Source: Gaiellales bacterium
GTDB lineage: Bacteria > Actinomycetota > Thermoleophilia > Gaiellales > JAICJC01
Direction: 5' to 3'
DNA length: 64,000 bases
NCBI GenBank assembly: GCA_038230835.1
Contig: JBBRMM010000008.1
Span: 4,721-68,720 of the forward strand
Below the pieces are notes generated by a model that was not told the origin of the DNA, searched no databases, and worked only from the letters and a program-made list of their open reading frames with translations. The translations under genes were made by a program, and so were the position numbers. How positions within the stretch are numbered: the stretch's first letter is position 1; each line of letters opens with the position of its first letter. Below are positions 1 to 64,000 of this stretch, one piece after another.

Positions 1-220
1 CGGCGAGAGCGCCGGCGACGCAGTGGTTGGCGTGGTCTTCCAAGAGCTTTTGAGCAAGGCTTTCGAGGGCGGTGGAGACGGCGCCGATCTGGGTCAGAAT
101 GTCGATGCAGTAGCGCTCCTCCTCGACCATCCGTTCGACCCCTCGTACCTGGCCTTCGATGCGGTGGAGTCGCCTGATCATGGCGTCTTTGTTTTCGGCC
201 TGGATGTAGCCGTGGGTCAT
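1..220 (-). CDS. csoR: CsoR-family copper-sensing repressor (5' part only; gene runs off the left window edge)
   Basis: Not in the ORF track because it is cut by the window edge. Own reverse-strand translation from ATG 220-218 gives MTHGYIQAENKDAMIRRLHRIEGQVRGVERMVEEERYCIDILTQIGAVSTALESLAQKLLEDHANHCVAG. This is the CsoR/RcnR pattern with the Cys...His-x3-Cys ligand set. The ATG overlaps the copA stop (ATGA). Confidence 0.8.
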   Translation of the reverse strand, partial: MTHGYIQAENKDAMIRRLHRIEGQVRGVERMVEEERYCIDILTQIGAVSTALESLAQKLLEDHANHCVAGALA

Positions 221-2439
221 GTCGCCACCTCCTTTCGAAGTGTCTGGCTGGGCGCCGGGATCGGCGTGTGGGCGCGTGCACTGTTGAAGCGGCGGAGGCG
301 CAGGGAGTTGGAGACAACGAAGACGCTTGAGAAGGCCATCGTGGCCGCGGCGATGATCGGATTCAAGAGACCGAAGGCGGCCAGTGGAATCGCGGCGACG
401 TTGTAGGCGAAGGCCCAGAAGAGGTTGCCCTTGATCGTTCCAAGTGTCCGCCGGGCGAGGCGGATCGCGTCGGCGGCGGCGCGGAGGTCGCCGGAGACGA
501 GCGTGAGGTCGCTGGCCTCGATCGCGACGTCGGTGCCGGTGCCGATCGCGAGGCCCAGGTCGGCCTGGGCGAGCGCTGGCGCGTCGTTGACGCCGTCGCC
601 GACCATCGCGACGGTCTCGCCTCGGTCTTGGAGGCGCTTGATCTCGGCGGCCTTCTGTTCCGGTAGGACGCCGGCGATGACTGTGTCTATTCCGACCGCG
701 GAGGCGACCGCTTGGGCTGTCTGCTGGTTATCGCCGGTCAGGAGGATGGGGGTCAGCCCGAGCGCTTTGAGCTCGCCGATCGCCTCGCGGCTGCTTGATT
801 TCAGCTGATCGGCTACTGCGATCAGACCGAGCGTCCGCCCATCGGCGGCGATCGCGATCACCGTCTGGCCAAGGGCCTCAGCATCCGACCGACGCTGCTT
901 CAACGCTACAGGCATCGTCGCTCCGCGCTGGAGCAAGAAGCTGGGGCGGCCGGCGAGGACGCTCTGGCCGTCCAGTCGGGCCTCGACGCCGCGCCCGGCG
1001 TGGTTGCGAAACTCGGTCGGGTGCAGCAATGGCTCATCGGCGCCAGCTCGTGCCGCGTCGGCGATTGCTCGCGCGATGGGGTGCTCGCTGGCCTGCTCGA
1101 CGCTGCCGGCCACGCGCAACAGAGTCTCGCGGGCGACGCCTTCGGCGGGGATGATATCGGCGAGGGCCATCTTGCCTTCGGTGATCGTGCCGGTCTTATC
1201 GAGCACGATCGTCGAGACGCGCCGCGTCTGCTCCAGGATCTCAGGCCCTTTGATCAGGATGCCGAGTTGGGCGCCGCGACCGGTCCCCACCATGAGCGCC
1301 GTCGGCGTGGCAAGACCCAGGGCGCAGGGGCAGGCGATGATCAGGACAGCGACGGCGGCGGTGAACGCTTGAGAGGTCGAACCGACGACCAGCCAGACGA
1401 GGAACGTGGCGAGAGCGACGCCGATCACGATCGGGACGAAGATCGCCGAGACGCGATCGGCAAGCCGCTGGACGTCGGCTTTGCCGGCTTGGGCTTCGGT
1501 GACCATGCGCGCGATCTGGGCGAGCGCCGTGTCAGCGCCGACCTTGGTCGCGCGAACCACAAGTCGACCCGAGGTGTTGATCGTCGCGCCGGCGACCGCC
1601 GAGTCGACGTCGACGTCGACGGGAACGGACTCGCCGGTCAGTAGCGACTGGTCGATCGCGGAGGCGCCCTCTGTGACGACGCCGTCGGTTGCGATCTTCT
1701 CTCCGGGGCGAACGACGAAGAGCTCGCCAACAACAAGCTCGTCGATGGGGATCGTGACCTCCTCGCCGTCGCGCAGGACGTGCGCGTCCTTGGCGCCGAG
1801 CTTGAGGAGTTCGCGGATCGCCTCGCCACTTCGGCGCCGGGCGCGGGCCTCGAAGAAGCGGCCGAGCAGAATCAGGGTGACGATGATCGCTGCGACCTCG
1901 AAGTAGACCGAGGCCTCGAGGGCGAAGACGACGACGACTGCCGACCAGCCCCAGGCGGCGAGCGTTCCGATCGAGATCAGGGTGTCCATCGTCGTCGAGC
2001 GGTGGCGCAGGTTGAGTGCGGCGGCGCGATGGAACTGCCAGCCGGCCCAGAAAACAACGGGCGTCGAGAGGGAGAGCGCGACCCACTGCCAGCCGGAGAA
2101 CTCGAGGCCGGAGATCATCGCCATCGCCGCAACCGGCGCCGATAGGAGCGCCGCGACGACGACGCGCACACGCAAGGCGGCGACCGAGCCGTCCTCGTCT
2201 TTCAGTTCGGTCGGCAGCGCCGCGTCGTAGCCGGTCTTCCGAACCGTCTCAATCAGATCGTCGACGTGAACCAGCGCAGAGTCGTAGTGGACGCTGGCAG
2301 TCTCGGTCGCGAAGTTGACCGTCGCAGCGACGCCCTCGAGACGGTTGAGCTTCTTCTCGATCCGCGTCGCACACGAGGCGCAGGTCATGCCCTCGATGTC
2401 GAGCCTGACGTCGGCGTCGTGCTGTTCGATCGTCGCCAT
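217..2439 (-). CDS. copA: Copper-translocating P1B-type ATPase
   Basis: ORF 217..2604, trimmed to the internal MATIEQ start, which overlaps the copZ stop. Motifs seen: GMTCASCATRIE (HMA), IIACPCALGLATP (CPC), DKTGT, GDGVNDAP. Confidence 0.95.
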   Translation of the reverse strand: MATIEQHDADVRLDIEGMTCASCATRIEKKLNRLEGVAATVNFATETASVHYDSALVHVDDLIETVRKTGYDAALPTELKDEDGSVAALRVRVVVAALLSAPVAAMAMISGLEFSGWQWVALSLSTPVVFWAGWQFHRAAALNLRHRSTTMDTLISIGTLAAWGWSAVVVVFALEASVYFEVAAIIVTLILLGRFFEARARRRSGEAIRELLKLGAKDAHVLRDGEEVTIPIDELVVGELFVVRPGEKIATDGVVTEGASAIDQSLLTGESVPVDVDVDSAVAGATINTSGRLVVRATKVGADTALAQIARMVTEAQAGKADVQRLADRVSAIFVPIVIGVALATFLVWLVVGSTSQAFTAAVAVLIIACPCALGLATPTALMVGTGRGAQLGILIKGPEILEQTRRVSTIVLDKTGTITEGKMALADIIPAEGVARETLLRVAGSVEQASEHPIARAIADAARAGADEPLLHPTEFRNHAGRGVEARLDGQSVLAGRPSFLLQRGATMPVALKQRRSDAEALGQTVIAIAADGRTLGLIAVADQLKSSSREAIGELKALGLTPILLTGDNQQTAQAVASAVGIDTVIAGVLPEQKAAEIKRLQDRGETVAMVGDGVNDAPALAQADLGLAIGTGTDVAIEASDLTLVSGDLRAAADAIRLARRTLGTIKGNLFWAFAYNVAAIPLAAFGLLNPIIAAATMAFSSVFVVSNSLRLRRFNSARAHTPIPAPSQTLRKEVAT

Positions 2440-2642
2440 CAAACCGCCTCGTACCCGGCTTCGGAGATAGCCGAGCGCACAGCATCGTCGGAGACCGCTA
2501 CACCACGGACGGTCACGACCTTGGAGTCGAGCTCGACGCCCACCGCGATCACGCCCTCGACCTTCGAAACCTCCTCTTTGATCGCCCGCTCGCACTGGGC
2601 GCAATGGATTCCAGGCACGGTGAAAGTGATCATCTCGCTCAT
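2439..2642 (-). CDS. copZ: Copper chaperone, heavy-metal-associated domain
   Basis: 67-aa ORF with VPGIHCAQCERAIK (CxxC HMA fold). A GAGGAGAGG RBS lies upstream and the gene sits immediately upstream of copA. Confidence 0.9.
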   Translation of the reverse strand: MSEMITFTVPGIHCAQCERAIKEEVSKVEGVIAVGVELDSKVVTVRGVAVSDDAVRSAISEAGYEAV

Positions 2643-2663
2643 CGCTCGCCTCTCCTCAGTTCA

Positions 2664-2680
2664 TACCCTCATGGGGTATG
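2664..2680. promoter_or_regulatory. Candidate CsoR operator (inverted repeat ATACCC-N5-GGGTAT) in the copZ leader/promoter
   Basis: ATACCCTCATGGGGTAT lies about 20-40 nt upstream of the copZ ATG. It resembles known CsoR boxes (TACCC...GGGTA dyads), and csoR is encoded in the same operon. Confidence 0.5.
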
Positions 2681-2847
2681 GTAGCGCACGGCCGAGCCAT
2701 CTGCGGATGCGCTCCGAAGGCGAGTGCGAGGCTCGTGCCGCGCTGAGGCGCATCCGCACACAGCGTGGGTCGTAGCTCGCAGCGGAGCATCCTACGACAT
2801 GGTGGTAGTATTTGTCCCTCGCGGGCAGCGCGCCGACTGCGTGGCCC

Positions 2848-3855
2848 TCAGCACGTCCCGTTCTTCGTGCCGGAGGTGAACCGCTTGGGTGGTCGGATCT
2901 GGACGGTCGATCCCAGTTGGTAGTTCTCGTGCATGAAGTGGGAGGGGGCGAGCATGTGGGCGCTGGCTACGCGGCCGTCGGAGGCGATTTGGAGGGTGAA
3001 CCAGGCGGGCACGGATGGATTGAAGACATGGACGAGCAGGAGTCCGCGGCTGTCGTGGGTTAGCTGTCCGCCGGCGTGCGCGGCTGTGGCGCGTTGCCAG
3101 ACGTAGGTGGGGTCGTGTCCTGCCGAGGCCGGGCACTCCACCCAGGTTCCGTGGTGGGTGTCCCAGCGGTGATTCCCGATCAGCACGGCGTGCTGCCCGC
3201 TCGACGTGGCGTATTCGAGCCGGTTAGGCGCTTGCATCGCGTAGCGCGTGACCACGGCGGGGCCGCTGCCGGAACTGAGCGCCTGGATGGCAGCGACCGC
3301 AGGGACGCTCGTCATCCGCCGAACCGCCAGCGCGTAGCGCGCGGACTCGTTCGCAGGGAGGCGCGCCGGCAGCGTCAGCCGCGATGGGCTCGTGCTCGTG
3401 GGAAGCCGGATGGTGATGGTGGCTGCGGATCCTTGGAGCACGGGCGCGGCGAATCGGTAGCACCAAAGGCCACAGCGCGTGAGCTGGGGAATTTGACGCC
3501 GACTGCCCATGCGCAGCCGCAGATCGACCTGCGACGGCGGGACGCTGATGCCGTTTGGCGGGATGATCATGATACTGACCGGGCCTCCCGGCGGCGCGAT
3601 CGTGCCGTATAAAGTGCTGTCGCCGCGGACGGCGGTCGTGTAGGAGACTGACAGACGCGGGAAGGTCGCCTGGCCGAGGGGGCGATGTTCGCTGGGGCTG
3701 GTACGTGTGGCGTGCGGGGAGGTTGGGAGGTGGAGGACGCCCGCCGTCCACGCGCCGGCCATGAGGCCGAGTGCGGCGCCGGCGCAGGTGATGATCAGGA
3801 TCAAGAGCGGCGCGGTTCGTCTGTGGCTGGCTGGGTCGTGGGCGTCGATGGTCAT
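2848..3855 (-). CDS. Membrane-anchored extracytoplasmic protein of unknown function, paralogous to the C-terminal extension of the CopC-CopD fusion
   Basis: 335-aa ORF with an N-terminal TM (LLILIITCAGAALGLMAGAW). It carries TRCGLWCY and a terminal ...HFMHENYQLGSTVQIRPP, which parallel TRCGGACL and ...HYLTDQYSAFNQPITIRPP in the upstream protein. ATGA overlap with that gene. Confidence 0.7.
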   Translation of the reverse strand: MTIDAHDPASHRRTAPLLILIITCAGAALGLMAGAWTAGVLHLPTSPHATRTSPSEHRPLGQATFPRLSVSYTTAVRGDSTLYGTIAPPGGPVSIMIIPPNGISVPPSQVDLRLRMGSRRQIPQLTRCGLWCYRFAAPVLQGSAATITIRLPTSTSPSRLTLPARLPANESARYALAVRRMTSVPAVAAIQALSSGSGPAVVTRYAMQAPNRLEYATSSGQHAVLIGNHRWDTHHGTWVECPASAGHDPTYVWQRATAAHAGGQLTHDSRGLLLVHVFNPSVPAWFTLQIASDGRVASAHMLAPSHFMHENYQLGSTVQIRPPKRFTSGTKNGTC

Positions 3856-5990
3856 GGCGAGACACCGGCGGGTGGTCGGATCGTGATCGGCTGGTTGAAG
3901 GCGGAGTACTGGTCGGTGAGGTAGTGGCCGGGTGTGATTATCTGATCTTGGATGATCAGGTGGCGCTTGGGGTCGATCCAGACGCGGTACCAGTACTGCT
4001 GTCCCGGCACCCAGTAGGCGAGCACCACCACGCGACGGCCGTTGCTACGAATCGTGCCTAGCTGGCGAACGTTGACGGCGCCCTGCTGGGCGTAGTTTCC
4101 GAACGGGTCGACCTGCTGGGCCGTGGCGAGGCGTATCCATTGTTGGCTGTTGGGTTGTCGCTGCCAGCTTGTGTTTCCGATCGTGACCAGGGCAAACCCG
4201 TTGCCGCCGGTCAGTCGCAGGGCGTGACCGGGCTGGTAGATGCCATGGCTGATCGCAGGACTGCCGCCAAAGCCGCTGGAGACGATGGACAGCAGGCGTA
4301 CGGAGCCCAGCGTCGTCATGTGGTTGATCGACGTGTCTAGGAGCTTTGTTTGGTCGCGTCGGAGCGGCCATGGGAAGGAGAAGTTCACACGTCGCTGTGC
4401 GCCGCGCTCGAATATGAGTACGGACAGCCGTTGAGTGCCAGGTTGCGGCGTCCAGGTTGCGGCGAGGCAGGCGCCGCCGCAGCGTGTGAAGCGAAGTGCT
4501 GGGTCGTGTTGAACGGCCAGATGGGCGTCGCTTGCGGAGGTACCGTCGTAGCGAATCGCAGACACCTGGACGTGCGTCGGGCTGGCGGCGACCGCGATCA
4601 GGGTGGGGCCTGCCGGAGCGGCCAGATTGATCCGTGCGCCCGTTAATGGCGCCGCGGTCGTGAGCGCCGGTGGCGCTGCGGTGGCCAGCGCCGATGGTGG
4701 CGGTGGAGCCACGTTGACCAGCACCGCGGCGACGGCCACGATCATCGCCAGCAGCGCCGGCTCGAGCGTGATCGACCCAGCGCGGGAACGCCCACCGCGG
4801 GTGGTGAGGTGATTGAACCCGCCGATGGTAAGCGCGCTGGCGAACAGCGCGGACTTGAGCAGGATGGTGCGGCCATACGGCGTGTCGGTGAGTGCCGACC
4901 GGTGGCCGACGTGCACCCAGGCGGCGTACAGGCCAGTGGCGGCGAGGGTGCCTGCGGAGGCGAATCCGTAGGGCGCGAACCGACGGGCGTGGCTCCACAG
5001 CTGGGCTCGATCCCGCAATGCGATCGCGCCCAGCTCGACCAGGCCGCCCAGCCACACCGCTGCGGCGGCGATGTGGGCGACGTCCAGGGTGACGGTCAGC
5101 GGCGTGTAGCGTGTGTAGGCCGAGTGGCCGGACAGTGCGAGCAGCACGATCACCATGCTGCCTGAGGCGATCATGGGTACATGGCGGCGGGGGGCGAGGC
5201 AAAGGATCACGAGTTGGAGGGTCGCGGTGAGGATGATCAGGGCGGCCAGCTTCCCCGCGTGTGTGGCCATGGCAGCGTGGAGGGGCCCAGTTTCGATGCC
5301 GGTCCAGATGGCGCCGCGGCCGGTTTCGGCGGCCAGCGCGGTGAGCTGCCAGACCGCGCCGAGGGCGACGAGGCCCGCCCCCACGGTCGTTAGCCCCCTG
5401 AGGCGATGGCGGACGCGAAGCGCCACCACGGTGCGTCCGAAGGTCAGCGCTAAGCCCACGTAGATCACGAGTCGTGCTATCACGAGCGACCAGGGAAGTG
5501 GCGTTCGCGGTGTGGCCGTGATTGCGGTCAGATGTCCGACGTTGCCGACCTGGAAGTCGAGCGCTCCGGCCTCGAAGTGGCCGTCATCGGCGATGATCTG
5601 CCAACTTGCCACATATACACCAGGCGTGAGCCTGCCAACGCTGATCTCCAGCGTTTTCCCTCCGTTTGTTGTCGCTGCCTGGCCGATCGTAGGAGCGGTG
5701 CCGCCGCCGTTCCGTTTCAGCTCGATCCCGCCCTGCGCGGGCGTGACCCCCTCGTCGAAGGTCAGCGTGATCTTGGCTGGCGACGTCGCGAGCCGCGCAC
5801 CGAGCTGAGGGCTGGTCGCGAGCAGAAAGGCGTGGGCCTGCGCGGATGAAGGCGCCGCCAAAGCAATGACGAGCGCCGCCACGATCGGGACGACCGCGCC
5901 GCGACCGCTATGCCACCACCGATGATCGCGCGCCGACACACGATTCGCTGACGCAGCTTCAGGTTGGTGACGCTTGGCGGTCGAGCTCAC
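3852..5990 (-). CDS. CopC-CopD fusion protein (YcnJ-like) with about 280-aa extra C-terminal extracytoplasmic domain
   Basis: 712-aa ORF. A signal/TM is followed by the CopC start HAFLLATSPQLGARL...ITLTFDEGV, then multiple CopD-like TM helices, then a soluble extension. Confidence 0.85.
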   Translation of the reverse strand: MSSTAKRHQPEAASANRVSARDHRWWHSGRGAVVPIVAALVIALAAPSSAQAHAFLLATSPQLGARLATSPAKITLTFDEGVTPAQGGIELKRNGGGTAPTIGQAATTNGGKTLEISVGRLTPGVYVASWQIIADDGHFEAGALDFQVGNVGHLTAITATPRTPLPWSLVIARLVIYVGLALTFGRTVVALRVRHRLRGLTTVGAGLVALGAVWQLTALAAETGRGAIWTGIETGPLHAAMATHAGKLAALIILTATLQLVILCLAPRRHVPMIASGSMVIVLLALSGHSAYTRYTPLTVTLDVAHIAAAAVWLGGLVELGAIALRDRAQLWSHARRFAPYGFASAGTLAATGLYAAWVHVGHRSALTDTPYGRTILLKSALFASALTIGGFNHLTTRGGRSRAGSITLEPALLAMIVAVAAVLVNVAPPPPSALATAAPPALTTAAPLTGARINLAAPAGPTLIAVAASPTHVQVSAIRYDGTSASDAHLAVQHDPALRFTRCGGACLAATWTPQPGTQRLSVLIFERGAQRRVNFSFPWPLRRDQTKLLDTSINHMTTLGSVRLLSIVSSGFGGSPAISHGIYQPGHALRLTGGNGFALVTIGNTSWQRQPNSQQWIRLATAQQVDPFGNYAQQGAVNVRQLGTIRSNGRRVVVLAYWVPGQQYWYRVWIDPKRHLIIQDQIITPGHYLTDQYSAFNQPITIRPPAGVSP

Positions 5991-6219
5991 GCCGCAGCTT
6001 CCTCTCCGACAGCCGGCCGTGGCTGAACGGCTTTCCCCCCACTAGGACGATGGGGGCAAACCAGGCGCCAGCGTTTCGGGCCAGCGCGTCGCCCTGGGGC
6101 GTTCGCAGGTCAAGCACCTCGACGCTGAGGGGATAGTCGACGCCGACGCGGTCAAGGACGGTCTTGGCGTGCTGGCAGTGGGCGCAGTCTTCCTGGGTCA
6201 GCAGCGTGATCGCGATCAC
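5959..6219 (-). CDS. Glutaredoxin-like thioredoxin-fold protein (CAHC motif)
   Basis: ORF 5959..6312, trimmed to a GTG that overlaps the upstream stop (GTGA). Sequence VIAITLLTQEDCAHCQHAKTVLD... shows the typical NrdH/Grx-like layout. Confidence 0.7.
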   Translation of the reverse strand: MIAITLLTQEDCAHCQHAKTVLDRVGVDYPLSVEVLDLRTPQGDALARNAGAWFAPIVLVGGKPFSHGRLSERKLRRELDRQASPT

Positions 6220-6908
6220 TGGTGCGTCATCGTCGCGCGCAGATGGGCGAGCAGCTGCGAGTCGGGCACGAACATGGTGTACTTCGGCGCTCCGCCGTAG
6301 TCGGCACGCCACAGGATCTTACCGTCGGCTGCGACCAAGACGAAGGTATGACCATCGCGCGAGTCGCCCATCATGCCGTACTGATTGGCGTTGTAGGTCT
6401 TGGACACGGCCAGGTTCGGGTCAGATAAGACCGGCATCGTCAGGCCTTCGTCCCGGGCTTTCTGGGTGATCTGGTCGAGCGGGTCGCTGGTGATACTGAC
6501 GATCTGTGAGACTCCCAGCGCGCGGTACTTGGCCATGTCCTGTTGGATCACCTTCAGCTGATCCCAGCACGGCTGGCAGGTGAGACCCTCCTGGAAGTAC
6601 AGCAATACCGGCCCCTTGCGTAGGGCGCTTGTCAGGTTGTACGTGCCGCCGCGGGTCGATGGCAGGTTGACCGGCGGCGCCGTCTGCCCCGGCCCGGGTG
6701 TCCCAACGGTGTAGGTGATACCGCCGCCGTTTGAGCTCGAGTTGGAGCTTGATCCGCCTAGCCGGGTGACGCCGTACAGTGCGGCTGCGGCGGCGATGAC
6801 GACCAGCGCGGAGCGCAGCAGCAGCGAGCGCCGTCGGTATTTCGCCTGGTCAGCTTGTAGCGCCGCTTTGCGGGCGCTGCCAGTCGGGTGGGGAGTGGTC
6901 TTGCTCAC
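6216..6908 (-). CDS. Membrane-anchored redoxin/AhpC-TSA family thiol-disulfide oxidoreductase (CQPC)
   Basis: 230-aa ORF with an N-terminal TM, a Ser/Gly linker and a thioredoxin fold: VLLYFQEGLTCQPCWDQL. Confidence 0.8.
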   Translation of the reverse strand: MSKTTPHPTGSARKAALQADQAKYRRRSLLLRSALVVIAAAAALYGVTRLGGSSSNSSSNGGGITYTVGTPGPGQTAPPVNLPSTRGGTYNLTSALRKGPVLLYFQEGLTCQPCWDQLKVIQQDMAKYRALGVSQIVSITSDPLDQITQKARDEGLTMPVLSDPNLAVSKTYNANQYGMMGDSRDGHTFVLVAADGKILWRADYGGAPKYTMFVPDSQLLAHLRATMTHQ

Positions 6909-7800
6909 CTGGATCCTCCGGAGGCTGGTTTTGGGGTGGGTCGTCGGGTGTTGAGGCTTGGTTGAGCGCGATCCATGCCAAGCCGGTGAGCGCGGCTACG
7001 ACCGCGGCGGCGCTCAACCAGCCGGGGGCGTCGCCGGCCCAGACGGTCGCGATGTGCGCGTAGTGCTGCAGTTGGGCCGAGAGCGACGCCTGCCAGCCGC
7101 TGCTTTTCATCGATTTTCCCTGCGCGGCGATGACCAGGGTGAAGATTCCCATGCCGACCAGGATTCCGCCGGACAGAAGCGCCGTTGAGTGCACGCTGGC
7201 GCCGCGTTTGCCGACGTGGAGGCGTACGCTGCGACCGCGCAGGAGCCGGCTCTCGCCCCAGTTGAATCTATCCCACATCAGCGCCAATACGAACATCGGA
7301 AACACCATCCCAAACACGTATGCAACGCCGATCGCGAGCGCGACTATGTATGAGCCCGACAGGCCGGAGAGGGCGATCACGCCGGCCAGCACCGGCGCGC
7401 AGCAGGAGCTAGCAACGCCGGAGAAGAGGCCGAGGCCATACACCGCGGCCGGGCCGCGGCCACTCGCAGGGCGCATCCCGGGCATCGGCAGAGCCAGCTT
7501 CCCACCGGCCAGCGTGAACACGCCCAAGCCGAGCATCATCACGGCTCCGGCGCCGAAGATCAGGGTGTGATGTGCCTGTACCACCGAACCGATCCCGGCT
7601 GCGCCGAGAGCGACGGGAAGGATGATGGTGGCCACGCCCGCCGCGAACACGAACGTCATCAGCACCAATCGCAGGCGGCGGCCGAAGCTGGTCGCGAAGT
7701 AGGCCGGCAGCATGACCGAGACGCAGCATGGCGCGAACAGGGCGACCATCCCGCCCAGGAACGAGGCGAACAGTGTCGTCCCGGTGATGAGCCCGCTCAC
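6850..7800 (-). CDS. CcdA/DsbD_2-like polytopic membrane thiol reductase with two Cys-Cys pairs
   Basis: 316-aa ORF with multiple TM helices. Motifs LFAPCCVSVMLPAY and GVASSCCAPVLAG. Confidence 0.8.
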   Translation of the reverse strand: MSGLITGTTLFASFLGGMVALFAPCCVSVMLPAYFATSFGRRLRLVLMTFVFAAGVATIILPVALGAAGIGSVVQAHHTLIFGAGAVMMLGLGVFTLAGGKLALPMPGMRPASGRGPAAVYGLGLFSGVASSCCAPVLAGVIALSGLSGSYIVALAIGVAYVFGMVFPMFVLALMWDRFNWGESRLLRGRSVRLHVGKRGASVHSTALLSGGILVGMGIFTLVIAAQGKSMKSSGWQASLSAQLQHYAHIATVWAGDAPGWLSAAAVVAALTGLAWIALNQASTPDDPPQNQPPEDPGEQDHSPPDWQRPQSGATS

Positions 7801-7830
7801 CGAGACGCGCTCGCGTCGGCTCGGGCACGG

Positions 7831-8406
7831 CTAGGCACTCGCACTCGCAGCTGCGCGCGCCTTGCCGCCGCAACCGTCGACCAGCCCGATCAGGTACGCG
7901 AGCGGCCGGGCGTGCCATCCCCGCCGCGCGATCAGGTAGTCACTCATGCCCTGAAACGCGGTCCACCGCCAACAGTGGCAGCAGCACGGCCCCATCTCGG
8001 GCGACATCCGCATCGCCGCGTCATAGGTCACCTGCTGGGATCCGGTGAGGGCGATCCCGTCGTGGTATCCGACCAACTCCTGCGCGAGGGAGACAGGGAT
8101 GTCGTAGGGGTCGTCGGGGATCTGCGGGATCGCTGCGTACTTCGTTAGGCTGCCAACTTGGGCGTTGTAGGCCGCCTCGTCCATCGCTGAGCAGCACGAT
8201 CCCTGCAGTCGCATGGCGGGGGAGTACGCCGCCAGTTGGAGTGCCTGTGGGCCACAGCTGTTTGTGTGCTGGGCGGCGAGGGTCGCGAAGGATGGGCCAC
8301 TTCCCACGGAGCGCCAACCATTGGACGACCCGGCGTGCACGAGAAGCGCTCCGGCGACGATCGCCGTTTCGGTCAGGATGCAGATGACGAGCAACCGTGG
8401 ATTCAT
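7831..8406 (-). CDS. Cys-rich membrane-anchored hypothetical protein (CCCHCWRW motif)
   Basis: ORF 7831..8484, trimmed to MNPRLLVICIL (TM). Motifs seen: SCGPQ, GSCCSAMDE, GPCCCHCWRW, DGCGG. Confidence 0.6.
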   Translation of the reverse strand: MNPRLLVICILTETAIVAGALLVHAGSSNGWRSVGSGPSFATLAAQHTNSCGPQALQLAAYSPAMRLQGSCCSAMDEAAYNAQVGSLTKYAAIPQIPDDPYDIPVSLAQELVGYHDGIALTGSQQVTYDAAMRMSPEMGPCCCHCWRWTAFQGMSDYLIARRGWHARPLAYLIGLVDGCGGKARAAASASA

Positions 8407-8419
8407 CACATGGGCTGGG

Positions 8420-8644
8420 CTAGGCCAGGGAGTCGGTGGGCTGCTCGGCGGCGGCTTGATCGATGCGCCGGTTGATCTCCTCACCGAGAGCGATCTGGCG
8501 CCGACGAAGATCCGCAGCTTCGTTACGGCCCGCGCGCGGCGGACAACAGAGCATGCTTCTGCCGCGCCTGCGACCGAGCGGCATCATCGCCGGACAGATC
8601 AATGCCGAGACCGCTACCAGGCCGATCAGTAGGGCATCGTTCAT
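8420..8644 (-). CDS. Small membrane protein with a CP/MM motif TM helix plus charged coiled tail (DUF2933-like)
   Basis: 74-aa ORF: MNDALLIGLVAVSALICPAMMPLGRRRG...LCCPP.... ATGA-type overlap with the upstream paralogue. Confidence 0.5.
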   Translation of the reverse strand: MNDALLIGLVAVSALICPAMMPLGRRRGRSMLCCPPRAGRNEAADLRRRQIALGEEINRRIDQAAAEQPTDSLA

Positions 8645-8889
8645 CGCTCGGCTGGTGTCCGATCCGTGTTCTGGGGGCGTCGTTCGAGCTGTTCGATCTG
8701 CTCGGCGAGGCGCGCGTGCTCGGCCTTGAGGTCGGCGACACTCGTCGCTTCGGGGCTGCTTGGCGTTGGGCCCTCACGCTTCTGTCTGCCGCCCCGCATC
8801 ATGAAGAACATCATCAGTCCCATACCGACGGGGCATGCAAGAAGGAGCAGCGGGGTGAACGCGGTCGCGGTGGAAAGTAGCGGGGCCAT
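8641..8889 (-). CDS. Small membrane protein with a CP/Met-rich TM helix plus coiled-coil tail (DUF2933-like)
   Basis: 82-aa ORF: ...LLLLACPVGMGLMMFFMMRGG... followed by ADLKAEHARLAEQIEQLERR. Confidence 0.55.
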   Translation of the reverse strand: MAPLLSTATAFTPLLLLACPVGMGLMMFFMMRGGRQKREGPTPSSPEATSVADLKAEHARLAEQIEQLERRPQNTDRTPAER

Positions 8890-8988
8890 TTTGCGGTCCT
8901 TTCAAGGGCACGTCCTCAGAGGGATCTACGACTCAACTGTAGCAGCGATCAGACCAGAGGCAATCCCCCGCCCCGCCAGGTCGGGCGC

Positions 8989-10005
8989 CTACGCGGGCGA
9001 GAAGCCGCGGCGGATGGCGCCGCACACGCGGCGGCCCAGCATGAGCGCGACCACATTCGCAGAGGTGATCAACGCCATGCCCAGCAGGCCGTGAACCGTC
9101 GGTGACAAAAGCATCTGCAGGATCGCATGGCCCGAAGCGGCGTCGTTTGTGGCTGGCGCGTCGCTGACCGCCCAAGCTACCAAGCCGCACTCGGCGATCA
9201 TCACCACCGCCGTTAGGGTCAGGCGGGCGCTTGAGAGGGGTGGCAGCGCAACGGGTTTGCCGAGCAGCGCATCGACGCGGAGGTTGAGCGTCCCGTCGCC
9301 AAACGACACTGTCCCGGCCGGGCCGGGGGCGCTGACGGTGAGCAGCGCCGAGCCGAAGGCACGGGATCCGACCCGATCGATTGCCGCCCGATCGGCCGCG
9401 AGTTCCTTCCTCACGAAGTAGCGGTCGCGGAGATCGGCCGCCAACGGGAGCCAGAAGAATGCGCTACTGGCGCATCGCGCGAACAGCATCCACGCTGGGT
9501 CATACACTCGCGCATGTTCGGCCTCATGGGCGACAACCGCTGCCAGCTCGCCTTCCGACAGCACGTCGATCAACGCCGAGGTGACGATGATCCTGCGGCG
9601 AAGCAGTCCCCAGCAAAAGCTGGTAGGCGCCTCGGCCGGGATGGCGCACACGATCCTCGGATCGGCGCCGGCCTGCTCGCACGCCGCCGCGAGCCGGCTT
9701 GACGTCTCGGCCAGCGCGAGCAGCGGCCTGACTGCCAGGCGGGTGCGAAGCATCTGCCTCGATACGCTCCAAAGCCCACGGGTCGCCGCCAGGCCAAGCA
9801 GCGCAACGGCAATCAACGCCGGCGCCGGTGCGGACAGGGCGAGCGTGAGCAGCGCGTAGCAGGCGGCGAACGCGCCGATCAACGCCAGTACGGCCTGCCA
9901 CGTCGCGGCCGTCCCGACCACCACAAGCACGACTGCAGGCAACCCGGCACCCGCGAAGAGCAGGCACACAAGGGGGGCGAGGTCGCGACTTGGCCGCTCA
10001 CGCAT
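8989..10005 (-). CDS. M56-family (BlaR1-like) membrane zinc metalloprotease without a penicillin-binding sensor domain
   Basis: ORF 8989..10209, trimmed to MRERPS, which overlaps the blaI stop by 8 nt (ATGCGTGA). HEAEH (HExxH) and several TM helices are present. Confidence 0.8.
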   Translation of the reverse strand: MRERPSRDLAPLVCLLFAGAGLPAVVLVVVGTAATWQAVLALIGAFAACYALLTLALSAPAPALIAVALLGLAATRGLWSVSRQMLRTRLAVRPLLALAETSSRLAAACEQAGADPRIVCAIPAEAPTSFCWGLLRRRIIVTSALIDVLSEGELAAVVAHEAEHARVYDPAWMLFARCASSAFFWLPLAADLRDRYFVRKELAADRAAIDRVGSRAFGSALLTVSAPGPAGTVSFGDGTLNLRVDALLGKPVALPPLSSARLTLTAVVMIAECGLVAWAVSDAPATNDAASGHAILQMLLSPTVHGLLGMALITSANVVALMLGRRVCGAIRRGFSPA

Positions 10006-10465
10006 CGCTGACTCGCTTTCGCAACTCTGCCGTGCGGGCGGGGTCGAGGTCGTCGGCTGCCTCCACGATCCGGGCAAGCGCGACATCGCCGAAGTCGGCG
10101 ACCAGGCGACCGAGCAGCGAGCCGGCAAGCTCGGAGACAAAGTCGTCGCGGCTCTTCGTTGGCTGGTAGCGATAGCCGCGGCCCTCGTGCTCGCGGGCGA
10201 GCAGGCCACGTTCGTGCAGCCGCACCATCATCGTCATCACCGTCGTATAGGCGACCTTCCCAGGCATCTGCTCGAGCACCTCGCGCACCGTGCCAGTGCC
10301 TCGTTTCCACAGGATCGACATGACGGTGGCCTGCTGGTCGCCGAGGTACTTGGCGACCGGATCGCCTGAGCCGAAGTCGGACCGCGGGTAGCGACGGTAG
10401 TTGGGCACCGCTCCTAGTATCGCATCCACGTGCGAGGATCGATCTCGGTCGTAGTCCTCAGTCAA
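9998..10465 (-). CDS. BlaI/MecI/CopY-family winged-helix repressor
   Basis: 155-aa ORF with ...VMSILWKRGTGTVREVLEQMPGKVAYTTVMTMMVRLHERGLLAREHEGRGYRYQPT.... Confidence 0.85.
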   Translation of the reverse strand: MTEDYDRDRSSHVDAILGAVPNYRRYPRSDFGSGDPVAKYLGDQQATVMSILWKRGTGTVREVLEQMPGKVAYTTVMTMMVRLHERGLLAREHEGRGYRYQPTKSRDDFVSELAGSLLGRLVADFGDVALARIVEAADDLDPARTAELRKRVSDA

Positions 10466-10931
10466 GGCGTTCCATGTCCGCGTCGATCCGCGCCGCGAGC
10501 GCGGGATCGGGCGCAGAGGGCTCCCCGCCTATCGCGGTGGCGCCGCGGCGGTGCGACCATTGCCACGCTAGGCCGAGGACGATCCCAGCGCCACCCAGGA
10601 GGAGGAGGCTGGGCACGAGCCAGGCCAGCATGTCGAACCCCTGAAACGGCGGTGCCGCCAGGATCCGAGTGCCGAATCGGTCGATCAACGCCTGCTTGGT
10701 GCGCTGCTCGCTCCAACCGGCGTCGTGACGCTGTTGGACGAAGCTTCGGATGTCCTGCGCAGCTTGAGAGTCCGACTGGTCAAGCGGCACGTGGCAAGTG
10801 GGGCACATCAACTGACTCTCAAGATCCTGCGGCGACCAGCCATGATTCGCCGCCTCCGCCGCCGGATTGACAAGGATGAAGACACCGGCCGCGATGAGCA
10901 CGATTCTGACTGCAAGCGCGAAGCGCGTCAT
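10458..10931 (-). CDS. CcmH/NrfF/CycL-like protein (CPTC motif) with C-terminal TM
   Basis: 157-aa ORF with a signal peptide, LESQLMCPTCHVPLDQSDS, ...ILAAPPF.. and a TM helix. No other Ccm genes are nearby. Confidence 0.8.
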   Translation of the reverse strand: MTRFALAVRIVLIAAGVFILVNPAAEAANHGWSPQDLESQLMCPTCHVPLDQSDSQAAQDIRSFVQQRHDAGWSEQRTKQALIDRFGTRILAAPPFQGFDMLAWLVPSLLLLGGAGIVLGLAWQWSHRRGATAIGGEPSAPDPALAARIDADMERLD

Positions 10932-11530
10932 CCGCCTGCCTTGCGGATCCCGTCGGCGAGACTGGTGTCGCTTACCGTGCCTGGGTCGTGCGCCACGATC
11001 CGACCTTGGCGGTCGATGTAGTACGTCTCGGGAACGCCGGTCAGCCCGTAGTTCTCATAGGTCGAGTTGGACTTATCCCACACCGCGGTGTAGGTGACGC
11101 CGTAGCGGCGCAGAAAGCCGATCGCGTCGCCGCGTAGATCCTGCACGTCGACGCCGATGAACACGACGCGCGGGTTGCTCGCCGCGGCGTCGACCAGCAG
11201 CCTGGCCTCGGCGCGACACGCGACACACCAACTGGCCCAGAAGTTCAGCACCACCGGATGCCCACGCAGCCCGCCGAGATCGAGCCCACCGTTGCCGATC
11301 GCCTGTGCGACAGCCGGAGAGGGTGAGCCGCTGGGTGGCCAGAACAATTCAAGCTTGAACAGGGGCGCGGCCGGCTTATTCCCCGCCGCGATCTCCGAGA
11401 CCAGCGTGCCTCCCTGCGAGGACTTGACCAGACCGTAGGCAAACAGCGCCATCACCCCAACGACAGCGACCACGCCGCCAAGCGGGACGAACCACCTCAG
11501 ACCGCGCCAAACTCTCGTCATGGCGCCCAC
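10928..11530 (-). CDS. TlpA/ResA/CcmG-like membrane-anchored thioredoxin
   Basis: 200-aa ORF with an N-terminal TM and VVLNFWASWCVACRAE. Confidence 0.85.
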   Translation of the reverse strand: MGAMTRVWRGLRWFVPLGGVVAVVGVMALFAYGLVKSSQGGTLVSEIAAGNKPAAPLFKLELFWPPSGSPSPAVAQAIGNGGLDLGGLRGHPVVLNFWASWCVACRAEARLLVDAAASNPRVVFIGVDVQDLRGDAIGFLRRYGVTYTAVWDKSNSTYENYGLTGVPETYYIDRQGRIVAHDPGTVSDTSLADGIRKAGG

Positions 11531-11609
11531 CCGGTCGGGTGGTCGGCGATCTGATCGCTCGCTTGGACCGAGGGCAGCGCCGACCTTGGCGATTGGGGTC
11601 TGCTCGGGC

Positions 11610-12344
11610 TCAAAGGTTCGACCACCAGTCGAGATGCAGGCGCTCCAGCAGGTGCTGGGCGTAGATGTTCACGATGTAGAGCTGATTGGTCGCAAGCAGG
11701 TAGCCCATGACGATCAGAACCAGGCCCGCGAACCCCTGGAATCCACGGTAGAAGCGGCGCAAGAAGCGGAAGCTGCGCATCGCCTTGGTGAAGCCCAGCG
11801 AGACGAGCAGAAACGGGGCGGCCAAACCGAGGCCGTACACCAGCAGCAGCAGCACGCCTTGGGCCAGCGTCAGCTTCGCGCCCGCCAGCACGAGGATGCT
11901 TCCCAACACCGGTCCAATGCATGGCGTCCAGCAGAACGCGAACGCAACGCCAAGCGCGACCGGCCCGCCACGCGACACCGCGAGCCGCTGCACCGCCACG
12001 CCAGCCGAGCCGATACCAAGCCCCGACAGGGCGATGTCACCGACCATCAACACACCCATCGCCGCCACGAACCCACCAGCGACGACGTTGAACTGGTCGC
12101 GGTGCACGGCAAGCGTCGAGCCAAGCGCGCTTGCGCTCGCCCCCAGGGCCATGAATACCGCGAGGAATCCGACCAAGAAGAACAGACTCGGCACCAGTGC
12201 CCGGCGACCGCTCTGCTGCGCCGCTAGGTTGCCGCCGACGACCGCCGACACATAGCCCGGCACAAGCGGCAGCACGCACGGGCTCAGGAACGACACGAAC
12301 CCGGCCGCGAACGCCAAAGGAAGAAACACCCCACCGACCCGCAT
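11610..12344 (-). CDS. ccdA: CcdA cytochrome-c-biogenesis-type membrane thiol reductase
   Basis: ORF 11610..12410, trimmed to MRVGGVF, which overlaps the upstream stop. Motifs FLSPCVLPLVPGY and FCWTPCIGPVLG. Confidence 0.85.
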   Translation of the reverse strand: MRVGGVFLPLAFAAGFVSFLSPCVLPLVPGYVSAVVGGNLAAQQSGRRALVPSLFFLVGFLAVFMALGASASALGSTLAVHRDQFNVVAGGFVAAMGVLMVGDIALSGLGIGSAGVAVQRLAVSRGGPVALGVAFAFCWTPCIGPVLGSILVLAGAKLTLAQGVLLLLVYGLGLAAPFLLVSLGFTKAMRSFRFLRRFYRGFQGFAGLVLIVMGYLLATNQLYIVNIYAQHLLERLHLDWWSNL

Positions 12345-12922
12345 CACCCCTCCACCTCCACCAACGCGCGATCGAGCGACGCGACAGTCCGCGGCCCAAG
12401 CAGCCGCCACGCGATCCGCCCCTCACGGTCGATCACGAACGTCGTCGGAAGGCCGATGATCCGGTAGCGATCGGCGATCGTCCGGCTCGGATCAGCCACG
12501 ACCGAGTACCGCACGCCGAACACGTGCATAAACCGAAGCGCGGCCCTGCGCGGATCGTTGACATCGATGCCGATCAACACCGCACTGCGCGGATCCAGCG
12601 TCCTCGCGAAGCGCACCAGTTGGGGCGCCTCCTGTCTGCACGGATGACACCAACTCGCCCAGAAGTTGAGAAACACGACCCGTCCCCGATAGGCGCTTAA
12701 CGCCCCTGGACGGCCCTGCAGCGGGTGGCCGCCACGAAGCGACGGCGCCACATGCCGAGCAGCCGCCGGGACGACTGCGTTCGCACGCGCCGGAGCGGAC
12801 GGGGAGCTCCGCAGCAGCCCGCCGGTCATCACGACAGCTGCAGCCAGAAATGCGAGACCCCAGGCGACGCGTCGTATGACGACGAGCCGACCCGCGGCCG
12901 AAGCGATCCTCCCAGTGGACAC
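12344..12922 (-). CDS. TlpA/ResA-like membrane-anchored thioredoxin
   Basis: 192-aa ORF with a TM helix and VVFLNFWASWCHPCRQE. Confidence 0.85.
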   Translation of the reverse strand: MSTGRIASAAGRLVVIRRVAWGLAFLAAAVVMTGGLLRSSPSAPARANAVVPAAARHVAPSLRGGHPLQGRPGALSAYRGRVVFLNFWASWCHPCRQEAPQLVRFARTLDPRSAVLIGIDVNDPRRAALRFMHVFGVRYSVVADPSRTIADRYRIIGLPTTFVIDREGRIAWRLLGPRTVASLDRALVEVEG

Positions 12923-13126
12923 CGACGCAGCGTACCGCAGCTACTACGCACCAGTAATAGAACCGCCACACCGTCGGCGCCGTTCCGCCATCCCGTGGCC
13001 GACGCTCTCAGCACACCCCGCTGATCGACTCGCGAATCGACTCGCTCCCGAGACCGATCCACCGGTCCGAACCAGAGCCGACGCCGGCTCGACCGCGAGT
13101 GGAGAACGCACGTACACTGGTCGCCA

Positions 13127-13631
13127 ATGCAGCACCGTGATTTCCTACTCTCCTCGGTTGTCGTTGCCCTAGGCTGGGGCGGCGCCGCCTGCGGAGGCGG
13201 TGAGTCCAAACCCGTGTCCGCCGGTGATCTGCCGCGCGATTCTCCAAGTACCCGGTGGTGGGCGAGCCCAACGGCGACCTAACCAAGGTCGTCTGGCCCT
13301 CCTTCGTCACCGACGCCCCACCCGAGGTGAAGACCCTCTATGAGTTCCAAATCACCCACGGCGACCTGATGAAGTACATGCCCTGCTACTGCGGCTGCGG
13401 CCAGCGAAGCGGCCACAAGAGCAACCGCGACTGCTACGTCCAGAAAGTCAACCCCGACGGCAGCGTCGTACTCGACTCGATGGCCCCACCTGAGACGTCT
13501 GCATGGGCGTCACCCGTGAGGTGATGAAGCTGAACGCGCAAGGGATGACACCGCGGCGAATTCGCGCCGCCATCGACGACTACACCGACCTGATCGACCA
13601 GGCGACGCCGACGCCATACCCGCCGGCATGA
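13127..13631 (+). pseudogene. PCYCGC-motif lipoprotein gene broken by two -1 frame changes and carrying TGA at the expected first Cys of its CxxC
   Basis: Three consecutive frames. Frame 2 (from 13127): MQHRDFLLSSVVVALGWGGAACGGGE..., a lipoprotein-like signal. Frame 1 (track ORF 13255..13524): ...MKYMPCYCGCGQRSGHKSNRDCY...VVLDSMAP. Frame 3 (from 13494): DVCMGVTREVMKLNAQGMTPRRIRAAIDDY...PYPPA, stopping at 13629-13631. In frame 3, TGA at 13491-13493 directly precedes DVC. Confidence 0.65.
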
Positions 13632-13857
13632 CCGCCGACCGAGGCCGAAATCGCGTACGCGCCGCGGGGCGCGGCGGCTGACGGCCCGCTCCGCCGCGGT
13701 CTTAGGTGGGACTTCCACGCGACGAACGGTACCCACCCCGTGCGGTTCGTTGTCCCAGGACAGGCCCCTCGGCGGGTTGGTCGCGCATGAGCTCTACCGG
13801 CGCGGCGCCGGGGATCGGCGGCACGGCGCCACGGTGCCCGGCGGTCATATAGCCTTC

Positions 13858-14265
13858 ATGGCTGTGAAGACATCAACCGAGAGGGTGGTGCCGCTTGACC
13901 GCTGCCAGGTCAGGTGCGTGGACGCCGAGCGCGTCGCTTCGGTGCGTGAGCGCCTGCCCGACGAGCGCGTCAGCCAAGACCTGGCGGAGACCTTCCGGGT
14001 GCTTTCCGATCCCGGCCGGGTACGGCTAATCGTGGCGCTGATTGAGGGCGGCGAGCTGTGCGTGTGCGATCTAGCGGCCGTGACCGGACTTTCCGAGACG
14101 GCCTGCTCGCATAACCTACGCTTGCTGCGCTCGAGCCGACTCGTCCGCTATCGAAAGCAGGGCCGAAACGTCTACTACACGCTGGACGATGCCCACATCC
14201 GGCTGCTGTTGGACGTCGGCTTGCAGCACGTGACCCACGATGAGTCGGGACGGATCGGTGGCTGA
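13858..14265 (+). CDS. ArsR/SmtB-family metalloregulator
   Basis: ORF 13750..14265, trimmed to MAVKTST. Sequence ...RVLSDPGRVRLIVALIEGGELCVCDLAAVTGLSETACSHNLRLLRSSRLVRYRKQGRNVYYTL. Confidence 0.85.
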   Translation: MAVKTSTERVVPLDRCQVRCVDAERVASVRERLPDERVSQDLAETFRVLSDPGRVRLIVALIEGGELCVCDLAAVTGLSETACSHNLRLLRSSRLVRYRKQGRNVYYTLDDAHIRLLLDVGLQHVTHDESGRIGG

Positions 14266-14995
14266 ACCCACCGCGGCACCGACACGGGCGACGCGATTGC
14301 CGATGGCAGCGGTCCCGGGCCGGCCGGATTCCGACGCCGAGGAACGCGCGGCGCTGCAGCGCCGCGCGCGCTGGTTGGCTATCGGTGGGAATGCTTGGCA
14401 TGTGGTCGAGTTTGCGATCGCCGTGGCCGCTGGTGTCGCGGCCGGTTCGATCGCCCTGGTCGCGTTTGGCCTCGACAGTCTGATCGAGGTCGCTGCCGGG
14501 ACTGTGATTGTGTGGCTGTTCACTGGGCGACGTCTTAGTGATCCGGCGCGAGCCGAGCGTCGCGCCCAACAGTTGATCGCTTTCTCATTCTTCCTCCTCG
14601 CGGGCTATGTGGCGGTGGAGAGCGGGCGCACGCTGCTTGGCGGGCAGCATCCCGACACGAGCTGGGTCGGGATCGGGCTGGCCGCGATCACGGCGCCGAC
14701 GATGCCACTTTTGGCGCGGGCGAAGCGACGAATCGGCGAGCGGCTTGGCTCCAGCGCGACCGTCTCGGAGGGCCAACAGAACATGGTCTGCGCCTACCTC
14801 TCGGTCGCGCTTCTCGTCGGGCTGGGAGCCAACGCGCTGCTGGGCTGGTGGTGGGCCGACCCGACCGCCGCGCTCGTGATCGCTACGGTCGCTGCCCGGG
14901 AAGGGCGTGAGAGCTGGAAGGGCGAGAGCTGCGGCTGCTGTGCCCCAGCCCTGGGAGCGGCAGAGAGCGGCTGCGGCGATGGGGGTTGCTCGTGA
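14240..14995 (+). CDS. Cation-efflux-like membrane transporter (TM domain only) with Cys-rich C-terminus
   Basis: 251-aa ORF with CDF-like TM helices (IALVAFGLDSLIEV...). The tail is ESCGCCAPALGAAESGCGDGGCS. Exact start is uncertain because it overlaps the arsR end. Confidence 0.7.
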   Translation: MSRDGSVAEPTAAPTRATRLPMAAVPGRPDSDAEERAALQRRARWLAIGGNAWHVVEFAIAVAAGVAAGSIALVAFGLDSLIEVAAGTVIVWLFTGRRLSDPARAERRAQQLIAFSFFLLAGYVAVESGRTLLGGQHPDTSWVGIGLAAITAPTMPLLARAKRRIGERLGSSATVSEGQQNMVCAYLSVALLVGLGANALLGWWWADPTAALVIATVAAREGRESWKGESCGCCAPALGAAESGCGDGGCS

Positions 14996-15972
14996 GCGGC
15001 CACCGCGACCACTCGGATGGGCACGACCATTCTCATGGCGTCAGCCCCGATGCCAACCAGCGCCAACTCGCGATCGCTCTTGGCCTGATTGTCGTCTTCA
15101 TGGCCATCGAGATCGTCGTCGGCCTGATCGCCCACTCCCTCGCGTTGCTCTCAGACGCTGGTCACATGCTGACCGACGCCGGCGCGATCGGACTGTCGCT
15201 TTGGACGGCACGACTCGCCTTGCGCCCGGCCAAGGGCACGATGACGTTCGGCCTCAAGCGCGCTGAGATCCTCAGCGCACAGGCCAACGGCATGACGCTC
15301 CTTGTCCTGGCCGTGCTGATCGTAGTTGAGGCGATCCGGCGCATGTTCGCGCCACCCACCGTCGACGCCAAACTGATTCTCGCCATCGCCCTGATCGGCA
15401 TCGTCGTCAACATCGCCGCCACCTGGACGCTGGCCAAGGCCAACCGCCAAAGCCTCAACGTCGAAGGCAGCTTCCAGCACATCCTTACCGACCTCTACGC
15501 GTTCATCGGCACCGCCATCGCCGCCGCCATCATCCTCATCTGGGGCTTCCAGCGCGCCGACCCAGTCGCATCCCTACTCGTCGCTGGGCTGATGCTACGA
15601 GCCGCCTACGGCTTACTGCGGGACTCAGGCCGGATCTTCCTTGAGATGGCACCGAAAGGGATCAACCCCGAAGCAGTCAACGACACGCTCAACACATACC
15701 CCGGCGTAGTTGAGGTGCGTGACCTGCACGTGTGGGAGATCACCTCCGGCATGCCCTCCCTCTCCGCGCAGGTCTTCGTCGGCAGGCAGGTCGACTGCCA
15801 CGCCACCTGCCATGCGCTCAAACACCTGCTCGATGACCGCTTCGGTATCGACCATTCCACGCTTGAGGTCGAACACCAAAATACCAACCAGCCAGCCCGC
15901 GGCTGGGAGTGCGAAGGTACACCCGCCAGCCCTTCCGATTCCCAAGCTGCCCACACGCACCACCACGAATGA
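14986..15972 (+). CDS. czcD: Cation diffusion facilitator, CzcD/ZitB-type
   Basis: 328-aa ORF with a His-rich N-terminus (HRDHSDGHDHSHG), HSLALLSDAGHMLTDA, and a C-terminal cytoplasmic domain. Confidence 0.9.
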   Translation: MLVSGHRDHSDGHDHSHGVSPDANQRQLAIALGLIVVFMAIEIVVGLIAHSLALLSDAGHMLTDAGAIGLSLWTARLALRPAKGTMTFGLKRAEILSAQANGMTLLVLAVLIVVEAIRRMFAPPTVDAKLILAIALIGIVVNIAATWTLAKANRQSLNVEGSFQHILTDLYAFIGTAIAAAIILIWGFQRADPVASLLVAGLMLRAAYGLLRDSGRIFLEMAPKGINPEAVNDTLNTYPGVVEVRDLHVWEITSGMPSLSAQVFVGRQVDCHATCHALKHLLDDRFGIDHSTLEVEHQNTNQPARGWECEGTPASPSDSQAAHTHHHE

Positions 15973-16108
15973 CCCCTAGCGGGCCGGGTGCCTGCCCTCA
16001 AACCGCGCGCAGTATCAGCAATCGGCAAGGCACAGTAGAGCGTCGATTCGAACCGCTGGTCGCCCCTGGAGGGCGCATCCTGGGGCGCGACCACCCTACA
16101 TGCCGCCC

Positions 16109-16179
16109 GGTTGAGCCGAACCGATCCTGTCTTCAAAATCGGCAGGCGCATGTAACCGATGCGTTGGTAGGTTCGGCTC
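16109..16179. repeat. Structured intergenic repeat, copy A
   Basis: GGTTGAGCCGAACCGATCCTGTCTTCAAAATCGGCAGGCGCATGTAACCGATGCGTTGGTAGGTTCGGCTC. A 10-bp closing stem (GAGCCGAACC/GGTTCGGCTC) encloses two hairpins. Shares blocks with copies at 22285 and 27140. Confidence 0.5.
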
Positions 16180-16406
16180 TTGCGCCGCTCCGTTGGTGTT
16201 TCCGCATCGCTAGGCGGGTTCGGTGCGACCGTCGCGGTGGCGGAGGGCGTGGTCGTTGTCTGCGGTGCCGAGGATTCGGAGGTGACTACTGGAGCTGTGC
16301 GCTGATCGGGCCTGCCGGTTGTTGCGACGGGTGGTGTCGACGTTTGCGCTCCGCGCCATTGGAGCCGGGCCGTCACGATCCGGGGGTTGCTGGCGGGCTT
16401 CCTGGG

Positions 16407-17630
16407 TCAGCTCGGAGGCCCGCCCATTGGGATATGGCGGAACATCTTCCAGAAGCCGAGGTCGTAGGCGGTTTTGATCGCGCCGGCGATGAGGAAGGGG
16501 GCGCCGATGAGTGAGGCTTGGACGAGGGCGCCGGTGAGGAGTGGGCTGATGGGGCGAACGGCGTAGCGGGCGCTGTTGGTGTAAGCGGCTGCGGCTGTAC
16601 GTTCGGCGGGGGTGACCACGGCGGCGACGTATGCCTGGCGTGGTGGGACGTCCATCTGGGAAAGCGCGAACCGCCCGAGTAGGAGCGCGACGGCCGCTGG
16701 GAGATTCGGGGCGAGTGGTATGGCGGCGAGCAGCAGGTTGGAGGGTAGGTGGGTGAAGACCATGGTTGGGAGCGGTCCGATGCGTTGGCTGAGTCGCACG
16801 GCGGCTTGGAAGGACGCGGCTTGGAGGATGCCGATGGCGAAGAAGACCAGGCCGATCAGTTCGGGGGAGGCGCCGTAGCGGCGGGCGAGGTAGTAGGCGA
16901 TGTAGGCGTTGACGACGAAGCCGCCGCCGAAGCTGTCCAGCGCGAACAGGCCGGCCAGCCGCTTGACCATCGGCCGCGACCGCTCGAGGGTTGGGTGGGT
17001 TCGGCCGGTGTGTTCCTCGCCGCGTTCGATGCTCGGTGAGAGGCGAGTGGCGATCGGCAGCGCGGCCAGGGCGACGATGGGGTAGACGAGCAGCAGTCGC
17101 TGATCGCTGCCTGCGATGAATGTGAGCAGCGCGGCGAGGGCGGCGCCCAGTGAGCCGGCGAGGGTGGCGACGGTGTTGTAGCGGCCGAACAGACGCGTGG
17201 GATCACCAGAGACGGTGTGTGGCAGCATCGCCTGTTCGAGCGAGGTGAAGGGGCCGGACTCAACGACGTCGGGTGAGACTGTGCCGGTCAGCGCGGCCAG
17301 AACGAGCAGCGGCGGCCACGACGTGAGCGCAAAGGCGGCGCCGGCGCCCGCCATCAAGAGGAGCAGGGCAACGTAGCAGCGGCGACGGCCGACACGGTCG
17401 CCGTAGCGGCCGAGCAGCAGCGAGGCGACCGCGCTTCCGACCAGCAGGCTCGCCAACACCGCCCCAACGGCGATCCCGGACAGGCCGGCTTGGTTGAGGG
17501 TGACGCCGATCAGGACGCTGCCGGCGCCGTAGGCGACGGCGCGAAGCGCCTGGACGCGGATGATCAGTCGCGCATCGCGGGTCAGGCTGATGCGGCTCCC
17601 ACCTGCTCGCCTACCTGGTGTTTGCACCAT
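16407..17630 (-). CDS. MFS transporter
   Basis: 407-aa ORF with about 12 TM helices and an MFS loop motif LGRYGDRVGRRR. Confidence 0.8.
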   Translation of the reverse strand: MVQTPGRRAGGSRISLTRDARLIIRVQALRAVAYGAGSVLIGVTLNQAGLSGIAVGAVLASLLVGSAVASLLLGRYGDRVGRRRCYVALLLLMAGAGAAFALTSWPPLLVLAALTGTVSPDVVESGPFTSLEQAMLPHTVSGDPTRLFGRYNTVATLAGSLGAALAALLTFIAGSDQRLLLVYPIVALAALPIATRLSPSIERGEEHTGRTHPTLERSRPMVKRLAGLFALDSFGGGFVVNAYIAYYLARRYGASPELIGLVFFAIGILQAASFQAAVRLSQRIGPLPTMVFTHLPSNLLLAAIPLAPNLPAAVALLLGRFALSQMDVPPRQAYVAAVVTPAERTAAAAYTNSARYAVRPISPLLTGALVQASLIGAPFLIAGAIKTAYDLGFWKMFRHIPMGGPPS

Positions 17631-18037
17631 TCGTAGAGCGCGTCATAGACCGGAAGCTCCGTGGCTAGTTGGCGGTGGTCGTCGTCGGAGATCAGGAAGT
17701 GGAAGCCCTCGGCGATCGCTTGCAGTCCCGGCGATTGCGGCGTCGCGTCGCGATCCTCAGAGACGTCGGCGCCGTGCACGATGCGCGCCAGCATCTGTAC
17801 CGCCGGGTCGTCGATGGTGTGCTCTTCCACCAGGACCTCGAAGGAACAGAGGCCGTCACGGTGGGTGTAGCGCGCGCCGGGTGCGTCGTAGGAGTGCGCG
17901 CCCTCGCGCTCGGCGGCTTCGAGTACCTGATCGGCGGGGACGTACAGGAACTCGGCGTCGGAATCGATGAACTTTCGGATCAGCCAGGGACAGGCGATGC
18001 GATCGGTCTTTGGGTGTTCGCGTGTAACCCACTTCAT
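17582..18037 (-). CDS. Chromate-resistance ChrB C-terminal-domain protein (stand-alone)
   Basis: ORF 17582..18277, trimmed to MKWVTREHPKTDRIACPWLIRKFID..., with an AAGGAGG RBS upstream. Paralogue of 20165..20599. Confidence 0.75.
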   Translation of the reverse strand: MKWVTREHPKTDRIACPWLIRKFIDSDAEFLYVPADQVLEAAEREGAHSYDAPGARYTHRDGLCSFEVLVEEHTIDDPAVQMLARIVHGADVSEDRDATPQSPGLQAIAEGFHFLISDDDHRQLATELPVYDALYEWCKHQVGEQVGAASA

Positions 18038-18050
18038 GGTACGCCTCCTT

Positions 18051-19259
18051 TTAGGCGAGAATAAGACCGGCAATGCCGGCGGCAACAACGACGTACGGCT
18101 CCTTGACGTTAAAGCGCCACAGCACAGCAAGCGCGATGCCGTACACGAGAATGGTTTTCCAGTCGACGATCGCGCCGCGAGCAAGCACGTAGCTGGCGCC
18201 TGCGATGGCGCCGACAGCGGCGGCCGTCGCGCCCTTGACGAAGCCCTGCACGCGGCGATTCTTCTGGTGTCGAACAAACCAACGGCCGGGAATCACGACG
18301 AAGAAGAACACCGGCAGAAAGATCGCGACCGTGGCGATCACGGCGCCGCTCATCTCGCCGGCGAGGTAGCCGACGAAGGTCGACATGATCACCACGGGGC
18401 CGGGGGAAATCAGTCCCATCGCGACGGCGTCGAGGAACTGGCGCTCGGTCACCCAGTGATACGAGTCGACCACGCCGTGGTGCATGAACGGGATGATCGC
18501 CAGCCCCGAGCCAAAGGTGAACGCGCCCGCTTCGACGAAGAACGCCGCCAAACCGACCGAGCCAGTCAGTGCAAGACCACCGGTCAGCCCGCCCGCCAGT
18601 ACAGGGAGCGGCACGACCGATACGGCACCTCGGCGCAGCCAGTCCGGGATGCCGCCCCCGTAGACGATCGTACCGAAGAGTCCGGCGACGATGAACAGCG
18701 GCGCGATCTCGGCACCTGCGATGGCGGTGATCAGGCCCAGGATCAGTGCGATCGTCCACAGGATGGGGTCGCGCTTGTTGGTGGTTCGGGCGAGCTTGAT
18801 CGCCGCCAAGGTGATGATCGCGATCGCCGCCGGGCCAATGCCGTAGAACAGCTTGTGCACCACTGATAATCCCTGGTAGTGCGCGTAGACGACGGCGACG
18901 GCCAGCACGAACAGGAACGCCGGTCCGATGAACACCAGCGACACCAAAAGCGCGCCCACCCAGCCGCGGCGGATGTAGCCCAGCCACATCGCAAGTTGGG
19001 CTGCCAGCGGGCCGGGCATCGTCTGAGCCAGCGCGAGGCCGTTGAGATACTCGCTCTCGGTGTACCAGCCGCGCCGCTCGACGAGGTCGCGCTGCATGTA
19101 GCCCGCCAAGGCGATCGGCCCACCGAATCCGAGCGCCCCGAGTCGAAGGAAATATCGAACGATCGCCGCGAAGTCCGGCGCCGCATGCTCGGCCGGTTCG
19201 GTCGTTTCGGGGATCCCATTGAGCTGCGGGTTACTCGTCGACATAGACGGCCGCTCCAC
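18051..19259 (-). CDS. chrA: Chromate ion transporter
   Basis: 402-aa ORF with LGALGFGGPIALAGYMQRDLVERRGW... and a duplicated CHR domain architecture. Confidence 0.9.
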   Translation of the reverse strand: MERPSMSTSNPQLNGIPETTEPAEHAAPDFAAIVRYFLRLGALGFGGPIALAGYMQRDLVERRGWYTESEYLNGLALAQTMPGPLAAQLAMWLGYIRRGWVGALLVSLVFIGPAFLFVLAVAVVYAHYQGLSVVHKLFYGIGPAAIAIITLAAIKLARTTNKRDPILWTIALILGLITAIAGAEIAPLFIVAGLFGTIVYGGGIPDWLRRGAVSVVPLPVLAGGLTGGLALTGSVGLAAFFVEAGAFTFGSGLAIIPFMHHGVVDSYHWVTERQFLDAVAMGLISPGPVVIMSTFVGYLAGEMSGAVIATVAIFLPVFFFVVIPGRWFVRHQKNRRVQGFVKGATAAAVGAIAGASYVLARGAIVDWKTILVYGIALAVLWRFNVKEPYVVVAAGIAGLILA

Positions 19260-20136
19260 TGCTGGATGGTTGAAACACGTACAGCGCGCGTTCGGATTGA
19301 TTCCACGCCGTCGTGTGCGCGCCCGATTCGGTCATCACGGTTTCGAGGTGGGCGAGCTCTGCGGTGTCGAACACGCTGACGCACCCTGGATCGCCAACCG
19401 CGACGTACAGCCGCGCCCGTTCGGGGTCGTGCCAGACGACGTCGGGCACCCCCGGCAGTGGCAGGGTCGCCTCGACGAGGCCGGAGTCCGCGTCGAGCAC
19501 GACCACCGCTCCACCGTCCGCCGCGCAGTACAGCCGCTGTCCGTCGAAGGCCAGGCCGTGCGGCCCATCCACCGGCACGTCCAACGCTCGGTCGACCTGC
19601 AGCGTCGCGGCGTTCAACGCGAGGATCTGCGCTGGGCTGCTGATATTCGCAAAGACGACATCGCGCGTCGCGTCGTACGTCGCCCATCGCGGTCGCCCCG
19701 GAAGCGGGGCGGTATCGACAACCCTCGCCGAGTCGACATCAACGATCGACAGCGTCGGATCGTGTCCGGGCGGGTGACCCAGATTGAGCACGAACAAGTG
19801 GCGTCGCGCCTTGTCGAATGCGAGCCCATTTGGATGCGCGCCAACGCCGACGCGCGCGACGAGTTCCTCATCGTCACACCGCCACATCGAAACGCGCGCG
19901 CAGCCGCGATCCGAGGAGAACAGCAGGTCATGCTCGTGGTCGATGAGCACGCCCGCCACGCCGGGCAGCTGCTCGAGTGATCGCAGATAGCTCCGCGATG
20001 CGCAGTCGAGCACGTCGATGCGATCCGCCCCGGTGTGTGCGACGTAGATGCGCTCACCGCGATAGCAGTCCGCATGATCGAACCCCGGCTCGCGCCCCGG
20101 AGGCACCGCGATGAATCCCCTCCGAGTCAGCGCCAT
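19231..20136 (-). CDS. YVTN/YncE-like beta-propeller protein
   Basis: ORF 19231..20223, trimmed to MALTRRGF. Repetitive blades are visible (..RIYVAH..DRIDVLD.., ..HLFVLNLG.., ..RLYCAADGGAVVVLD.., ..RLYVAVGDPGCVSVFD..). Confidence 0.7.
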   Translation of the reverse strand: MALTRRGFIAVPPGREPGFDHADCYRGERIYVAHTGADRIDVLDCASRSYLRSLEQLPGVAGVLIDHEHDLLFSSDRGCARVSMWRCDDEELVARVGVGAHPNGLAFDKARRHLFVLNLGHPPGHDPTLSIVDVDSARVVDTAPLPGRPRWATYDATRDVVFANISSPAQILALNAATLQVDRALDVPVDGPHGLAFDGQRLYCAADGGAVVVLDADSGLVEATLPLPGVPDVVWHDPERARLYVAVGDPGCVSVFDTAELAHLETVMTESGAHTTAWNQSERALYVFQPSSSGAAVYVDE

Positions 20137-20164
20137 GAGCACACCCCTGCGATACCTGGTCGTT

Positions 20165-20599
20165 TCACGCGGGCTCCCGCCCGAGCAACAGCGCGCGCCT
20201 GCGATATTCGTACAGTCCGTCAAACAGCGGGGCCGACCATGCCAGCATCTGCTCGTCGTCCCCAGAGATCATCGAGAGGCCGCGGAGCAGGATGTCAAGG
20301 CCCGGCCCCTCAGGCGCGTCGTAGCGCTCGTCAGCCAGATCGGCCTCATGAATCGCACGGCCGATCTCCACGAGCGCCGGATCGTCGAGCTCGTACCGAC
20401 GCAGAAACGCCTCGAAGCTACATTCGCCGCTGTGGTGGCCGAGCTCGACGCCGCGCATGTCAAAGGGTATGGCATAGGTGGGGACGTCGTCTGGATCGTC
20501 CACGAACACGAACTCCGCGTCCTGATCAACGAAGCGGCGGATCAGCCACGCGCAGGCCGCACGATCCACGTGGCAGTTCTTGCGCGTCGCCCATTTCAT
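20165..20599 (-). CDS. ChrB C-terminal-domain protein
   Basis: 144-aa ORF: MKWATRKNCHVDRAACAWLIRRFVDQDAEFVFV.... ATGA overlap with the ChrB-N gene upstream. Confidence 0.75.
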   Translation of the reverse strand: MKWATRKNCHVDRAACAWLIRRFVDQDAEFVFVDDPDDVPTYAIPFDMRGVELGHHSGECSFEAFLRRYELDDPALVEIGRAIHEADLADERYDAPEGPGLDILLRGLSMISGDDEQMLAWSAPLFDGLYEYRRRALLLGREPA

Positions 20600-21069
20600 G
20601 CCGCCGCCTCCACCGCGTTCGCGAGCCTCTCCACCGCGTCACTCGCAAGCTCGCGCTCCACCGGCGGGAAGTAGTCGCGCGAACCGATCCGTCGAAGCTC
20701 GCGACGCAGGCGCGCCAGCGTCCGACGCTGCTCAGACGGTGACCTGCCGACACCCCCCGCCGCCGCATCGATCACCGAGCGGTACTCCTCCGCGATCGCG
20801 GCCGCCATCTGCCCGGCCAACGCGCGCTCCTGAGCCGCCGACGCTGCCTCAGCCAGCCACAGCGTCGCCACGCCCCCGGCATCGGCCACCTCGTCAGCCA
20901 ACCACTCCATCTGCTCGCGCGTGCGGGCGTCGAGCGGCAGCGCCACCAACCCGTCCGTCAGCTGCACCACGCCCAATCGTCGCAGCTGCCGCCACACCGC
21001 GATCCGCGGCGTCGACGGCTCACGCGGCAGCCGGTACGCCAAGAACACCCATCGGATCCGCCCACTCAC
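20596..21069 (-). CDS. ChrB N-terminal-domain protein (split chrB)
   Basis: 157-aa ORF with a GTG start: ...WVFLAYRLPREPSTPRIAVWRQLRRLGVVQLTDGLVALP.... Confidence 0.7.
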   Translation of the reverse strand: MSGRIRWVFLAYRLPREPSTPRIAVWRQLRRLGVVQLTDGLVALPLDARTREQMEWLADEVADAGGVATLWLAEAASAAQERALAGQMAAAIAEEYRSVIDAAAGGVGRSPSEQRRTLARLRRELRRIGSRDYFPPVERELASDAVERLANAVEAAA

Positions 21070-21338
21070 ATCACGCAGTATAATGTAACCGAGGTTTCAA
21101 CACACCCCAGGTTCACGACTAAACCGACGCGGCCCACCGACCGCGGTGCCGGCCTCGGCCTTCCTATCGTCGCGTCAATCGCCGAGGGCACGCCGGCTCC
21201 GCGCACGCCACTCCACGCCGCCCGCGACCAACCAGCGGACGTCGGGCTCATCAGAGCCGACTGCCCACGGCTAACTTCCTGCATGACCGCGACAGCGCAG
21301 CCTGCCGACCGCTGAGGCACGTCGGACGGATCGATAAC

Positions 21339-22220
21339 ATGGACGCCATGCCACCGCTACGACACACCCATTCCTCAACTGACCCGAGCGGGGATTCGCA
21401 TACGCACGAGCATAGCCACGGAACGCTCGTCCACAGCCACGCCCACGTCCACGTGATCGACCTCGATCACAACGACCTACGGGCACACGACCACGAGCAC
21501 CCCCACCAGCATGACGACACCCACGAACACGACCACGACGATCCGCACGACCATGAGCACCCCCACCACCACGAAGGCGCGCACGGCCACTCACATGGCC
21601 TGGTCGACCGGTCGATCCTGCGATCCCGCGACGGCGTTCGCACAGTCGCGATCAGCCTCGGCGTGCTCGGCCTCACCGCCGCCATCCAGGCGCTCGTGTT
21701 CGTCCTCTCCGGATCCGTCGCACTGCTGGCGGACATGATCCACAACTTCGGCGACGCTCTAACCGCGGTACCGCTTGGGATCGCGTTCCTGCTCCGCTCA
21801 TACCGAGGCGAGAAGGTCGCCGGCCTGTTCGTCGTTCTGGCCATCTTCGTTTCCGCCTGCGTCGCGCTCTACGAGACCATCCAGCGGTTCATTCACCCAC
21901 AACACCTCTCCCATCTGGGCGTCTTGGCAGCCGCCGGCCTTGTCGGGTTCATCGGAAACGAGATCGCCGCCCGCGTCCGCCTCCGCGGCGGCCAACGCCT
22001 CCGAAGCCCAGCGCTCATCGCCGACGGAAACCACGCCCGCGTCGACGGCTACGTCTCCCTCACCGTCATCGCAAGCGCCTTCTTCGTCTGGATCGGCTGG
22101 AACATCGCCGACCCCCTCATCGGCATCGCCATCACCCTCGTCATCCTCAAGATCACCTGGGACAGCTGGCACGTCATCTCCCGCACCGAACCAGGCGAGG
22201 AACCCGCCCCCCACCAATAG
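21339..22220 (+). CDS. Cation diffusion facilitator with about 85-aa His/Asp-rich N-terminus and no obvious C-terminal cytoplasmic domain
   Basis: 293-aa ORF with HTHEHSHGTLVHSHAHVHVIDLDHNDLRAHDHEHPHQHDDTHEHDHDDPHDHEHPHHHEGAHGHSHG followed by SVALLADMIHNFGDAL TM helices. Confidence 0.85.
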   Translation: MDAMPPLRHTHSSTDPSGDSHTHEHSHGTLVHSHAHVHVIDLDHNDLRAHDHEHPHQHDDTHEHDHDDPHDHEHPHHHEGAHGHSHGLVDRSILRSRDGVRTVAISLGVLGLTAAIQALVFVLSGSVALLADMIHNFGDALTAVPLGIAFLLRSYRGEKVAGLFVVLAIFVSACVALYETIQRFIHPQHLSHLGVLAAAGLVGFIGNEIAARVRLRGGQRLRSPALIADGNHARVDGYVSLTVIASAFFVWIGWNIADPLIGIAITLVILKITWDSWHVISRTEPGEEPAPHQ

Positions 22221-22284
22221 CGCCGAACTTCTCGCTCGTCCGTCGGGGGCGCAACGGGGCGCGCCGGGAGCCCCTGAGGCGCCT

Positions 22285-22339
22285 GGGTAAGCCAAACCCG
22301 TCCCGTCTTCATGTAGCCCGTGCGTTGGTAGGTTCGACC
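22285..22339. repeat. Structured intergenic repeat, copy B (shorter, degenerate)
   Basis: GGGTAAGCCAAACCCGTCCCGTCTTCATGTAGCCCGTGCGTTGGTAGGTTCGACC. Shares GCCAAAC and CGTCTTCA with copy C, and ATGTA.CC..TGCGTTGGTAGGTTCG with copy A. Confidence 0.45.
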
Positions 22340-22477
22340 AGCACGGACACTAACCGTGGGCGTCGGGACTGCGTACAAACCGGCGTTTATCCCTGGTGAC
22401 GCTGCTGGAGGATGAAGCTGTCCCAGAGCGGGCCACGATCGTGGCGGGTGGCATGGAAGCCGCGTGAGGTCGCGACC

Positions 22478-22930
22478 TCAAGTATCTGCGCGTGTGGGTG
22501 GACGTAGCCGCGGAAGGCGATTCGAGGTCAGCGCCTCGGCGTCGGGGTAGCAGCAGATGACGCGGTGCATGATCACGATGTCGGCGACCGGCACCTGATC
22601 TGGTTGCTGAGCGAAATCTGCGATGTGGCGCTCGACCCGGTCCTCCACGCGGTGCTCTGAGATGAGTGAGCGGGCGGTGTCTTCGTAGTTGTCGATGATC
22701 TCGACGTTCGTGGCGTGGCTCGCCCCGGCTTCGAGCAGTTCGATCTGCAGGCTGCCGATGCCACCGCCGACCTCGAGCACGGAGTGTTTGTTCACTCCCT
22801 CGTCGGTGAGCGCGTTGAGGAGCCATCCGGCGGAGCCGGTGAGGCCTTTGCGGCGGTAGCGGCGCGCGTCTCGTTCGACGGTCTTTGTGCCGAAGATGGT
22901 TCGGTAGCCGGTTGGTGTGCAGCAGTTCAT
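22478..22930 (-). CDS. Class I SAM-dependent methyltransferase, 3' end apparently deleted or frameshifted
   Basis: 150-aa ORF: MNCCTPTGYRTIFGTKTVERDARRYRRKGL...VLEVGGGIGSLQ...HRVICCYPDAEAL. The family-like C-terminus (AFRGYVHPHAQILEVATSRGFHATRHDRGPLWDSFILQQRHQG, stop 22387-22389) is in another frame. Confidence 0.6.
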   Translation of the reverse strand: MNCCTPTGYRTIFGTKTVERDARRYRRKGLTGSAGWLLNALTDEGVNKHSVLEVGGGIGSLQIELLEAGASHATNVEIIDNYEDTARSLISEHRVEDRVERHIADFAQQPDQVPVADIVIMHRVICCYPDAEALTSNRLPRLRPPTRADT

Positions 22931-23060
22931 GTAGCAAATGGCTTGGTCGTTTCGATGGTGGCTCCTTGGGCGCCGACCTTCTCGGCCTTCTGCGGGTGTC
23001 CGCGAACGCGGAGCGGGCGTGGTTGATCAGGTCACTGGTCGGAGTTCGCACTAAGATCGG
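22927..23060 (-). pseudogene. Decayed duplicate of the 3' end of the ArsM-like methyltransferase gene
   Basis: ..TSDLINHARSAFADTR, a 1-nt deletion, then QKAEKVGAQGATIETTKPFAT-stop. This parallels TGDLIDTYAHSAFHDTRQKAEKYGARGATIKATKPSAT-stop at 23486..23600. The similarity is also visible at nucleotide level. Confidence 0.6.
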
Positions 23061-23076
23061 CGCCGCGGTTCGTCTG

Positions 23077-23451
23077 CTAGTAGCTGAAGACGGTCGCGCC
23101 GTCGCCGATCCATTCCCAGAGTGGTGTTGCGCCGCCGATCTGAGCGTGCTTGAGGAGGGCGTCCTCGGAGAGTTTGCGGGCGCTGAAGCAGATCGGGCAG
23201 ACGAGCAGTCGCCCACCGGCCTCTGCGTATTGCGCAGCGAGCGTCTGAAGCGGTGGGCAGCCGTCGCAGGCAACGCCCTGGGCCATGCCTGGGAGCGCGA
23301 GGCGCACGGCCTCCTTGGTCAGGAACATTGTCACCTGTTTGCCGGCGGTGGCGGCCGCCCCGGCGATCAGGAACGCCACCGTTACCCGCTCGGGATCTTC
23401 GAGTCCGGTCGCGAGGTTGACGACCACCTTGCTGCTTTGGTTCGCGCTCAT
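23077..23451 (-). CDS. DsrE/DsrF-like sulfur-relay family protein
   Basis: 124-aa ORF with a GAGGAGG RBS. Sequence VVVNLATGLEDPERVTVAFLIAGAAA...VACDGCPP...LLVCPICFSARKL. Confidence 0.8.
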   Translation of the reverse strand: MSANQSSKVVVNLATGLEDPERVTVAFLIAGAAATAGKQVTMFLTKEAVRLALPGMAQGVACDGCPPLQTLAAQYAEAGGRLLVCPICFSARKLSEDALLKHAQIGGATPLWEWIGDGATVFSY

Positions 23452-23485
23452 TGCAATCCTCCTCGTGTTGGATGGGTCGTGTAGT

Positions 23486-24280
23486 TCACGTAGCCGATGG
23501 CTTGGTGGCTTTGATGGTCGCGCCGCGGGCGCCGTACTTCTCTGCCTTCTGGCGGGTGTCGTGGAATGCCGAGTGGGCGTAGGTGTCGATCAGGTCGCCG
23601 GTCTCGATGTCTGTGAATCCGTGGCGCAGTAGGCGGCTCTCGTACTCTGCTTCCAGCAGAGCTCCTGCGATTCAACCGGCCCACAGGTCGATGTCTCGCC
23701 TTCCCTCGTCAGAGACCGGGTGGTGGATGGTGACGTCGGCCAGTTGGATGCGGCCGCCGGGTCGCAGCACGCGGACGATCTCGGAAAAGACGGCGTCCTT
23801 GTCGGGGATCAGGTCGATGACGCCGTTTGAGATCACGACATCGAAGCTTGCGTCGGCGAACGGCAGCTGCTCGGCGCTGCCCTGGACGATCGTGACGGTG
23901 TCGAGTCCTATCTCGGCGGCTGACCGGCGTGCTTTGGCGGTCATCTCGGGGGTCATGTCGATGCCGGTCACCGAGCCGGTTGGGCCGACCATCTGCGCTG
24001 CGATGAGTGTGTCCAGGCCGGCGCCGCAGCCGACGTCCAGTACATCCTCACCGGCGCCTAGCGATCCGAGCACGAAGGGGTTTGCGACTCCGGCGAACGA
24101 CTCGCGGGACGTCTCAGGGATGCGCGCCAGCAGATCGGCGGGGTAGTCGAGATCCTGCGCCCAGGCGCGGCCGGTGGGGAACATGAAGTCGCGGTCCGGC
24201 TCGCGCGACACCGCCGCGTAGGTGCGCTGGATCTCCGAGCGCAAAAGCTCGACATCCAGCCCCTCCACCTCTACCGCCAT
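23486..24280 (-). CDS. ArsM/UbiE-like SAM methyltransferase read through an in-frame TGA (23672-23674): candidate selenoprotein (264 codons, putative Sec at 203)
   Basis: Track ORF 23672..24280 has VLDVGCGAGLD and VISNGVIDL and ends ...DIDLWAG-TGA. The same frame continues for 61 stop-free codons, IAGALLEAEYESRLLRHGFTDIE...ATIKATKPSAT, matching the ArsM GC(I/V)AGAL... C-terminal domain. The extension has no start codon of its own. Confidence 0.6.
23645..23661 (-). promoter_or_regulatory. SECIS-like hairpin downstream of the in-frame TGA
   Basis: On the coding strand, CTCTGCT-GGA-AGCAGAG forms a perfect 7-bp stem starting 11 nt after the TGA, with G residues in the apical loop. Confidence 0.4.
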
Positions 24281-24352
24281 GACGACCTCCGATCCACAAA
24301 ACCACGGGATGCGAGCAGGGCGTGGTTCATGAGCACGATCCTCCTTGGGTTG

Positions 24353-25612
24353 TCAGGCACCGGATGGAGCCCCGAGCGCGGGGACGAGGGGGCGCTGTTG
24401 CCAGTGGGTAAGTGCAACGGTGAGGCCGCTGGCGGCGGTGAGCGCGGCGACGATGGTGATGGCAGCCTGGGGGCTGGCGAGGTCGGCGCCGATGCCGGCG
24501 ATGAGCGCGCCAAGCACGAAGCCGAAGTCGCGCCAGAAGCGGTAGACGCCGACCACGCGGGCGCGGTCGCGCGGCTGGCTGGCGTCCGAGACGGCGGCGA
24601 TCAGCGTCGGATAGACCATGGCGGTGCCGGCGCCGAGCAGAACCGCGGCCACCAGGGATGGCAGGAACGCTCCCCCGCCGGCGACGAGGAGCCCGAGCGC
24701 CGCGGCCTGAATGAGCATGCCGATCGTAATCAGCGGTTTCCGTCCGGTGTGGTCGCTAAGCCAACCCGTGAAGAGCTGCCCGGCGCCCCACACCACCGGG
24801 TAGGCAGCGGCAACGACCGCGATCTGGCGCACGCTGGCGCCGTTTGCTGCCAGGAACAGCGGCGCCAGGCCCCAAGCGAGCGCGTCGTTGAGGTTGTTCA
24901 CGAGACCAGCCTGGCTGCACGCCCGCAGCACCGGGTCATGCCAGGTCGCTTGCACAAACGCGCTTCGTAGTGTGTGCGCTGGCGCCGTTGAGTCGTGGTC
25001 GCGCTGCTCGAGCGCGACGTGGGCATGGGTATCGCGCACCCAGACCTGCGAGACAAGCAATCCGGTTGCGGCGATCAGGGCGGCGCCTACCCATACGACT
25101 GTACGCGGCGCGTAAGTGGCGGCAAGCGCGCCGGTAGTGAATGCTGTAGCGGCGACGCCCAGATAGCCGGCGGCCTCGTTCAGGCCAAGCGCCAACCCAC
25201 GCCGGGCGGGGCCGGCCAGGTCGATCTTCATCACCACTGTCATCGACCAGGCCAAGCCCTGATTGACGCCCAGCAGCAGGTTCGCGGCGACGATGAAGCC
25301 CCAGCTCGGTGCGAAGCCAATCAGGAGCGGTATCGGCAGGGCGACCAGCCAGCCGATCACCAGCAGCCGCTTCCGACCGACGCGTTCGGCCAGGCCGCCG
25401 GCGGCCAGGTTGGTGATCGCCTTGGCGGCACCGAACGCAAGAACGAACGTGAGAATCGCGGTCGTGGAGTGCAGCCCGAAGTCGTGCTGGCCGACCAGTG
25501 GTAGGACGCTTCGCTCCAGGCCGACCATCCCCCCTACCAGCGCGTTGAGCGCCACCAACAGCGTGAACTGGGCAGCGTTCTCGCGCAGGCCGAGCCGAAC
25601 GGGTACGGTCAT
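24353..25612 (-). CDS. MFS transporter
   Basis: 419-aa ORF with 12 TM helices and GGLAERVGRKRLL. ATGA overlap with the upstream PDO gene. Confidence 0.85.
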   Translation of the reverse strand: MTVPVRLGLRENAAQFTLLVALNALVGGMVGLERSVLPLVGQHDFGLHSTTAILTFVLAFGAAKAITNLAAGGLAERVGRKRLLVIGWLVALPIPLLIGFAPSWGFIVAANLLLGVNQGLAWSMTVVMKIDLAGPARRGLALGLNEAAGYLGVAATAFTTGALAATYAPRTVVWVGAALIAATGLLVSQVWVRDTHAHVALEQRDHDSTAPAHTLRSAFVQATWHDPVLRACSQAGLVNNLNDALAWGLAPLFLAANGASVRQIAVVAAAYPVVWGAGQLFTGWLSDHTGRKPLITIGMLIQAAALGLLVAGGGAFLPSLVAAVLLGAGTAMVYPTLIAAVSDASQPRDRARVVGVYRFWRDFGFVLGALIAGIGADLASPQAAITIVAALTAASGLTVALTHWQQRPLVPALGAPSGA

Positions 25613-26364
25613 GCCGGCGTGCTGGTCGCGCCTCGGCGATTGGCAGCAACGATCCGCGCCTGCTCGGGCGGCGCCGGCGGCGTGTCCTTGACCAGTGCCT
25701 CGGCAAACGCGTCGGCATCCGTGAAGGAGAGCATCTCGTTGTGCGCGCGCTCAAAGCCGATCGAGGAGACGGGGTTGCCGGACAGTCCCCGGCCGCACGC
25801 CGACCCGGCGTAGTGGCTCGGGAACACGACGACGTAGTCGGGCAGCTCGAGCAAACGCCGTAGCGACGCATGCAGCTCCCGCGACTGACCGAGCGCATCG
25901 CCGGCCACATGCAGATCTGGACGGCCGACATCGCCGATCAGCAGCGAGTCGCCCGTGAACACCAGCCACGGCTCCTCCGTCCCCCGCCGCAGATCCGACA
26001 CCGCATAAGCATGGTGTGTAGGCGCGTGGCCGGGCGTTGCGATCGCCGTCACCCGCGTGTTGCCCAGCTCAACCACGGCGCCATCTTCTAGCGGCGTGTG
26101 CTCGAACTCGACGCCCGCACCGACCGGGAGGTACGCCGTCGCGCCGGTGCGCTCCACCAGCTCGGGCAGCCCCGAAACGTGGTCTGCCTGGACGTGGGTC
26201 TCGAACACAGCCACGATCGGCTGACCCACAGCCTCGGCCGAAGCGACGTAGCGATCGACCAGATCGGCATGCGGGTCGACCACCGCCAACGTGCCGTGCG
26301 TCGTGCACCCAAACAGGTAGCTCGCACACGACGTGGCGTCGTTCAGGAAGGGCCGCAGCAACAT
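25609..26364 (-). CDS. MBL-fold persulfide-dioxygenase-like hydrolase (ETHE1/Blh type)
   Basis: 251-aa ORF with SYLFGC...AVVDP, ETHVQADHVSG (HxHxDH) and TPGHAPTHHAY. Confidence 0.8.
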   Translation of the reverse strand: MLLRPFLNDATSCASYLFGCTTHGTLAVVDPHADLVDRYVASAEAVGQPIVAVFETHVQADHVSGLPELVERTGATAYLPVGAGVEFEHTPLEDGAVVELGNTRVTAIATPGHAPTHHAYAVSDLRRGTEEPWLVFTGDSLLIGDVGRPDLHVAGDALGQSRELHASLRRLLELPDYVVVFPSHYAGSACGRGLSGNPVSSIGFERAHNEMLSFTDADAFAEALVKDTPPAPPEQARIVAANRRGATSTPA

Positions 26365-27029
26365 CAGGCAGCCCCTTCAACCGGAAGTCCTGCACGCCGC
26401 CACTCCGGGAAACCAACATCCAACCGCCGCGCGCGAACACCACGCGCCCGCAGCAGCCGCACCGCGTCATCCGCATACACGCAGTAAGGCCCGCGGCAGT
26501 ACGCGATCACCTCACCCCGCCGCGTTAGCTTCGGCAGCCCTGATTGGAGCGTCCCGATGGGCGCTGAGATCGCGCCGGCGATGTGGCCAGCGTCGTACTC
26601 CGCCTCCGGCCGCACGTCAAGCACCACCACCTGGCCGCGAGCCACCCGCTCGGCAAGCTCCGCGGCCGACACCTGCTCGATTCCGTCTCGATCGCCCAGG
26701 TACTCACCTGCAAGCACCGCGACCTCCGCCACATGATGAGCCGCCACATCCCGCACCGCCGCCCACAGATCCGCCACCCGATCGCTCGCCAAGCGATACA
26801 CCACCCGAGCACCGTCGCGACGCGACCGAACCAGACCCGACCGGGCCAAGAGCCGCAGGTGGTGCGACGTGTTGGCGAGACTCTGGCCGACCTCACCCGC
26901 CACCTCATCCACCGACCGCTCACCCTGGGCCAACACATCCACGATCTCCGCCCGCCGCCCACTGCCCAACGCCTGCGCCACCGACGCAAACGCGTCAAAC
27001 AGGGCATCCTTGGCCACACGGTCACTCAT
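26364..27029 (-). CDS. ArsR-family regulator fused to a rhodanese domain (BigR-like context)
   Basis: 221-aa ORF with wHTH ...SVDEVAGEVGQSLANTSHHLRLLARSGLVRSRRDGARVVYRL, then rhodanese VVLDVRPEAEYDAGHIAGA...IAYCRGPYC. Confidence 0.85.
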   Translation of the reverse strand: MSDRVAKDALFDAFASVAQALGSGRRAEIVDVLAQGERSVDEVAGEVGQSLANTSHHLRLLARSGLVRSRRDGARVVYRLASDRVADLWAAVRDVAAHHVAEVAVLAGEYLGDRDGIEQVSAAELAERVARGQVVVLDVRPEAEYDAGHIAGAISAPIGTLQSGLPKLTRRGEVIAYCRGPYCVYADDAVRLLRARGVRARRLDVGFPEWRRAGLPVEGAA

Positions 27030-27139
27030 ATAATCAAACTATCACTTGAACCCAAGATCGTCAAACCGGCGGCCGGGTGAGAGCCGTCACCCCTGCGGGG
27101 AGGGCGCCGCCGGGGGCGCAGACTGACTGCTGTCCCCGC

Positions 27140-27206
27140 GGTTGAGCCAAACTCGCCCGGTCTTGAAAACCGGCACAAAGCGGCCGATCTGAAGGCCGGT
27201 TTGGAC
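27140..27206. repeat. Structured intergenic repeat, copy C
   Basis: GGTTGAGCCAAACTCGCCCGGTCTTGAAAACCGGCACAAAGCGGCCGATCTGAAGGCCGGTTTGGAC. Closing stem CCAAAC/GTTTGG, with hairpins CCGGT-CTTGAAA-ACCGG and CGGCC-GATCTGAA-GGCCG. Confidence 0.5.
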
Positions 27207-27301
27207 GGAAAATCTGAGCTGGTGCCCCCATAGTGCCCCCACGGGAATCACTGACGCTTCAGCTACACCAGGTTTCCCGCTTAACCAACCCGCAAACAGC
27301 A

Positions 27302-27347
27302 AGCCCTCTAACGGACTCGAACCGTTGACCCCTTCCTTACCATGGAA
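27302..27347 (-). other. tRNA 3'-half-like fragment (anticodon arm, T arm and 3' acceptor strand; no matching 5' half)
   Basis: Reverse strand reads TTCC-ATGGTAA-GGAA G GGGTC AACGG-TTCGAGT-CCGTT AGAGGGC T. The T arm is canonical, but no upstream GCCCTCT is present to close an acceptor stem. Confidence 0.3.
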
Positions 27348-27648
27348 TCGATCGCTTACGCTCGACAGGCCCGCACTACTTCGATGTTAGCAAGCAACTA
27401 TCAGCCACATCGACGGTTTCCTCCTGAAGGGCGACTTCCTTGACGGGATTATGCGATCGTTACGGTGGCGGCTGGGGAGTAGCCTGTTTGGCCGCCCGCG
27501 GTGCGGCGGTAGCGCGCGCGAAACTGCCATGTGCCTTTGGCGAGCGTCGTTGAGGTTGACGTGGTGGTCTGGTCGACTCGGATTCCACCATCGCGGGCGT
27601 AAGATCCTCTTGTCGCAATTCGCAGGGTACCGGCCGAAGGAGCGTCAC

Positions 27649-30108
27649 GTGATCCTCCAGCAGTACTACCTTGGCTGCCTCGCGCACGCCTCCTATCTGA
27701 TCGCCGACCTGCAGAGCGGCGTGGCTGCGGTCGTCGATCCTCAGCGCGACGTCGACCAGTACCTGACCGACGCTCGCCGGGCGGGCGTTCGCATCGAGCA
27801 CGTCTTCCTGACGCATTTCCACGCCGACTTCCTGGCCGGCCATCTCGAGCTGCGCGACCGCGCGGGAGCGAAGATCTATCTGGGCCGAAGCGCCCAGGCC
27901 GAATACGAGTTCACGCCGGTGGGAGATGGCGATGTTGTCGAGTTGGGCTCGCAGGTGCGACTCCAGGTGCTGGAAACGCCCGGCCACTCGCCCGAATCGA
28001 TCTCGATCCTGGTATTCGATCTGACTGAGGACGCTAAGGCCCCGGCGGCGGTGCTGACCGGCGACACGCTCTTTATCGGCGATGTCGGCCGACCTGACTT
28101 GCGCGCCTCGCTGGGCTGGAGCGCGCAAGAGCTCGGCAGCATGCTTTTTGACTCGCTGCGCGACAAGCTGCTGCCGCTGCCCGACGCGACCCTTGTCTAC
28201 CCTGCGCACGGGGCGGGTTCGCTGTGTGGCAAGCACCTCAGCAGCGACACCGTCTCGACGATCGGCGAGCAGCGCTTGCACAACTACGCCCTGCAACCCA
28301 CCAGCCGCGACGAGTTCATCCGCATCGTCACTGCTGATCAGCCGGAGACGCCGAGTTACTTCTCGTACGACGCGGTCCTGAACGCCCAGGAGCACCCGAC
28401 GCTTGAGAAGGCGCTCGAGCGCGGGCTGCGTCCGCTCACGCTGGAGCAGACGCTCGAGGCAAAGTCGGCCGGCGCCCAGATCCTCGACACCCGCGATCCG
28501 GCCGACTTCGCGGGCGCGCACCTGGCCGGTAGCATCAATATTGGGCTGGGCGGAAGCTACGCGACGTGGTGCGGCACGCTGCTCGATCGAGAGCGGCCGG
28601 TGGTGGTCGTGACCGACCTTGGCCGCGAACTGGAGTCGGCTATGCGGCTGGGCAGGATCGGGTTCGACATCGTGGCCGGCTACCTCGGCCGCGGGTTGCT
28701 GGCGCTGGAGGGCCACCCCGACCTCGTCGCGAGCGCCGAGCGGGTCACCGCGAGCGCGCTTGAGGAGCAGCTCCTCTCGCCGGCCCCGCCAGTGTTGCTC
28801 GACGTCCGGTCGCAGCTCGAGTGGGACGAGAAGCACGTCGACGGGAGCATCAACGTTCCGCTGGCGCACCTGGCGGACCGGATCGACGAGCTGCCACACG
28901 ACCGCCTCATGGTCACACAGTGCTCAAGCGGCTACCGCTCCTCGATCGCCGCCAGCATCCTGCTCGCGCAGGGATTAACGCAGGTCGAGGACATGGTCGG
29001 CGGCCTCGACGCCTGGGTGTCGTCGGGGCTCGAGACGGTGCAGCCAGTCGGCGTCCGGCACCTGATCCTGCACCGCGAGGATCCGCACAACGCGGAGGCG
29101 CCGGTCGCGCTCCTGTGCGGATCCACCGTCACCGCATCCGAGACGTTCTTCGTCCGCAACCACGGGCCTGTGCCGGTGGTCGACGCCGGCGCTTACCGGC
29201 TGACGTTGGCCGGCGCCGTATCGCGGCCGCTAGCGCTTTCGATCGGCGAGCTGCGGGAGCAATTTGCGCACACCACGGTGACCGCCACGATCGCATGCGC
29301 CGGCAACCGCCGCGGCGAGTTGAACAGCTTCGCGCACGTACCCGACGCGATCCCGTGGGGCGCCGGCGCGATTGGCACCGCGACCTGGACCGGGATCCGC
29401 CTCGGCGACCTGCTCGAAGCGGTCGGGCCGACGGACGACGCCCGCCACGTCGCATTCGTGGGGCTCGATCAGGTCGAGGCCGAGGGCGGGCTCGCCTCCT
29501 TTGCAGGCTCGATCCCGCTCAAGAAGGCGCTTTCGCCGGAGGTACTGCTCGCCTACGAAATGAACGGCGCGCCCCTACCGGCCGAGCACGGCTTCCCGCT
29601 GCGCGCCATCATCCCCGGCTATATCGGCGCTCGCAGCGTGAAATGGCTCTCGGCCATCTCGGTGCAACCCGCGCCCTCGGCCAGCTTCTTCCAGATCACC
29701 GACTATGCACTCGACGGCGAACCGCTGGGCGAACTGCCGCTCAACTCGGTGGTATGCCGGCCGGCGTCTGGCGATACCGTCTCCGGTCCCTCGATTGTGG
29801 CGGAGGGCTACGCGCTGGCCGGCGGGCCGCGCTCGGTGGAGCGGGTCGAGGCGTCGCTCGACGGCGGCGTGACCTGGATACCGGCGTCGCTGGCGGCCAG
29901 TCGCGAGCCGTGGGCATGGCGTTTGTGGAGGGTGGAGCTGGAAATCCCGGAGGGTTCCTGCGAGCTGATCGTGCGGGCCTTTGACTCGGCGTCCGGCGGA
30001 CAGCCCGAGGCGCTTGCCAGCGTCTGGAACCCCCGCGGCTACATGAACAACGCCTGGCACCGGGTGTCGTTCGACGTCGCCCCAGTCGGCCGCATCACGG
30101 CCGCCTGA
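27649..30108 (+). CDS. Fusion protein: persulfide dioxygenase (MBL fold), rhodanese (inactive), rhodanese (CSSGYRS), and sulfite-oxidase-type molybdopterin domain
   Basis: ORF 27451..30108, trimmed to GTG 27649 (GAAGGAG RBS 7 nt upstream). Motifs: LTHFHADFLAGH, TPGHSPES, MVTQCSSGYRSS, FFVRNHGPVPV, IACAGNRRGE, LLAYEMNGAPLPAEHGFPLRAIIPGYIGARSVKWL. Confidence 0.85.
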   Translation: MILQQYYLGCLAHASYLIADLQSGVAAVVDPQRDVDQYLTDARRAGVRIEHVFLTHFHADFLAGHLELRDRAGAKIYLGRSAQAEYEFTPVGDGDVVELGSQVRLQVLETPGHSPESISILVFDLTEDAKAPAAVLTGDTLFIGDVGRPDLRASLGWSAQELGSMLFDSLRDKLLPLPDATLVYPAHGAGSLCGKHLSSDTVSTIGEQRLHNYALQPTSRDEFIRIVTADQPETPSYFSYDAVLNAQEHPTLEKALERGLRPLTLEQTLEAKSAGAQILDTRDPADFAGAHLAGSINIGLGGSYATWCGTLLDRERPVVVVTDLGRELESAMRLGRIGFDIVAGYLGRGLLALEGHPDLVASAERVTASALEEQLLSPAPPVLLDVRSQLEWDEKHVDGSINVPLAHLADRIDELPHDRLMVTQCSSGYRSSIAASILLAQGLTQVEDMVGGLDAWVSSGLETVQPVGVRHLILHREDPHNAEAPVALLCGSTVTASETFFVRNHGPVPVVDAGAYRLTLAGAVSRPLALSIGELREQFAHTTVTATIACAGNRRGELNSFAHVPDAIPWGAGAIGTATWTGIRLGDLLEAVGPTDDARHVAFVGLDQVEAEGGLASFAGSIPLKKALSPEVLLAYEMNGAPLPAEHGFPLRAIIPGYIGARSVKWLSAISVQPAPSASFFQITDYALDGEPLGELPLNSVVCRPASGDTVSGPSIVAEGYALAGGPRSVERVEASLDGGVTWIPASLAASREPWAWRLWRVELEIPEGSCELIVRAFDSASGGQPEALASVWNPRGYMNNAWHRVSFDVAPVGRITAA

Positions 30109-30306
30109 ATCAACGGCGCCTTCCCCAATGACCTGACCGGCATCGATCGGTCGTGAGACTCAGAGGACACGGCGACGCGGGCTTTCCTAGCCTCGATTCT
30201 GCGTGGGGGCGTGGTTTGGCGTCCGGTCGGGTACGAAAATGGCCTCCTGAGCAGGCAAGACGGGCTGTATGGGCAGTCGCGATGCCTGCAGCAGGAGGTC
30301 ACCCGG

Positions 30307-31032
30307 ATGGTGAAGCATACGAAGCGGCGTCGGACGTTGCGGTTGGTGGCTGATGATGATCGGTTGGTGTCGCATGCTGGCCTGGTGGTGGTGGATGAGG
30401 TGGCTCAGCGGCTGGGCTTGGAGCGGGAGTTGACCGAGGCGGTGGGATTGGCGTATCGGTCGCAGCCGCCGGGGCGGACGCTGGTGCGTTTGGCGCAGAT
30501 GCTGATCGCTGGTGGTGATTGCGTGATGCATCTGCGTGGGTTGCGTGACCAGCCGGCCTTGTTTGCAGACCCCACCGCGCATGACTCGACCGCGTGGCGA
30601 CTCTTGGCTGAGCGGCTGGTGGGCGCGCCGTTGGCAGGCCTTGGGGCTGCGCGGGCGGCGGCGCGTGAGCGGGCCTGGCAGGCGGGTCTGCGACCGGTGA
30701 CGGTCCCGATCGACGTCGACGCGCACTTGGTGACCAGCCACACAGACGAGAAGGAGGCAGCGTTTGCGACCTATAAGCAGGGGTTCGGGTGTCACCCGTT
30801 GGTCGCTTACCTGGCCGAGACGAGTGAGGCGCTGGCCGGGGTTCTGCGGCCTGGCTGCGCGTCGGCGCTGGACGCCGAGGATCAGTTGGAGGTGGTCGAC
30901 CTGGCGCTCGAGCAGTTGCCCGCAAGCGTCTCACCCCAAGACGTCTTGGTGCGCGCCGATACCGCGGGCTACGCGAAAGGCGTGGTCGGCGGATTGTGCC
31001 GGCGCGCACAACCGCAGGTCTGGGGCACATGA
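30307..31032 (+). mobile_element. IS1380-family transposase, N-terminal fragment (truncated)
   Basis: MVKHTKRRRTLRLVADDDRLVSHAGL...PIDVDAHLVTSHTDEKEAAFATYKQGFGCHPLVAYL...LRPGCASALDAEDQLEVVDLALEQLP...VLVRADTAGY. About 240 aa are present of an expected roughly 450. The fragment ends about 90 nt from tRNA-Leu. Confidence 0.7.
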
Positions 31033-31118
31033 CCTTGCGAGCGCCTGATAGGCTGCCCGCGATTCAAGTCCTTTGGGGCGGTCTGGATGCCAGTACCAGA
31101 CTCAAGCCGTTCGAGCGA

Positions 31119-31202
31119 TGCGGATGAGAGGACTTGAACCTCCACGACCTTACGGCCACACGGACCTGAACCGTGCGCGTCTACCAATTCCGCCACATCC
31201 GC
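31119..31202 (-). tRNA. tRNA-Leu (anticodon CAG), type II with long variable arm; CCA not encoded
   Basis: Reverse strand: GCGGATG TG GCGGAATTGGTAGACGC G CACGG-TTCAGGT-CCGTG TGGCCGTAAGGTCGT GGAGG-TTCAAGT-CCTCT CATCCGC A. Confidence 0.9.
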
Positions 31203-31218
31203 GAGAGCCGGGATTCTA

Positions 31219-32415
31219 CTAGACGATCACGCGGCACGGACCGGCGAGCAGGTCTGCGACCTGCTGTCCGTCATACCCCAGCTCAGCCAAAATCTCGGCG
31301 CTGTGCTCGCCGAGCCGGGGCGGGTGCCTGCGGGCAGTCGGCTTGACGCCGTCCAGGCCGATCGGCGAGCGCACCAGCCGCAGCGGCCCCACCGTGGGGT
31401 GCTCGACCGTCTCGACCATATGTGCCGCCGGGCCGTCGAACACCTGGGGCAGCGACAGCACCGGCCCGCCGGGGACAGAGGAGCGTTCGAGCACCTGCTC
31501 CCAGTGCGCCACCGGTGCTGCCGCGACGGTGGCTGCGAGTTCCGCCATCAGCGTCTCCCGCACGGCGACTCGCTGGCGGTTGGTGCGGTAGCGGGGATCG
31601 TCGGCCAGGTCGTCACGACCGGCCGCGCGGCAGAAGCGGACGAACTGGTCATCGTTGCCGATCGCCAGGTTCACATAGCCGTCGGCGGCCTGCAGCGTCT
31701 CGTAGGGGACGATCGAGGGATGGGCATTGCCGAGCCGCTGCGGCTCGACGCCGCCGATCAGCCAATCGCCCGCGCGGTTGGCCAGCCATGCCACCTGAGC
31801 GTCGAGCAGGGACACCTCGATCGCCCGGCCCGTGCCGGTCGTCGCCCGCTCGACCAGCGCCGCCAGGATCCCGTTGCCGGCGAACAGGCCGGCCACGATA
31901 TCGGAGATGGCGACCGCCACCTTGACCGGCCGGCCGTCCGGCTCTCCCTGCATGCTCATGATCCCGCCCACACCCTGCATCACGAAGTCGTAACCGGGCT
32001 TGCCGGCGTCGGGATGGTCGTGCGGGTAGCCCCGGATCGAGCAGTAGACCACCCCCGGGTTGCTGCCGCTGAGCGCGGCGTAGTCGAGGCCGTAGCGCTC
32101 GGTCGCCCCGGGCAGGAAGTTCTCGATCACCACGTCGGCACCGGCCGCCAGCCGGGCCGCCACCTCGAGCGCCTGCGGCTGCTTGAGGTCGAGGGCGATC
32201 GAGCGTTTGCTGCGGTTAACCTGCAGGTAGTAGGCGCTCTCGCCCTCGGCGAAGGGCGGGCCCCACTGCCGGCTGCCGTCACCGCCGTCCGGCCGCTCCA
32301 CCTTGACCACGTCGGCCCCCAGGTCTCCCAGCATCATCGTGCAGTAAGGCCCGGCCAGGATCTGCGTCAGGTCCAGCACGCGGATGCCGGCAAGGGGCAG
32401 GTCGCGATCGCTCAC
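31219..32415 (-). CDS. Family III CoA-transferase (CaiB/BaiF)
   Basis: 398-aa ORF with LAGIRVLDLTQILAGPYCTMMLGDLGADVVKVERP. Confidence 0.85.
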   Translation of the reverse strand: MSDRDLPLAGIRVLDLTQILAGPYCTMMLGDLGADVVKVERPDGGDGSRQWGPPFAEGESAYYLQVNRSKRSIALDLKQPQALEVAARLAAGADVVIENFLPGATERYGLDYAALSGSNPGVVYCSIRGYPHDHPDAGKPGYDFVMQGVGGIMSMQGEPDGRPVKVAVAISDIVAGLFAGNGILAALVERATTGTGRAIEVSLLDAQVAWLANRAGDWLIGGVEPQRLGNAHPSIVPYETLQAADGYVNLAIGNDDQFVRFCRAAGRDDLADDPRYRTNRQRVAVRETLMAELAATVAAAPVAHWEQVLERSSVPGGPVLSLPQVFDGPAAHMVETVEHPTVGPLRLVRSPIGLDGVKPTARRHPPRLGEHSAEILAELGYDGQQVADLLAGPCRVIV

Positions 32416-32430
32416 GGGCGCGTACTGTAG

Positions 32431-32910
32431 TCAGGCGGGCTGCGAGGCCGCGAGCTTGTCAAGCTCGCCCAACGCCCACGAGAGGTGCTGGTCGGCCTTC
32501 ACGTTGCGCTTGGCCGCGGCCAGCTTGCCGTCGGCATCGATCAGGAACCCCGAGCGGATGATGCCGTGGTAGGTCTTGCCGTAGTTCTTCTTCTCGCCCC
32601 AGGCGCCGTATGCCTCGGCCACCTTGTGGTCACTGTCCACCAGCAGCGGGAACGGCAGCTGGAACTTCTCCTTGAAGCGGCGGTGCGACTCGATCGAGTC
32701 CGGGCTCAGTCCGAGCACCACGGCCCCCGCGCGCTCGAAGTCGGGCCATCCGTCGCGGATGTCGCAGGCCTGCCGGGTACAGCCGGCGGTGTCGTCCTTG
32801 GGGTAGAAGTAGAGCAGCACCGGCCGGCCGCGGAGCGACTCCAGCGACACCTGCTCGCCGGTGTCTGACTCGAGCGTGAAAGTGGGGGCGGGCTGTCCGG
32901 GTTCGACCAT
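32431..32910 (-). CDS. bcp: Thiol peroxidase Bcp (peroxiredoxin)
   Basis: C-terminal 159 aa of the long ORF 32431..34194, from MVEPGQPAPTF. Motif FYPKDDTAGCTRQAC. The upstream part of that ORF is antisense to an MFS gene and was rejected. Confidence 0.9.
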   Translation of the reverse strand: MVEPGQPAPTFTLESDTGEQVSLESLRGRPVLLYFYPKDDTAGCTRQACDIRDGWPDFERAGAVVLGLSPDSIESHRRFKEKFQLPFPLLVDSDHKVAEAYGAWGEKKNYGKTYHGIIRSGFLIDADGKLAAAKRNVKADQHLSWALGELDKLAASQPA

Positions 32911-32937
32911 GATCGGGGCAGTGTAGCGTCCGCGGCC

Positions 32938-34167
32938 ATGACCCCTCTGCTGGCTCCCCTGGCTGAGCGAGACTTTCGCCGCTACTTCTGGGGGCAGGTG
33001 CTGTCGTCGGTCGGCTCCGGTCTGCACACCGTCGCGCTGGGCTGGTACCTGCTCGAGCGCACCGGGTCGGCCACCGACGTCGCGCTGGTGTGGACGGCGA
33101 CCTGGGGCGCGGGCCTGGTGGCGCTGCCGCTGAGTGGCCCGCTGGCGGATCGCTACTCGCGCCGCTTCGTCTGCATCGGCGCCGACCTTGCCCGGTTGGC
33201 CACCGTCGGCGCACTGGCCGGGCTGGCATTCGCCGGCAACCTGCCGCTGTGGGCTGTGTACACCTTCACGTTCGTGGTGGGATTCGGGCACAGTGTGTTT
33301 TGGCCCGCGATCACGGCTCTTCTGCAGGAGATCATCCGGCCGGATCAGGTCGAGGCCGCGAGTGGGCTGGTGGAGGTCACGTTCCAGGTCGGTACCCTCA
33401 CCGGGGCGGCGTTCGGAGGCCCGGTGCTGATCCGGTACGGGCTCGGCTGGGCGCTCACGATCGACGCCGCGACCTACGCGGTGTCGGCGATCGCGCTGCT
33501 CAGCCTGCACCACCGGCCCGCCAAACGCGAGCACCACGCCCCGGTGGCGGCGATCGTTCGCGAGGGGCTGGCCTATCTGCGCTCGCAACCGACCGTCGCG
33601 GGGTTCGGGATCGTCAGCGTGATGCCGTGGGTGGCCACCATCTGCCTGAACGTGGTGTCGGTGGCCTATGTGCTGCAGGTGATGCACCGCAGTGCCACGG
33701 TGTACGGGCTGGGGGACATGATCTACGGGCTGGGTGCGGTGGTCTCGGGCTTCCTGGCGGCGCTGCTGGTGCTGCGGCTGGGGGCGTCGTCGGCGATGCG
33801 GTCGGTGGTGGTCGGACTGCTCGCCGTGTACGTGGTGCTGATCTGGGGGCCGACGCAGGTGGCCGTGTACCTGGGGCTGATGCTGGCGGCCGGGTTCTGT
33901 TCGTCGGCGTTTCGGGTGATGGCGAACTCGGTGCTGTTCCGGGTCGTGCCCAACGAGGTGATGGGCCGTACCAGCGCCACCTTCCTGCTGGCCTCGATGA
34001 TGATGCAGGTGCTGGCGACGCTCGCGGTGGGTCCTCTGGTCAACGCGCACGGCGCGCGCGGCGGCTTCGTGCTGCTGGCCGCGATCGTGCTGGCGTCGCT
34101 GCTCGGCCTGATCCTGCTCGCACCGCGGCTGCGGCTGCGGCCGGAACCTGCGCGCGAGAGTGATTGA
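32938..34167 (+). CDS. MFS transporter
   Basis: 409-aa ORF with about 12 TM helices: FRRYFWGQVLSSVGSGLH.... Confidence 0.85.
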   Translation: MTPLLAPLAERDFRRYFWGQVLSSVGSGLHTVALGWYLLERTGSATDVALVWTATWGAGLVALPLSGPLADRYSRRFVCIGADLARLATVGALAGLAFAGNLPLWAVYTFTFVVGFGHSVFWPAITALLQEIIRPDQVEAASGLVEVTFQVGTLTGAAFGGPVLIRYGLGWALTIDAATYAVSAIALLSLHHRPAKREHHAPVAAIVREGLAYLRSQPTVAGFGIVSVMPWVATICLNVVSVAYVLQVMHRSATVYGLGDMIYGLGAVVSGFLAALLVLRLGASSAMRSVVVGLLAVYVVLIWGPTQVAVYLGLMLAAGFCSSAFRVMANSVLFRVVPNEVMGRTSATFLLASMMMQVLATLAVGPLVNAHGARGGFVLLAAIVLASLLGLILLAPRLRLRPEPARESD

Positions 34168-34541
34168 TAGCGTGCCGCGCGATGCCGATCGCACATGCCG
34201 TCGTGGGCTCGCTCCTGATCGCCGCCAACCTGGTGGTGGCTGTCTGGGGCTACCTCGCCTATCGCCGCGACCGCCCGCCCGGGCGTTGGTTCATGCAGTT
34301 GCTCGCGCTCGCCCAGACGCTCGTCCTTGCCCAGGCAACGCTCGGGCTCGTGCTGCTGGGCGAGGGTCGCGAGCCGGCCGACCGGCTGCACTTTGTGTAC
34401 GGCCTGCTGCCCCTGCTGGCCGTCGCCTACCCGTATGCTCTGCGCGGTGAGGATGGCCGTCGCAACCTGCTCCTGTTCACCGTCGGATCGGCGCTGGTGG
34501 CCGCGCTTGGCATCCGCGCGTTCATGACGGGCCCGCACTGA
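34164..34541 (+). CDS. Small integral membrane protein, unknown function
   Basis: 125-aa ORF with 4 predicted TM helices, translationally coupled to its neighbours. Confidence 0.6.
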   Translation: MIACRAMPIAHAVVGSLLIAANLVVAVWGYLAYRRDRPPGRWFMQLLALAQTLVLAQATLGLVLLGEGREPADRLHFVYGLLPLLAVAYPYALRGEDGRRNLLLFTVGSALVAALGIRAFMTGPH

Positions 34542-34921
34542 TGAGCAGTGACCGGATCCGCGGCTGGCTGATCATCCTCGGCCTGGCGGTGATCGCGACC
34601 GTCTTCTTCCGGCAGTCGCAGCAGATCGCCGGGATCGTGTTCGGGGCGATCGCCCTGCTCTTCATCGTGCTCGTGTGGTATTTCGGCTATAGCTGGTACC
34701 GCAACAACCTGACCGCCATCTCGCTCATGCCCGACAAGCTGCGGGCGCTGCTGTACCTCGGCATCGGCATGGTCACCGTCACGGCCGCCATGTGGTCGCT
34801 GCACAAGTTCGGGGTGGTCCCTCTGCACGGTGGGCTGTTCCTGCTTGACGTCTTCGCTGGACTGGTCGGGGCAGCCCTGGCGGTCTACGCCTGGAGCGAG
34901 TCCAAGCGCTACTACCTGTGA
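34541..34921 (+). CDS. Small integral membrane protein, unknown function
   Basis: 126-aa ORF with about 4 TM helices. ATGA/GTGA overlaps on both sides. Confidence 0.6.
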   Translation: MSSDRIRGWLIILGLAVIATVFFRQSQQIAGIVFGAIALLFIVLVWYFGYSWYRNNLTAISLMPDKLRALLYLGIGMVTVTAAMWSLHKFGVVPLHGGLFLLDVFAGLVGAALAVYAWSESKRYYL

Positions 34922-35442
34922 CCGACGGCGATCTGACCGCCGAGCTGATCGCCCATATTCCCTGGGTCGGCGGACACGCCGACGTGTGGCGGGCATTCTC
35001 CGACCGTCTGGTCTTCCCACTCCTAGTCGCAGCTCTGGCCGAGCCGTTTCGCGGTGACGGGATCACCAAGGTCGCAGGCGTCGAGGCGCGCGGGTTCATC
35101 CTCGGTTCCGCCGTCGCAGTGGAACTGTCCTGCGGCTTCGTCGCCATCCGCAAGGAACGGGGGCTGTTCCCGGGTGAGAAGATCGTCCGCTCGACCGAGC
35201 CCGACCACCGGGGCGCCACCAGCACGCTGCGTCTTCAGACCCGCTCCGTCGTTGCCGGCGACCGCATTCTCCTGGTGGACGACTGGTTCGAGACCGGCAG
35301 CCAGGCACTGGCGGCGAGGGCGATGATCGAGCAGGCAGGCGCCGTGTTCGTCGGGGCGTCGATCATCGTCGACCAGCTCGCTCAGGATGTCCGGTCACAA
35401 CTCGGCACGGTTGCCGCTCTGCTCCCGTTCGCCGCCCTCTGA
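34918..35442 (+). CDS. Phosphoribosyltransferase (adenine PRT-like)
   Basis: 174-aa ORF with VAGVEARGFILG and ILLVDDWFETGSQ (PRPP-binding motif). Confidence 0.75.
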   Translation: MTDGDLTAELIAHIPWVGGHADVWRAFSDRLVFPLLVAALAEPFRGDGITKVAGVEARGFILGSAVAVELSCGFVAIRKERGLFPGEKIVRSTEPDHRGATSTLRLQTRSVVAGDRILLVDDWFETGSQALAARAMIEQAGAVFVGASIIVDQLAQDVRSQLGTVAALLPFAAL

Positions 35443-35450
35443 CGAGGTTC

Positions 35451-36224
35451 TCAGGCCGGCAGCGACGTGGGCAGCGCCGCGCCGCCCAGCATCCGCAACG
35501 CATCGGCGACACTGACCGAGGTGCAGGTGAAGATCGGCGTGTCGCGTTCGGTGTACACGCTGGCCTCGGTCTCGCGCAGCGTCATCATCAGGTCAAGGAA
35601 GTCGCCCACGAAGTCGGTCTCGAAGGCCACCACGAATTCCTGGTCGTCGATGCCGTAGGAGTACGTGGTGTTGATCTTGACGGTGGGGAAACGGTGGCCG
35701 GTCGCGATGTGCTCGTTCATGATGCCCTGCCGCGCGGGTTTGGACATCTGATACCAGGGCCGGGTCTTGACCATCGGGTAGATCAGCAGGTACCTCGAAT
35801 CAGGGTTCCACATGATCCGGCCGCGCTTGTGCATCGAGCGGCCGTCGCCCTTCACGTACTGCGAGCGTCGGGTCATCGACAGGTACGCGTACGGGGTGTG
35901 CAGGTACGCGCCCATCGCGGTTGACCCGATCGCCGTCGCAAGCTCCTGGAAGTCCTCGAGCCGCTCGGACACTTTCCACAGCATGAAGTCGGCGTCGGCG
36001 CGCACGCCCATCGTCGAGTAGGCACGCACCGCGAAGCGCTCTGCCTGATCTTCGATCACCGCACGCAACTGCTCACGTCCCGACTGCTGCGTGTCGGCGG
36101 GCAGCCGCCGCCAGGCGGGGTCGAGCTTGTAGAAGCTGAAGTGCACGAACTGCCGGTCTTCGCCGGCGGAGTTGTTCGGCTCCAAGTCCGTATGGGTGCT
36201 CGCGGTGCCGTTCGGCTCGCTCAT
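35451..36224 (-). CDS. hemQ: Chlorite-dismutase-family coproheme decarboxylase (HemQ/ChdC)
   Basis: C-terminal 257 aa of ORF 35451..36776, from MSEPNG. Sequence ...FSFYKLDPAWRRLP..., ...LLIYPMVKTRPWYQM..., ...MNEHIATGHRFP.... Confidence 0.85.
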   Translation of the reverse strand: MSEPNGTASTHTDLEPNNSAGEDRQFVHFSFYKLDPAWRRLPADTQQSGREQLRAVIEDQAERFAVRAYSTMGVRADADFMLWKVSERLEDFQELATAIGSTAMGAYLHTPYAYLSMTRRSQYVKGDGRSMHKRGRIMWNPDSRYLLIYPMVKTRPWYQMSKPARQGIMNEHIATGHRFPTVKINTTYSYGIDDQEFVVAFETDFVGDFLDLMMTLRETEASVYTERDTPIFTCTSVSVADALRMLGGAALPTSLPA

Positions 36225-36310
36225 GGTCTCGATCGTAGCAGCGCTTCCGACACGGACCCGACACCGTTTCGGTCTGGATCGGTGACGCTGACCGGCCGTA
36301 GCGTGGGCCC

Positions 36311-36631
36311 ATGACCGGTGAGCGCGCACAGGCGAGTGTCGAGACCGTCGTCCTGCTGCCCGTGCTGGTCCTGCTCGGCCTGGCGGCATGGCAGGTGCTG
36401 CTGGCCGGCTGGGCGCTGCAGGCGGCGCAGGACTCTGCAGCCGCCGGCGCCCGTGCGGCGAGCGTCGGCGAGCCGGTGCGGGCGGTGGTCGCGGCGTCGC
36501 TACCTCCCCGCATGCGCGGCACGTTGCGCCTGTCGTCCAGCGGCGGCCGGTTGGTGGTGAGCGTCGTCGTGCCATCGGTGATCCCGGGCTTCGCCCCACG
36601 CATCGAGGCCTCGGCGGACGGTGGTGGGTGA
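36311..36631 (+). CDS. TadE-like pseudopilin-type protein
   Basis: 106-aa ORF: MTGERAQASVETVVLLPVLVLLGLAAWQV... (G/xQxxVE processing-type N-terminus). Confidence 0.65.
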   Translation: MTGERAQASVETVVLLPVLVLLGLAAWQVLLAGWALQAAQDSAAAGARAASVGEPVRAVVAASLPPRMRGTLRLSSSGGRLVVSVVVPSVIPGFAPRIEASADGGG

Positions 36632-36924
36632 GCCGCAGTTCCGGGCAGGCGTCGGTCGAACTGGTGGCCGTGGTCGGACTGGTGGCCATGCTCGCCTTCG
36701 GGCTGTGGGATGTGCTGGCCGTGGTGCGCGCCCAGGATGCGGCCCAGCGACTGGCCGACAGGGCGGCCGTCGCCACGCTCGAACGGCGTCCGGTGTCGCC
36801 GGCAGGGGATGGTCAAACCGTGCGGGTGGAGGCGGGGCGGGTGTTCGCGGAGGTGCGCCTGTGCGCTCTCACCGCAGCTGCCGGGTGTTTCGCGGTTTCG
36901 GCGCAGGCACGCCTGCCCGCATGA
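36628..36924 (+). CDS. TadE-like protein (second copy)
   Basis: GTG start overlapping the upstream stop (GTGA): VSRSSGQASVELVAVVGLVAMLAFGLWDV... (frame of track ORF 36388..36924). Confidence 0.55.
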   Translation: MSRSSGQASVELVAVVGLVAMLAFGLWDVLAVVRAQDAAQRLADRAAVATLERRPVSPAGDGQTVRVEAGRVFAEVRLCALTAAAGCFAVSAQARLPA

Positions 36925-38750
36925 GCGAGCGCGGCCAATTGACGGTGGCTGCGGCCGGTCTGATGGTGGCGCTGGTGCTGGGTGCGTCGGTGCTGCTCCA
37001 CCTGGGCCGGATCCGCGCGCAAGGAGCGGGTGGACAGCGCGCCGCCGACCTCGCGGTGCTGGCGGCCGCCCGCGATCTCGCCGACGATCCCGCCGCAGCA
37101 GCGAGTCATCTGCGAGCGACCGCTTCGAGCGTCGCCGCCGCGAACGGCGGACACCTGGCGTGGTTGCGGATCGAGCGCGGTGCCGCGGGGCCGGCGGCCG
37201 TCGACCTGGCGGTGCGGGTGGAGGCGGACGGCGCGCTTCCGGTCGTCGGGTCGCGTGCAGACCGGATACTCGTGCGGGCGCGGGCCGGGGTCAGCTACAG
37301 CGCGTCGCTGCCTGACTCGAGCTTTCGCCCGGTCGACCTGGCCGGGGCTCGCGGTGCCGGCGCGGCGGTGGCCGCCGCTGAGGCGCAGATCGGCTGGCCC
37401 TACGTGTGGGGCGGCGAGAGTCGGGCGGAGGGCGGATTCGACTGCTCGGGCCTGGTCGACTATGCATACGCGGCTGCCGGTATGCCGCTGCCCGGCCGGC
37501 CCACCGCCGCCGACCTGTGGACGATGGCGACGCCGATCCCGGTCGCCGCGCTCGCGCCCGGTGACCTGGTGTTCCTCGGTGCCCGCTCCGGTGCCCCGTA
37601 TCACGTCGGAATGTACGTGGGTGGAGGCATGACCGTGGTCGCCCCGCACAGTGGGGCGGCGGTCGGGTTCGAGCCGCTGTCCGCGGTCGGCTGGGACGGG
37701 TTTGGCACACTGACGGCGAGCGCGTCTCCAGTCCCCGTCGGCGCGGTCGAGGCCGCGGCTCGCCGCTACCAGGTCCCGCCCGACGTGCTGCGAGCCGAGC
37801 TCGACCTGGGCGTCTCGGCGGACGCGGATGCCGCCGGGCGTAGCCTGGCCGCGGCGGTACATCGGCACCCGGGCGATCTGGTGGCGGCGCTCGCCGACGC
37901 CCTCGGCGGCGACCCCTCGAACGCCGCCCTCGTGCTGCGGGCGGCGTCCGGACCCGGCTTGGGCGCCGGGTTCTCGGGATCGGTGCGGTTGCTGGCCGAG
38001 CCGATCGGCGGGGCCGACGTGGCTCGGATGGGCACCCCCGCGTCGCGGAGCGCGCACGCCGCGGCCGGTTGGTCTGTGGGCGCCGCCGGACAGTCGGCGC
38101 TGGCGGCCGGTTCGAAGGCGGCCGACTGGCTCGAGGAGGTGCACGGGCGAGGGGCGGTGGGCGGGTTCGCAGGCGTCCACCACATCAGCCGTCTGGGGCT
38201 CAACGCGGCGACGCTGTATCCCGACCGCAGGGTGTCCACGGCCGGTTCGGTCCTCGGCGCTGCCTGGGATGTCGGGAGCAGCGCCCTGGATGTGTTCGCC
38301 GACGGCCTTGGCTCGGGACTCGCGGTCGGCGGGCTGGGACTGTGGGCATCTCGCCTGACTGTGCTCGGGGGAGTAGCGTCGCTCGCGTTCGGTGGGTACG
38401 CCCTGTACGAGGCCCGCACACGCCGGCAGCAGATCGTTGCGGGAGCCCAGACCGTTGCCGGCGGGCTCACGGTGGCCGGCTTCGCCACGGCGGGTGGGGA
38501 GCTATGCGCGCTGGGGGCCGCCAGCATGGAGGTCCCGCCGGTCGGGCTCGCGCTGTTGTGCGCCGCCACCTTGATCACCGCCGGTGTGACGGTGTATCAG
38601 AACTGGTCGGCGATCCGCGGGGCTGCGACAGTGGCCGCGGGGTCGGCCTCGAGGCTGGCATCGCGGGCGGCCTTGACCGTCAGCGACGCGGCGGGCGCCG
38701 CAGTGGACGGCGCCCGCTCGCTCGTGTCGTCGATCCCGACGCCCTGGTAG
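36921..38750 (+). CDS. TadG-like N-terminus fused to an NlpC/P60 peptidoglycan endopeptidase and a Gly/Ala-rich multi-TM C-terminus
   Basis: ORF 36621..38750, trimmed to MSERGQLTVAAAGLMVALVL (ATGA overlap). Motifs AADLAVLAAARDL and IGWPYVWGGESRAEGGFDCSGLVDYAY...APYHVGMYVGGG. The C-terminal 200 aa are hydrophobic. Confidence 0.7.
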   Translation: MSERGQLTVAAAGLMVALVLGASVLLHLGRIRAQGAGGQRAADLAVLAAARDLADDPAAAASHLRATASSVAAANGGHLAWLRIERGAAGPAAVDLAVRVEADGALPVVGSRADRILVRARAGVSYSASLPDSSFRPVDLAGARGAGAAVAAAEAQIGWPYVWGGESRAEGGFDCSGLVDYAYAAAGMPLPGRPTAADLWTMATPIPVAALAPGDLVFLGARSGAPYHVGMYVGGGMTVVAPHSGAAVGFEPLSAVGWDGFGTLTASASPVPVGAVEAAARRYQVPPDVLRAELDLGVSADADAAGRSLAAAVHRHPGDLVAALADALGGDPSNAALVLRAASGPGLGAGFSGSVRLLAEPIGGADVARMGTPASRSAHAAAGWSVGAAGQSALAAGSKAADWLEEVHGRGAVGGFAGVHHISRLGLNAATLYPDRRVSTAGSVLGAAWDVGSSALDVFADGLGSGLAVGGLGLWASRLTVLGGVASLAFGGYALYEARTRRQQIVAGAQTVAGGLTVAGFATAGGELCALGAASMEVPPVGLALLCAATLITAGVTVYQNWSAIRGAATVAAGSASRLASRAALTVSDAAGAAVDGARSLVSSIPTPW

Positions 38751-38756
38751 CGCGCG

Positions 38757-39275
38757 TTATGCCCTGGCGCGGGTGGTGGCGGGGACGACCAACTCGAGCC
38801 CGCCGGTGTGCACGTCGTACAGGTACCCCGAGACCGGGATCGAGTCGTCCAGGTGGGGCGTTTCCAGGATCCGGTGCACGTCGTCGAGCACGCTCTGGCG
38901 GAGGTCGCCGAAGGGCAGGAAGTCGATGCCGGAGGCGTCGGTGCCGGCCTCGTCGGCGAGCTTGGCCCGCAACTGGTCGTTCGAGAACGTCAGCATGCCG
39001 CAGTCGGTGTGGTGGATGACCGCGAACTCGTTTGTCCCGAGCAGCCGCGAGGAGATGATCAACGACCGGATGGTGTCGTCGGACGCCCGGCCGCCGGCGT
39101 TCCGGATCATGTGTGCGTCGCCGATCCCGAGTCCGAGCGCCGGCTCGGGGTGGATGCGCGCATCCATGCAGGTCAGGATCGCGACGTGGCGCGCGGGTGG
39201 CATGGGCTTGCCGCCGTCCGCGAACGACGCGGTGTACTCGCGATTGGCCTCGATCATGCGAGCGAGCTCTGACAT
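38757..39275 (-). CDS. Beta-class carbonic anhydrase
   Basis: 172-aa ORF with ILTCMDARIHP and AVIHHTDCGM. Confidence 0.85.
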   Translation of the reverse strand: MSELARMIEANREYTASFADGGKPMPPARHVAILTCMDARIHPEPALGLGIGDAHMIRNAGGRASDDTIRSLIISSRLLGTNEFAVIHHTDCGMLTFSNDQLRAKLADEAGTDASGIDFLPFGDLRQSVLDDVHRILETPHLDDSIPVSGYLYDVHTGGLELVVPATTRARA

Positions 39276-39361
39276 CGGTCACCTCCGGGAGTGGGTATGA
39301 CCCCAGCTTAGCGCCTTTGGATCCAAAGTCCCGGGCTCGGCGACACGGCTACGATCACCGC

Positions 39362-41221
39362 ATGGTCACCAGTGATCGCAGCCAGCGGCTCGACGTCCAA
39401 CTGAAGGCTCTGCCGGATGATCCCGGGGTGTACCTGTTTCACGCTCGCGACGGCGGGGTGCTCTACGTCGGCAAGGCCAAGTCGCTGCGCAAGCGGGTGC
39501 AGTCGTACTTCCGCCGCGAGGCCTACTCGACCCAGAAGACCGCCGAACTGGTCGACCGGATCGACGACATCGAGTTCATGGCCACCGTGTCCGAGACCGA
39601 AGCCCTGCTGCTGGAGCAGAACCTGATCAAGCGCCACCGGCCGCCGTTCAACATCCGCCTGCGCGACGACAAGTCGTACCCGTACATCGCGGTCACGGTC
39701 GGCGACGACTACCCGCGCGTGATGTTCACCCGCGAGCGCCACCGCAAGGGCGTGCAGTACTTCGGCCCGTACGCAAGTGCGAAGAAGGTGCGCGAGACGC
39801 TGGACGTGCTGAACAGGGTGTTCCCCTACCGACCGTGTGAAGGGCCGACGCCGGGGCGGCGGTCGGGAGTGCCGTGCCTGGACTACCACATCGGCCGCTG
39901 CTCCGCGCCCTGCGTCGGGCTGGTGTCCCAGGAGCAGTACCGGGCGACCATCGACTCGGTGATCGAGTTCCTGTCGGGCCGCGTGAGACCGCTCGAGCGC
40001 GAGCTGGAGGCGGCGATGAAGCTCGCGGCTGCCGAGCGCGACTACGAGGACGCCGCCCGCTACCGCAACCGGCTGAACGCGGTCAGGCACCTGTCGGAGC
40101 GCCAGGTCACCGACAAGCCCAGCCTGGGCAGTGCCGACGTGCTCGGCGTGGCGCAGCGTGGCGACACCGCCAACGTGCAGCTGTTCCACCTGCGTGAGGG
40201 CCGGCTGTCCGACCGCCACGGCTTCTACCTCGAGAACGCCGACGGTGAGTCGGAGTCGGACGTCCTGTGGGGATTTGCGCTCGAGTACTACGCGGGCCAG
40301 GTCGCCATTCCCGCACAGGTGATCGTGCCCGCCGGGTTCGACGACCCCGAGTTGCTCGGCTCCTTCCTCGCCGAGCGCCGGGGGGCGGGCGTCGAGGTGC
40401 GTGCTCCGCAGCGGGGTGAGAAGCGCCGGCTGGCAGAGATGGCGGCCCAGAACGCGCGGCTCGCGCTCGAGCACGACCGCCTGATCGCCGAGCGCACCCG
40501 GGCACGCCGGGTGGAGGCGCTGGAGGAGTTGCGTGAGCAACTCAACCTGGAGTCGTTGCCGATCCGGATCGAGTGCTTCGACATCTCCAACCTGGGAGCC
40601 ACCAACATGACAGCCTCGATGGTCGTGTTCGAAGACGCCGTCGCCAAGCGCTCCGACTACCGATCGTTCTCGATCCGCCACGGCAAGGGGCAGGACGACT
40701 TCGCCAGCATGCACGAGGCGGTCGCCCGCCGGTTCGCGCGCATGCGGGCGGTGGACGCAGACCGCTACGACCGCAGCTTCGCGGCCACCCCCAACCTGGT
40801 CGTGATCGACGGCGGCAAGGGGCAGCTGAACGCCGCGGTGGCGGCGATGGCCGAGTTCGACCTGCCGCGGGTGGCGGTGATCTCGCTGGCCAAGCGGGTG
40901 GAGGAGGTGTTCATCCCGGGCCGCTCGGAGCCGATCCTGCTGCCGCACGACACGGCCGGGTTGCAGCTGCTGCAGCGCGTCCGCGACGAGGCGCACCGAT
41001 TCGCGCTGGGGCGCCACCGCAGCCGACGCGCGCGCTCGGCGGTGGAGTCGATCTTCGACAGCCTGCCCGGTGTCGGGCCGGCTCGCAAGCGTCTGCTGAT
41101 CGCCCACTTCGGCACGCCGGAGCGCTTCGTCAACGCCGGCCGGGCCGAGCTCGAGGCGGTACCCGGGCTGCCCGCCAAGGTCGCCCGCAGCATCCACGAA
41201 TCGCTGCACAAGGCCGGATAG
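39362..41221 (+). CDS. uvrC: Excinuclease ABC subunit C
   Basis: ORF 39113..41221, trimmed to MVTSDRSQ. GIY-YIG motif (GVYLFHARDGGVLYVGKAKSLRKRVQSYF), UVR domain, C-terminal HhH. Confidence 0.95.
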   Translation: MVTSDRSQRLDVQLKALPDDPGVYLFHARDGGVLYVGKAKSLRKRVQSYFRREAYSTQKTAELVDRIDDIEFMATVSETEALLLEQNLIKRHRPPFNIRLRDDKSYPYIAVTVGDDYPRVMFTRERHRKGVQYFGPYASAKKVRETLDVLNRVFPYRPCEGPTPGRRSGVPCLDYHIGRCSAPCVGLVSQEQYRATIDSVIEFLSGRVRPLERELEAAMKLAAAERDYEDAARYRNRLNAVRHLSERQVTDKPSLGSADVLGVAQRGDTANVQLFHLREGRLSDRHGFYLENADGESESDVLWGFALEYYAGQVAIPAQVIVPAGFDDPELLGSFLAERRGAGVEVRAPQRGEKRRLAEMAAQNARLALEHDRLIAERTRARRVEALEELREQLNLESLPIRIECFDISNLGATNMTASMVVFEDAVAKRSDYRSFSIRHGKGQDDFASMHEAVARRFARMRAVDADRYDRSFAATPNLVVIDGGKGQLNAAVAAMAEFDLPRVAVISLAKRVEEVFIPGRSEPILLPHDTAGLQLLQRVRDEAHRFALGRHRSRRARSAVESIFDSLPGVGPARKRLLIAHFGTPERFVNAGRAELEAVPGLPAKVARSIHESLHKAG

Positions 41222-41230
41222 GCTCCGTCG

Positions 41231-42211
41231 GTGACGCTGTTCTCCGACACCACCCCGGGTTTCGACCCGGCACCGCACCGACGTCGGCGCGGAGTGCGGG
41301 TGGTCTGTCTGGGTGGAGGCACTGGGCTGTCCATGATCCTGCGCGGCCTGAAACGGGTCGCATCGGTCACCGCCGTCGTGACGACCACGGACGACGGCGG
41401 CAGCTCCGGGCGGCTGCGGCGTGACTTCGGCATGCCCGCCCCGGGCGACCTGCGCAGCTGCCTGGCGGCGCTGGCCGAGGACGAGTCGCTGGTCGGGCAG
41501 CTGTTTCAGCACCGTTTCACGACGGGGGAATTGGCCGGTCACAGCTTCGGTAACTTGTTCCTGGCCGGGCTGACCGATCTGCTGGGGAGCTTCGACCAGG
41601 CGGTGTCGGAGTCGGCCCGAGTGCTCGCGGTGCGCGGCCGGGTGGTGCCGTCGACCGTCGATCTGGTCGAGCTGGTGGCACGCTTCCCGGATGGCCACGA
41701 GGTGCGCGGCGAGACCGCATTGGCCGCCGACGGAGCCCGCTGCGAGCATGTCCGCCTCGACCCGCCGCGGCCCACGGCGCATCCCCGCGCACTCCAGGCC
41801 CTGGAGCGTGCCGAGCTGATCGTGATGGGACCGGGAAGCCTCTTCACGAGCACGCTGCCACCGCTGCTGGTTCCCGGTATCCGGGACGCCGTGCGGGCCG
41901 CCAAGGTGCCGCGGATCTACGTCTGCAATCTGCTCCAGCAGCCCGGGGAGACGGACGGCTACAGGGCCTCGGACCACGTCTCGCGGATCTTCGACCACTG
42001 CGGCGAGGGGCTGGTGGACGGCGTTGTTGTCAGCCGCAACCGAGCCGAGCACGGAGCTCCGGTGCCGGTCGATCGCGGCGGCCTGCGCCGCCTGGGCGTG
42101 CGGGTCTTCGGCGCCCGCCTGGCGGGTGAGTGGCAGCACGACCCCGACAAGTTGGCACGGACGCTGGTGCGGCTTGCGCGGTGGGTGCCCGGGGAGGAGC
42201 CGGGCGCGTGA
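41231..42211 (+). CDS. yvcK: YvcK/CofD-family gluconeogenesis factor (UPF0052)
   Basis: 326-aa ORF with VVCLGGGTGLSMILRGLK...VVTTTDDGGSSGRLRRDFGMPAPGDLR. Confidence 0.85.
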   Translation: MTLFSDTTPGFDPAPHRRRRGVRVVCLGGGTGLSMILRGLKRVASVTAVVTTTDDGGSSGRLRRDFGMPAPGDLRSCLAALAEDESLVGQLFQHRFTTGELAGHSFGNLFLAGLTDLLGSFDQAVSESARVLAVRGRVVPSTVDLVELVARFPDGHEVRGETALAADGARCEHVRLDPPRPTAHPRALQALERAELIVMGPGSLFTSTLPPLLVPGIRDAVRAAKVPRIYVCNLLQQPGETDGYRASDHVSRIFDHCGEGLVDGVVVSRNRAEHGAPVPVDRGGLRRLGVRVFGARLAGEWQHDPDKLARTLVRLARWVPGEEPGA

Positions 42212-43113
42212 GCTTCGGCGAGTCGGTGCGCAACGAGCTGGTGCAGGCCCCACCCGCTCGGGCGTGCTGCCGGACCGCATTTCTGGCCGGCGTGATCCGT
42301 GCCGCCGGGTCGCTCCAGATCCGCTCCGGCGGCGAGCTTGCGGTGCGTGTGGAGCGGGTTGACGCGGCGGCCGCAAGGCTGGTCTTCCAACTGCTGCGTT
42401 CGGCGGGTGCGGATCTGGAGCTGATCTCCTCCCGTGAACCGCGGTTCGCCCGCCGCAACCTGGTGGTCATCCGCCTGCACGGGGCCCGCAGCCTGCAGCT
42501 GCTGCACGAGATGGGTGTGCTGTCAGCCGGCCTGGCGCCGCTCGACGAGCCGCCGCGGCGGGTGCTCGCGCGCCGCTGCTGCCGCGGCGCGCACTTGCGG
42601 GGGGCGCTGGTCGCGGCGGGATCGGTATCGGCGCCGCACGCGGCCGGGCATCTCGAGTTGCGCGTGCCCGACGTGGACGCCGCGCGGGTGCTCGCTCGGC
42701 TGGCTGCGGAGGACCAGATCGACCTGCGAGTCACTGCCCGGCGCGCCCATGCGATCGCGTACACGAAGCGCAAGACCACGATCCGCGACCTGCTGGTGCA
42801 CGTCGGCGCGCACGACGCGGCGCTCTCGTTCGAAGAGGCGGCGGTGGTGCGGGCCACCCGTGAGCGCGCCAACCGGCTGACCAACTTCGACCGGGCGAAT
42901 CTCGGCCGGCTGGGTGTGGCGGCCCGCTCCCAGCGTGAGGCGATCCTGCAGCTCGATCTCGACCGGCTCGACCCCGCGCTGCGGCAGGTCGCCGAGCTGC
43001 GGCTGCGCCACCCCGACCTGTCGCTTGCCGAACTGGGCCGGCGTGCCCGCCCACGGCTGTCCAAGTCGACCGTTGCGGGCCGTATGCGTACGCTCCGGGC
43101 ACTTACGATTTGA
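42208..43113 (+). CDS. whiA: Sporulation/cell-division regulator WhiA
   Basis: ORF 42130..43113, trimmed to the GTG overlapping the yvcK stop. Sequence VSFGESVRNELVQ...ACCRTAFLAGVIRAAGSL..., with a C-terminal HTH. Confidence 0.9.
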   Translation: MSFGESVRNELVQAPPARACCRTAFLAGVIRAAGSLQIRSGGELAVRVERVDAAAARLVFQLLRSAGADLELISSREPRFARRNLVVIRLHGARSLQLLHEMGVLSAGLAPLDEPPRRVLARRCCRGAHLRGALVAAGSVSAPHAAGHLELRVPDVDAARVLARLAAEDQIDLRVTARRAHAIAYTKRKTTIRDLLVHVGAHDAALSFEEAAVVRATRERANRLTNFDRANLGRLGVAARSQREAILQLDLDRLDPALRQVAELRLRHPDLSLAELGRRARPRLSKSTVAGRMRTLRALTI

Positions 43114-43373
43114 GCACCATGTGCTTACAATTTCGTTAGAAATCACCCATACGGGGGTGGCGTGGCAACCCTGTCACGGCGAAACTGAGATCAGTGGTTC
43201 GCGGATGGCCCGCATCCCCTGCGCGACGGAACCTGACCCCATCTGTTGCTGCCCGATTCTGCAGGCCATCCGCGAGCCCCCGGGATCTCCAACCCGAACC
43301 CTCCTGACCGCCCCTCGGGCGGCAGGTCGGTACACTCATTCCCTCCATACCAGGCTAGAGCCAGGGGGGTTTC

Positions 43374-44368
<995 letters not shown>

Positions 44369-44372
<4 letters not shown>

Positions 44373-45514
44373 GGACTGTCGCGGAGCTTCCGGTCGAGGG
44401 TCGCCGGGTGCTCGTGCGGGCCGACCTGAACGTTCCGCTGCGCGACGGGCAGATCACCGACGATGCCCGCATCCGGGCGTCGCTCCCCACCATCCGTCAC
44501 CTGCGCGGACGGGGCGCCGAGGTCGTGGTGTGCTCCCACCTGGGACGGCCCGGCGGGGAGGTGCGGCCCGAGCTGTCGCTGCGCCCGGTGGCACTGCGCC
44601 TGGCCGAACTGCTGGGTGAGCCCGTGGCCTTTGGGGACGAGCGAGGCCCGGTGAGGCTGCTCGAGAACCTCCGCTTCGATCCCCGTGAGGAGCGCAACGA
44701 CCCAGCGCTGGCCGCCGAACTGGCGGCCGAGGCCGACCTGTACGTGAACGACGCGTTCGGCGCGGCCCACCGGGCGCACGCCTCCACGGAGGCTGTCGCA
44801 CACCTCCTGCCATCTGCCGCCGGGCTGTTGATGGCGGCGGAGCTGAGCGCGTTCGCGAAGCTGCTGGGCGATCCCGAGCACCCGTTCGTGGTGGTGGTGG
44901 GCGGGGTCAAGGTGGCCGACAAGATCGGTGTCATCGACCGCTTCACCCGGCTGGCCGACAGCGTCCTGATCGGCGGTGCGATGGCCTTCACCTTCCTCGT
45001 CGCGCAGGGCGTCGGCGTCGGCGCCTCGCGGCACGAGGACGCCGAGGGACAGCGGATCGCGCGCGAGGCGCTCGCCGCGGCGGCGGAGCGCGGCTGCGAG
45101 CTGCTGCTGCCGACCGACGTGGTGGCCGCCGACCGCTTCGCCGCCGACGCGGTCGTGCGCTCGGTCGCAGCCGATGCCATTCCCGATGGCTGGATGGGCC
45201 TGGACATCGGGCGGCAGACTGCAGCCGCCTACGGGGCACGGCTGCGTGCGGCCCGCACGATCTTCTGGAACGGGCCGATGGGCGTGTTCGAGCTCGAACC
45301 GTTCGCGCACGGCACGCTGGCGGTGGCCCGGGCGGTCGCCGACTCGACGGCGACCTCGGTCGTCGGCGGTGGCGACTCGGTGGCCGCTGTCAACGCGGCT
45401 GGGGTGGCCGACCAGATCACGCACCTGTCCACCGGCGGGGGAGCCGCGCTCGAACTGGTCGAGGGGCGCACACTGCCCGGAGTGGCCGCGCTCGAGCAGG
45501 CGGCGGTGCGATGA
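44369..45514 (+). CDS. pgk: Phosphoglycerate kinase
   Basis: ORF 43829..45514, trimmed to GTG 44369 (GTGA overlap with gap). Sequence [11 protein letters not shown]... and [10 protein letters not shown]. Confidence 0.95.
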
Positions 45515-46257
45515 GCCGCACGCCGTTCGTGGCCGGCAACTGGAAGATGCACAAGACCGCCGCCGAGGCGTCGGCGTTTCTGACCGAACTGGCGCCCCGC
45601 GTCCCGCGCGGGGTCGAGAGCGCCGTCTGCGTGCCGTTCACGGCGCTGGCCGGTGCGGTGGACGCGGCCGCAGGCACCGGTGTCCACGTATACGCCCAGA
45701 ACATGCACCAGGCCGCGCAGGGCGCGTTCACCGGCGAGGTGTCGGCGCGGATGCTGCTCGAGCTGGGTGTGGACGGCGTGCTCCTGGGTCACTCCGAGCG
45801 CCGACAGCTGTTCGGCGAGACGGACGCTGCGCTGGCCGAGAAACTGCCGGCCGCGCACGCCGCCGGATTGCGGGTGATCTTCGCCGTCGGCGAGACGGCA
45901 CGGGAGCGTGACGATTCGGCCACCGAGACGGTGCTCGCTCGTCAGTTGGAGGCGCTGGCGGGGCTGTCCGCGGAGCGGGTCGCGGCCACCACCATCGCCT
46001 ACGAACCGGTGTGGGCGATCGGTACCGGCCTCACGGCCACGCCCGAGATGGCGCAGACTGCCCACAGGTTCATCCGGGCCGTGATCGAGCGCGGGTTCGG
46101 TGTGGGTGCCCAGGTGCGGATCCAGTACGGCGGCAGTATGAAGCCCGACAACGCCGCCGGGCTGATCGTGCAGCCCGACATCGACGGCGGGCTGATCGGC
46201 GGCGCCAGCCTGGACGTCGAGCAGTTCGCCGGTATCCTCGACGCCGCGCGTCCGTGA
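45511..46257 (+). CDS. tpiA: Triosephosphate isomerase
   Basis: 248-aa ORF with FVAGNWKMH and IAYEPVWAIGTG. Confidence 0.95.
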   Translation: MSRTPFVAGNWKMHKTAAEASAFLTELAPRVPRGVESAVCVPFTALAGAVDAAAGTGVHVYAQNMHQAAQGAFTGEVSARMLLELGVDGVLLGHSERRQLFGETDAALAEKLPAAHAAGLRVIFAVGETARERDDSATETVLARQLEALAGLSAERVAATTIAYEPVWAIGTGLTATPEMAQTAHRFIRAVIERGFGVGAQVRIQYGGSMKPDNAAGLIVQPDIDGGLIGGASLDVEQFAGILDAARP

Positions 46258-47744
46258 GCGAGCCGCTAGTTGCGCTGGTGATCCTGGACGGCTGGGGACT
46301 GGCGCCGGCCGGGCCGGGGAACGCGGTCGAACTGGCCGCCACTCCGGTGTTCGACGACCTCTGGAGGCGCTTCCCGCACAGCACGCTGGCGGCGTCCGGC
46401 CGGGCGGTCGGCTTGCCCGAGGGCCAGCAGGGCAATTCCGAGGTGGGGCACACCAACCTGGGCGCGGGTCGGGTCGTTCGCCAGGATCTGGTGCGCATCG
46501 ACGACGACGTGGAGTCCGGCGCGCTGGCCCAAAATCCGGTGCTCGCGGATGCCTGCCGACGTGCGCGCGGCTCGGCGCTGCACCTGCTGGGCCTGGTGTC
46601 CGACGGCGGGGTGCACAGTCATATCCGCCACCTGCAGGCGCTGATTGCGATGGCCCGGAACGCCGGCGTGGACCACGTGCACGTGCACGCGTTCACCGAC
46701 GGCCGCGACGTCTCGCCGACCAGCGGCGCCGGTTTCGTCGCCCAGGTGCCGGAGGTGGCGACGGTCTGCGGGCGCTACTACGCGATGGATCGCGACAACC
46801 GGTGGGATCGCACCCGGCGTGCCTACGACGCGATCGTGCACGGTGTCGGCGAGTATGCGCAGGACGCTGCCGCGGCGGTTCGCAGCAGCTACGAGCGGGG
46901 GGTCACCGACGAGTTCGTGGAGCCGGTCGTGATCGGCGACCCCGCGTCCGGTCGGATCCGCTCCGCCGATGTGGCGGTGTTCTTCAACTTCCGGCCCGAC
47001 CGGGCTCGGCAGCTGACCCGGGCGCTGATCGAGCCGGGCTTCGCGGAGTTCGGTCGCGGCCCGGACCCGCCGCTGCCGTTCTTCGTCCAGATGACCCAGT
47101 ACTCGGACACCTTCGATGCGCCGGTGGCCTATCCGCCGGAACGCATCGAGCATCCGCTGGCCCAGGTGCTGGCCGCGGCCGGTGCGGAGCAGCTGCACGT
47201 GGCCGAGACCGAGAAGTACCCGCACGTGACCTACTTCTTCGACGGCGGCAACGAGCACCGCCAGCCCGGCGAGGAGTGGCGGCTGGTCGATTCGCCGCGC
47301 GACGTGCCCACCTACGACCATGCTCCGGGGATGATCGCCGAGGGCATCACCGACGTCTTCTGCGAGCGGCTGGAGGGCGGTGAGCAGCGGTTCGCGCTGA
47401 TCAACTTCGCCAACCCCGACATGGTCGGGCACACGGGGGTGATCCCGGCGGCGGTGGTGGCCGTCGAGACCGTCGACCGCTGCCTGGCCCGCGTCGTGAG
47501 TGCCGTGGACGGGCGTCATGGGGTGTGCCTGATCACAGCCGACCACGGCAACGCAGAGTGGATGCTCAACGCCGATGGCACCCCCAACACGGCCCACACC
47601 ACCAACCCCGTGCCGCTGATCCTGACCCGCGGGGGCGCGGCGCTGCGTGACGGCGGCCGGCTGTCGGACGTCGCTCCGACAGTGCTCGAGCTGCTGGGCC
47701 TCCCGGTGCCGGCGAACATGACCGGCAGCTCGCTCGTGGCCTGA
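46254..47744 (+). CDS. gpmI: 2,3-bisphosphoglycerate-independent phosphoglycerate mutase
   Basis: ORF 46011..47744, trimmed to GTG 46254 (GTGA overlap with tpiA). Sequence LVILDGWG...GNSEVGHTNLGAGR...ITADHGNAE. Confidence 0.95.
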   Translation: MSEPLVALVILDGWGLAPAGPGNAVELAATPVFDDLWRRFPHSTLAASGRAVGLPEGQQGNSEVGHTNLGAGRVVRQDLVRIDDDVESGALAQNPVLADACRRARGSALHLLGLVSDGGVHSHIRHLQALIAMARNAGVDHVHVHAFTDGRDVSPTSGAGFVAQVPEVATVCGRYYAMDRDNRWDRTRRAYDAIVHGVGEYAQDAAAAVRSSYERGVTDEFVEPVVIGDPASGRIRSADVAVFFNFRPDRARQLTRALIEPGFAEFGRGPDPPLPFFVQMTQYSDTFDAPVAYPPERIEHPLAQVLAAAGAEQLHVAETEKYPHVTYFFDGGNEHRQPGEEWRLVDSPRDVPTYDHAPGMIAEGITDVFCERLEGGEQRFALINFANPDMVGHTGVIPAAVVAVETVDRCLARVVSAVDGRHGVCLITADHGNAEWMLNADGTPNTAHTTNPVPLILTRGGAALRDGGRLSDVAPTVLELLGLPVPANMTGSSLVA

Positions 47745-47858
47745 GCTGCAAACACCTCGAGAGGCTGGCCATTTCGTCCAAGGCATCCCTCACCACATGG
47801 ACATCCGGGAAGGTGGGTATACTGGCGCCGACGGTTCGCCGTCACCACACCGACACAA

Positions 47859-48458
47859 TTGACGCTTCAGCAACCCGATCCCGGAGTGCTCTCCAGAGCA
47901 CGGCGGGGCGATCACCGCGCTTTCACGGTGATCGTCCGCCAGTATCAGACCCCGCTGTACAACTACATCCTGCGGGTCCTGTGCGGCGACCGCGCACTTG
48001 CTGAGGACATGTGCCAGGAGGTGTTCCTGCGTGTGTACCAGTCGCTTCCGGGCTTCGATCAGCGCTGCCAGTTCACGACATGGCTGTTCCAGGTGGCCAA
48101 GCACCGGGTGGTGGACGAGTTGCGGGCGCGCGAGCGGCGAGGCAAGACCCCGGTCGAGCTCGACTCGGTGCCGCAGATCCACCTGGCGGTGTCGCCGACC
48201 GAGTCGGTCGAGGAGATGGACTCCGTGTGGCGGGCGATCGGCGGGCTCAGCCTCGATCTCAAGATGGCACTGGTGCTGCGCGACGTCGTCGGCCTGTCCT
48301 ACGCCGAGATCGCCGACGCGCTCGAGACCACCCTGGCCACCGTCAAGTGGCGCATCTACAAGGCCCGCGAGACGGTGGTGGCCGAGCTCGAGGCGGGCGG
48401 GTTCGAGTTGAACACGATGCGTGCCGTGCACAAGCTCGTGCGCTCGGACGCGGTCTGA
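47859..48458 (+). CDS. ECF (group 4) sigma-70 family sigma factor
   Basis: 199-aa ORF (TTG start). Region 2 (FTVIVRQYQTPLYNYILRVL...EDMCQEVFLRVY) and region 4 (LSYAEIADALETTLATVKWRIYKARE) are present. Confidence 0.85.
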   Translation: MTLQQPDPGVLSRARRGDHRAFTVIVRQYQTPLYNYILRVLCGDRALAEDMCQEVFLRVYQSLPGFDQRCQFTTWLFQVAKHRVVDELRARERRGKTPVELDSVPQIHLAVSPTESVEEMDSVWRAIGGLSLDLKMALVLRDVVGLSYAEIADALETTLATVKWRIYKARETVVAELEAGGFELNTMRAVHKLVRSDAV

Positions 48459-48506
48459 GCGCATCGCCCGCGGCCAGCCGCGGTCGCGCACTGCTCGATG
48501 ATTGAG

Positions 48507-49235
48507 TCAGCGGCCCTCGGCCAGCCGGGACGCCAGACGCCGGGGCAGCCCGGCGTCATGGATCGTCTGCTGGGTACGGGCGATGTCGTACTCGACCCGC
48601 CTCCAGGTCGCCCGCTGCTGATCGAGGTCGAGCACGAGAAACGCGGCCCGCGGGTCGCCGTCGCGCGGTTGACCGACCGAGCCGGGGTTGAGCAGAAACG
48701 GTCCTTCCCCGAGCGGGAGGCTGGAGTCGGCCGCCGCCGTGCCGGCCACGAACGTGCCCTCGACGTAGCCGTACATGAGCGCCACGTGGCTGTGGCCGAT
48801 CAGCGCGATGGACGAGCGCTGTGCGGCCATGCAGACCGCGGCTGTGCGGTCGTCGATCACGTACTCCCACACCGGGTCGCGGATGCTGGCGTGGTACATC
48901 TCCACGCCGTGCCGCTCGCCCTCCGGGATCAGCTTCTGCAGATACTCCAGCGTCTCGGGCGTGATCACAGACTGCGTCCAGCGGGCGGCCGCTCCGGCGT
49001 CGCTGGCGAACACGTTCATGCCGATCGCTCCCGACACGACCAGGTCGTGGTTGCCGCACAGGGTGGTCGTGACGCGCTCGGCGATCAGGCTGACACACGC
49101 GTCCGGCTCCGCGTTGTAGCCGACCAGATCGCCGAGGCACCACAGCTCGTCCACGCCCTCGGCGTCGATGGCAGCCAGCACCGCCTCGAGCGCGGCGAGG
49201 TTCGAGTGCACGTCGGAGACAACCGCGATCTTCAC
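48507..49235 (-). CDS. Metallophosphoesterase (YfcE/MJ0936-like)
   Basis: 242-aa ORF with MKIAVVSDVHSN, LGDLVGY, CGNHD and GHSH. Confidence 0.85.
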   Translation of the reverse strand: MKIAVVSDVHSNLAALEAVLAAIDAEGVDELWCLGDLVGYNAEPDACVSLIAERVTTTLCGNHDLVVSGAIGMNVFASDAGAAARWTQSVITPETLEYLQKLIPEGERHGVEMYHASIRDPVWEYVIDDRTAAVCMAAQRSSIALIGHSHVALMYGYVEGTFVAGTAAADSSLPLGEGPFLLNPGSVGQPRDGDPRAAFLVLDLDQQRATWRRVEYDIARTQQTIHDAGLPRRLASRLAEGR

Positions 49236-49257
49236 TGTCCAAGGCTATAACCTGGGC

Positions 49258-50562
49258 GTGATTCGGGCCTCCGCAACCGCATTGGCGCTAGCCGCTCTGG
49301 CGGTCTGGTTGTGGCAGGCGGAGCTGCCGGCCGGGGTGCCGCCCGTGCCGGCGTCCGCAGTCTTCAGCCACGCCCAGATCAGCAGTGCGCACACCTACCG
49401 CGATCCCGCCTACGTGATCGGGCTGGGCGCACTCGCGGCGCCGGCTCTGACCGCGGTGCTCGTGGCATGGCGGTTCGGCGCGCGGCTTGCCCGCGGTCGA
49501 GGTGCGTTCGTGCCAGCGGCGGTGGCCGTCTTCACCACGGCGGGCTTGGCCTTCGCCTCGGCGCTGCCGTTCGACTACGTGCTGCACCTGCGGGCTGTCG
49601 ACCGTGGTATCGATCTGCGCTCGACGGCGGGATGGGCAGGTGATGTGGCGTTGGGCACACTGGCATCGTGTGTGGCGGTGGCGGTGGTCGCGGTGGTGGC
49701 CTGGGCGGCGGCCCGGCGGTTGCCGGGGCGACCGTGGCTGGTCGCCGGACTGACGGTCTGGGCGTTGGTGGCGGGCGTGTCGGTGGCGCAGCCGCTGGTC
49801 TGGGATCCGCTGTTCGCCTCGACCCACCAGATCGTCCAGCCCGGCGTGCGAGCGACGGTGGCGCAGCTGGAGGCACGCATGGGCGTGCACCCGGCGTCGG
49901 TCAGCGTCGACAACGCCGCCGCGACCACCACCGCCGAGAACGCCTACGTCGACGGGGTGGGGCCGACCGAGCGAGTGGTGATCGACGACACCGCGCTGCG
50001 GCGGCTCGGGCCAGGTGCGCTGCGGGCACTGATCGCCCACGAGCTCGCCCACGTCAAACAGCAGCACACGCTGAAGGGGGTGCTCTGGTTCGGTGTGTTC
50101 GCCCTGCCGGTGCTGTGGCTGGTGTGGCGGGTATTCGAGCGTCCGGCGCGGCGGCGGCATCGCGACGGGCTGCTCGATCCCCGCATGCTTCCGCTGATCG
50201 TGGCCTGCGCGATCGCGGCGTCGGTGGTGCTGACGCCGGTCACCAACCTGCTCTCGCGGCGCTACGAGGCCGAGGCGGACTGGGTGGCCGTGCGTGCCAC
50301 GCACGACGGTGCCGGCATGGAGCGCCTGCAACGCCAGCTCGCGCTGGCCGACCTGGCCAACCCGACGCCGCCCGCATGGGCTGTGTGGGTCGAGTTTGAC
50401 CACCCGCCCGTGATGAGCCGGATCGCGGTGGCGCGCTACGCCCTGGCGCTGGCGCGCTACTCGTCGTCGTCCGCGTCGTCGTCCGCAAGATCGTCGTCCC
50501 CCGACGCCTCCCCGAACTCGGGCAGGTTCTTGATCCCCTCACGGGTGCGCCACTTGGAGTAG
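49258..50562 (+). CDS. M48-family (Ste24/HtpX-like) membrane zinc metalloprotease
   Basis: ORF 49168..50562, trimmed to GTG 49258. N-terminal TM helices and LIAHELAHVKQQH (HExxH). Start is uncertain. Confidence 0.75.
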   Translation: MIRASATALALAALAVWLWQAELPAGVPPVPASAVFSHAQISSAHTYRDPAYVIGLGALAAPALTAVLVAWRFGARLARGRGAFVPAAVAVFTTAGLAFASALPFDYVLHLRAVDRGIDLRSTAGWAGDVALGTLASCVAVAVVAVVAWAAARRLPGRPWLVAGLTVWALVAGVSVAQPLVWDPLFASTHQIVQPGVRATVAQLEARMGVHPASVSVDNAAATTTAENAYVDGVGPTERVVIDDTALRRLGPGALRALIAHELAHVKQQHTLKGVLWFGVFALPVLWLVWRVFERPARRRHRDGLLDPRMLPLIVACAIAASVVLTPVTNLLSRRYEAEADWVAVRATHDGAGMERLQRQLALADLANPTPPAWAVWVEFDHPPVMSRIAVARYALALARYSSSSASSSARSSSPDASPNSGRFLIPSRVRHLE

Positions 50563-50792
50563 TTGTCGGTCATCGCCTCGATCAGCTCCGCCATGAAGCG
50601 AGGCGACAGGTTGACGCGGGCAACCACGACTCCGGGCACCTCGTCCTCCTCCACCTCGTGGTCGACGCGGGCGAAGGTCAGCGTGAACTCGTAGTCGGAG
50701 TGGCTGACGTTGGCGAAGTTCGAGTACACGCCGGCCATGATCTCGGGTGAGAAGTGAATGTTCAGGTGGCGTTCGTGCGGGTCGTCGTCCAC
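50457..50792 (-). CDS. DUF3467-like small acidic protein
   Basis: 111-aa ORF: ...GVYSNFANVSHSDYEFTLTFARVD..., with an acidic tail DDDLADDDADDDE. Confidence 0.7.
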   Translation of the reverse strand: MDDDPHERHLNIHFSPEIMAGVYSNFANVSHSDYEFTLTFARVDHEVEEDEVPGVVVARVNLSPRFMAELIEAMTDNYSKWRTREGIKNLPEFGEASGDDDLADDDADDDE

Positions 50793-50839
50793 GCCCGCAC
50801 CCTACCAAGCTCGAGCGGGGGACCATCTAGGATTGGCGC

Positions 50840-52432
50840 GTGATCCCAAGCCCCCTCGCCGAACTCGCCGCGCCGCTCGCGGAGGCCGTCTCGGCGATCG
50901 GGGGTGACGGCGTCGCGGTGCGCCTCGAGCGACCCGCCGACGCGACTCACGGTGATTATGCCAGCGCCGTCGCCCTCGGCCTGGCCAAGCCCTTGCGCTC
51001 CGCGCCGCGCGAGATCGCGGGGCGGCTCCGAGAGCGGATCACGTCTCCGTGGATAGATCGGGTCGAAGTCGCCGGCCCCGGGTTCATCAATCTGCGGCTG
51101 ACTGACGGCTGGTACCGGCACGTGGTCGACCGGATCCTGGCCGACGGGGCGCACTACGGCGCCGGCGCCGTAGCTGCCCCGCTGAAGATCCAGGTCGAGT
51201 ACGTGAGCGGCAACCCGACCGGCCCGGTGACCGCCTCCACGGCCCGTAACGCCGCCTACGGCGACTCGCTCGCGCGGCTGTTCGCGTTCTCTGGCCACAC
51301 CGTGCATCGCGAGTACTACTTCAACGACGCCGGTCGCCAGATGGATCTGTTCGGCGCGTCGCTGCGGGCGCGCGCTCGGGGCGAGGAGATCCCCGAGGAG
51401 GGCTACCAGGGTGCGTACCTTGAGGAGATCGCCGCCGACCTCGGCCTGGCCCCGGAGGCGACCGTCGAGGACTGGCGGGTGGCCGGGGCGGCGGCGATGG
51501 TCGAGGACATCAAGCGCACCCTGGGCCGCTTCCGAGCGCAGTTCGACAGCTGGTTCCTGGAGCGCTCGCTGTACGAGGACGGCTCCGTCGGACGGGCCAT
51601 CGAGCGGGTCAGAGCGGCCGGGCACACGTACACCCAGGACGGCGCGCTGTGGCTTCGGTCGACCGACTTCGGCGACGACAAGGACCGGGTGCTCGTTCGC
51701 TCCGAGGGGGCACCGACCTACATCGCGGGCGACCTGGCGTACATGGTGTCCAAGCTCGAGCGCGGATTCGATGTGGCCGTGTACGTGCTCGGTGCCGACC
51801 ACCATGGCTACATCGGCCGGTTGAAGGCGGCCGCAGCCGCGCTCGGCTACGACCCCGCGCGGATCGACATCCAAATCTACCAGTTCGTGAAGATCCTCGA
51901 GGACGGCCGGCTGGTCAAGGTGTCCAAGCGGCGCGGCGCCGTACTCATGCTCGACGAGCTGCTGGATGCGATCGGGGTCGACGCAACCCGGTACGCCCTC
52001 GTCCAGCGCTCGCACGACCAGGTGATCGAGCTCGATCTCGACCTGTGGGCGGCCCAGAACTCCGAGAACCCGGTCTACTACTGCCAGTACGCCCACGCAC
52101 GGATCTCGGCCATCCTGCGCGCCGCCGACCGCTCGGTGCCGGCGGGCGTCGACCCGCGCTGGGCGCCGCAGCCGGCCGAGACCGAGCTGGTCAAGGCGCT
52201 GGCGGAGTTCCCCGAGCTGGTGGCGGAGGCCGCCGAGCGGCGCGGTCCGCACCGGATCGCCGGCTACGCCCAGGACGCGGCCAAGGCGTTTCACCAGTTC
52301 TACAAGCAGTGCCGGGTGCTGGGCGAGGAGCCCGCGGTCGAGCGCTCGCGGCTTGCGCTCTGCCGGGCGACCATGCGCGTGATTGCCACCACGCTCGACC
52401 TGATCGGCGTCGAGGCACCGGACGCGATGTGA
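50840..52432 (+). CDS. argS: Arginine--tRNA ligase
   Basis: 530-aa ORF with ArgRS N-domain, catalytic core (VEYVSGNPTGPV..., KVSKRRG) and DALR anticodon-binding tail (VYYCQYAHARI). Confidence 0.95.
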   Translation: MIPSPLAELAAPLAEAVSAIGGDGVAVRLERPADATHGDYASAVALGLAKPLRSAPREIAGRLRERITSPWIDRVEVAGPGFINLRLTDGWYRHVVDRILADGAHYGAGAVAAPLKIQVEYVSGNPTGPVTASTARNAAYGDSLARLFAFSGHTVHREYYFNDAGRQMDLFGASLRARARGEEIPEEGYQGAYLEEIAADLGLAPEATVEDWRVAGAAAMVEDIKRTLGRFRAQFDSWFLERSLYEDGSVGRAIERVRAAGHTYTQDGALWLRSTDFGDDKDRVLVRSEGAPTYIAGDLAYMVSKLERGFDVAVYVLGADHHGYIGRLKAAAAALGYDPARIDIQIYQFVKILEDGRLVKVSKRRGAVLMLDELLDAIGVDATRYALVQRSHDQVIELDLDLWAAQNSENPVYYCQYAHARISAILRAADRSVPAGVDPRWAPQPAETELVKALAEFPELVAEAAERRGPHRIAGYAQDAAKAFHQFYKQCRVLGEEPAVERSRLALCRATMRVIATTLDLIGVEAPDAM

Positions 52433-53334
52433 CGGAGCGCGGCCGCGCCCGCGTCGAGCTGGCCCTGATCGCGGCGGCGTGGGGGTCGGTTGCGGTGATC
52501 GTGCGGGCGGTGTCGCTGCCGGCGGCGGCGATCACGTTCTACCGGGTGTCGATCGCCGCCGCGGCGATCGCGTTCGGCGTGCTTGCGACCGGCGGCGTTC
52601 GCAGCCTGATCCCGCGCGCCGGCCGGCGCTGGCTCGTGCTGCTGGGGTCTGTCCTGGCCGTGCACTGGCTGCTCTATTTCGAGGCGATCAAGCTCTCGTC
52701 GGTGCCGCTGGCGGTGCTGCTGGTGTACACCGGGCCGATGTTCATCGCCCTGCTGGCGCCGGTGCTGACGGGGGAGCGCCCCAGCCGTGTGACGTGGCCG
52801 GCACTGGCGGCCGGATCCGTCGGAGTGGCCGTCGTGGCCACCGACCACAGCCATGCGCTGCACGCCAGTGGGCAGGCGCTTGCGGCCGGGCTGGGGGCGG
52901 GCTTCTCGTTCGCGCTGCTGATGATCACCGCCCGCAGGGTCGCGCGGGACGTCGGCCCACCGGTGTTCGTGTTCTGGGAGACGGCGGTTGCCTCGCTGCT
53001 TCTGGCACCCCTGGCGTTCGCGGGCCGCGTGCTTCCGCCCAACGCGTCGTGCGTGGTCGGGGTGCTCGCGCTCGGCGTCGGCGCCACGGCCGTTCTGGGC
53101 CTCCTGTTCGCGCGCGTGATGCGCCACGTCGACGCACCCAGCGCGGGTGTGCTGATGTTCGTCGAGCCGGTGTCTAGCGTGCTGTTGGCGTGGCTGTTCC
53201 TGTCCGAGCGGCCCAGCGCGCGCACCATCGTGGGTGGTCTGATGGTGCTCTCGGCCGGGCTTGCGGTGGTACGCGACGACGTGGTGGCGGTCACCGCAGG
53301 CGGAGTGGAATCGGTTAGGCTGGGGGGTCAGTGA
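52429..53334 (+). CDS. EamA/DMT-family transporter
   Basis: Frame of ORF 51649..53334, from the GTG overlapping the argS stop. 10 TM helices in a duplicated EamA pattern. Confidence 0.8.
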   Translation: MTERGRARVELALIAAAWGSVAVIVRAVSLPAAAITFYRVSIAAAAIAFGVLATGGVRSLIPRAGRRWLVLLGSVLAVHWLLYFEAIKLSSVPLAVLLVYTGPMFIALLAPVLTGERPSRVTWPALAAGSVGVAVVATDHSHALHASGQALAAGLGAGFSFALLMITARRVARDVGPPVFVFWETAVASLLLAPLAFAGRVLPPNASCVVGVLALGVGATAVLGLLFARVMRHVDAPSAGVLMFVEPVSSVLLAWLFLSERPSARTIVGGLMVLSAGLAVVRDDVVAVTAGGVESVRLGGQ

Positions 53335-53669
53335 GCACTCCCGCTGCCCCGACCGTGTTCGAGATCGAGGAGCTCGAGAACGAACTCGCTGGCCGAGACG
53401 ACGGCGACACCGGTGACGGCGACTGGTACGCGGTGCGCACCGACCCCTGGCCGTGTCCCACCTGTGGAGTCGCCGAGGACTACATCACCGCCTGCCATCA
53501 CGTGGTGGTCGCACCCTCGCGGGACGATCTGATCGACCACGCCGCGCGAGCCTCGCAGGTCGGTCGCAATCCGAAGATCGTTCGCTACGACGACTCCAAG
53601 CCGACGATCACGCTGTTCCAGTGGCGGGCCCTGGGCCGGCCCGTGCACGGCGTCAAGAAACTCGGATAG
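53331..53669 (+). CDS. Hypothetical protein (acidic N-terminus, CPTC...CH motif)
   Basis: 112-aa ORF with ATGA coupling to the upstream gene. No family recognised. Confidence 0.55.
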   Translation: MSTPAAPTVFEIEELENELAGRDDGDTGDGDWYAVRTDPWPCPTCGVAEDYITACHHVVVAPSRDDLIDHAARASQVGRNPKIVRYDDSKPTITLFQWRALGRPVHGVKKLG

Positions 53670-53694
53670 GGTCACGCTTCACCATCAGGAGGAC

Positions 53695-54108
53695 GTGATG
53701 TTGAGCGAATTCCGGGCGTTCCTGTTGCGCGGGAACCTGGTCGAACTGGCGGTCGCCGTCGTGATCGGGGTGGCATTCAACGCGGTGGTGACCGCGCTCG
53801 TGGCCGACATCGTGACGCCGATCATCGGGGCGATCGGCGGCAAGCACGATTTCTCGTCGCTGCGGTTCACCGTCAACGGTTCCGCGTTCCTGTACGGCGA
53901 CTTCCTGAACCGGCTGATCTCGTTTGTGACGATCGCGGCCGCCGTGTTCTTCGTGGTCGTCAAGCCGATGAATGCCCTCAACGCGCGGCGCCAGCCCGCC
54001 GCCGACGCGGGCACGCCGATGCGGGACTGCCCGGAGTGCCTGTCCTCGATACCGGCCGCCGCCCGCCGCTGTGCTCAGTGCACCGCGGAAGTCTCACCCG
54101 CCGTCTGA
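53695..54108 (+). CDS. mscL: Large-conductance mechanosensitive channel with C-terminal CxxC...CxxC zinc-ribbon-like tail
   Basis: 137-aa ORF with MLSEFRAFLLRGNLVELAVAVVIGVAFNAVV.... The tail is RDCPECLSSIPAAARRCAQCTAEV. Confidence 0.9.
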   Translation: MMLSEFRAFLLRGNLVELAVAVVIGVAFNAVVTALVADIVTPIIGAIGGKHDFSSLRFTVNGSAFLYGDFLNRLISFVTIAAAVFFVVVKPMNALNARRQPAADAGTPMRDCPECLSSIPAAARRCAQCTAEVSPAV

Positions 54109-54132
54109 CCCGTCGACAGCGCTGGTGGCGGC

Positions 54133-54879
54133 TCAGGTGACACGGCGGATCATCGTGATCGACCACCACGCGAGCGGCGAGCGGCTGACGACCGCGCCGG
54201 TGTGCGGCGCGTGGAGGACCAGACCATGCCCGAGGTAGATACCGACGTGACCGCCGCCGTTCGAGATCACGAGGTCGCCGCGGCGCAGGGCGTGCCGGGA
54301 AACCCGCTGGCCGAGATGCATCATCGCCTGCGAGGAGTGGGGGAGTCGAACGCCGACGCGACCGTACGCCCACATCACGAGGCCCGAGCAGTCGAACCCG
54401 ACCCGTGGAGAGGAGGCGCCGTACACGTACGGCTTACCCAGCTGGGAGAGCGCGATCAACGTCGCCTCGGCGTTACGGGCCGCGATCCGCGCAAGTCGCC
54501 CGTACCGCACTCCGCGCCTGACCCAGACCTGGCGCAGGTAGCCGAGGTAGGCGATGCTTCGGGTGCGCAGAATCTCGCGCGGCGAGCGCACAGGAATGCC
54601 GGCGAGGCGTGCCTCGTGGCGTGCGTGGCCGTACGCTCCGAACGCTCCGGCGCGAGCGTGCTGCAGGAGCAGCGTCGGTAGCGCGACCGGAGTGGCGATG
54701 ACGCCGACAGACGGCGACGGTGTCGGGGACGATTCGGGGCCGGCGGCGAACGCCGCGGGCACGCCCATACAGAGCATGAGCACAGCGAGTATGGCAACGA
54801 TGCGAGGCAGGATGAGCCCTTCGTTAGCTGACGTGAGCGGCCGCTGACATGACCCGGTTGCCGGCGGTACAGCGAGCAT
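54133..54879 (-). CDS. Secreted NlpC/P60-family peptidoglycan endopeptidase
   Basis: 248-aa ORF with a signal/TM and LGKPYVYGASSPRVGFDCSGLVMWAY...GHVGIYLG. Confidence 0.8.
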   Translation of the reverse strand: MLAVPPATGSCQRPLTSANEGLILPRIVAILAVLMLCMGVPAAFAAGPESSPTPSPSVGVIATPVALPTLLLQHARAGAFGAYGHARHEARLAGIPVRSPREILRTRSIAYLGYLRQVWVRRGVRYGRLARIAARNAEATLIALSQLGKPYVYGASSPRVGFDCSGLVMWAYGRVGVRLPHSSQAMMHLGQRVSRHALRRGDLVISNGGGHVGIYLGHGLVLHAPHTGAVVSRSPLAWWSITMIRRVT

Positions 54880-55150
54880 GTCCGCGGAGAGGAGACCTGA
54901 CGCCGAAGTGAGATCGACGGCGATAACGGACTGACGCCTGTGATGTGGTCATGACCAGCCTCGGCGGGTAGGTTCGCGCCCTCAACCCCTGTTACCGCAA
55001 AGTGGGGAGTCAGATCACCGCTGCGGCCAGCCTCGGACACCCCAAAACCCCGCCAGATGGGGTAGTGGTCCTCGCTGGCGAACACGCGATCCCGGCCTGG
55101 GTGCCCGACGGCGACACGCTGCGCCTTCGCACCGTAAACTGCGTGGTGCG

Positions 55151-55223
55151 GCGGACGTAGCTCAGTTGGTAGAGCGTTGGCTTCCCAAGCCAAAGGTCGC
55201 GGGTTCGAGACCCGTCGTCCGCT
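55151..55223 (+). tRNA. tRNA-Gly (anticodon CCC)
   Basis: GCGGACG TA GCTCAGTTGGTAGAGC G TTGGC-TTCCCAA-GCCAA AGGTC GCGGG-TTCGAGA-CCCGT CGTCCGC T. Confidence 0.9.
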
Positions 55224-55331
55224 CTTTCCAAGCCAAATCAGCCGGACTTTGTGACACTCGGTGATTCCCCAACACTCGGTTGAGGTTGGGTCACCCCTGT
55301 GGCCAGGCAGACCCCGCCAGCGCGCTCCGGC

Positions 55332-55820
55332 TCAGGGTGGAAGGAAGGCGAGAACCTTTTCATGCGGCCACTCGGTGGTGAGAATGCGACCCAGGTTGGG
55401 CTCCGTGCTCGCGATGATGTAGGGAATCTCGTCAGGATCGCGGGGAGCCGCGGAGACGGATGCGCCGAGTAGCACGTCGCCCCATGGTGGCGCTGCGTTT
55501 GCCAGGAGGCCGGTCAAGCGAAGGTTCACGTATTCGGGCAAGTGCCAGACCCGCCAGGCGTTGTGGAGATCGTCTGACTCGATTTCGATCCAGACGCCGT
55601 AGGTCACAGTGAAGCCCCCCGTCAACGCCACCGGCATCAACGTGCGGATGAAGAAACCCACGTCCTTTACGGCGAGCAGCGGGTCGTCTCCCCAAACTCG
55701 TCCTTCGAGTTCAGAGTCGGGGATGGCGAAGACTGAATCAGGCCGCTTGAACTTGACCTGGCGGTTGTGGTCGTCGAGTGGGCGGCCACATGTTGGGCAG
55801 TGTCGGCTTGCTGTGGGCAT
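55332..55820 (-). CDS. DUF2199-like protein with N-terminal CxxC
   Basis: 162-aa ORF: MPTASRHCPTCGRPLDDHNRQV...GFFIRTLMPVALTGGFTVTYGVWIEI.... Confidence 0.7.
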   Translation of the reverse strand: MPTASRHCPTCGRPLDDHNRQVKFKRPDSVFAIPDSELEGRVWGDDPLLAVKDVGFFIRTLMPVALTGGFTVTYGVWIEIESDDLHNAWRVWHLPEYVNLRLTGLLANAAPPWGDVLLGASVSAAPRDPDEIPYIIASTEPNLGRILTTEWPHEKVLAFLPP

Positions 55821-56702
55821 CCAGTCAGCCTACTAGCCGGGATGTTGGCCGGCAGGCGCAGAGGTACCGCGAGCCCGCATCGCTCTGGACGCTCCACCAC
55901 AGCCTCAGCCAGTTCTTCAACCCGAGCGTGGGCGGCAGGCGGAACGCGGCCGCACCGCGCTGCTCACAACGTCCTCGTAGACGCCGACGATGAACCGGAG
56001 CTCGCGCTCACCGATAGGCGGCCTGTTGGGCGCGTCGGTGATCGTCTTCTACACGGCGATTGACGCATCACGTAGCACCCGCTCGTCAGCCCACCGCCGT
56101 TCGGGCAGAGGGACCGTTGGCTTGCACGGTGATCTTAGTCATGGTATGTTCGGCGGATCCGCGGGCGGCGAAGGCTGACCCGACGACCTCTGTCAGGGGG
56201 CACAATGGTCGAGCAGTCGTCGGTTTCGCGTTCGAAGTGGGGCTGGGCGCGGTGGATGGTGGTGGTGTTTGCGGTCATGGCGGTTGTGGGAGGTGGTAGC
56301 GCGTCGGTCGCGTCGGCGCGTGGGCTTCACACGTTCGTTTCGCACAGCGCGCGGGTTGGGGCTGGGTCGCGGATTCCTGGGGCTGCTGCGAATGAGATCA
56401 CGGGGTATATGACGGAGCACGGGGGGCAGGTGCAGTCAGCGGCGGCGGTGTACGTCGATTATTGGGGTTGGACGGGGTCTGACCCGGTGGGTGAGCAGTC
56501 GGTGTTGGAGGGCTTCTTGAATCACGTTGGTGGGAGCGGTTGGTTGGGGACGGTCGATCAGTACGGCGCGGGCAATCCCAGCGGGCTGCTCAAGGGCACA
56601 TGGACCGATACCACCAACACGATCCCCACCTCGCCGACTCAAGCCCAGTTGGCTGCGGAGGCTGACCAGGCAGCGCTTCACTTCGGGGTCGCGGCGACCG
56701 CG

Positions 56703-57026
56703 GTGCAGACGATCTCCGAGACGGGTACGGTGACAGGCGGGTCGTTCACGCTCACGTATATGGGCGCGCCGGCGCAGACAACGGCGGCGATCGTCTGGAA
56801 CGCCTCGGCCGCGCAGGTGCAGGCAGCACTGCAGGCGCTGTCCCAACTCGGCTCGAACATCACGTGCAGTGGAGGCCCACTTTCAACAGTCGCGGTCGCG
56901 TGCACGTTCGGGAAGAACTTTGCGGGCCTGTCGTGGCCTGCGCTCGTGCCGACGTCGTCGCTGACCGGCTCGAAGGCGAAGGTGAGTGTTGTGGTCAACG
57001 TCAAGGGAGGGGAGACCCCGGCGAGC
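56703..57026 (+). repeat. About 108-aa inserted module, copy 1 (TGGSFTL...TTAAIVWNASAAQVQAAL...CSGGPL)
   Basis: QTISETGTVTGGSFTLTYMGAPAQTTAAIVWNASAAQVQAALQALSQLGSNITCSGGPLSTVAVACTF...SLTGSKAKVSVVVNVKGGETPAS. Paralogous to 58136..58465. Confidence 0.6.
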
Positions 57027-58135
57027 CTTCAGAACGTGCAGATCGTGGTGGCGACCCCGCCGGGCAACGACCCGGATGGCACCAACACGAAGTTCTGCGG
57101 GTTTCACTCTTAGGCGACCTTCGCCGCGTATACAGCGCTTCCGTATGCGGGTGACATCCCGAATTGTGCTGCGGGTGGGCTGATCAATCCCGTGAACGCC
57201 GCGACCATGGTGGAAGGCCACGAGTTGGCCGAGACGATCACCGACCCCGGCGCGTGCACGGCTTGGCATGACGATAACACCCCGCCGCCCACCCAACCGT
57301 GCAACGAGCTGGGCGACAAGTGCCAGAACGGGCCGACCGGGGCCGTTCTCTACAATCCGGTCAGCATGAATGGCCAGTCGTACTTTGTGCAGCCTTTGTG
57401 GAGCAACCTCATCAACGATTGCTCCTATGGCACCACGTACGACTCCGTCCAAACGGCGTTTCAGGCCAACACGGGGAACCTGTGGATCGTTCCGGGCCTG
57501 GGGGGCACCACGTTGGGGATTACGCCGCGGACGAGTCCCAGCCTGGCCCATCTGACGCTGGGCGGGTATGAGGCGGCGTTCAACGCTGATGGTGGGGGCG
57601 GCTTGTGGAATACGGGATTCGGCAACGGGTCGGACACCTACACTTGGAACGCCGGGTTAGACCCTCATGCCAGTCCAGGTATCTGCCCGCTCCAGGCCAG
57701 TGGTGGCTACGAAGACGTGTTCAACTCCAACGTCAACACCCTCTGGAGCGCACAGGGTGTCCCGCTCGCTCTTATCCATACGCCCACCAGCCTCCAATCG
57801 TCGGCGGGGCCGCTGACCATCGCGGCGGGTACCTCTCCCAGTGATACATGCGTCACGAGTGGAGGGTGGGACACCGCTTGGCATGTTTCGGACGATTCGC
57901 TGTGGCGGGGAGGGTCGGTCCGGGCACCGTTGGTGGTTTCAGTGGAACATCGCTCGGTGTTTATCCGGGGACGAGTCCTTCGATCGTTGTCCAGCCCGCG
58001 ACAGACCAGGGTCTGCTGATTGCGTTCCATACGTCCGGCGGGTGGTTGGGGTACCTCGATAACACCGGTACGCTGAGAAGACCACAGGCGTGTAATGGCG
58101 CGTTCTGCCCGATTTCCAACGGCGCAAACGCGACG

Positions 58136-58465
58136 CAGACGATCTCGGCGACGGGGACCGTGACCGGTGGCACGTTCACGCTCGCGTTCAACTGGGCAGG
58201 GCGGGGTGCTGGCCAGACGACGGCTGCGATTCCCTGGAACGCGACAGCTGCCCAGCTGCAGGCGGCGCTGGTGGCGCTGTCTTCGATTGGCACAGGGAAC
58301 CTCACCTGTACGGGAGGGCCGCTCCCCGCCACCGCTATGCAATGCACGTTCGTTGGAGCGTTGGCGAAGCAGCCCGAGCTGGCGATGAAACCTGCCAAGT
58401 CGCTTACGGGTACCAAGCCCAATATCAAGGTGACGGCGAATAATGCGGGTGCGACGCCGGCCAGT
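58136..58465 (+). repeat. About 110-aa inserted module, copy 2
   Basis: QTISATGTVTGGTFTLAFNWAGRGAGQTTAAIPWNATAAQLQAALVALSSIGTGNLTCTGGPLPATAMQCTF...SLTGTKPNIKVTANNAGATPAS. Confidence 0.6.
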
Positions 58466-59108
58466 CCCAGCGTGTGCTTCCTGGCCAGCCAGGGCTATGC
58501 CGCCGAGTTCGCGTGGCGCGGCCCGAATAACCAGCTCATGACCTATGGCCCCGCCCAGGAGGGTGGGTTGCTTGACTGGTCGGAGCTGGGCTATCCGGGC
58601 AAGAGTGCGACGGGGGTTCCGGGCACGGTTGATCCCGGGTCGGACCCGGCCATCACGTGTCCCGCGAGTGGTGGGTATCAGGTCGCGTTCCAGGGGAGCG
58701 GTGGCAAGCTGAACGCGGTGGGTGCTGGCGACACCAACACTGGCTATGGGATGGCGCGGTTCACCAGCCCGGCGGAGGCGTCGAGGACCCAGTAGCACCT
58801 CTTCACTCCGCGATCAGCGTGGTGTCCCGGCGCGCCGAGACTCGGCCGGTGTGCGCTCGGGACGTCGTTCAGCCTCAAAAGGGCGAGCGCGCTTCCCAAG
58901 GCTGCGTGTTCGACGTCGAGGTGAAGACGCCCGGTGCCGGCCTCAGCGGCTTTGCCACCGTCCCCGGCGCGACCATCCTTCGGCTTGTCGGAAGCGACGA
59001 CCAATGACCCCCTCATCGAACGCCGCAACACCAGCTGACACCCTCCCCGGGCACCCCGCGCGCTGTAGACTCGGGCCCGACTGGATAGCCCGAGGGATGA
59101 GGACAGAA

Positions 59109-59741
59109 ATGGCTCACGAACTCCCACCGCTTCAGTACAGCTACGACGCGTTGGAGCCGATCATTGACGAGGCGACGATGCGGCTTCACCACGACAAGCA
59201 TCACGCCACCTACGTCAAGAACCTGAACGCGGCGCTGGAGGGGTCGGAGTGGGCTGACCGGCCGATGGAGCAGTTGCTCGACAACCTGGATCTGCTGCCC
59301 AAGGACAAGCAGGCGGTCGTGCGAAACAACGGCGGCGGCCACGCCAACCACTCGCTGTTCTGGGAGGTCATGAGCCCGGACGGTGGCGGTGAGCCCGAGG
59401 GTGTCCTCGCCAAGGCGGTGACCGACACGTTCGAGACCTTGGCCGAGTTGAAACGGCAGCTGACGGACGCCGGCACCCGCCAGTTCGGAAGCGGCTGGGC
59501 GTGGCTCGTCCACGATGGCACCGGCTTGGTCGTTGTCTCCACGCCAAACCAGGACTCGCCGCTCATGAGCGGCCACACTCCGCTGCTGGGCATCGATGTC
59601 TGGGAGCACGCCTACTACCTGCGGTACCAAAACCGCCGTCCGGACTATCTGGATGCGTGGTGGAACGTCGTCGACTGGTCGGCCGTCGGCGAGCGGTTGA
59701 CGCGAGCGGTCGGTCGGCCTGCCGCTGTCGGAGGTAGCTGA
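59109..59741 (+). CDS. sodA: Fe/Mn superoxide dismutase
   Basis: ORF 58722..59741, trimmed to [17 protein letters not shown]. Motifs HHDKHH and DVWEHAYY. Confidence 0.95.
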
Positions 59742-60403
59742 TGGTAAGAGTCGCGGTCATCTATTACAGCGCCACCGGGAACGTGCACGCGATGGCGCAG
59801 GCGGTCGCGCTGGGCGCCGAGCAGGCGGGTGCGGAGGTGCGGCTGCGCCAGGTGGAGGAGATCGCATCGGAGATGGTGATCTCGCAGAACCAGCACTGGG
59901 GTCGCCATCGAGCATCGGTGCGCGACCAGCCGACCGCGACGTTGGACGATCTGGAGTGGGCCGATGGAGTCGCATTCGGCACGCCGACGCGGTTTGGGAA
60001 CGTGTCGGCGCAGCTCAAGCAGTTCATGGACCAGGCGGGACGGCTGTGGCAGGAGGGCCGTCTGGCCGATAAAGCGGCGACGGCGTTCACATCCTCCCAG
60101 ACGCCCCATGGTGGTCAGGAATCGACCATCCTCGCACTCTGCAACACCTTCTACCACTGGGGCATGGTGATCGTCCCGATCGGCTACACGGTGCACGAAG
60201 TGTTCGCGTCGGGCGGCAACCCGTACGGCGCGTCCTACACGAGTGCCGATCGCGTGCCCGGACGGCTGCCCGACGACACGCTCAGCATCGCCCGCGCCCA
60301 GGGCGCGCGCCTCGCCCGGTACGCAGCGGTGATCGCGGCCGGTCGGGCAGCCGGCGAGCTCCCAGCGCCCAGCGGAACGCTGCCGTTTCCGAATAGGGTG
60401 TGA
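59741..60403 (+). CDS. wrbA: NAD(P)H:quinone oxidoreductase, WrbA-type flavodoxin-like
   Basis: 220-aa ORF with VAVIYYSATGNVHAMA...GVAFGTPTRFGNVSAQLKQFMD...HGGQEST. Confidence 0.85.
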   Translation: MVRVAVIYYSATGNVHAMAQAVALGAEQAGAEVRLRQVEEIASEMVISQNQHWGRHRASVRDQPTATLDDLEWADGVAFGTPTRFGNVSAQLKQFMDQAGRLWQEGRLADKAATAFTSSQTPHGGQESTILALCNTFYHWGMVIVPIGYTVHEVFASGGNPYGASYTSADRVPGRLPDDTLSIARAQGARLARYAAVIAAGRAAGELPAPSGTLPFPNRV

Positions 60404-60553
60404 GCCCTGATGATGCGACCGGGATTAGCTCGGCGCGGCCCGTGGCGCGAATGGGCAGTCCTGCCCGATTTGGACGAGGGAGGGACCGGGGAGTTGCGCC
60501 GAGTGCCGCACGAGCCGAAGCTCCCCATCGGTAGGTAATCTGGGGCCGCCGAA

Positions 60554-60805
60554 TCACGGCGGACGAGCTGCGTCGACGACGTCGACGGGCTGGATCGGTG
60601 CCCCGGCGGCCCGAGCTGTCTGAGCCGCGCACGCCGGACACACCGCTCGCTCGATCTCCCCGGAGCCCGAGCGCTCAATCCGCCAGTCCGGTGGTGGGGA
60701 ACCGGCGCAACTGCCGTGGCAGGCCTCCGTCTGCCCGCAGTCGCAGCGGTACACGGCGCACGTGTACGGATACGCCACATCGGCCACTGCGAACTCGACG
60801 GCCAT
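60554..60805 (-). CDS. Small Cys-rich hypothetical protein
   Basis: ORF 60554..60877, trimmed to MAVEFAVADVAYPYTCAVYRCDCGQTEACHGSC...CPACAAQ. Third-position GC is coding-like, but no family was recognised. Confidence 0.35.
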   Translation of the reverse strand: MAVEFAVADVAYPYTCAVYRCDCGQTEACHGSCAGSPPPDWRIERSGSGEIERAVCPACAAQTARAAGAPIQPVDVVDAARPP

Positions 60806-60858
60806 GCCGGTATCGTTGCACGCCTGCGACGGCGGAGCAAGATGGGGTGGGATGCGAG

Positions 60859-62325
60859 ATGGCGGTTGTCGATCCAACGGCGGGCGACGAGCAAAGGCTG
60901 CTTCGGCGCCGCCAGTTGACGCTGATCGCGACCATCCTCGGATCGTCGCTCGCCTTCGTCGATGGGTCGGTCGTCAACATTGCCCTGCCCACCATCGGGC
61001 GTGATCTGCACGCGGGCCTGGCCGCACAGCAGTGGGTGATGCTGTCGTATTCGCTGGCCGTCGCGTCGCTCTACATCGTGTCGGGCGCGCTGGGCGACCG
61101 GTTTGGACGGCGCCGGCTGTTCATGGTCGGAGTGGCCGGGTTCGCGGGCGCGTCCGCACTGGCCGGTGTTGCTCCCAGTACCGGCCCGCTGATCGCAGCG
61201 CGTGTCCTTCAGGGCGTGGGAGGCGCGTTGCTGACCACCAACAGTCTCGCGCTGCTGCGTGCGACGTACGCCGAGGACAGCGGTCGCGCCGTCGGCTTGT
61301 GGACGGCCTGGAGCGGCATCGGCTCGATGCTCGGCCCACCGCTGGGCGGTCTGCTGGTGCAGTACGCATCCTGGCGGTGGATCTTCCTCATCAACCTTCC
61401 CGCCGCCGCGCTCGCGCTCGCGCTCGCGTCGGCGGGGCGAACGGACGAGCACTTGCCGGAAAAGCCGCGGCCCGTGCAGGCGGTCGGAGGGGCTGCGATC
61501 GCGATCGCCTTCGGCGGTCTCACCTATGCGCTGATCGAGGGCGCCCAAATCGGGTTCGCGTCGGTCTGGTGGGCATTCGCGCTCTCGATCGGAGGACTGG
61601 CGGTTCTGATCGTCGCCGAGCGGCGGGGTGCAAACCCGCTGCTACCGGTCGAACTGCTGCGCGAGCGCCTGTTCGTGGTCGCCAACGTCTACACGTTGTT
61701 GGTCTATGCGGGCCTCGGCGGGATGACGTTCTACCTCGCCCTCTACCTCCAGTCGGGCGCCGTCGGGTACACGCCCAGCAGGGCGTCGCTCGTGTTCGTG
61801 CCGATCAGCATCGTGATGTTCTTCCTGGCAGCCAGGTTCGGCCGCGCCGCAGACCGGTACGGCCCCCGAAGGTACCTCACAACCGCTCCGCTGGTCATGG
61901 CCGCCGGATTCGCCCTGCTCGCAACCGTGACCGGAACCAACCCACTGGCGCCGCTGCCAGGTGTGCTGACGCTCGCCTTGGGCCTGGCGATGCTGGTGGC
62001 GCCGATCACAGCCACGGCGCTCAAGGCGGCGCCCGATCGGCACGCCGGACTCGCCGCCGGGGTTAACACGACCGTCTCTCGGATCGGCGGTTTGGTCGCG
62101 ACACCCGCCCTGGGGATCGTCATAACGGTCGTGTTCACAGCCTCCGCGGCCAACCATCACATCGATCCGTTCGCCAAGCACCTCAGTCCCGAGCAGCGCC
62201 GGGCCACCATCGACGCGTTCCGAGCAGCGATCGCCGCATCAATGCTGCTGTGCGTCGCCGGCGCGGCGCTAGCGGCCTGGGGGCTTGGAGCCGCGCGTGG
62301 TCCGGGCGGGGGTGAGTCGAGTTGA
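60859..62325 (+). CDS. MFS transporter, DHA2 (EmrB/QacA, 14-TM) type
   Basis: ORF 60598..62325, trimmed to MAVVDPTAG. Sequence FVDGSVVNIALPTIGRDL...GALGDRFGRRRLF. Confidence 0.85.
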   Translation: MAVVDPTAGDEQRLLRRRQLTLIATILGSSLAFVDGSVVNIALPTIGRDLHAGLAAQQWVMLSYSLAVASLYIVSGALGDRFGRRRLFMVGVAGFAGASALAGVAPSTGPLIAARVLQGVGGALLTTNSLALLRATYAEDSGRAVGLWTAWSGIGSMLGPPLGGLLVQYASWRWIFLINLPAAALALALASAGRTDEHLPEKPRPVQAVGGAAIAIAFGGLTYALIEGAQIGFASVWWAFALSIGGLAVLIVAERRGANPLLPVELLRERLFVVANVYTLLVYAGLGGMTFYLALYLQSGAVGYTPSRASLVFVPISIVMFFLAARFGRAADRYGPRRYLTTAPLVMAAGFALLATVTGTNPLAPLPGVLTLALGLAMLVAPITATALKAAPDRHAGLAAGVNTTVSRIGGLVATPALGIVITVVFTASAANHHIDPFAKHLSPEQRRATIDAFRAAIAASMLLCVAGAALAAWGLGAARGPGGGESS

Positions 62326-62388
62326 AGGCAGGGATCGGCTGGTAGACAAGCCTCTGACTCCCCGGCGGAGTCGCCGTGTCATCATTGG

Positions 62389-63042
62389 GTGGTGGTGACG
62401 TCGTCACGTCCGTCGAATGCCGCCGTCCGCTGCATGGTCGTGGACGATCACGCCGCGCTGCGCGAGGGCGTGCGGGCGGTCCTTGTCGCCGAGCACGACC
62501 TTGAGGTCGTCGGCGATGCTGCGTCCGGCGATGCGGCGGTCGAGATGGCGGCCAAGCGGCTACCGGACGTGGTCGTCATGGACATCCAATTGGGGGAGGG
62601 CATCGGCGGCTTCGAGGCCACGAGGCGGATCCTGGCCGCCCGGCCGCAGGTGGGAATCGTCATCCTCACGGGCTACGGTGAGCGCGGGCTGCTGACGGAG
62701 GGGTTGGACTGCGGGGCCCGGGGCTACCTGCTGAAGGACTCGCCGCCGGCCGACATTGTTCGCGCGGTGCGCACCGTGGCGGCCGGCGGCTCGTATGTGG
62801 ATCCGTCGCTGACGTCGCAGTTGATCAACCCATCGTCGGGGCGTCTCACGACCCTGACCGACCGCGAGCGCGAGATGCTGGCCGTGCTCTCCGAAGGGCT
62901 CACGAGTCCGCGCATCGCCCAGCAGCTCTTCCTGAGCGAGGAGACCGTGAGGACGCACGTCCGAAACGCCATGCGCAAACTGGAGGCGGACACCCGCACC
63001 CAGGCCGTTGCGATGGCGCTTCGGATGAACGTGATCGTGTGA
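62389..63042 (+). CDS. NarL/LuxR-family two-component response regulator
   Basis: 217-aa ORF with a receiver domain (VVDDH...VVVMDIQL...YLLKD) and a LuxR HTH (LTDREREMLAVLSEGLTSPRIAQQLFLSEETVRTHV). Confidence 0.9.
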   Translation: MVVTSSRPSNAAVRCMVVDDHAALREGVRAVLVAEHDLEVVGDAASGDAAVEMAAKRLPDVVVMDIQLGEGIGGFEATRRILAARPQVGIVILTGYGERGLLTEGLDCGARGYLLKDSPPADIVRAVRTVAAGGSYVDPSLTSQLINPSSGRLTTLTDREREMLAVLSEGLTSPRIAQQLFLSEETVRTHVRNAMRKLEADTRTQAVAMALRMNVIV

Positions 63043-63067
63043 GGAACGGTCGCGCCGTTCGGCGCGC

Positions 63068-64000
63068 TTACACGGTGAACCGGGATGTGAGCTGCTCGAT
63101 CGTCTGAGCGGTCGACGCGAGCTCCTGTGCCTGCGCGGCGATCTGCTCGGAGGATGCGGAGGTTTCCTGCGTGGAGGCGGACACCTGCTCGGTCGAGGCG
63201 GATGACTGCTCGGCGACCGCGGCGATCTCGGCTGTCGCGTGGGCGATCTGCGTCACCTGTCCCGTGATCTGCTCTACGGACTTGCCCAGGGCGTGGAACG
63301 CCTCGCGGGCCCGTTGCACCGTCTCCTGGCTGGCGGTTGTCTTCTGGGCGCCGTCTGCGACGACCGCGACCACATGCTCGGTGTCACTTTGGATCTCGCC
63401 GATCAGCCCGCCGATCGACTGGGCGGCGTGCTGCGATTCTTCGGCCAGCTTCCTGACCTCCTCGGCGACGACAGCGAATCCGCGTCCCTGCTCGCCGGCG
63501 CGGGCGGCTTCGATCGCGGCATTCAGCGCCAGCAGGTTCGTCTGATCCGCCAGGCTCGAGATCGTCTCCACGATCCCGCCGATCTGCTCGCTTTTGGCGG
63601 CGAGCGCGCTGATGGCGCTCGTCACCTCGCTGGTCTGCGCACCGAGCTCTGCCATCGCCGCCTGTGCTTCGTCGGCCGTTGCCGCACCCTGTAGGGCGAT
63701 CTCCGTTGCCTGGCCTGCCGACTGGGCGGCGGTGTCGGCGCTCTGACGTGCTCCGGAGACCATCGTCACCTGCCGCTCCGCGCCTTGGGCGACGTCGGAC
63801 ACCGCGCCGGCGATCTCGGCGGTTGCTCGGCCGGTCTCCTCCGACGCCGATGCCATCTGCTGGCTCGCTCCCGCGATCGCCCGTGCAGCCACGTCCATCT
63901 CGCCGATCATCCGCGCCAGCTCGGCCCGCATCTCGTTGTACGCCTCGATGGTGGCGACGGAGGCGTCGCGAATCTCGTTCACCGCGGTTGCTGCCGCGCC
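63068..64000 (-). CDS. Methyl-accepting chemotaxis protein (C-terminal signalling domain; 5' end beyond the window)
   Basis: ORF 63068..63982 carries the MCP hairpin core [38 protein letters not shown]. The reading frame stays open to the window edge. Confidence 0.85.

Follow-up and report, generated by a model that had tools for sequence, protein, structure and literature searches.

The Pfam family PF13798 appears as a selenoprotein family with a UxxC selenocysteine (Sec) motif in a table of a 2026 review (PMC13188914), which cites Zhang & Gladyshev 2007, a study whose main text names only OS_HP1-3. A related NCBIfam model, NF041379, bears the name 'OS_HP4_CYCXC, CYCXC family (seleno)protein' and a curated cut-off of 90 bits. 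Besides the review, only one paper was found to deal with a bacterial PCYCGC protein, a Cys-type lipoprotein of Parageobacillus thermoglucosidasius, AOT13_14730 (PMC13068155). Together with counterparts from Sporosarcina, Paenibacillus, and Psychrobacillus (L027-L082), this protein represents a group of Bacillales Cys PCYCGC lipoproteins that belong to the same Pfam family as the gene described here and share with its product the putative lipobox cysteine, the conserved cysteine set, and a C-terminal ...TPxP tail. They differ in carrying TGC or TGT in place of a TGA codon, in lacking a hairpin downstream of it, and in using a Sec-type signal rather than a twin-arginine one. A more distant parallel is offered by the exported UxxC thiol:disulfide oxidoreductase selenoproteins (DsbA/TlpA-like, PF13098/PF00578, PMC13188914), which have in common with the PCYCGC protein a UxxC at the start of a helix, an extracytoplasmic site, and a genomic link to CcdA/DsbD-type electron export. 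The PCYCGC protein, in contrast, is predicted from a structural model to lack a thioredoxin fold and possesses four extra conserved Cys and a His.

We focus here on a gene at positions 13127-13631 (+ strand) of a 64-kb stretch of DNA, referred to below as the window. The gene is, with high probability, a recently frameshifted copy of a membrane-anchored PCYCGC selenoprotein-family gene whose in-frame TGA is a Sec codon. On translation, it is spread over three frames. Once the frames are repaired, the resulting 167-aa protein matches PF13798 at 103.9 bits (cut-off 25, E=1e-29) and covers profile positions 42-153 of 153, that is, to the end of the profile. With an intact orthologue as query, tblastn yielded one HSP in each of three frames, all collinear (13127-13231, 13231-13488, and 13482-13601), and detected no second PCYCGC copy in the window. 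The three-frame gene is real, far above chance, and a preliminary description of it, made from the letters of the DNA, proved accurate in its reassembly, coordinates, and sequences on re-reading and by tblastn and Pfam.

The first segment (13127-13230, frame 1) encodes MQHRDFLLSSVVVALGWGGAAC... and comprises the start codon, a degenerate Tat signal, a putative lipobox with its Cys codon at 13190-13192, and a linker. The lipobox pattern, judged by eye, is ...ALGWGGAAC following a hydrophobic stretch, and Cys22 is nearly invariant. The second segment (13231-13483, frame 2, with an ORF at 13255-13524) supplies the PF13798 core, ARFSKYPV...EPNGDL...PCYCGC...H...RDC...DSMA, in which the PCYCGC motif occupies 13381-13398; over 86 residues, it shows 94% amino-acid identity to the metagenome contig L083. 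The third segment (13494-13631, frame 3) encodes DVCMGVTREVMKLNAQGMTPRRIRAAIDDY...TPTPYPPA and terminates with a stop codon at 13629-13631. The TGA itself lies at 13491-13493, in the first position of U-D-V-C, and frame 3 around it reads T-TGA-DVCMGVTREV...TPTPYPPA. H96, R100-D101-C102, and U-D-V-C of the repaired protein all align to invariant columns of the family.

The frame breaks were placed by comparison with the closest intact relatives, the metagenome contigs L083, L084, L085, and L086 (78-88% amino-acid identity). Nucleotide alignment with these four and with L001 revealed a 1-bp deletion at 13230/13231, within the interval 13228-13279 that the preliminary description had allowed for it; its placement is ambiguous by ~5 nt (~13230-13235), and the relatives read GA(C/T) CT(C/G) GCC GC(N) CG(N) TTC = D-L-A-A-R-F at this site. 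The second break is the loss of a C that had been suspected from the CCCC run at 13484-13487: L083, L084, and L086 possess CCCCC, making the window copy a C5-to-C4 deletion, and the relatives read ATG GCC CCC ACC TGA GAC = M-A-P-T-U-D. Two further differences had not been described before. An in-frame 3-nt deletion at 13578/13579 converts AID-A-K-Y to AIDDY, where all relatives keep the two residues, and a CGC-to-CAC change at 13133-13135 turns the twin-arginine M-Q-R-R-[DE]-F-L into Q-H-R-D-F-L, which departs from the Tat pattern S/T-R-R-x-F-L. The RR columns are at least 90% conserved in the selenocysteine-type relatives, and the change of R to H is the sole departure of the window copy at columns conserved at that level in an alignment of 42 such sequences.

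Relative to NF041379, the window protein resembles the curated family by core homology, with repaired residues 67-151 aligned to profile positions 14-87 of 90, and both display the CYCxC motif and the UxxC Sec position. The curated protein, however, is ~90 aa long without a lipoprotein leader, and the window copy is frameshifted. The window protein scores 51.3 bits against this model, its intact orthologue L083 50.5 bits, L078 64.9 bits, and the Sporosarcina Cys form 72 bits; intact relatives as a group range from 50 to 65 bits and Cys-type lipoproteins from 52 to 72 bits, all below the 90-bit cut-off. Judged by these profile scores, the window protein and its lipoprotein relatives classify as homologues, not equivalogs, of NF041379, and the lipoprotein branch is a sister of the curated model rather than a new selenoprotein family.

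The nature of the TGA was examined across the family. A protein search returned 326 relatives. Of the 120 listed, ~100 have ...DSMAPT as their exact end; at the TGA position, those of full length show APT-C-D[IV]-C-LGV. When the DNA of two such 'short' proteins was translated further, the conserved frame continued beyond an in-frame TGA, as DICLGVTREVIKLNAKGMSPRKIRAAVDAKYGDLIDQATPTPYPPA-stop in L001 and as GICLGVTRDVMRM...TPTPYPPA-stop in L002. In the protein P0004, the 'W' at this position likewise stems from a TGA, translated with a different genetic code. Scanning 185,579 species genomes retrieved 80 loci, 33 with TGA and 47 with TGC or TGT at the same codon; adding the metagenome contigs L001 and L002 to the former yields a set of 35 TGA loci. 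The preliminary description had placed the TGA opposite the first Cys of a CxxC and had called for a comparison of TGA with TGC in relatives, and the alignment and these counts uphold that placement. TGA loci are hosted by Thermoleophilia, Acidimicrobiia/Ilumatobacteraceae, Rubrobacter, many Chloroflexota (Thermomicrobiales, Sphaerobacteraceae, Dehalococcoidia), and four Bacillota, including the isolate Kroppenstedtia guangzhouensis CGMCC 1.12404 (L078) and a Planifilum, while TGC/TGT loci are found in Sporosarcina, Paenibacillus, Psychrobacillus, Rummeliibacillus, and others. Members of the lipoprotein branch belong to Actinomycetota and Chloroflexota of aerobic soils, where they bear a Tat signal, and to a part of the Bacillota.

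A simpler account would treat the TGA as a plain nonsense mutation or a genuine stop in a family that merely has short and long forms. That account draws on the ends that gene callers assigned at ...SMAPT and on the window itself, where annotation of Pfam domains and RNA features recovered none of selA, selB, selD, or tRNA-Sec within the 64 kb. It is nonetheless very improbable, given that almost all of the 35 TGA loci, drawn from three phyla (Actinomycetota, Chloroflexota, and Bacillota), keep the frame beyond the TGA as far as ...TPTPYPPA, that the residues encoded there align with the Cys-form proteins, that a covarying hairpin accompanies only the TGA forms, and that curators already list the family as a (seleno)protein. 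From this comparative evidence, the window TGA is read as the ancestral Sec codon of the family and not as a lesion.

The hairpin in question spans 13509-13525 (+ strand) and consists of a 6-bp stem (GUCACC/GGUGAU) closed by the loop CGUGA, with the stem beginning 15 nt and the loop 21 nt past the UGA. Under the rules implemented in bSECISearch for bacterial SECIS elements, the distance from UGA to loop is 16-37 nt and a G stands near the start of the apical loop. The window hairpin fits, given its 21-nt spacing and the G at position 2 of CGUGA. Like elements of the E. coli fdhF type, it lies inside the ORF just 3' of the UGA, but its detected stem is only 6 bp long and lacks the bulged U. In an ungapped alignment of 34 TGA loci, pairing stem columns 31-36 with 42-47, 99% of cells were paired, and three of the six stem pairs displayed compensatory double changes (exchanges between G-C and C-G, C-G and A-U, and A-U and G-C). 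None of 500 shuffles reached the covariation score, and sliding the partner strand as a control reduced pairing to 11-65%. Part of the covariation is synonymous, with Thr ACC occurring alongside Ala GCG or Glu GAG and Thr ACG alongside Ala GCC or Asp GAC, so that the covariation is not accounted for by constraint on the protein.

Conservation of the stem also tracks the codon. Of the 35 TGA loci, 33 can form the complete six-pair stem, whereas the 47 Cys loci average 3.4/6 pairs, and Cys forms encoding the same peptide are without the hairpin (L030, ITRDV, 3/6 pairs; L041, IARDA, 4/6 pairs). Folded as a single sequence, the window hairpin does not outperform shuffles (z=0.15), and the minimum free energy fold instead favors GACGUCU/GGGCGUC, a hairpin immediately 3' of the UGA that is not conserved. 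Because single-sequence folding gives a z near 0, the case for a SECIS is comparative, not thermodynamic, and rests on covariation. No Rfam family matches the hairpin. The element, whose position 15 nt after the TGA had already been pointed out and which is conserved and covarying across the TGA loci, is most likely a SelB-binding SECIS.

The host probably uses Sec, since the same genomic island contains an intact ArsM-type gene with an in-frame TGA; the lack of selA, selB, selD, and tRNA-Sec within the 64 kb counts against Sec decoding in this organism. This ArsM-like methyltransferase gene, with its TGA at 23674-23672, is the other instance of TGA for Cys that the preliminary description had placed in the island, and a scan of the window for further in-frame TGAs with coding signal on both sides identified it as the only credible one.

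As to the frameshifts, the preliminary description had considered a pseudogene and an assembly error equally plausible. An intact gene in the organism, coding for a working selenoprotein and obscured by two bases lost in sequencing or assembly, would agree with several observations: both lesions are single-base deletions, one of them in a C5 run; the TGA, the putative SECIS, and almost every conserved residue have been preserved; and the pairwise dN/dS of the window copy against its relatives (0.06-0.13) is as low as in intact pairs. The same sequence, however, was recovered in the NCBI-derived window and in two different SRA runs assembled independently by Logan. Throughout the gene, contigs of SRR19962015 (L090/L092) and SRR24807096 (L093) show 100% identity with the window; a 20,213-bp contig from the former matches at 100% identity over window positions 5458-16524, and contigs of 12,861 and 10,406 bp from the latter do so over 11691-16524. 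Both deletions are present in both assemblies, and the gene is called there as the same 89-aa and 42-aa fragments, the first of which also occurs on an NCBI contig of 133,489 bp. This comparison is one of assemblies, reached via exact-protein look-ups, and the two runs possibly derive from the same culture or site. Two pattern scans of metagenomes for intact or frameshifted alleles of the lineage gave no match, missing even the JGI contig of L083, and so weigh on neither side.

The remainder of the window provides a second measure of sequence quality. A GC3 frame plot was too noisy to reveal other frameshifts, and the Pfam profile coverage of ORFs was used instead. Across ~50 other window ORFs, nearly all with a match span their family profiles end to end, the exception being a truncated transposase. 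Full-length genes include those for a 795-aa P-type ATPase, a 712-aa CopC-CopD, and an 885-aa fusion protein, as well as UvrC, WhiA, GAPDH, PGK, iPGM, and ArgRS. A split ChrB, with one ORF matching ChrB_N only, was considered as a frameshift and rejected: separate genes encode the N- and C-terminal halves, and their ORFs share an ATGA overlap. No other frameshift thus emerged from these ~50 ORFs, although a GC content of 68% should make G/C runs frequent. For two indel errors in 64 kb to fall by chance within one 505-bp gene has an inferred probability of ~0.8%, and it is implausible that an error process would strike this gene twice and spare the rest of the 64 kb. The RR-to-HR change and the codon deletion, moreover, are not errors of the indel type. 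An intact gene hidden by sequencing or assembly error is therefore unlikely, although a systematic error at the C run retains a small probability as the source of the second break.

Because the frameshifts are reproduced in two SRA-run assemblies and the other checked genes are full length, they are taken to be real. The evidence favors a genuine, recently inactivated pseudogene over a working selenoprotein gene, and the even balance previously struck between pseudogene and assembly error no longer holds. Relaxed selection is not apparent from the dN/dS of the window copy, and its agreement with intact pairs implies that inactivation was recent. Related copies decay independently: in the closest genome locus (L003, a Thermoleophilia MAG), the gene is cut off after ...TREV, and P0020 is frameshifted at a site other than those of the window.

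A broken gene might still be expressed by recoding, through two programmed -1 slips or transcriptional slippage in addition to Sec insertion. At the second site, a slip of tRNA-Pro from CCA back onto CCC would, from the sequence, restore M-A-P-T-U exactly. The first site (CUG/CCG), in contrast, has no slippery sequence, and the only structure downstream lies 20 nt away and is accounted for as the SECIS. A C4 run is too short for slippage by RNA polymerase. The frameshifts are absent from all close relatives and hence are not conserved features. Expression by recoding is scarcely credible, and we retain the interpretation of a recent pseudogene.

The surroundings of the gene bear on what its intact ancestor may have done. 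Positions 1 to ~31,100 of the window constitute a metal-resistance island that contains a Cu-type ATPase, CopCD, two CcdA/redoxin sets, BlaI/BlaR-like genes, CDF transporters, ChrA/ChrB, the ArsM-type selenoprotein gene, ArsR-rhodanese, and the truncated transposase. The island ends at a tRNA-Leu gene (31119-31202), beyond which follows the actinobacterial core uvrC-yvcK-whiA-gap-pgk-tpi. Within the island, the PCYCGC gene is divergent from an array ordered TlpA-like redoxin - CcdA - TlpA-like redoxin - CcmH, in which three minus-strand genes assigned by Pfam are putative partners: a TlpA-like redoxin (12344-12922), a CcdA/DsbD_TM protein (11610-12410), and a second TlpA-like redoxin (10928-11530). 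Directly downstream on the plus strand lies an ArsR-family regulator (13750-14265, Pfam HTH_5), the true start of which is probably later than the TTG at 13750.

Partner genes of the types seen in the window also adjoin the PCYCGC gene in L001, L002, L088, and L078. The order is DsbD_TM - Redoxin - Redoxin - ArsR - PCYCGC in L001 and CopCD ... DsbD_TM - Redoxin - PCYCGC in L002. A close Cys-type relative displays DsbD_TM ... Redoxin - PCYCGC - CsoR - ArsP/YHS, and the order in Kroppenstedtia is HMA-ATPase - regulator - PCYCGC(TGA) - Redoxin. The CcdA/TlpA association was detected in only ~9 of 33 selenocysteine-type loci when these were screened by tblastn, a method of low sensitivity here; the neighbor counts are lower bounds, as the screen misses a Pfam-annotated redoxin in L088. 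At the one Cys-type Sporosarcina locus examined (L037), the neighbors are unrelated to metal or redoxin genes.

The ancestral gene would have encoded a lipoprotein of ~168 aa, with a twin-arginine signal of the form M-Q-R-R-[DE]-F-L...A-A-C, anchored on the outer face of the membrane. Actinobacterial and Chloroflexota members possess the RR motif and the A-A-C lipobox, which, as sequence motifs, mark them as predicted Tat lipoproteins; Bacillota members carry an ordinary lipoprotein signal. The folded domain would bear PCYCGC...H...RDC followed by U-x-x-C, the UGA being read as Sec with the 6-bp hairpin 15 nt 3' of it acting as the putative SelB-binding SECIS. In the AlphaFold model of a Cys-type relative (mean pLDDT 82, and >90 over most of the mature domain), the Sec-equivalent Cys132 immediately precedes a helix at 133-147. 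A sequence search of the PDB returned no hit for the PCYCGC protein, and a Foldseek search of the model against the PDB found nothing below E=3.5. The N-domain of CcmH, retrieved by Foldseek at an insignificant E=4, was rejected as a structural relative. The four extra conserved Cys and the His point to a site for metal and not to a simple dithiol.

From gene context, the U/C selenol/thiol pair may have been kept reduced by the products of the neighboring CcdA -> TlpA-like electron-export genes, and the site may have bound or reduced a thiophilic metal, most likely copper. A metal-binding or metal-reducing role is proposed because selenocysteine-type copies adjoin P-type ATPases, CopCD, ArsR, and redoxins, and the close Cys-type copy adjoins CsoR. 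An extracytoplasmic selenol/thiol site of this kind, reduced by a CcdA/TlpA chain and acting on copper or another thiophilic metal, has about an even chance of being the correct assignment. In the window copy, the first break uncouples the signal peptide from the core, and the second, 4 nt before the UGA, uncouples the core from the UxxC and the C-terminal helices. The altered Tat arginine and the codon missing near the C-terminus are further marks of loss. Inactivation was recent, with the strong signature of purifying selection still present and the Sec codon and putative SECIS intact.

Sec in PF13798 is already catalogued at the family level, and the case in the window is only modestly new; knowledge of Sec usage is unchanged because of that earlier cataloguing. 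For annotation, the window gene should be recorded as a selenoprotein pseudogene instead of two hypothetical ORFs. The branch as a whole is largely mis-annotated, because the Sec codon is misread in most of its database entries, which are truncated at ...SMAPT or show a spurious W; this concerns ~100 of the 120 clusters listed. The comparative set assembled here provides a covariation-supported SECIS and a Sec/Cys pair across three phyla; combined with these, the recurring link to CcdA/TlpA and metal-efflux genes yields a testable functional hypothesis. We put forward, tentatively and as a possibility more doubtful than the metal-site assignment itself, that the PF13798 lipoprotein branch constitutes a distinct extracytoplasmic selenoprotein, a selenol/thiol acceptor at the end of a CcdA -> TlpA electron-export chain that belongs to mobile copper/metal-resistance islands. 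Were this so, extracytoplasmic Sec would have a new role, and this in lineages seldom regarded as rich in selenoproteins, and the window copy would be a snapshot of the loss of such a gene.

Most of the 120 listed protein clusters of the PCYCGC lipoprotein branch (P0001–P0120) are wrongly called. About 100 of the 120 have ...SMAPT as their C-terminal end because the Sec codon was taken as a stop. A few listed proteins (P0004, P0015, and P0022) instead display W at the Sec position; reading the DNA of P0004 identified this residue as a TGA translated under another code.

Among close relatives of the window copy, the PCYCGC gene has decayed independently. The closest genome locus, L003 from a Thermoleophilia MAG (451–849 of JAICYJ010000049.1), retains the TGA and five of the six base pairs of the conserved SECIS-like hairpin; the gene ends abruptly after ...TREV and is then fused to unrelated sequence, with the junction located ~500 bp away from an ArsR-rhodanese/MBL/MFS/ArsM block. 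A frameshift is located after ...CYVQK in the database cluster P0020. When the window sequence was folded alone, the minimum free energy structure favored a different element, a 7-bp hairpin (GACGUCU/GGGCGUC, 13494–13511, + strand) that begins directly 3′ of the UGA and extends into the 5′ arm of the SECIS-like one. Judging from inspection of the aligned sequences, this competing hairpin does not appear to be conserved in relatives.

The metal-resistance island harboring the PCYCGC gene (positions 1 to about 31 kb) has a lower GC3 than the core chromosome, and the border between the two is marked by a DDE transposase shortened to 273 aa (profile positions 3–236 of 435; within 30211–31202) directly adjoining a tRNA-Leu(CAG) (31119–31202). 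Inside this border, a single 885-aa ORF (27451–30108, + strand) combines metallo-beta-lactamase and rhodanese domains with a sulfite-oxidase-type molybdopterin domain and its dimerization domain. Together with an upstream ArsR-rhodanese regulator (26364–27029), this region looks like a sulfur/persulfide-handling module within the metal island. ChrB is encoded upstream of ChrA (18051–19259) as two ORFs (20100–21069, − strand), of which the N-terminal ORF matches ChrB_N and the C-terminal ORF was assigned by eye only. The ORFs overlap by ATGA at about 20596, and ChrB here seems to be naturally split, with its two halves translationally coupled, rather than frameshifted. A second redox gene set (5960–8484, − strand) adjoins CopCD, comprising a glutaredoxin-like ORF with a CAHC motif, a redoxin with a CQPC motif (6216–6908), and two proteins lacking a Pfam match: a CcdA-like membrane protein (6850–7800) and a 217-aa protein bearing a GPCCCHCWRW motif (7831–8484).

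The same island carries a gene of an already known selenoprotein type (UxxG), encoding an ArsM-like SAM methyltransferase (23489–24280, − strand) in which an in-frame TGA (23674–23672) occupies a conserved Cys codon (...DIDLWAG-U-IAGA). The reading frame is kept past the TGA through to the gene end, the match to NF008823 (arsenite methyltransferase) spans the TGA, and ArsM selenoprotein models match the first ~227 residues. An 8-bp hairpin, GCUCUGCU-GGA-AGCAGAGU, lies ~10 nt 3′ of the UGA, and the Thermoleophilia MAG carrying L003 also possesses an ArsM-like gene with TGA at the identical codon position. In contrast to the PCYCGC gene, the ArsM-like gene appears intact in the window.

Follow-up and report, generated by a model that had tools for sequence, protein, structure and literature searches.

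INTRODUCTION

The closest described relatives of the locus analysed here are systems of sulfide and persulfide detoxification. The S. aureus cst operon (CstR, CstA, CstB, SQR, TauE) and the Bacillus yrk cluster share this logic with the operon in our window (the whole 64-kb stretch of DNA that was analysed), and common to them are a CstB-type persulfide dioxygenase (PDO), a DsrE/TusD-type carrier, a rhodanese and an exporter, while SQR is linked in some relatives of the window operon. Carriers of the DsrE/TusD type are usual in cst-like operons (CstA). There are also clear differences: the cst regulator is the CsoR-like CstR and that of the window operon an ArsR-rhodanese fusion, the exporter is TauE in the former and an MFS protein in the latter, the window PDO, which matches the CstB-like 3TP9 and 3R2U, has no fused rhodanese domain, and the Sec/Cys ArsM-like methyltransferase of the window operon is absent from cst operons.

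BigR (Xylella/Agrobacterium) and SqrR (Rhodobacter) are persulfide-sensing ArsR-family repressors of PDO operons. The window regulator resembles them in its ArsR/SmtB winged helix, in its autoregulated position beside the PDO gene and in the palindromic operator at its own promoter; however, their two sensing cysteines lie in the DNA-binding domain, whereas its invariant Cys pair lies in the CRGPYC loop of the rhodanese. In E. coli its two modules are separate proteins, YgaV (ArsR-type) and YgaP (rhodanese), and YgaP, unlike the window protein, is membrane-anchored and not fused to a regulator. The best PDB match of the regulator, 2KKO/3GW2, shows only the wHTH part of a mycobacterial 'possible ArsR-family' regulator; we take this protein to be Mb0332/Rv0324 of the Mycobacterium tuberculosis complex, itself an ArsR-rhodanese fusion. 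We know of no ligand, operator or PDO-MFS-methyltransferase regulon described for Rv0324.

As for the methyltransferase, it has the class I SAM fold in common with ArsM (CmArsM 4FS8, CrArsM 5EVJ), with which it aligns over residues 49-237, and its U-I-A-G fits the UxxG motif of the Sec-containing arsenite methyltransferase family. Unlike ArsM, it lacks equivalents of Cys72, Cys174 and the N-terminal Cys44, in some of its orthologs Sec would be the sole chalcogen residue, and its partners are sulfide-oxidation genes, not ars genes. The activity that best fits its gene context is that of the H2S/methanethiol S-methyltransferases MddA, MddH, MddM1 and MddM2; SAM-dependent methylation of H2S and MeSH is a means of detoxification that H2S induces and that is widespread among Actinomycetota (PMC12904073). 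By their description the Mdd enzymes are set apart from the window enzyme, being UbiG/UbiE-type or membrane proteins of ~205-210 aa for which no catalytic Cys or Sec is reported.

RESULTS

A five-gene unit within the 8-kb region

The original prediction treated the 8 kb at 22387-30108 as one composite module. All of its genes are present where they had been placed, as judged by ORFs and domain matches (Table 1), but the true unit is only a part of this region, 23077-27050 on the minus strand: the regulator, PDO, MFS, Sec-methyltransferase and DsrE genes belong together, and the sulfite-oxidase fusion gene and the second methyltransferase drop out. In regulator-anchored synteny over 60 species-level loci, a distance of at most 5 kb separates the regulator from PDO in 47 loci, from MFS in 46, from a methyltransferase of the Sec type in 31 and from DsrE in 20. 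The co-occurrence check that had been proposed is thus positive for ArsR-rhodanese, PDO, MFS, one methyltransferase and DsrE, whose grouping is beyond chance; with the methyltransferase at about half and DsrE at about a third of regulator loci, these two are accessory, not obligatory.

Synteny anchored on the methyltransferase places PDO-MFS immediately upstream in 14 of 19 metagenome loci, some of which have a LysR regulator in place of ArsR-Rhd. Of 33 metagenome loci, 13 have DsrE next to the Sec-methyltransferase, and the closest methyltransferases are also held in SQR-MT-DsrE triplets. The nearest relatives (L098-L101, regulator identity 91%) have the same gene order, ArsR-Rhd, PDO, MFS, uORF and a 202-aa methyltransferase, in different surroundings; on plasmid pRHL3 of R. 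jostii RHA1 ArsR-Rhd is divergent to MFS and PDO-Rhd. The five-gene operon is conserved in soil actinobacteria.

Gene junctions inside the unit are tight or overlapping, the PDO start overlapping the regulator stop and the MFS and PDO genes sharing 4 nt. We regard the minus strand of 23077-27050 as reasonably likely to be a single operon (operator, arsR-rhodanese, pdo, mfs, uORF, Sec-methyltransferase, dsrE) that would be the actinobacterial counterpart of the cst, BigR and SqrR systems.

Table 1. Features of the region, ordered by window position
Feature	Coordinates	Strand	Details
Pseudogene of Cys-rich methyltransferase (second methyltransferase)	22387..22930	-	N-terminal CC, ICCYPD motif
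Relic of 3' end of a second Sec-methyltransferase copy, non-functional	22927..23033	-	roughly 105 nt
DsrE/TusD-family sulfur carrier, 124 aa	23077..23451	-	Pfam DsrE 50.1 bits, cut-off 22.7
ArsM-like class I SAM methyltransferase, 263 codons	23487..24280	-	UGA at codon 203, motif LWAG-U-IAG
SECIS-like hairpin, 8 bp, GGA loop	23644..23662	-	begins 9 nt past UGA
In-frame UGA, candidate selenocysteine codon	23672..23674	-	TGA within methyltransferase frame
Upstream ORF (uORF), 19 codons	24271..24330	-	MNHALLASRGFVDRRSSWR, then stop; own Shine-Dalgarno sequence
MFS transporter, 419 aa	24353..25612	-	Pfam MFS_1 E=4e-43
Stand-alone CstB-type PDO, MBL fold, 251 aa	25609..26364	-	PDB matches
ArsR/SmtB winged-helix regulator with C-terminal rhodanese, 221 aa	26364..27029	-	Pfam HTH_5, HTH_20, Rhodanese
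Operator dyad	27033..27050	.	minus strand TTCAAGTGATAGTTTGAT; consensus TTCAAG-N6-CTTGAA
tRNA 3'-half relic	27302..27345	-	T-arm GGTTCGAGTCC and acceptor strand
PDO-rhodanese-rhodanese-sulfite-oxidase fusion, 819 aa	27649..30108	+	Pfam and NCBIfam
Truncated DDE transposase, island debris	30211..31032	+	Pfam DDE_Tnp_1_4, profile positions 3-236 of 435
tRNA-Leu(CAG)	31119..31202	-	right-hand island boundary

Regulator, operator and sulfur-handling proteins

The search for an ArsR-type dyad suggested for 27030..27140 was run and returned the palindrome of Table 1, which overlaps the likely -10 region and the start of the regulator gene. It is the sole match in the window. Of 59 loci, 48 carry the same consensus in the 200 nt that precede the regulator, with a background rate of 0.002 per 200 nt. 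The description of the regulator as BigR-like did not hold: it scores 72 bits with the NCBIfam model HTH_metalloreg and only 35.7 bits with the BigR equivalog model (cut-off 155), no Cys is found in its DNA-binding half, and sensing differs accordingly. C178 and C183, the only two invariant Cys among its homologs (58/58), are both part of the invariant CRGPYC loop. Its PDB matches also include 3CUO and 5HBL/2MOI, the YgaV and YgaP modules.

The PDO matches CstB-like 3TP9 (E=1e-48), S. aureus-type 3R2U (E=8e-36) and ETHE1 4CHL (E=1.5e-10), and the alignment keeps the metal ligands (TH.., PGH, GD) together with the AGSxCG cysteine. In DsrE the CPxC motif is invariant, C85 and C88 being kept in 22-23 of 23 sequences.

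A candidate selenoprotein

The suggestion that one methyltransferase might depend on Sec gains much from comparison with its relatives, which makes it a strong selenoprotein candidate. TGA stands at the Sec site in 78 of 80 metagenome relatives, at identities down to 67%, and in relatives from regulator loci down to ~45%; Cys fills this column in orthologous clusters, one homolog has Arg, and Modestobacter sp. DSM 44400 has TAG. The best homolog clusters terminate exactly at the UGA in 119 of 120 cases, and pN/pS after it (0.12-0.37) is similar to that before it (0.16-0.21), which indicates purifying selection on the downstream frame. In the SECIS-like hairpin 99% of cells are paired. Over 72 unique sequences its GGA loop is invariant and pair 15-29 covaries perfectly, being either U-A (43) or G-C (29) and never a mixture of the two. 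We did not find selA, selB, selC or selD in the 64-kb window, nor tRNA-Sec in 60 related loci scanned with ARAGORN.

The Sec site aligns with ArsM Cys224, and the positions of Cys72 and Cys174 are occupied by Val and Gly. With these two arsenic-binding cysteines missing, the enzyme is probably not an arsenite methyltransferase. Residue 59 is Arg in the window copy versus Cys in 115 of 121 close homologs. The uORF, which overlaps the methyltransferase start, is kept in L090, L093, L094 and L098, and a related one is present in L011.

Relics, the fusion gene and the island

Compared with two full-length homologs, the second methyltransferase carries a 107-nt out-of-frame internal deletion near 22527/22528, and judging by this frameshift it is a dead relic outside the conserved operon. 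Only 2 of 60 loci have such a gene no more than 5 kb from the regulator, a grouping not beyond chance. The relic of the Sec-methyltransferase is ~80% identical to 23487-23600, with deletions of 1 nt and 3 nt, and at its end the stop codon runs into the ATG of the gene that follows.

The fusion ORF (Lactamase_B, two Rhodanese, Oxidored_molyb and Mo-co_dimer domains) truly starts at the GTG at 27649, its product being identical to a called protein, and its four-domain architecture is common to >80 homolog clusters. A sulfite-oxidase domain is found near the regulator in 0 of 60 loci, the gene stands alone in L096, and a scan of the 64-kb window revealed no operator palindrome at it. Its grouping with the operon is not beyond chance, and it is a recurrent, unlinked neighbour, not a member as had been supposed. 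The two are separated by the tRNA 3'-half relic, at an att-like junction where ARAGORN and Rfam call no tRNA; L011 has a comparable relic ~50 nt ahead of its regulator. Operon, relics, fusion gene and transposase are enclosed in a lower-GC metal-resistance island with its right edge at tRNA-Leu(CAG). Other genes of this island encode a P-type ATPase, CopC/D, CDFs and ChrA/ChrB.

DISCUSSION

Several other readings of the locus have to be weighed. That the whole of 22387-30108, with the second methyltransferase and the fusion gene, is one co-regulated composite module is suggested by physical adjacency and a coherent theme, and a Cys-rich methyltransferase does come after the Sec-methyltransferase in L002-L004 and L008 and beside the operon in L097. 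However, synteny largely refutes this reading, and the single operator on the regulator side, the interposed tRNA relic and the frameshift leave it highly improbable. It is nearly as improbable that the UGA is a plain stop, with the 202-aa product functional or the gene decaying and the conservation downstream being residual. Such a stop would agree with the Sec machinery unseen in the window, with the TAG variant of Modestobacter and with the 202-aa proteins annotated by gene callers, but not with the retention of TGA over large distances, selection on the downstream frame, homologs with Cys at the site or the covarying hairpin 3' of it; a stop at codon 202 would moreover cut off the part that aligns to the ArsM core and in which the Cys224 site falls.

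The operon could also serve resistance to a metalloid (As, Sb, Te or Se), with an ArsR-type sensor, an ArsM-like methylating enzyme and an ArsK-like MFS exporter, and with PDO, rhodanese and DsrE serving thiol chemistry only. Metalloid resistance sets, too, show the combination of ArsR, an ArsM-like enzyme and MFS; the ArsR-family gene is accompanied by an ArsM homolog whose best family matches are ArsM-domain models (NF008823, 205 bits), which matches PDB ArsM structures at E=1e-29 and whose homologs are labelled 'arsenite methyltransferase' by JGI, and the operon sits inside a metal-resistance island. Yet 205 bits is below the NF008823 cut-off of 263, the two conserved ArsM cysteines are replaced, several orthologs have no Cys at all apart from Sec, and Cys is lacking from the ArsR domain, the part in which As(III) sites are located. 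The constant partners PDO, DsrE and SQR are sulfide-oxidation genes, and in L097 the cluster has a separate canonical ars set (ArsR, 274-aa methyltransferase, LMWPc, MIP) as its neighbour, so we hold metalloid resistance to be unlikely. A selenium-specific module, in which selenide or perselenide would be passed on by rhodanese and DsrE, and any excess of selenide turned into volatile DMSe by the methyltransferase, seems rather less likely again. It is attractive in that the operon includes a candidate selenoprotein, both rhodanese and DsrE-like proteins recur as selenoprotein families in their own right, and the SQR beside close homologs best matches a 'selenoprotein subtype' SQR model. On the other hand, Cys in place of Sec in orthologous clusters points to a function independent of selenium, PDO and SQR are sulfur enzymes, and selD, yedE and yedF were not found nearby.

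We therefore return to the five-gene operon, whose role is probably to sense and remove toxic reactive sulfur. The coupling of DsrE to methyltransferases had been called non-standard; for DsrE, a usual member of cst-like operons, this falls away, and the methyltransferase coupling is the only unusual part. In the mechanism that we propose, the ArsR domain would bind the conserved operator over its own promoter and repress the operon until sulfane sulfur, or its selenium analogue, loads the CRGPYC loop of the fused rhodanese, when a Cys178-S(n)-Cys183 bridge or a persulfide may free the repressor. The CstB-type PDO, by homology, would convert low-molecular-weight persulfide to sulfite, and DsrE could shuttle sulfane sulfur among the partners. 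The single candidate Sec of the methyltransferase, at the ArsM Cys224 position beside the SAM methyl, may bind and methylate a chalcogen substrate (sulfide, persulfide, methanethiol or selenide), providing a second, volatilising sink, with the end product presumably exported by the MFS protein. The fusion gene would encode an all-in-one persulfide-to-sulfate enzyme, acquired independently, that is no more than a neighbour of the operon within a mosaic metal-resistance island. It is reasonable to infer that reactive sulfur would be detoxified here by both oxidation and methylation, for which S-methylation of H2S and MeSH by the class I SAM methyltransferases MddM1 and MddM2, an H2S-induced detoxification in Actinomycetota, offers a precedent (PMC12904073).

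Genes that travel with the regulator

The original prediction read 22387-30108 as one composite reactive-sulfur module around an ArsR-rhodanese regulator. All the genes it named are present in this high-GC actinobacterial DNA, as confirmed by ORF listing and Pfam/NCBIfam scans (see the table), and a conserved module does exist, with five members instead of nine. The regulator gene shares 1 nt with PDO, PDO shares 4 nt with MFS, and the later gaps measure 73 and 36 nt; because of this tight spacing the stretch from 27029 to 23077 looks like a single five-gene transcription unit, and we infer that it is one. A promoter and terminator scan of 22200-27700 returned no promoter, and its single terminator hit was sub-chance and on the wrong strand. 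Rfam (26900-27750 by E-value, the whole window at the gathering threshold) found two tRNAs only and left the intergenic region empty. The DsrE protein scores 50.1 bits against PF02635 (cut-off 22.7) and its CPxC motif is invariant, so that it has both the fold and the active-site Cys of the DsrE/TusD family. The peptide of the short upstream ORF (uORF) is kept in four related loci (L090, L093, L094 and L098), with a related one, MQNTLLVLRFL..., in L011, and this uORF may act as a translational leader of the ArsM-like methyltransferase.

When one genome per species (GTDB) was searched with the regulator, full-length homologs turned up at 60 loci, most of them in Thermoleophilia/Gaiellales, Acidimicrobiia and Mycobacteriales; relatives are Thermoleophilia/Gaiellales MAGs. 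According to tblastn with the window proteins, PDO lies within 5 kb of the regulator in 47/60 loci, the MFS transporter in 46/60, the ArsM-like methyltransferase in 31/60 and DsrE in 20/60. Co-occurrence in relatives thus holds for these four and fails for the Cys-rich second methyltransferase (2/60) and the sulfite-oxidase domain (0/60). The four soil contigs closest by regulator (91% identity) carry exactly ArsR-rhodanese, PDO, MFS and a 202-aa methyltransferase, with the same junction overlaps as the window and other flanking genes. With the methyltransferase as reciprocal anchor in metagenome contigs, PDO-MFS lies directly upstream in 14 of the 19 loci that have enough upstream sequence, and DsrE adjoins the methyltransferase in 13/33 loci. 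Some of these methyltransferase-anchored loci have a divergent regulator of LysR type, not ArsR-rhodanese, so the enzyme set is the conserved unit and regulators are swapped: PDO, MFS and methyltransferase make up the enzymatic core, DsrE may or may not join them, and the regulator can be exchanged. Coupling to DsrE and methyltransferases had been called non-standard, which is right for the methyltransferase; the coupling to DsrE is ordinary in cst-like operons.

Several individual loci deserve mention. In one metagenome sub-group the LysR-type gene (L112:4531-5529, minus strand) stands divergently ahead of PDO-MFS-DsrE-methyltransferase. Plasmid pRHL3 of Rhodococcus jostii RHA1 has MFS and PDO-rhodanese genes divergent from ArsR-rhodanese, all three under generic names. 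In L097, a locus with 90% regulator identity, a separate canonical ars set (ArsR, a 274-aa methyltransferase, LMW phosphatase-type ArsC and a MIP channel) occupies 427-2843, a few kb from the cluster; the ars and operon systems therefore coexist as distinct units.

Features of the operon, its neighbours and the surrounding island (window coordinates unless a related locus is named)
Feature	Position	Strand	Remarks
Putative operator TTCAAGTGATAGTTTGAT	27033-27050		Directly before regulator ATG; sole match in window
ArsR-rhodanese regulator	26364-27029	-	ORF listing, Pfam/NCBIfam
MBL-fold enzyme (PDO)	25609-26364	-	ORF listing, Pfam/NCBIfam
MFS transporter	24353-25612	-	ORF listing, Pfam/NCBIfam
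19-codon uORF, peptide MNHALLASRGFVDRRSSWR (stop)	24271-24330	-	Own Shine-Dalgarno; overlaps start of ArsM-like methyltransferase
ArsM-like methyltransferase	24280 down to 23487	-	TGA at 23672-23674
DsrE protein	23077-23451	-	Pfam/NCBIfam
Degraded copy of methyltransferase 3' end	22927-23033	-	Upstream of pseudogene
Second methyltransferase-like ORF	22387-22930	-	Pseudogene
tRNA 3'-half relic, 44 nt	27302-27345	-	Variable arm, T-arm GGTTCGAGTCC, acceptor strand
ORF with MBL, two rhodanese, Moco-binding and Moco-dimerisation domains	27649-30108	+	Start GTG 27649
P-type ATPase with HMA	217-2655
CopC/CopD	3852-6041
Redoxins and DsbD	6216-12422
ORF, 326 aa	6850-7830	-
CopY/BlaI-like repressor	9998-10528
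ChrA and split ChrB genes	18051-21069
ORF, 330 aa	19231-20223	-	Between chrA/chrB
Truncated DDE transposase	30211-31032
tRNA-Leu(CAG)	31119-31202
Cys-rich methyltransferase family members	L002:10792-11499; L008:11388-12059; L097:13469-14140

A predicted operator and a candidate sensor variant distinct from BigR

Alignment of the 110 nt upstream of the regulator across related loci reveals a palindrome with the predicted operator consensus TTCAAG-N6-CTTGAA. An ArsR-type dyad, sought near 27030-27140, is therefore present in the window, and it is kept upstream of the regulator in 48/59 loci (at most 2 mismatches, at most 200 nt upstream), with two copies in 17 of these 48; by comparison, 832 kb of background contain 8 such sites. 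The site becomes visible only through comparison of the 59 upstream regions; a generic repeat finder run on the intergenic region returned weak GC palindromes only. The palindrome is absent upstream of ArsM-like methyltransferase genes that lie outside the regulator cluster, and a search of the window found no site ahead of the plus-strand fusion gene.

The regulator has the winged helix of the ArsR/SmtB family (Pfam HTH_5 and HTH_20; PDB matches to ArsR-family structures, the best being 2KKO/3GW2 at E=3e-19), and scores 72 bits against NCBIfam HTH_metalloreg, for which the cut-off is 55. It had been described as BigR-like. In BigR (Cys42/Cys108) and SqrR (Cys41/Cys107) the sensing Cys pair lies in the ArsR domain, whereas here residues 1-177 contain no Cys and the sole cysteines, C178 and C183, sit in the rhodanese loop AYCRGPYCVYAD and are invariant in 58/58 homologs. 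E-values are 1.6e-5 against BigR (3PQJ) and 5e-6 against SqrR (6O8L), and the BigR equivalog NF040642 gives 35.7 bits with a cut-off of 155. The regulator, which falls short of BigR in both the Cys pair and the model score, is a candidate new sensor variant and not BigR; with an ArsR half free of Cys and both cysteines in the rhodanese loop, it is most likely the fused rhodanese domain that does the sensing, as judged from the sequence. The nearest known arrangement is E. coli YgaV/YgaP, but that is a split pair, while here the two are fused. M. tuberculosis Rv0324/Mb0332 is likewise an ArsR-rhodanese fusion, with 2KKO probably its winged-helix fragment. More than 8000 database proteins match the regulator at E<=1e-20, and the best 120 of them all combine HTH_5/HTH_20 with Rhodanese and bear generic names only; homologs are also encoded on 188 plasmids of cultured bacteria.

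A selenoprotein candidate and its proposed substrate

The idea that the methyltransferase is possibly Sec-dependent has gained considerably from comparison with its relatives. Readthrough of the in-frame TGA (codon 203) gives a 263-residue protein. The 120 homolog clusters that match best have 80-91% identity, and 119 of them stop right before the TGA codon, at ...DLWAG or ...DLWTG; homologous DNA keeps both the TGA and the downstream frame IAGALLEAEY.... The TGA is found at this site in 78/80 metagenome relatives, and in regulator-linked clusters the column holds TGA in ∼60% and Cys in ∼40% (LWASCIGG, LWTGCIAG). The pN/pS ratio is 0.12-0.37 on the 3' side of the TGA, like the 0.16-0.21 of the 5' side; rows against 66-72% cluster-type genes were discarded for indels that put them out of register. 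The in-frame UGA, aligned with Cys in homologs and followed by a conserved ORF, is what a bacterial selenoprotein should have. Starting 9 nt after the UGA, a predicted 8-bp hairpin that closes with a GGA loop is 99% paired and is consistent with a SECIS stem-loop. Among 72 unique sequences one of its pairs is U-A (43) or G-C (29) and never mixed, a covariation that ties a synonymous site to a Glu/Ala replacement and may represent one or few evolutionary events. In a second, more distant subfamily the hairpin found at this spacing from the UGA is another one, with the loop CGUGC. Taken together, these comparisons argue strongly for reading the UGA as Sec. Sec-containing ArsM-type proteins are already a known selenoprotein class, and U-I-A-G in the window fits UxxG, the motif of the known ArsM-type family (PMC13188914). 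None of selA, selB, selC and selD lies within the 64-kb window, and no tRNA-Sec was found in the window or in the 60 related loci, the latter being uninformative where a genome is represented by 20-kb pieces alone.

Some sequences deviate at these positions. Modestobacter sp. DSM 44400 (L042, about 11284-11286) has TAG at the Sec site with the downstream frame intact, which may stem from a recent loss or a sequencing error, or may mark a genome without Sec decoding. In a full-length homolog from JGI (P0047, 262 aa) the Sec position is Arg, and Cys59 is missing. Codon 59 of the window gene (about 24104-24106) is itself Arg; the residue is Cys in 115/121 close homologs and Val in regulator-linked orthologs.

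The class I SAM fold of the enzyme is homologous to ArsM (5EVJ, E=1e-29; 4FR0, E=1.3e-20; Pfam Methyltransf_31/25/11), and arsenite would be the substrate of a bona fide ArsM. However, of the As(III)-binding residues of CmArsM, Cys72, Cys174 and Cys224, the Cys224 position alone is kept, as the candidate Sec, with Val replacing Cys72 and Gly replacing Cys174; several orthologs have no cysteine at all, and the score against the ArsM subfamily model NF008823 is 205.2 bits, below the cut-off of 263. With conserved cysteines missing and the model cut-off not reached, we rejected membership in ArsM proper, and the protein is probably not an arsenite methyltransferase. The genes around it point elsewhere: the nearest methyltransferases (89-91%) also occur in triplets of SQR (type-III-like), methyltransferase and DsrE, where the top NCBIfam match of the flavoprotein is 'type III sulfide quinone reductase, selenoprotein subtype' (239 bits, below cut-off). 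Since SQR, PDO and DsrE are its constant partners, we infer a chalcogen substrate, that is, sulfide, persulfide, methanethiol or selenide. In Actinomycetota, H2S-induced S-methylation by the small SAM methyltransferases MddM1/MddM2 is established (PMC12904073), and the likeness of these H2S/MeSH S-methyltransferases to the present enzyme is one of function and context, not of demonstrated homology. Triplets of the kind described occur in L089-L094 (e.g. L090:8488-11204), with an SQR-like flavoprotein of 448 aa followed by the methyltransferase and DsrE.

PDO and the plus-strand fusion protein

The PDO of the operon (251 aa) matches CstB-like PDO-rhodanese structures (3TP9, E=1e-48; 3R2U, E=8e-36), human ETHE1 being weaker, and the alignment keeps ETH.., TPGH, TGD and AGSACG, that is, the His/His/Asp ligands and the AGSxCG cysteine. 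CstB-type enzymes carry C-terminal rhodanese domain(s), whereas this protein is an MBL domain alone; the plus-strand fusion protein does carry them, and the orthologous gene is a PDO-rhodanese fusion in clusters of Acidimicrobiia, Mycobacteriales and Rhodococcus.

The fusion protein (819 aa), whose start is set by an identical database protein and the lengths of >80 homolog clusters, joins a CstB-like PDO and two rhodanese domains to a sulfite-oxidase Moco domain (Oxidored_molyb, E=2e-56; Mo-co_dimer, E=1e-24) with the Mo-ligand Cys motif CAGNRR, translated as IACAGNRR. It has no haem domain and no signal peptide, and it scores 205 against the SorA equivalog, below the cut-off of 600. The architecture recurs in >80 clusters of 820-870 aa from soil Thermoleophilia (Gaiellales, Solirubrobacterales and Thermoleophilaceae), and such a protein could convert persulfide to sulfate within one polypeptide. 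Its gene, once counted as part of the module, stands alone elsewhere and, never found near the regulator in the 60 loci and with no operator site ahead, does not belong to it.

Debris and the island that carries the operon

The second methyltransferase must also be taken out of the module. Intact members of its Cys-rich family measure 223-235 aa and carry the motif ICCYPD as well as an N-terminal CC; here 107 nt were lost near 22527/22528, which leaves a frameshifted pseudogene. The relic upstream of it is a degraded copy of the last ∼35 codons of a second ArsM-like methyltransferase of the Sec type, and its stop overlaps the pseudogene ATG. The arrangement of the two methyltransferases is intact in L002-L004, so relic and pseudogene are the debris of a second methyltransferase pair recombined behind dsrE. 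The Cys-rich family has four conserved Cys (MxCCTPTGY..., VICCYPD), matches no specific Pfam/NCBIfam family and often lies just 3' of the ArsM-like methyltransferase, in some cases with a cupin gene between.

The tRNA relic, which separates the operon from the fusion gene, is not a repeat of the nearby tRNA-Leu: it comes from another tRNA, and the window holds no further copy of it. In L011 a similar relic precedes the regulator by ∼50 nt, which suggests an integration junction, and the window relic is likely an att-type junction of an integrative element. GC content is 0.65-0.69 to the left of tRNA-Leu(CAG) and 0.70-0.74 on the housekeeping side to the right (uvrC, whiA, gap, iPGM, argS). The left-hand island (window 1-31202) also holds CDF genes, and its 330-aa and 326-aa ORFs have coding-like GC3 and no Pfam matches. 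The operon is cargo of a mosaic metal-resistance island beside tRNA-Leu(CAG), which explains its accidental neighbours. With one gene dead and one neighbour unrelated, a reading from gene content alone overstated the module.

Implications

Our literature search returned no description of an ArsR-rhodanese regulator or of a PDO-sulfite-oxidase fusion, and no account of a PDO-methyltransferase operon; Haft & Tolstoy 2025, on selenoprotein neighbourhoods, may mention the methyltransferase subfamily. The mechanism of the module is deduced from context. We consider it possible, rather than probable, that this is a widespread undescribed actinobacterial operon in which an ArsR protein, as a new kind of one-component sensor, senses through the CRGPYC loop of its fused rhodanese and a single-Sec, ArsM-derived methyltransferase acts on sulfide, persulfide or methanethiol (or selenide), not arsenite.

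If that is true, many soil-metagenome selenoproteins named 'arsenite methyltransferase' are mis-named, and this large group would be re-assigned to sulfur or selenium chemistry; through Sec its members would yield volatile methylated forms of sulfur or selenium beside persulfide oxidation. The predicted operator is precise, and with it comes a candidate for a new way in which ArsR-family repressors sense, which may bear on M. tuberculosis Rv0324. The module is conserved and experimentally tractable, and offers access to reactive sulfur in abundant soil Actinomycetota, R. jostii RHA1 with its pRHL3 among them. Should the methylation prove real, the cycling of sulfur and selenium in soil would include a selenium-dependent step that supplies methanethiol, DMS or DMSe.

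Follow-up and report, generated by a model that had tools for sequence, protein, structure and literature searches.

A rare fusion of a CstB-type persulfide dioxygenase with a sulfite oxidase in a Gaiellales bacterium, probably oxidising toxic persulfide sulfur fully to sulfate on one chain

Introduction

Can a single bacterial polypeptide carry reactive persulfide sulfur all the way to sulfate? The question is raised by a gene in a 64-kb stretch of DNA, the window of this study, from a soil actinobacterium (Gaiellales). The route from persulfide via sulfite to sulfate is the textbook mitochondrial pathway, and both enzyme halves are well understood. Mitochondrial sulfide oxidation (SQR, ETHE1, rhodanese/TST, SUOX) comprises the same three downstream activities, persulfide dioxygenase (PDO), sulfurtransferase and sulfite oxidase (SO), and the SO domain of the fusion is of the same eukaryote-like type. 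In mitochondria, however, these activities reside on separate proteins, with SUOX carrying a heme b5 domain, whereas in this Gaiellales bacterium they are found on a single polypeptide and in close relatives on two translationally coupled genes. Bacterial sulfite oxidation has been reviewed as periplasmic and cytochrome c-dependent. The original prediction for this locus knew of no characterised example of its domain combination. In agreement with this, the literature searched covers PDO-rhodanese fusions and periplasmic cytochrome-dependent sulfite dehydrogenases, and no PDO-SUOX fusion was found there.

Results

The fusion gene (27649..30108, plus strand) was identified by translation, Pfam and its match to a database protein. 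It is a single unbroken ORF of 819 aa, its stop codon lying within the end coordinate, and the surrounding ORF (27451..30108, plus strand) is open along its full length. A ribosome-binding site read from the sequence, GAAGGAG (27636..27642, plus strand), precedes the GTG start at 27649 with a 6-nt spacer, and the product of this start is identical to the database protein P0001 (819 aa). The same sequence, 3033 bp long, is found unchanged in Logan contigs that were assembled from two samples. No sigma-70-like promoters or intrinsic terminators were found around the gene, no Moco riboswitch or other known RNA was detected at E <= 1 in the 620-bp upstream gap, and an Rfam search of the whole window returned two tRNAs and nothing else.

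Profile, sequence and fold comparisons all support the four-domain reading of the original prediction, and all motifs quoted there are present in the translation (THFHADF, ETPGHSPES, VVTDLGRELES, QCSSGYRS, FFVRNHGPVP, CAGNRR and HGFPLRAIIPGYIGARSVKWL). The Pfam search yielded Lactamase_B (residues 9-187), two Rhodanese stretches (best 374-458), Oxidored_molyb (PF00174, residues 505-680, E 1.8e-56) and Mo-co_dimer (PF03404, residues 695-808, E 1.1e-24, profile positions 6-135 of 138), with scores far beyond chance. The chain opens with an MBL-fold PDO domain (27649..28353, plus strand), which is colinear with 3r2u and 3tp9 and carries the Fe triad H56/H113/D139 plus H58 in invariant columns. 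Within it lies a CstB-type dynamic loop with C193-G194 (28210..28251, plus strand; CstB C201-G202), to which AF2 assigns a pLDDT <50 over residues 188-201. The pseudo-rhodanese homology domain (28432..28716, plus strand; aa ~262-356) is the second Pfam Rhodanese stretch, aligns to the Cys-less middle domain of CstB and shows the fold elements in the AF2 model; its VVTDLGRELES loop lacks the Cys, as originally noted, and this rhodanese is predicted to be inactive. The following domain (28732..29034, plus strand; aa 362-462) is a rhodanese of the catalytic type, also as claimed, with C425 in QCSSGYRS and the Arg wall R387/R430, as judged from Pfam, the CstB alignment and invariant columns.

A flexible linker of 19 residues (29035..29091, plus strand; aa 463-481) joins this half to the SO module, and its position corresponds to the overlapping stop/start junction of split gene pairs (AF2 pLDDT <50 for residues 466-481; junction comparison with L086, L088 and L083). 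The SUOX module proved complete, as predicted, and consists of a Moco-binding domain (29092..29718, plus strand; aa 482-690), recognised by Oxidored_molyb and by alignment to chicken SO (1sox), and a Mo-co dimerisation (Ig-like) domain with R796 (29731..30072, plus strand; aa 695-808), recognised by Mo-co_dimer, the 1sox alignment and a Foldseek TMt (TM-score normalised to the target) of 0.83-0.86 to chicken SO. In the AF2 model the domains are confident and the linker is disordered; with a pTM of 0.50, a fixed inter-domain channel is not predicted. No heme domain was found in the Pfam search, the 1sox alignment beginning at residue 109, past the heme domain of that protein. There is no signal peptide, the chain opening directly with the MBL fold, and 115/120 stand-alone relatives of the SO domain are without a Tat-like motif. 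The fusion protein is thus predicted to be cytoplasmic.

The N-terminal half (aa 1-461) is colinear with Staphylococcus aureus CstB (PDB 3R2U; Foldseek over aa 1-446, E 1e-53, 31% identity), and both proteins have the order PDO, pseudo-rhodanese, catalytic rhodanese. The CstB residues H56, H119, D145, H58, C201-G202, C408, R370 and R413 named in PMC12934615 align with H56, H113, D139, H58, C193-G194, C425, R387 and R430 of the fusion, respectively, and these determinants are invariant in 54/54 relatives. The loop GAGSLC193G194K aligns to GAGSPCGK of CstB, where C201-G202 is the site of self-S-sulfonation (PMC12934615). Differences from CstB are found at Q13 and C20, which are H13 and D20 in the fusion; His13 is also present in 53/53 aligned relatives and in 3tp9. 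Gln13 of CstB, as opposed to the Thr of canonical PDOs, has been discussed as tied to an S-sulfonate versus a sulfite outcome, and the Q13T variant of CstB is simply inactive (PMC12934615). CstB stops after the rhodanese and makes thiosulfate from 2 RSSH, whereas the fusion continues with a 350-aa SO module, and unlike CstB its gene lies outside any cst operon with sqr or tauE.

Of the solved structures, the one that best matches the N-terminal 461 aa is the beta-lactamase/rhodanese protein of Alicyclobacillus acidocaldarius (PDB 3TP9; E 7e-86, 38% identity, TMt 0.74), a structural-genomics target without a Moco module. BpPRF (PDB 5VE3-5) and Blh are likewise natural fusions of a persulfide dioxygenase and a sulfurtransferase, but they have one rhodanese, no Cys-Gly loop alignment and no Moco domain. 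BpPRF is of another PDO subtype and matches only aa 13-212 (E 1e-18-1e-19, 21-22% identity), and against the Blh equivalog model of NCBIfam the fusion scores 34.9 versus the 625 bits needed. Close CstB-like relatives (72% identity) also exist without an SO gene nearby.

For aa 473-810, the nearest solved structures are chicken SO (1SOX; E 6e-78, 42-43% identity) and the SO of Arabidopsis (1OGP; E 8e-73, 39%), at an rmsd of 2.7-2.9 A. The Mo ligand C550 in CAGNRR (chicken C185) and the sulfite-pocket residues R503, R555, W570 and Y686 (chicken R138, R190, W204 and Y322) are invariant in 57/57 sequences. At the position of R796 (chicken R450), 42 of the 57 sequences carry K and 12 carry R (R or K in 54/57), while K200 of chicken SO is replaced by D566. 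Animal SO has an N-terminal cytochrome b5 domain; the fusion lacks a heme domain in the same way as plant SO, whose electron acceptor is O2. The fusion differs from both the plant and the chicken enzyme in being bacterial, predicted cytoplasmic and linked covalently to a PDO-rhodanese enzyme ahead of it.

Other members of the fold are more distant, with identities of 30% (SorA), 27% (SorT), 26% (SoxC) and 27% (nitrate reductase), and by sequence the module is much nearer to true sulfite oxidases than to any of these. The scores stay below the NCBIfam equivalog cut-offs, with 205.9 versus 600 bits for SorA, 157.9 versus 570 bits for SorT and 149.8 versus 420 bits for SoxC (26% identity to 2xts, E 1e-22). 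SorAB of Starkeya, SorT/SorU of Sinorhizobium and the Thermus SOR share fold and reaction type but are only 27-30% identical. They have been described as periplasmic (PMC9774590), and bacterial sulfite dehydrogenase genes adjoin genes of cytochrome c or other redox-protein acceptors (PMC3561395); neither the periplasmic location nor a neighbouring redox acceptor gene applies to the fusion. Stand-alone cytoplasmic SOs of the same clade as the module are abundant (5230 proteins, E <= 1e-20). No SoxD, SoxYZ, SoxB or other sox genes were seen in the 64-kb window.

The architecture was neither already common nor characterised. It is shared by at least 83 protein clusters, mostly from metagenomic Thermoleophilia, and among 1.84 billion representatives a single one covers all four domains in one stretch. 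None of 72,556 plasmid records covers >= 80% of the protein. For both halves, the closest relatives are a pair of neighbouring genes that share 11 nt, read in different frames (L086/L087, L088); the SO gene is in the +1 frame, the ATG..TGA overlap falls precisely on the fusion junction, and one net nucleotide separates the fused from the split state. Fused forms occur with three different linkers. In a bootstrap tree of the concatenated halves, fused P0001 and P0002 (100%) are sister to a split-pair clade that contains fused P0003 (99%), and the tree further contains a distinct fused clade with long linkers as well as split outgroups, which gives at least three transitions between fused and split states. 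These transitions and the overlapping adjacent genes argue for functional coupling and answer the worry, expressed in the original prediction, that two genes had been mis-joined by a frameshift; the in-frame fusion is seen again in P0002 from another assembly, in P0003 and in about 80 other clusters.

In distant lineages, CstB-like and SUOX genes are adjacent or within 5 kb of each other in varying order (L030, L104, L156, L012, L047). The background loci, which stem from metagenome and genome scans with full-length alignment, contain a SUOX gene near the CstB-like gene in about 6/160 cases; these scans returned mostly stand-alone CstB-like genes because the search patterns were derived from the PDO domain. 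Where the SUOX domain is fused, it is always found behind a catalytic rhodanese, also in PDO+3Rhd+SUOX and RHD-Rhd-SUOX variants. Two-domain Rhd-SUOX proteins were considered as a separate architecture and rejected for P0150, P0172, P0181, P0194 and P0206, which look like truncated gene calls since their N-termini lie inside the rhodanese/RHD of the long-linker fused family. P0298 and P0367 do appear to be genuine Rhd-SUOX proteins.

The gene is divergent from an ArsR-rhodanese gene and a stand-alone PDO gene, both on the minus strand, as originally described and supported by Pfam. The former (26364..27029, minus strand) combines an ArsR/SmtB HTH with a rhodanese with a CRGPYC loop and is a candidate reactive-sulfur sensor (Pfam HTH_5/HTH_20 and Rhodanese; NCBIfam metalloregulator subfamily). 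It is followed by the PDO (25609..26364, minus strand; 251 aa, Pfam), which has the same Cys-Gly loop (AGSACG) and shares 44% identity with the fusion's own PDO domain. This divergent operon also holds an MFS transporter gene (24353..25612, minus strand; Pfam MFS_1), to which an MFS gene located 6 kb away from the split CstB/SO genes of L086 shows 73% identity, and, as the last clear gene, an ArsM-like SAM methyltransferase (23672..24280, minus strand; 202 aa, Pfam), for which all NCBIfam arsenite-methyltransferase models stay below cut-off. L169 has a comparable ArsR-Rhd and MFS pair in the vicinity of a CstB-like gene. The association of the ArsR-rhodanese gene with the fusion gene is uncertain; regulation by this divergent candidate regulator is plausible.

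The two divergent start codons are 620 bp apart, and the gap holds a tRNA-like 3' fragment (~27290-27345) whose T-arm and acceptor sequence is unlike tRNA-Leu and tRNA-Gly. The region from 1 to 31 kb is a resistance island and contains genes for a Cu-ATPase, CopCD, ChrAB, two CDF transporters, two ArsR proteins, the ArsM-like protein and DsrE; the idea that it is bounded by a duplicated tRNA-Leu 3' end was rejected, as no such repeat exists. Moco biosynthesis and sqr genes are absent from the 64-kb window, which has no bearing on the rest of the genome. No cytochrome gene lies beside the fusion gene in the window or in 6/7 related loci, the exception being L085 with a cytochrome c gene two genes downstream, and across the fused-gene loci neither a conserved neighbourhood nor a redox-partner gene was found. 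A 1-Cys peroxiredoxin gene is located upstream of fused genes in 3/6 contexts. It was rejected as evidence of H2O2 output from the SO domain because it flanks about 34/170 CstB-like loci, mostly without any SO.

Discussion

On balance we favour the view that the fusion is a self-contained cytoplasmic enzyme which would convert reactive sulfane sulfur (persulfide) to sulfate with neither sulfite nor thiosulfate set free. What it consumes and makes, how sulfur is handed over and which acceptor takes the electrons are inferred as follows. The mobile Cys193-Gly194 loop and the rhodanese Cys425 would receive sulfane sulfur from a low-molecular-weight persulfide, and Fe(II) and O2 would convert the persulfide on the loop into a species at the sulfonate/sulfite level. 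The SO module (aa 482-808) may then accept sulfite, either set free at the rhodanese site or formed anew there from thiosulfate, and would oxidise it irreversibly to sulfate. The two Mo electrons would most likely be passed to O2, as in heme-less plant SO, or to another cytoplasmic acceptor; the protein has neither a heme domain nor a signal peptide, and no cytochrome gene is conserved beside its gene.

The route of sulfur to the Moco site is less simple than the original prediction assumed, because CstB is reported to make thiosulfate via a tethered Cys-S-sulfonate (PMC12934615). According to this 2026 preprint, CstB-type enzymes hand the Cys-S-sulfonate to the rhodanese, thiosulfate is the sole product and sulfite is not released, which would leave a downstream SO without an obvious free substrate unless the chemistry differs. 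More tentatively, the protein might be imagined as a tethered-intermediate machine, in which the loop Cys-S-sulfonate and/or the persulfidated rhodanese feeds the Moco site directly. Such a machine would produce cytoplasmic sulfate from persulfide with O2 as the sole oxidant, and neither sulfite nor thiosulfate would diffuse away. The lineage would then toggle repeatedly between one chain and two translationally coupled chains by +/-1-nt changes at the overlapping stop/start.

We regard it as unlikely that the modules are just co-expressed 1:1 with no hand-over, the CstB module making thiosulfate and the SO module detoxifying free cytoplasmic sulfite whatever its origin, for instance the breakdown of organosulfonates or cysteine, or leakage from the stand-alone PDO encoded nearby. 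The flexible linker and low pTM, the easy swapping of fused and split states, the abundance of same-clade stand-alone SOs, the many close CstB-like genes without an SO and the report that CstB does not release sulfite (PMC12934615) would all be compatible with such an arrangement. However, a translationally coupled overlap, repeated independent fusion and the independent recruitment of different SUOX clades beside CstB-like genes are difficult to account for unless the modules share a pathway, and the SUOX module always lies directly behind the catalytic rhodanese. This last position would also fit a Moco domain that directly oxidises or resolves protein-bound sulfur, either the Cys425 persulfide or a Cys193 S-sulfonate, in a SoxCD/SoxY-like manner rather than acting on free sulfite, and SoxC belongs to the same fold family, while CstB chemistry runs via covalently tethered sulfur on a swinging loop (PMC12934615). 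We nevertheless consider this improbable: the domain resembles genuine sulfite oxidases far more closely and retains their complete small-anion pocket, it falls well below the SoxC equivalog cut-off, and SoxD-, SoxYZ- or SoxB-like genes were not seen nearby.

It is very improbable that a 1-nt indel at about 29040-29090, introduced by assembly or sequencing, merged two overlapping genes. Both halves do have closest relatives that are split exactly there, and the Logan contigs possibly stem from the same reads as the deposited assembly. However, these contigs come from two samples, the sister P0002, which stems from another MAG assembly, has an in-frame fusion whose linker has diverged and near which no frame contains a stop, the other clusters are fused too, and the linker codons are coding-like (GC3 14/16). 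Just as remote, in our estimation, is a role of the locus in metalloid-sulfur chemistry, e.g. thioarsenic detoxification, rather than in general persulfide clearance. This is suggested by the metal/metalloid resistance island, the nearby ArsR-type regulators and ArsM-like methyltransferase, and the split pair of L086, which lies 4 kb from ArsR-methyltransferase-ArsC-MFS genes including the MFS gene similar to that of the window, but six other fused-gene contexts are without arsenic genes and the catalytic residues all match sulfur enzymes. Complete oxidation of persulfide sulfur to sulfate on one chain is our preferred reading of this rare combination.

What is new here is that the nearest relatives are split as overlapping genes, with repeated changes between the two states. 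Among close relatives, the fused, overlapping and adjacent forms make up a series that cleanly illustrates how genes fuse and split via frame changes at an overlapping stop/start. The fusion also allows a direct test of the newly proposed CstB mechanism: if sulfite is never released, the fused SO would have to be supplied otherwise or the product would be switched. As a practical prediction from sequence, the gene may serve as a single-gene module for turning toxic sulfane sulfur into sulfate. Overall, the protein represents a natural Rosetta-stone fusion, which ties CstB-type PDOs to a large clade of soil-bacterial sulfite oxidases that are cytoplasmic, lack heme and are of the eukaryote-like type.

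Domain architecture of the fusion protein

The plus strand reading frame is open from 27451 to 30108, and a GAAGGAG ribosome-binding site lies upstream of the GTG start codon at 27649 with a spacing of 6 nt. The resulting product of 819 aa is identical to the equally long database protein P0001. Pfam assigns Lactamase_B to residues 9-187, Rhodanese to two stretches (best 374-458), Oxidored_molyb to residues 505-680 (E 1.8e-56) and Mo-co_dimer to residues 695-808 (E 1.1e-24). The open frame, the ribosome-binding site, the Pfam domains and the identity to P0001 thus confirm the original prediction of a four-domain fusion of persulfide dioxygenase (PDO), two rhodanese-like domains and sulfite oxidase (SO, SUOX) at 27649-30108, and all sequence motifs quoted in it were found in the translation. 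The protein has neither a heme domain nor a signal peptide. In an AlphaFold2 model (mean pLDDT 81.7; pTM 0.50) the domains are confident, and confidence drops in the Cys-Gly loop (residues 188-201) and in the linker joining the modules (466-481). None of the solved structures compared with the fusion protein spans both halves.

Residues 1-461 are colinear with the MBL-rhodanese protein 3TP9 of A. acidocaldarius (E 7e-86) and with S. aureus CstB (3R2U, E 1e-53). According to a 2026 preprint, CstB has the catalytic Fe(II) triad H56/H119/D145, plus H58, a CstB-specific mobile loop in which C201-G202 becomes S-sulfonated, and a rhodanese C408 behind an Arg wall (R370, R413); in the C408S variant, sulfite was observed in the rhodanese site (PMC12934615). 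The equivalent residues of the fusion protein, H56, H113, D139, H58, C193-G194, C425, R387 and R430, are invariant across 54 relatives. As in CstB, the middle rhodanese-like domain (VVTDLGRELES) lacks the Cys, whereas position 13 is Gln in CstB and His in the fusion protein. Apart from Q13, every CstB feature that can be checked on the sequence is present in the N-terminal module.

Over residues 473-810, chicken sulfite oxidase aligns with 42-43% identity (E 6e-78, rmsd 2.8 A) and the plant enzyme with 39% (E 8e-73); the similarity to SorA (30%), SorT (27%), nitrate reductase (27%) and SoxC (26%) is far weaker. C550, the Cys ligand of Mo, and the sulfite pocket residues R503, R555, W570, Y686 and R796 are present, but K200 of the chicken enzyme is not kept. 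Among 57 relatives, C550, R503, R555, W570 and Y686 are invariant, and the position of R796 is occupied by Arg or Lys in 54. The NCBIfam scores lie well under the equivalog cut-offs for SorA, SorT, SoxC and Blh. By all properties that can be read from its sequence the C-terminal module qualifies as a sulfite oxidase, and the fusion does not qualify as SorA/SorT, SoxC or Blh/BpPRF.

The SO half is part of a large clade of stand-alone bacterial proteins of ~350 aa (5230 with E <= 1e-20), named examples of which come from Dormibacteraeota, Anaerolineae, Thermoanaerobaculia and Gaiellaceae. The stand-alone relatives P0121-P0240 begin 10-20 residues ahead of a conserved PLNAE motif, and 115 of these 120 have no Tat-like signal. 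The members of this clade seem to be sulfite oxidases of the eukaryote-like type that lack heme and remain cytoplasmic; our search turned up no characterised one.

Distribution of fused and split forms

The top 83 matches among 5.8 billion clusters at 90% identity all carry the same four Pfam domains, at 58-73% identity and 93-100% coverage (>=95% except for P0081), and represent ~275 member sequences by a tally of the match table. The few named ones are Gaiellales, Solirubrobacterales and Thermoleophilaceae MAGs, and the databases give named fused proteins no other label than 'molybdopterin-dependent oxidoreductase' or 'hydroxyacylglutathione hydrolase'. Among 1.84 billion representatives at 50% identity, a single protein (P0241) spans the entire query in one stretch; another, P0242 (922 aa), is a variant with PDO, three rhodaneses and SUOX. 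One fused gene, from a Thermoleophilaceae genome (L001), is found among the best 80 CstB-like loci of 185,579 species-representative genomes, and none of 72,556 plasmid records covers at least 80% of the fusion protein. As judged from these cluster, representative, genome and plasmid searches, the four-domain architecture is natural, lineage-restricted and rare. Other domain combinations were also observed: an Rrf2 transcription regulator on one chain with a complete sulfite oxidase (P0374, 523 aa), a PDO-rhodanese joined to a class-V aminotransferase/cysteine desulfurase (P0271, 746 aa), and pseudo-rhodanese, rhodanese and SUOX without PDO (P0298/P0367).

The literature searched, an incomplete collection, yielded no description of a PDO-SUOX fusion or of the overlapping gene pair, which is absence of evidence. 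The papers found, reviews included, mention only PDO-rhodanese among PDO fusions, and bacterial sulfite-oxidising enzymes are described as periplasmic (PMC9774590) and cytochrome c-dependent.

When the SO half alone was used for searching, its closest relatives were stand-alone proteins (~350 aa, 61-69% identity), several of which share contigs with the nearest stand-alone relatives of the N-terminal half. At the loci L086/L087 and L088, a CstB-like gene adjoins the SO gene with an 11-nt overlap, the ATG of the SO gene lying within the 3' end of the upstream gene in the +1 frame. Both the window and its sister P0002 from another MAG (L083) have this junction in one frame and without a stop. 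These overlapping split relatives are new in this analysis. Three kinds of junction occur among fused proteins: P0001, P0002 and P0003 have short linkers differing from each other, and the majority (~840 aa) have an Arg/Pro-rich linker of ~30 residues.

A tree built by neighbour joining from both halves in concatenation (100 bootstraps) groups P0001 with P0002 at 100% and makes them sister to split pair B, P0003, split pair A and split pair C (99%), with support of 100% for the clade as a whole. The long-linker fused clade is the sister of the clade of P0001-P0003 and the split pairs; the more distant L104 and L030, with separate adjacent genes, form the outgroups. Whatever the reconstruction, the fused and split states must have interchanged at least three times. 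In Acidobacteriota, Solirubrobacterales, Nitrospira and two metagenome contigs, CstB-like genes have SUOX genes of other clades (33-46% identity) beside them or no more than 5 kb away, with the gene order reversed in one case. The split/fused series is classical Rosetta-stone evidence, supporting by comparison of sequences that both modules act together. In the Acidobacteriota MAG locus L030, the SO gene immediately 3' of the CstB-like gene (11450-12847, +) encodes an extra N-terminal domain of ~125 aa (MALFVVRHQHSADKCPAQDPYLGAKLL...).

Genomic context

The divergent neighbours proposed originally are both present on the minus strand and recognised by Pfam, namely an ArsR-HTH plus rhodanese protein (26364-27029) and a stand-alone PDO of 251 aa (25609-26364), followed by genes for an MFS transporter (24353-25612) and an ArsM-like methyltransferase. 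The MFS gene is 73% identical to one in L086 (16182-17378) that lies 6 kb downstream of the split CstB/SO pair, after ArsR, methyltransferase and ArsC-like phosphatase genes. Through this partial synteny, the sulfur genes are connected with an ars-like cluster.

The 620-bp gap (27030-27648) contains a tRNA-like 3' fragment (27290-27345, minus) that consists of a 5-bp T-stem, the GGTTCGAGTCC loop and the acceptor 3' strand without a 5' half. It was called by neither ARAGORN nor Rfam, is unlike the window's tRNA-Leu and tRNA-Gly, and may be what is left of an old integration site. A truncated DDE transposase ORF (30211-31032, plus; DDE_Tnp_1_4, profile positions 3-236 of 435) separates the fusion gene from tRNA-Leu(CAG) (31119-31202, minus), with nothing else in between. 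The Logan contig, assembled from sequencing samples, that carries the fusion gene starts at 27318 in the tRNA-like fragment and ends at 30350 in the transposase ORF. Its breaks thus fall in the two repeat-like or mobile remnants that flank the fusion gene on either side.

The first 31 kb of the window (GC 0.65-0.69) form a metal/stress-resistance region with a Cu-type (HMA) P-ATPase, CopC/CopD, a BlaR1/BlaI-like pair, two ArsR, two CDF transporters, ChrA, ChrB, DsrE-like, ArsM-like, MFS transporter and PDO genes as well as several AhpC-TSA/redoxin and DsbD-like thiol-disulfide genes. The fusion gene is its final gene, the region stopping at the transposase ORF and tRNA-Leu. Core genes follow (31200-64000; GC 0.67-0.74, ~0.70 or more from 36 to 54 kb, dropping to 0.64-0.69 over the last 10 kb), including CoA-transferase, Bcp, SodA, iPGM, argS and the actinobacterial uvrC-yvcK(CofD-like)-whiA-gap-tpi cluster. 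The ArgRS is 64-76% identical to proteins all named Gaiellales, and the window derives from a Gaiellales-like actinobacterium. The resistance region looks like an island inserted beside tRNA-Leu. Neither Moco (molybdenum cofactor) biosynthesis nor sqr genes were found within the 64-kb window.

ChrB is encoded by two abutting minus-strand ORFs (ChrB_N 20596-21069, ChrB_C 20165-20599; 4-nt overlap), either a natural split or a frameshift. A HemQ-like gene of the chlorite-dismutase family lies at 35451-36812 (minus). Between 36582 and 38750 (GC 0.74), several long ORFs overlap on both strands, and gene calls are uncertain because NlpC/P60 is the sole recognisable domain.

A 1-Cys peroxiredoxin gene (AhpC-TSA + 1-cysPrx_C, ~218 aa) is directly upstream in three of six fused contexts. 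It was rejected as a supporting clue, as the same gene accompanies CstB-like genes generally: at ~34 of 170 loci it lies immediately beside them, mostly upstream on the same strand, in Thermoleophilia and Acidobacteriota, with or without a sulfite-oxidase module (L001 9322-9975; L082 7222-7872; L085 5307-5960; further L006, L019, L021, L090, L096, L100, L126, L131 and L169). To our knowledge, this conserved pair has no explanation.

Proposed function

The architecture, the catalytic residues, the location in the cytoplasm and the repeated genetic coupling are demonstrated; beyond these, the fusion protein probably works, as its homologies suggest, like CstB plus a plant-type sulfite oxidase. 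The CstB-type module would oxidise the sulfane sulfur of low-molecular-weight persulfides at Fe(II) using O2. A sulfite-level product would arise at the rhodanese site, or be regenerated there from thiosulfate, the rhodanese reaction being reversible, and the Moco module, 19 residues downstream, would irreversibly turn it into sulfate and so draw the system toward sulfate. The rhodanese site is the likely hand-over point, because sulfite is bound there in C408S CstB and SUOX still directly follows the catalytic rhodanese in variants without PDO. Plant sulfite oxidase uses O2 as electron acceptor. By analogy, the simplest guess for the SO module is also O2; no conserved cytochrome neighbour was seen in the fused-gene neighbourhoods examined.

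A mis-joined gene pair, named originally as what would overturn the fusion, is conceivable exactly here, where the nearest relatives are split with a frame change, but Logan contigs of two samples contain an identical sequence and other, independent assemblies also show the fusion, so that a frameshift-type assembly artefact at the junction is very improbable. Among functional alternatives to a hand-over of sulfite between the modules, mere co-expression of both modules is unlikely; the split/fused series supports their functional coupling. SoxCD-like action on protein-bound sulfur seems quite improbable, and a role in metalloid-sulfur chemistry, to which the surrounding resistance island would point, is hardly to be expected.

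Overall, two known enzyme types of a known pathway are truly fused here, in a combination that is rare and uncharacterised. Tethered hand-over to Moco, if it holds true, would be directly relevant to the new CstB mechanism and to sulfite oxidation in the bacterial cytoplasm.
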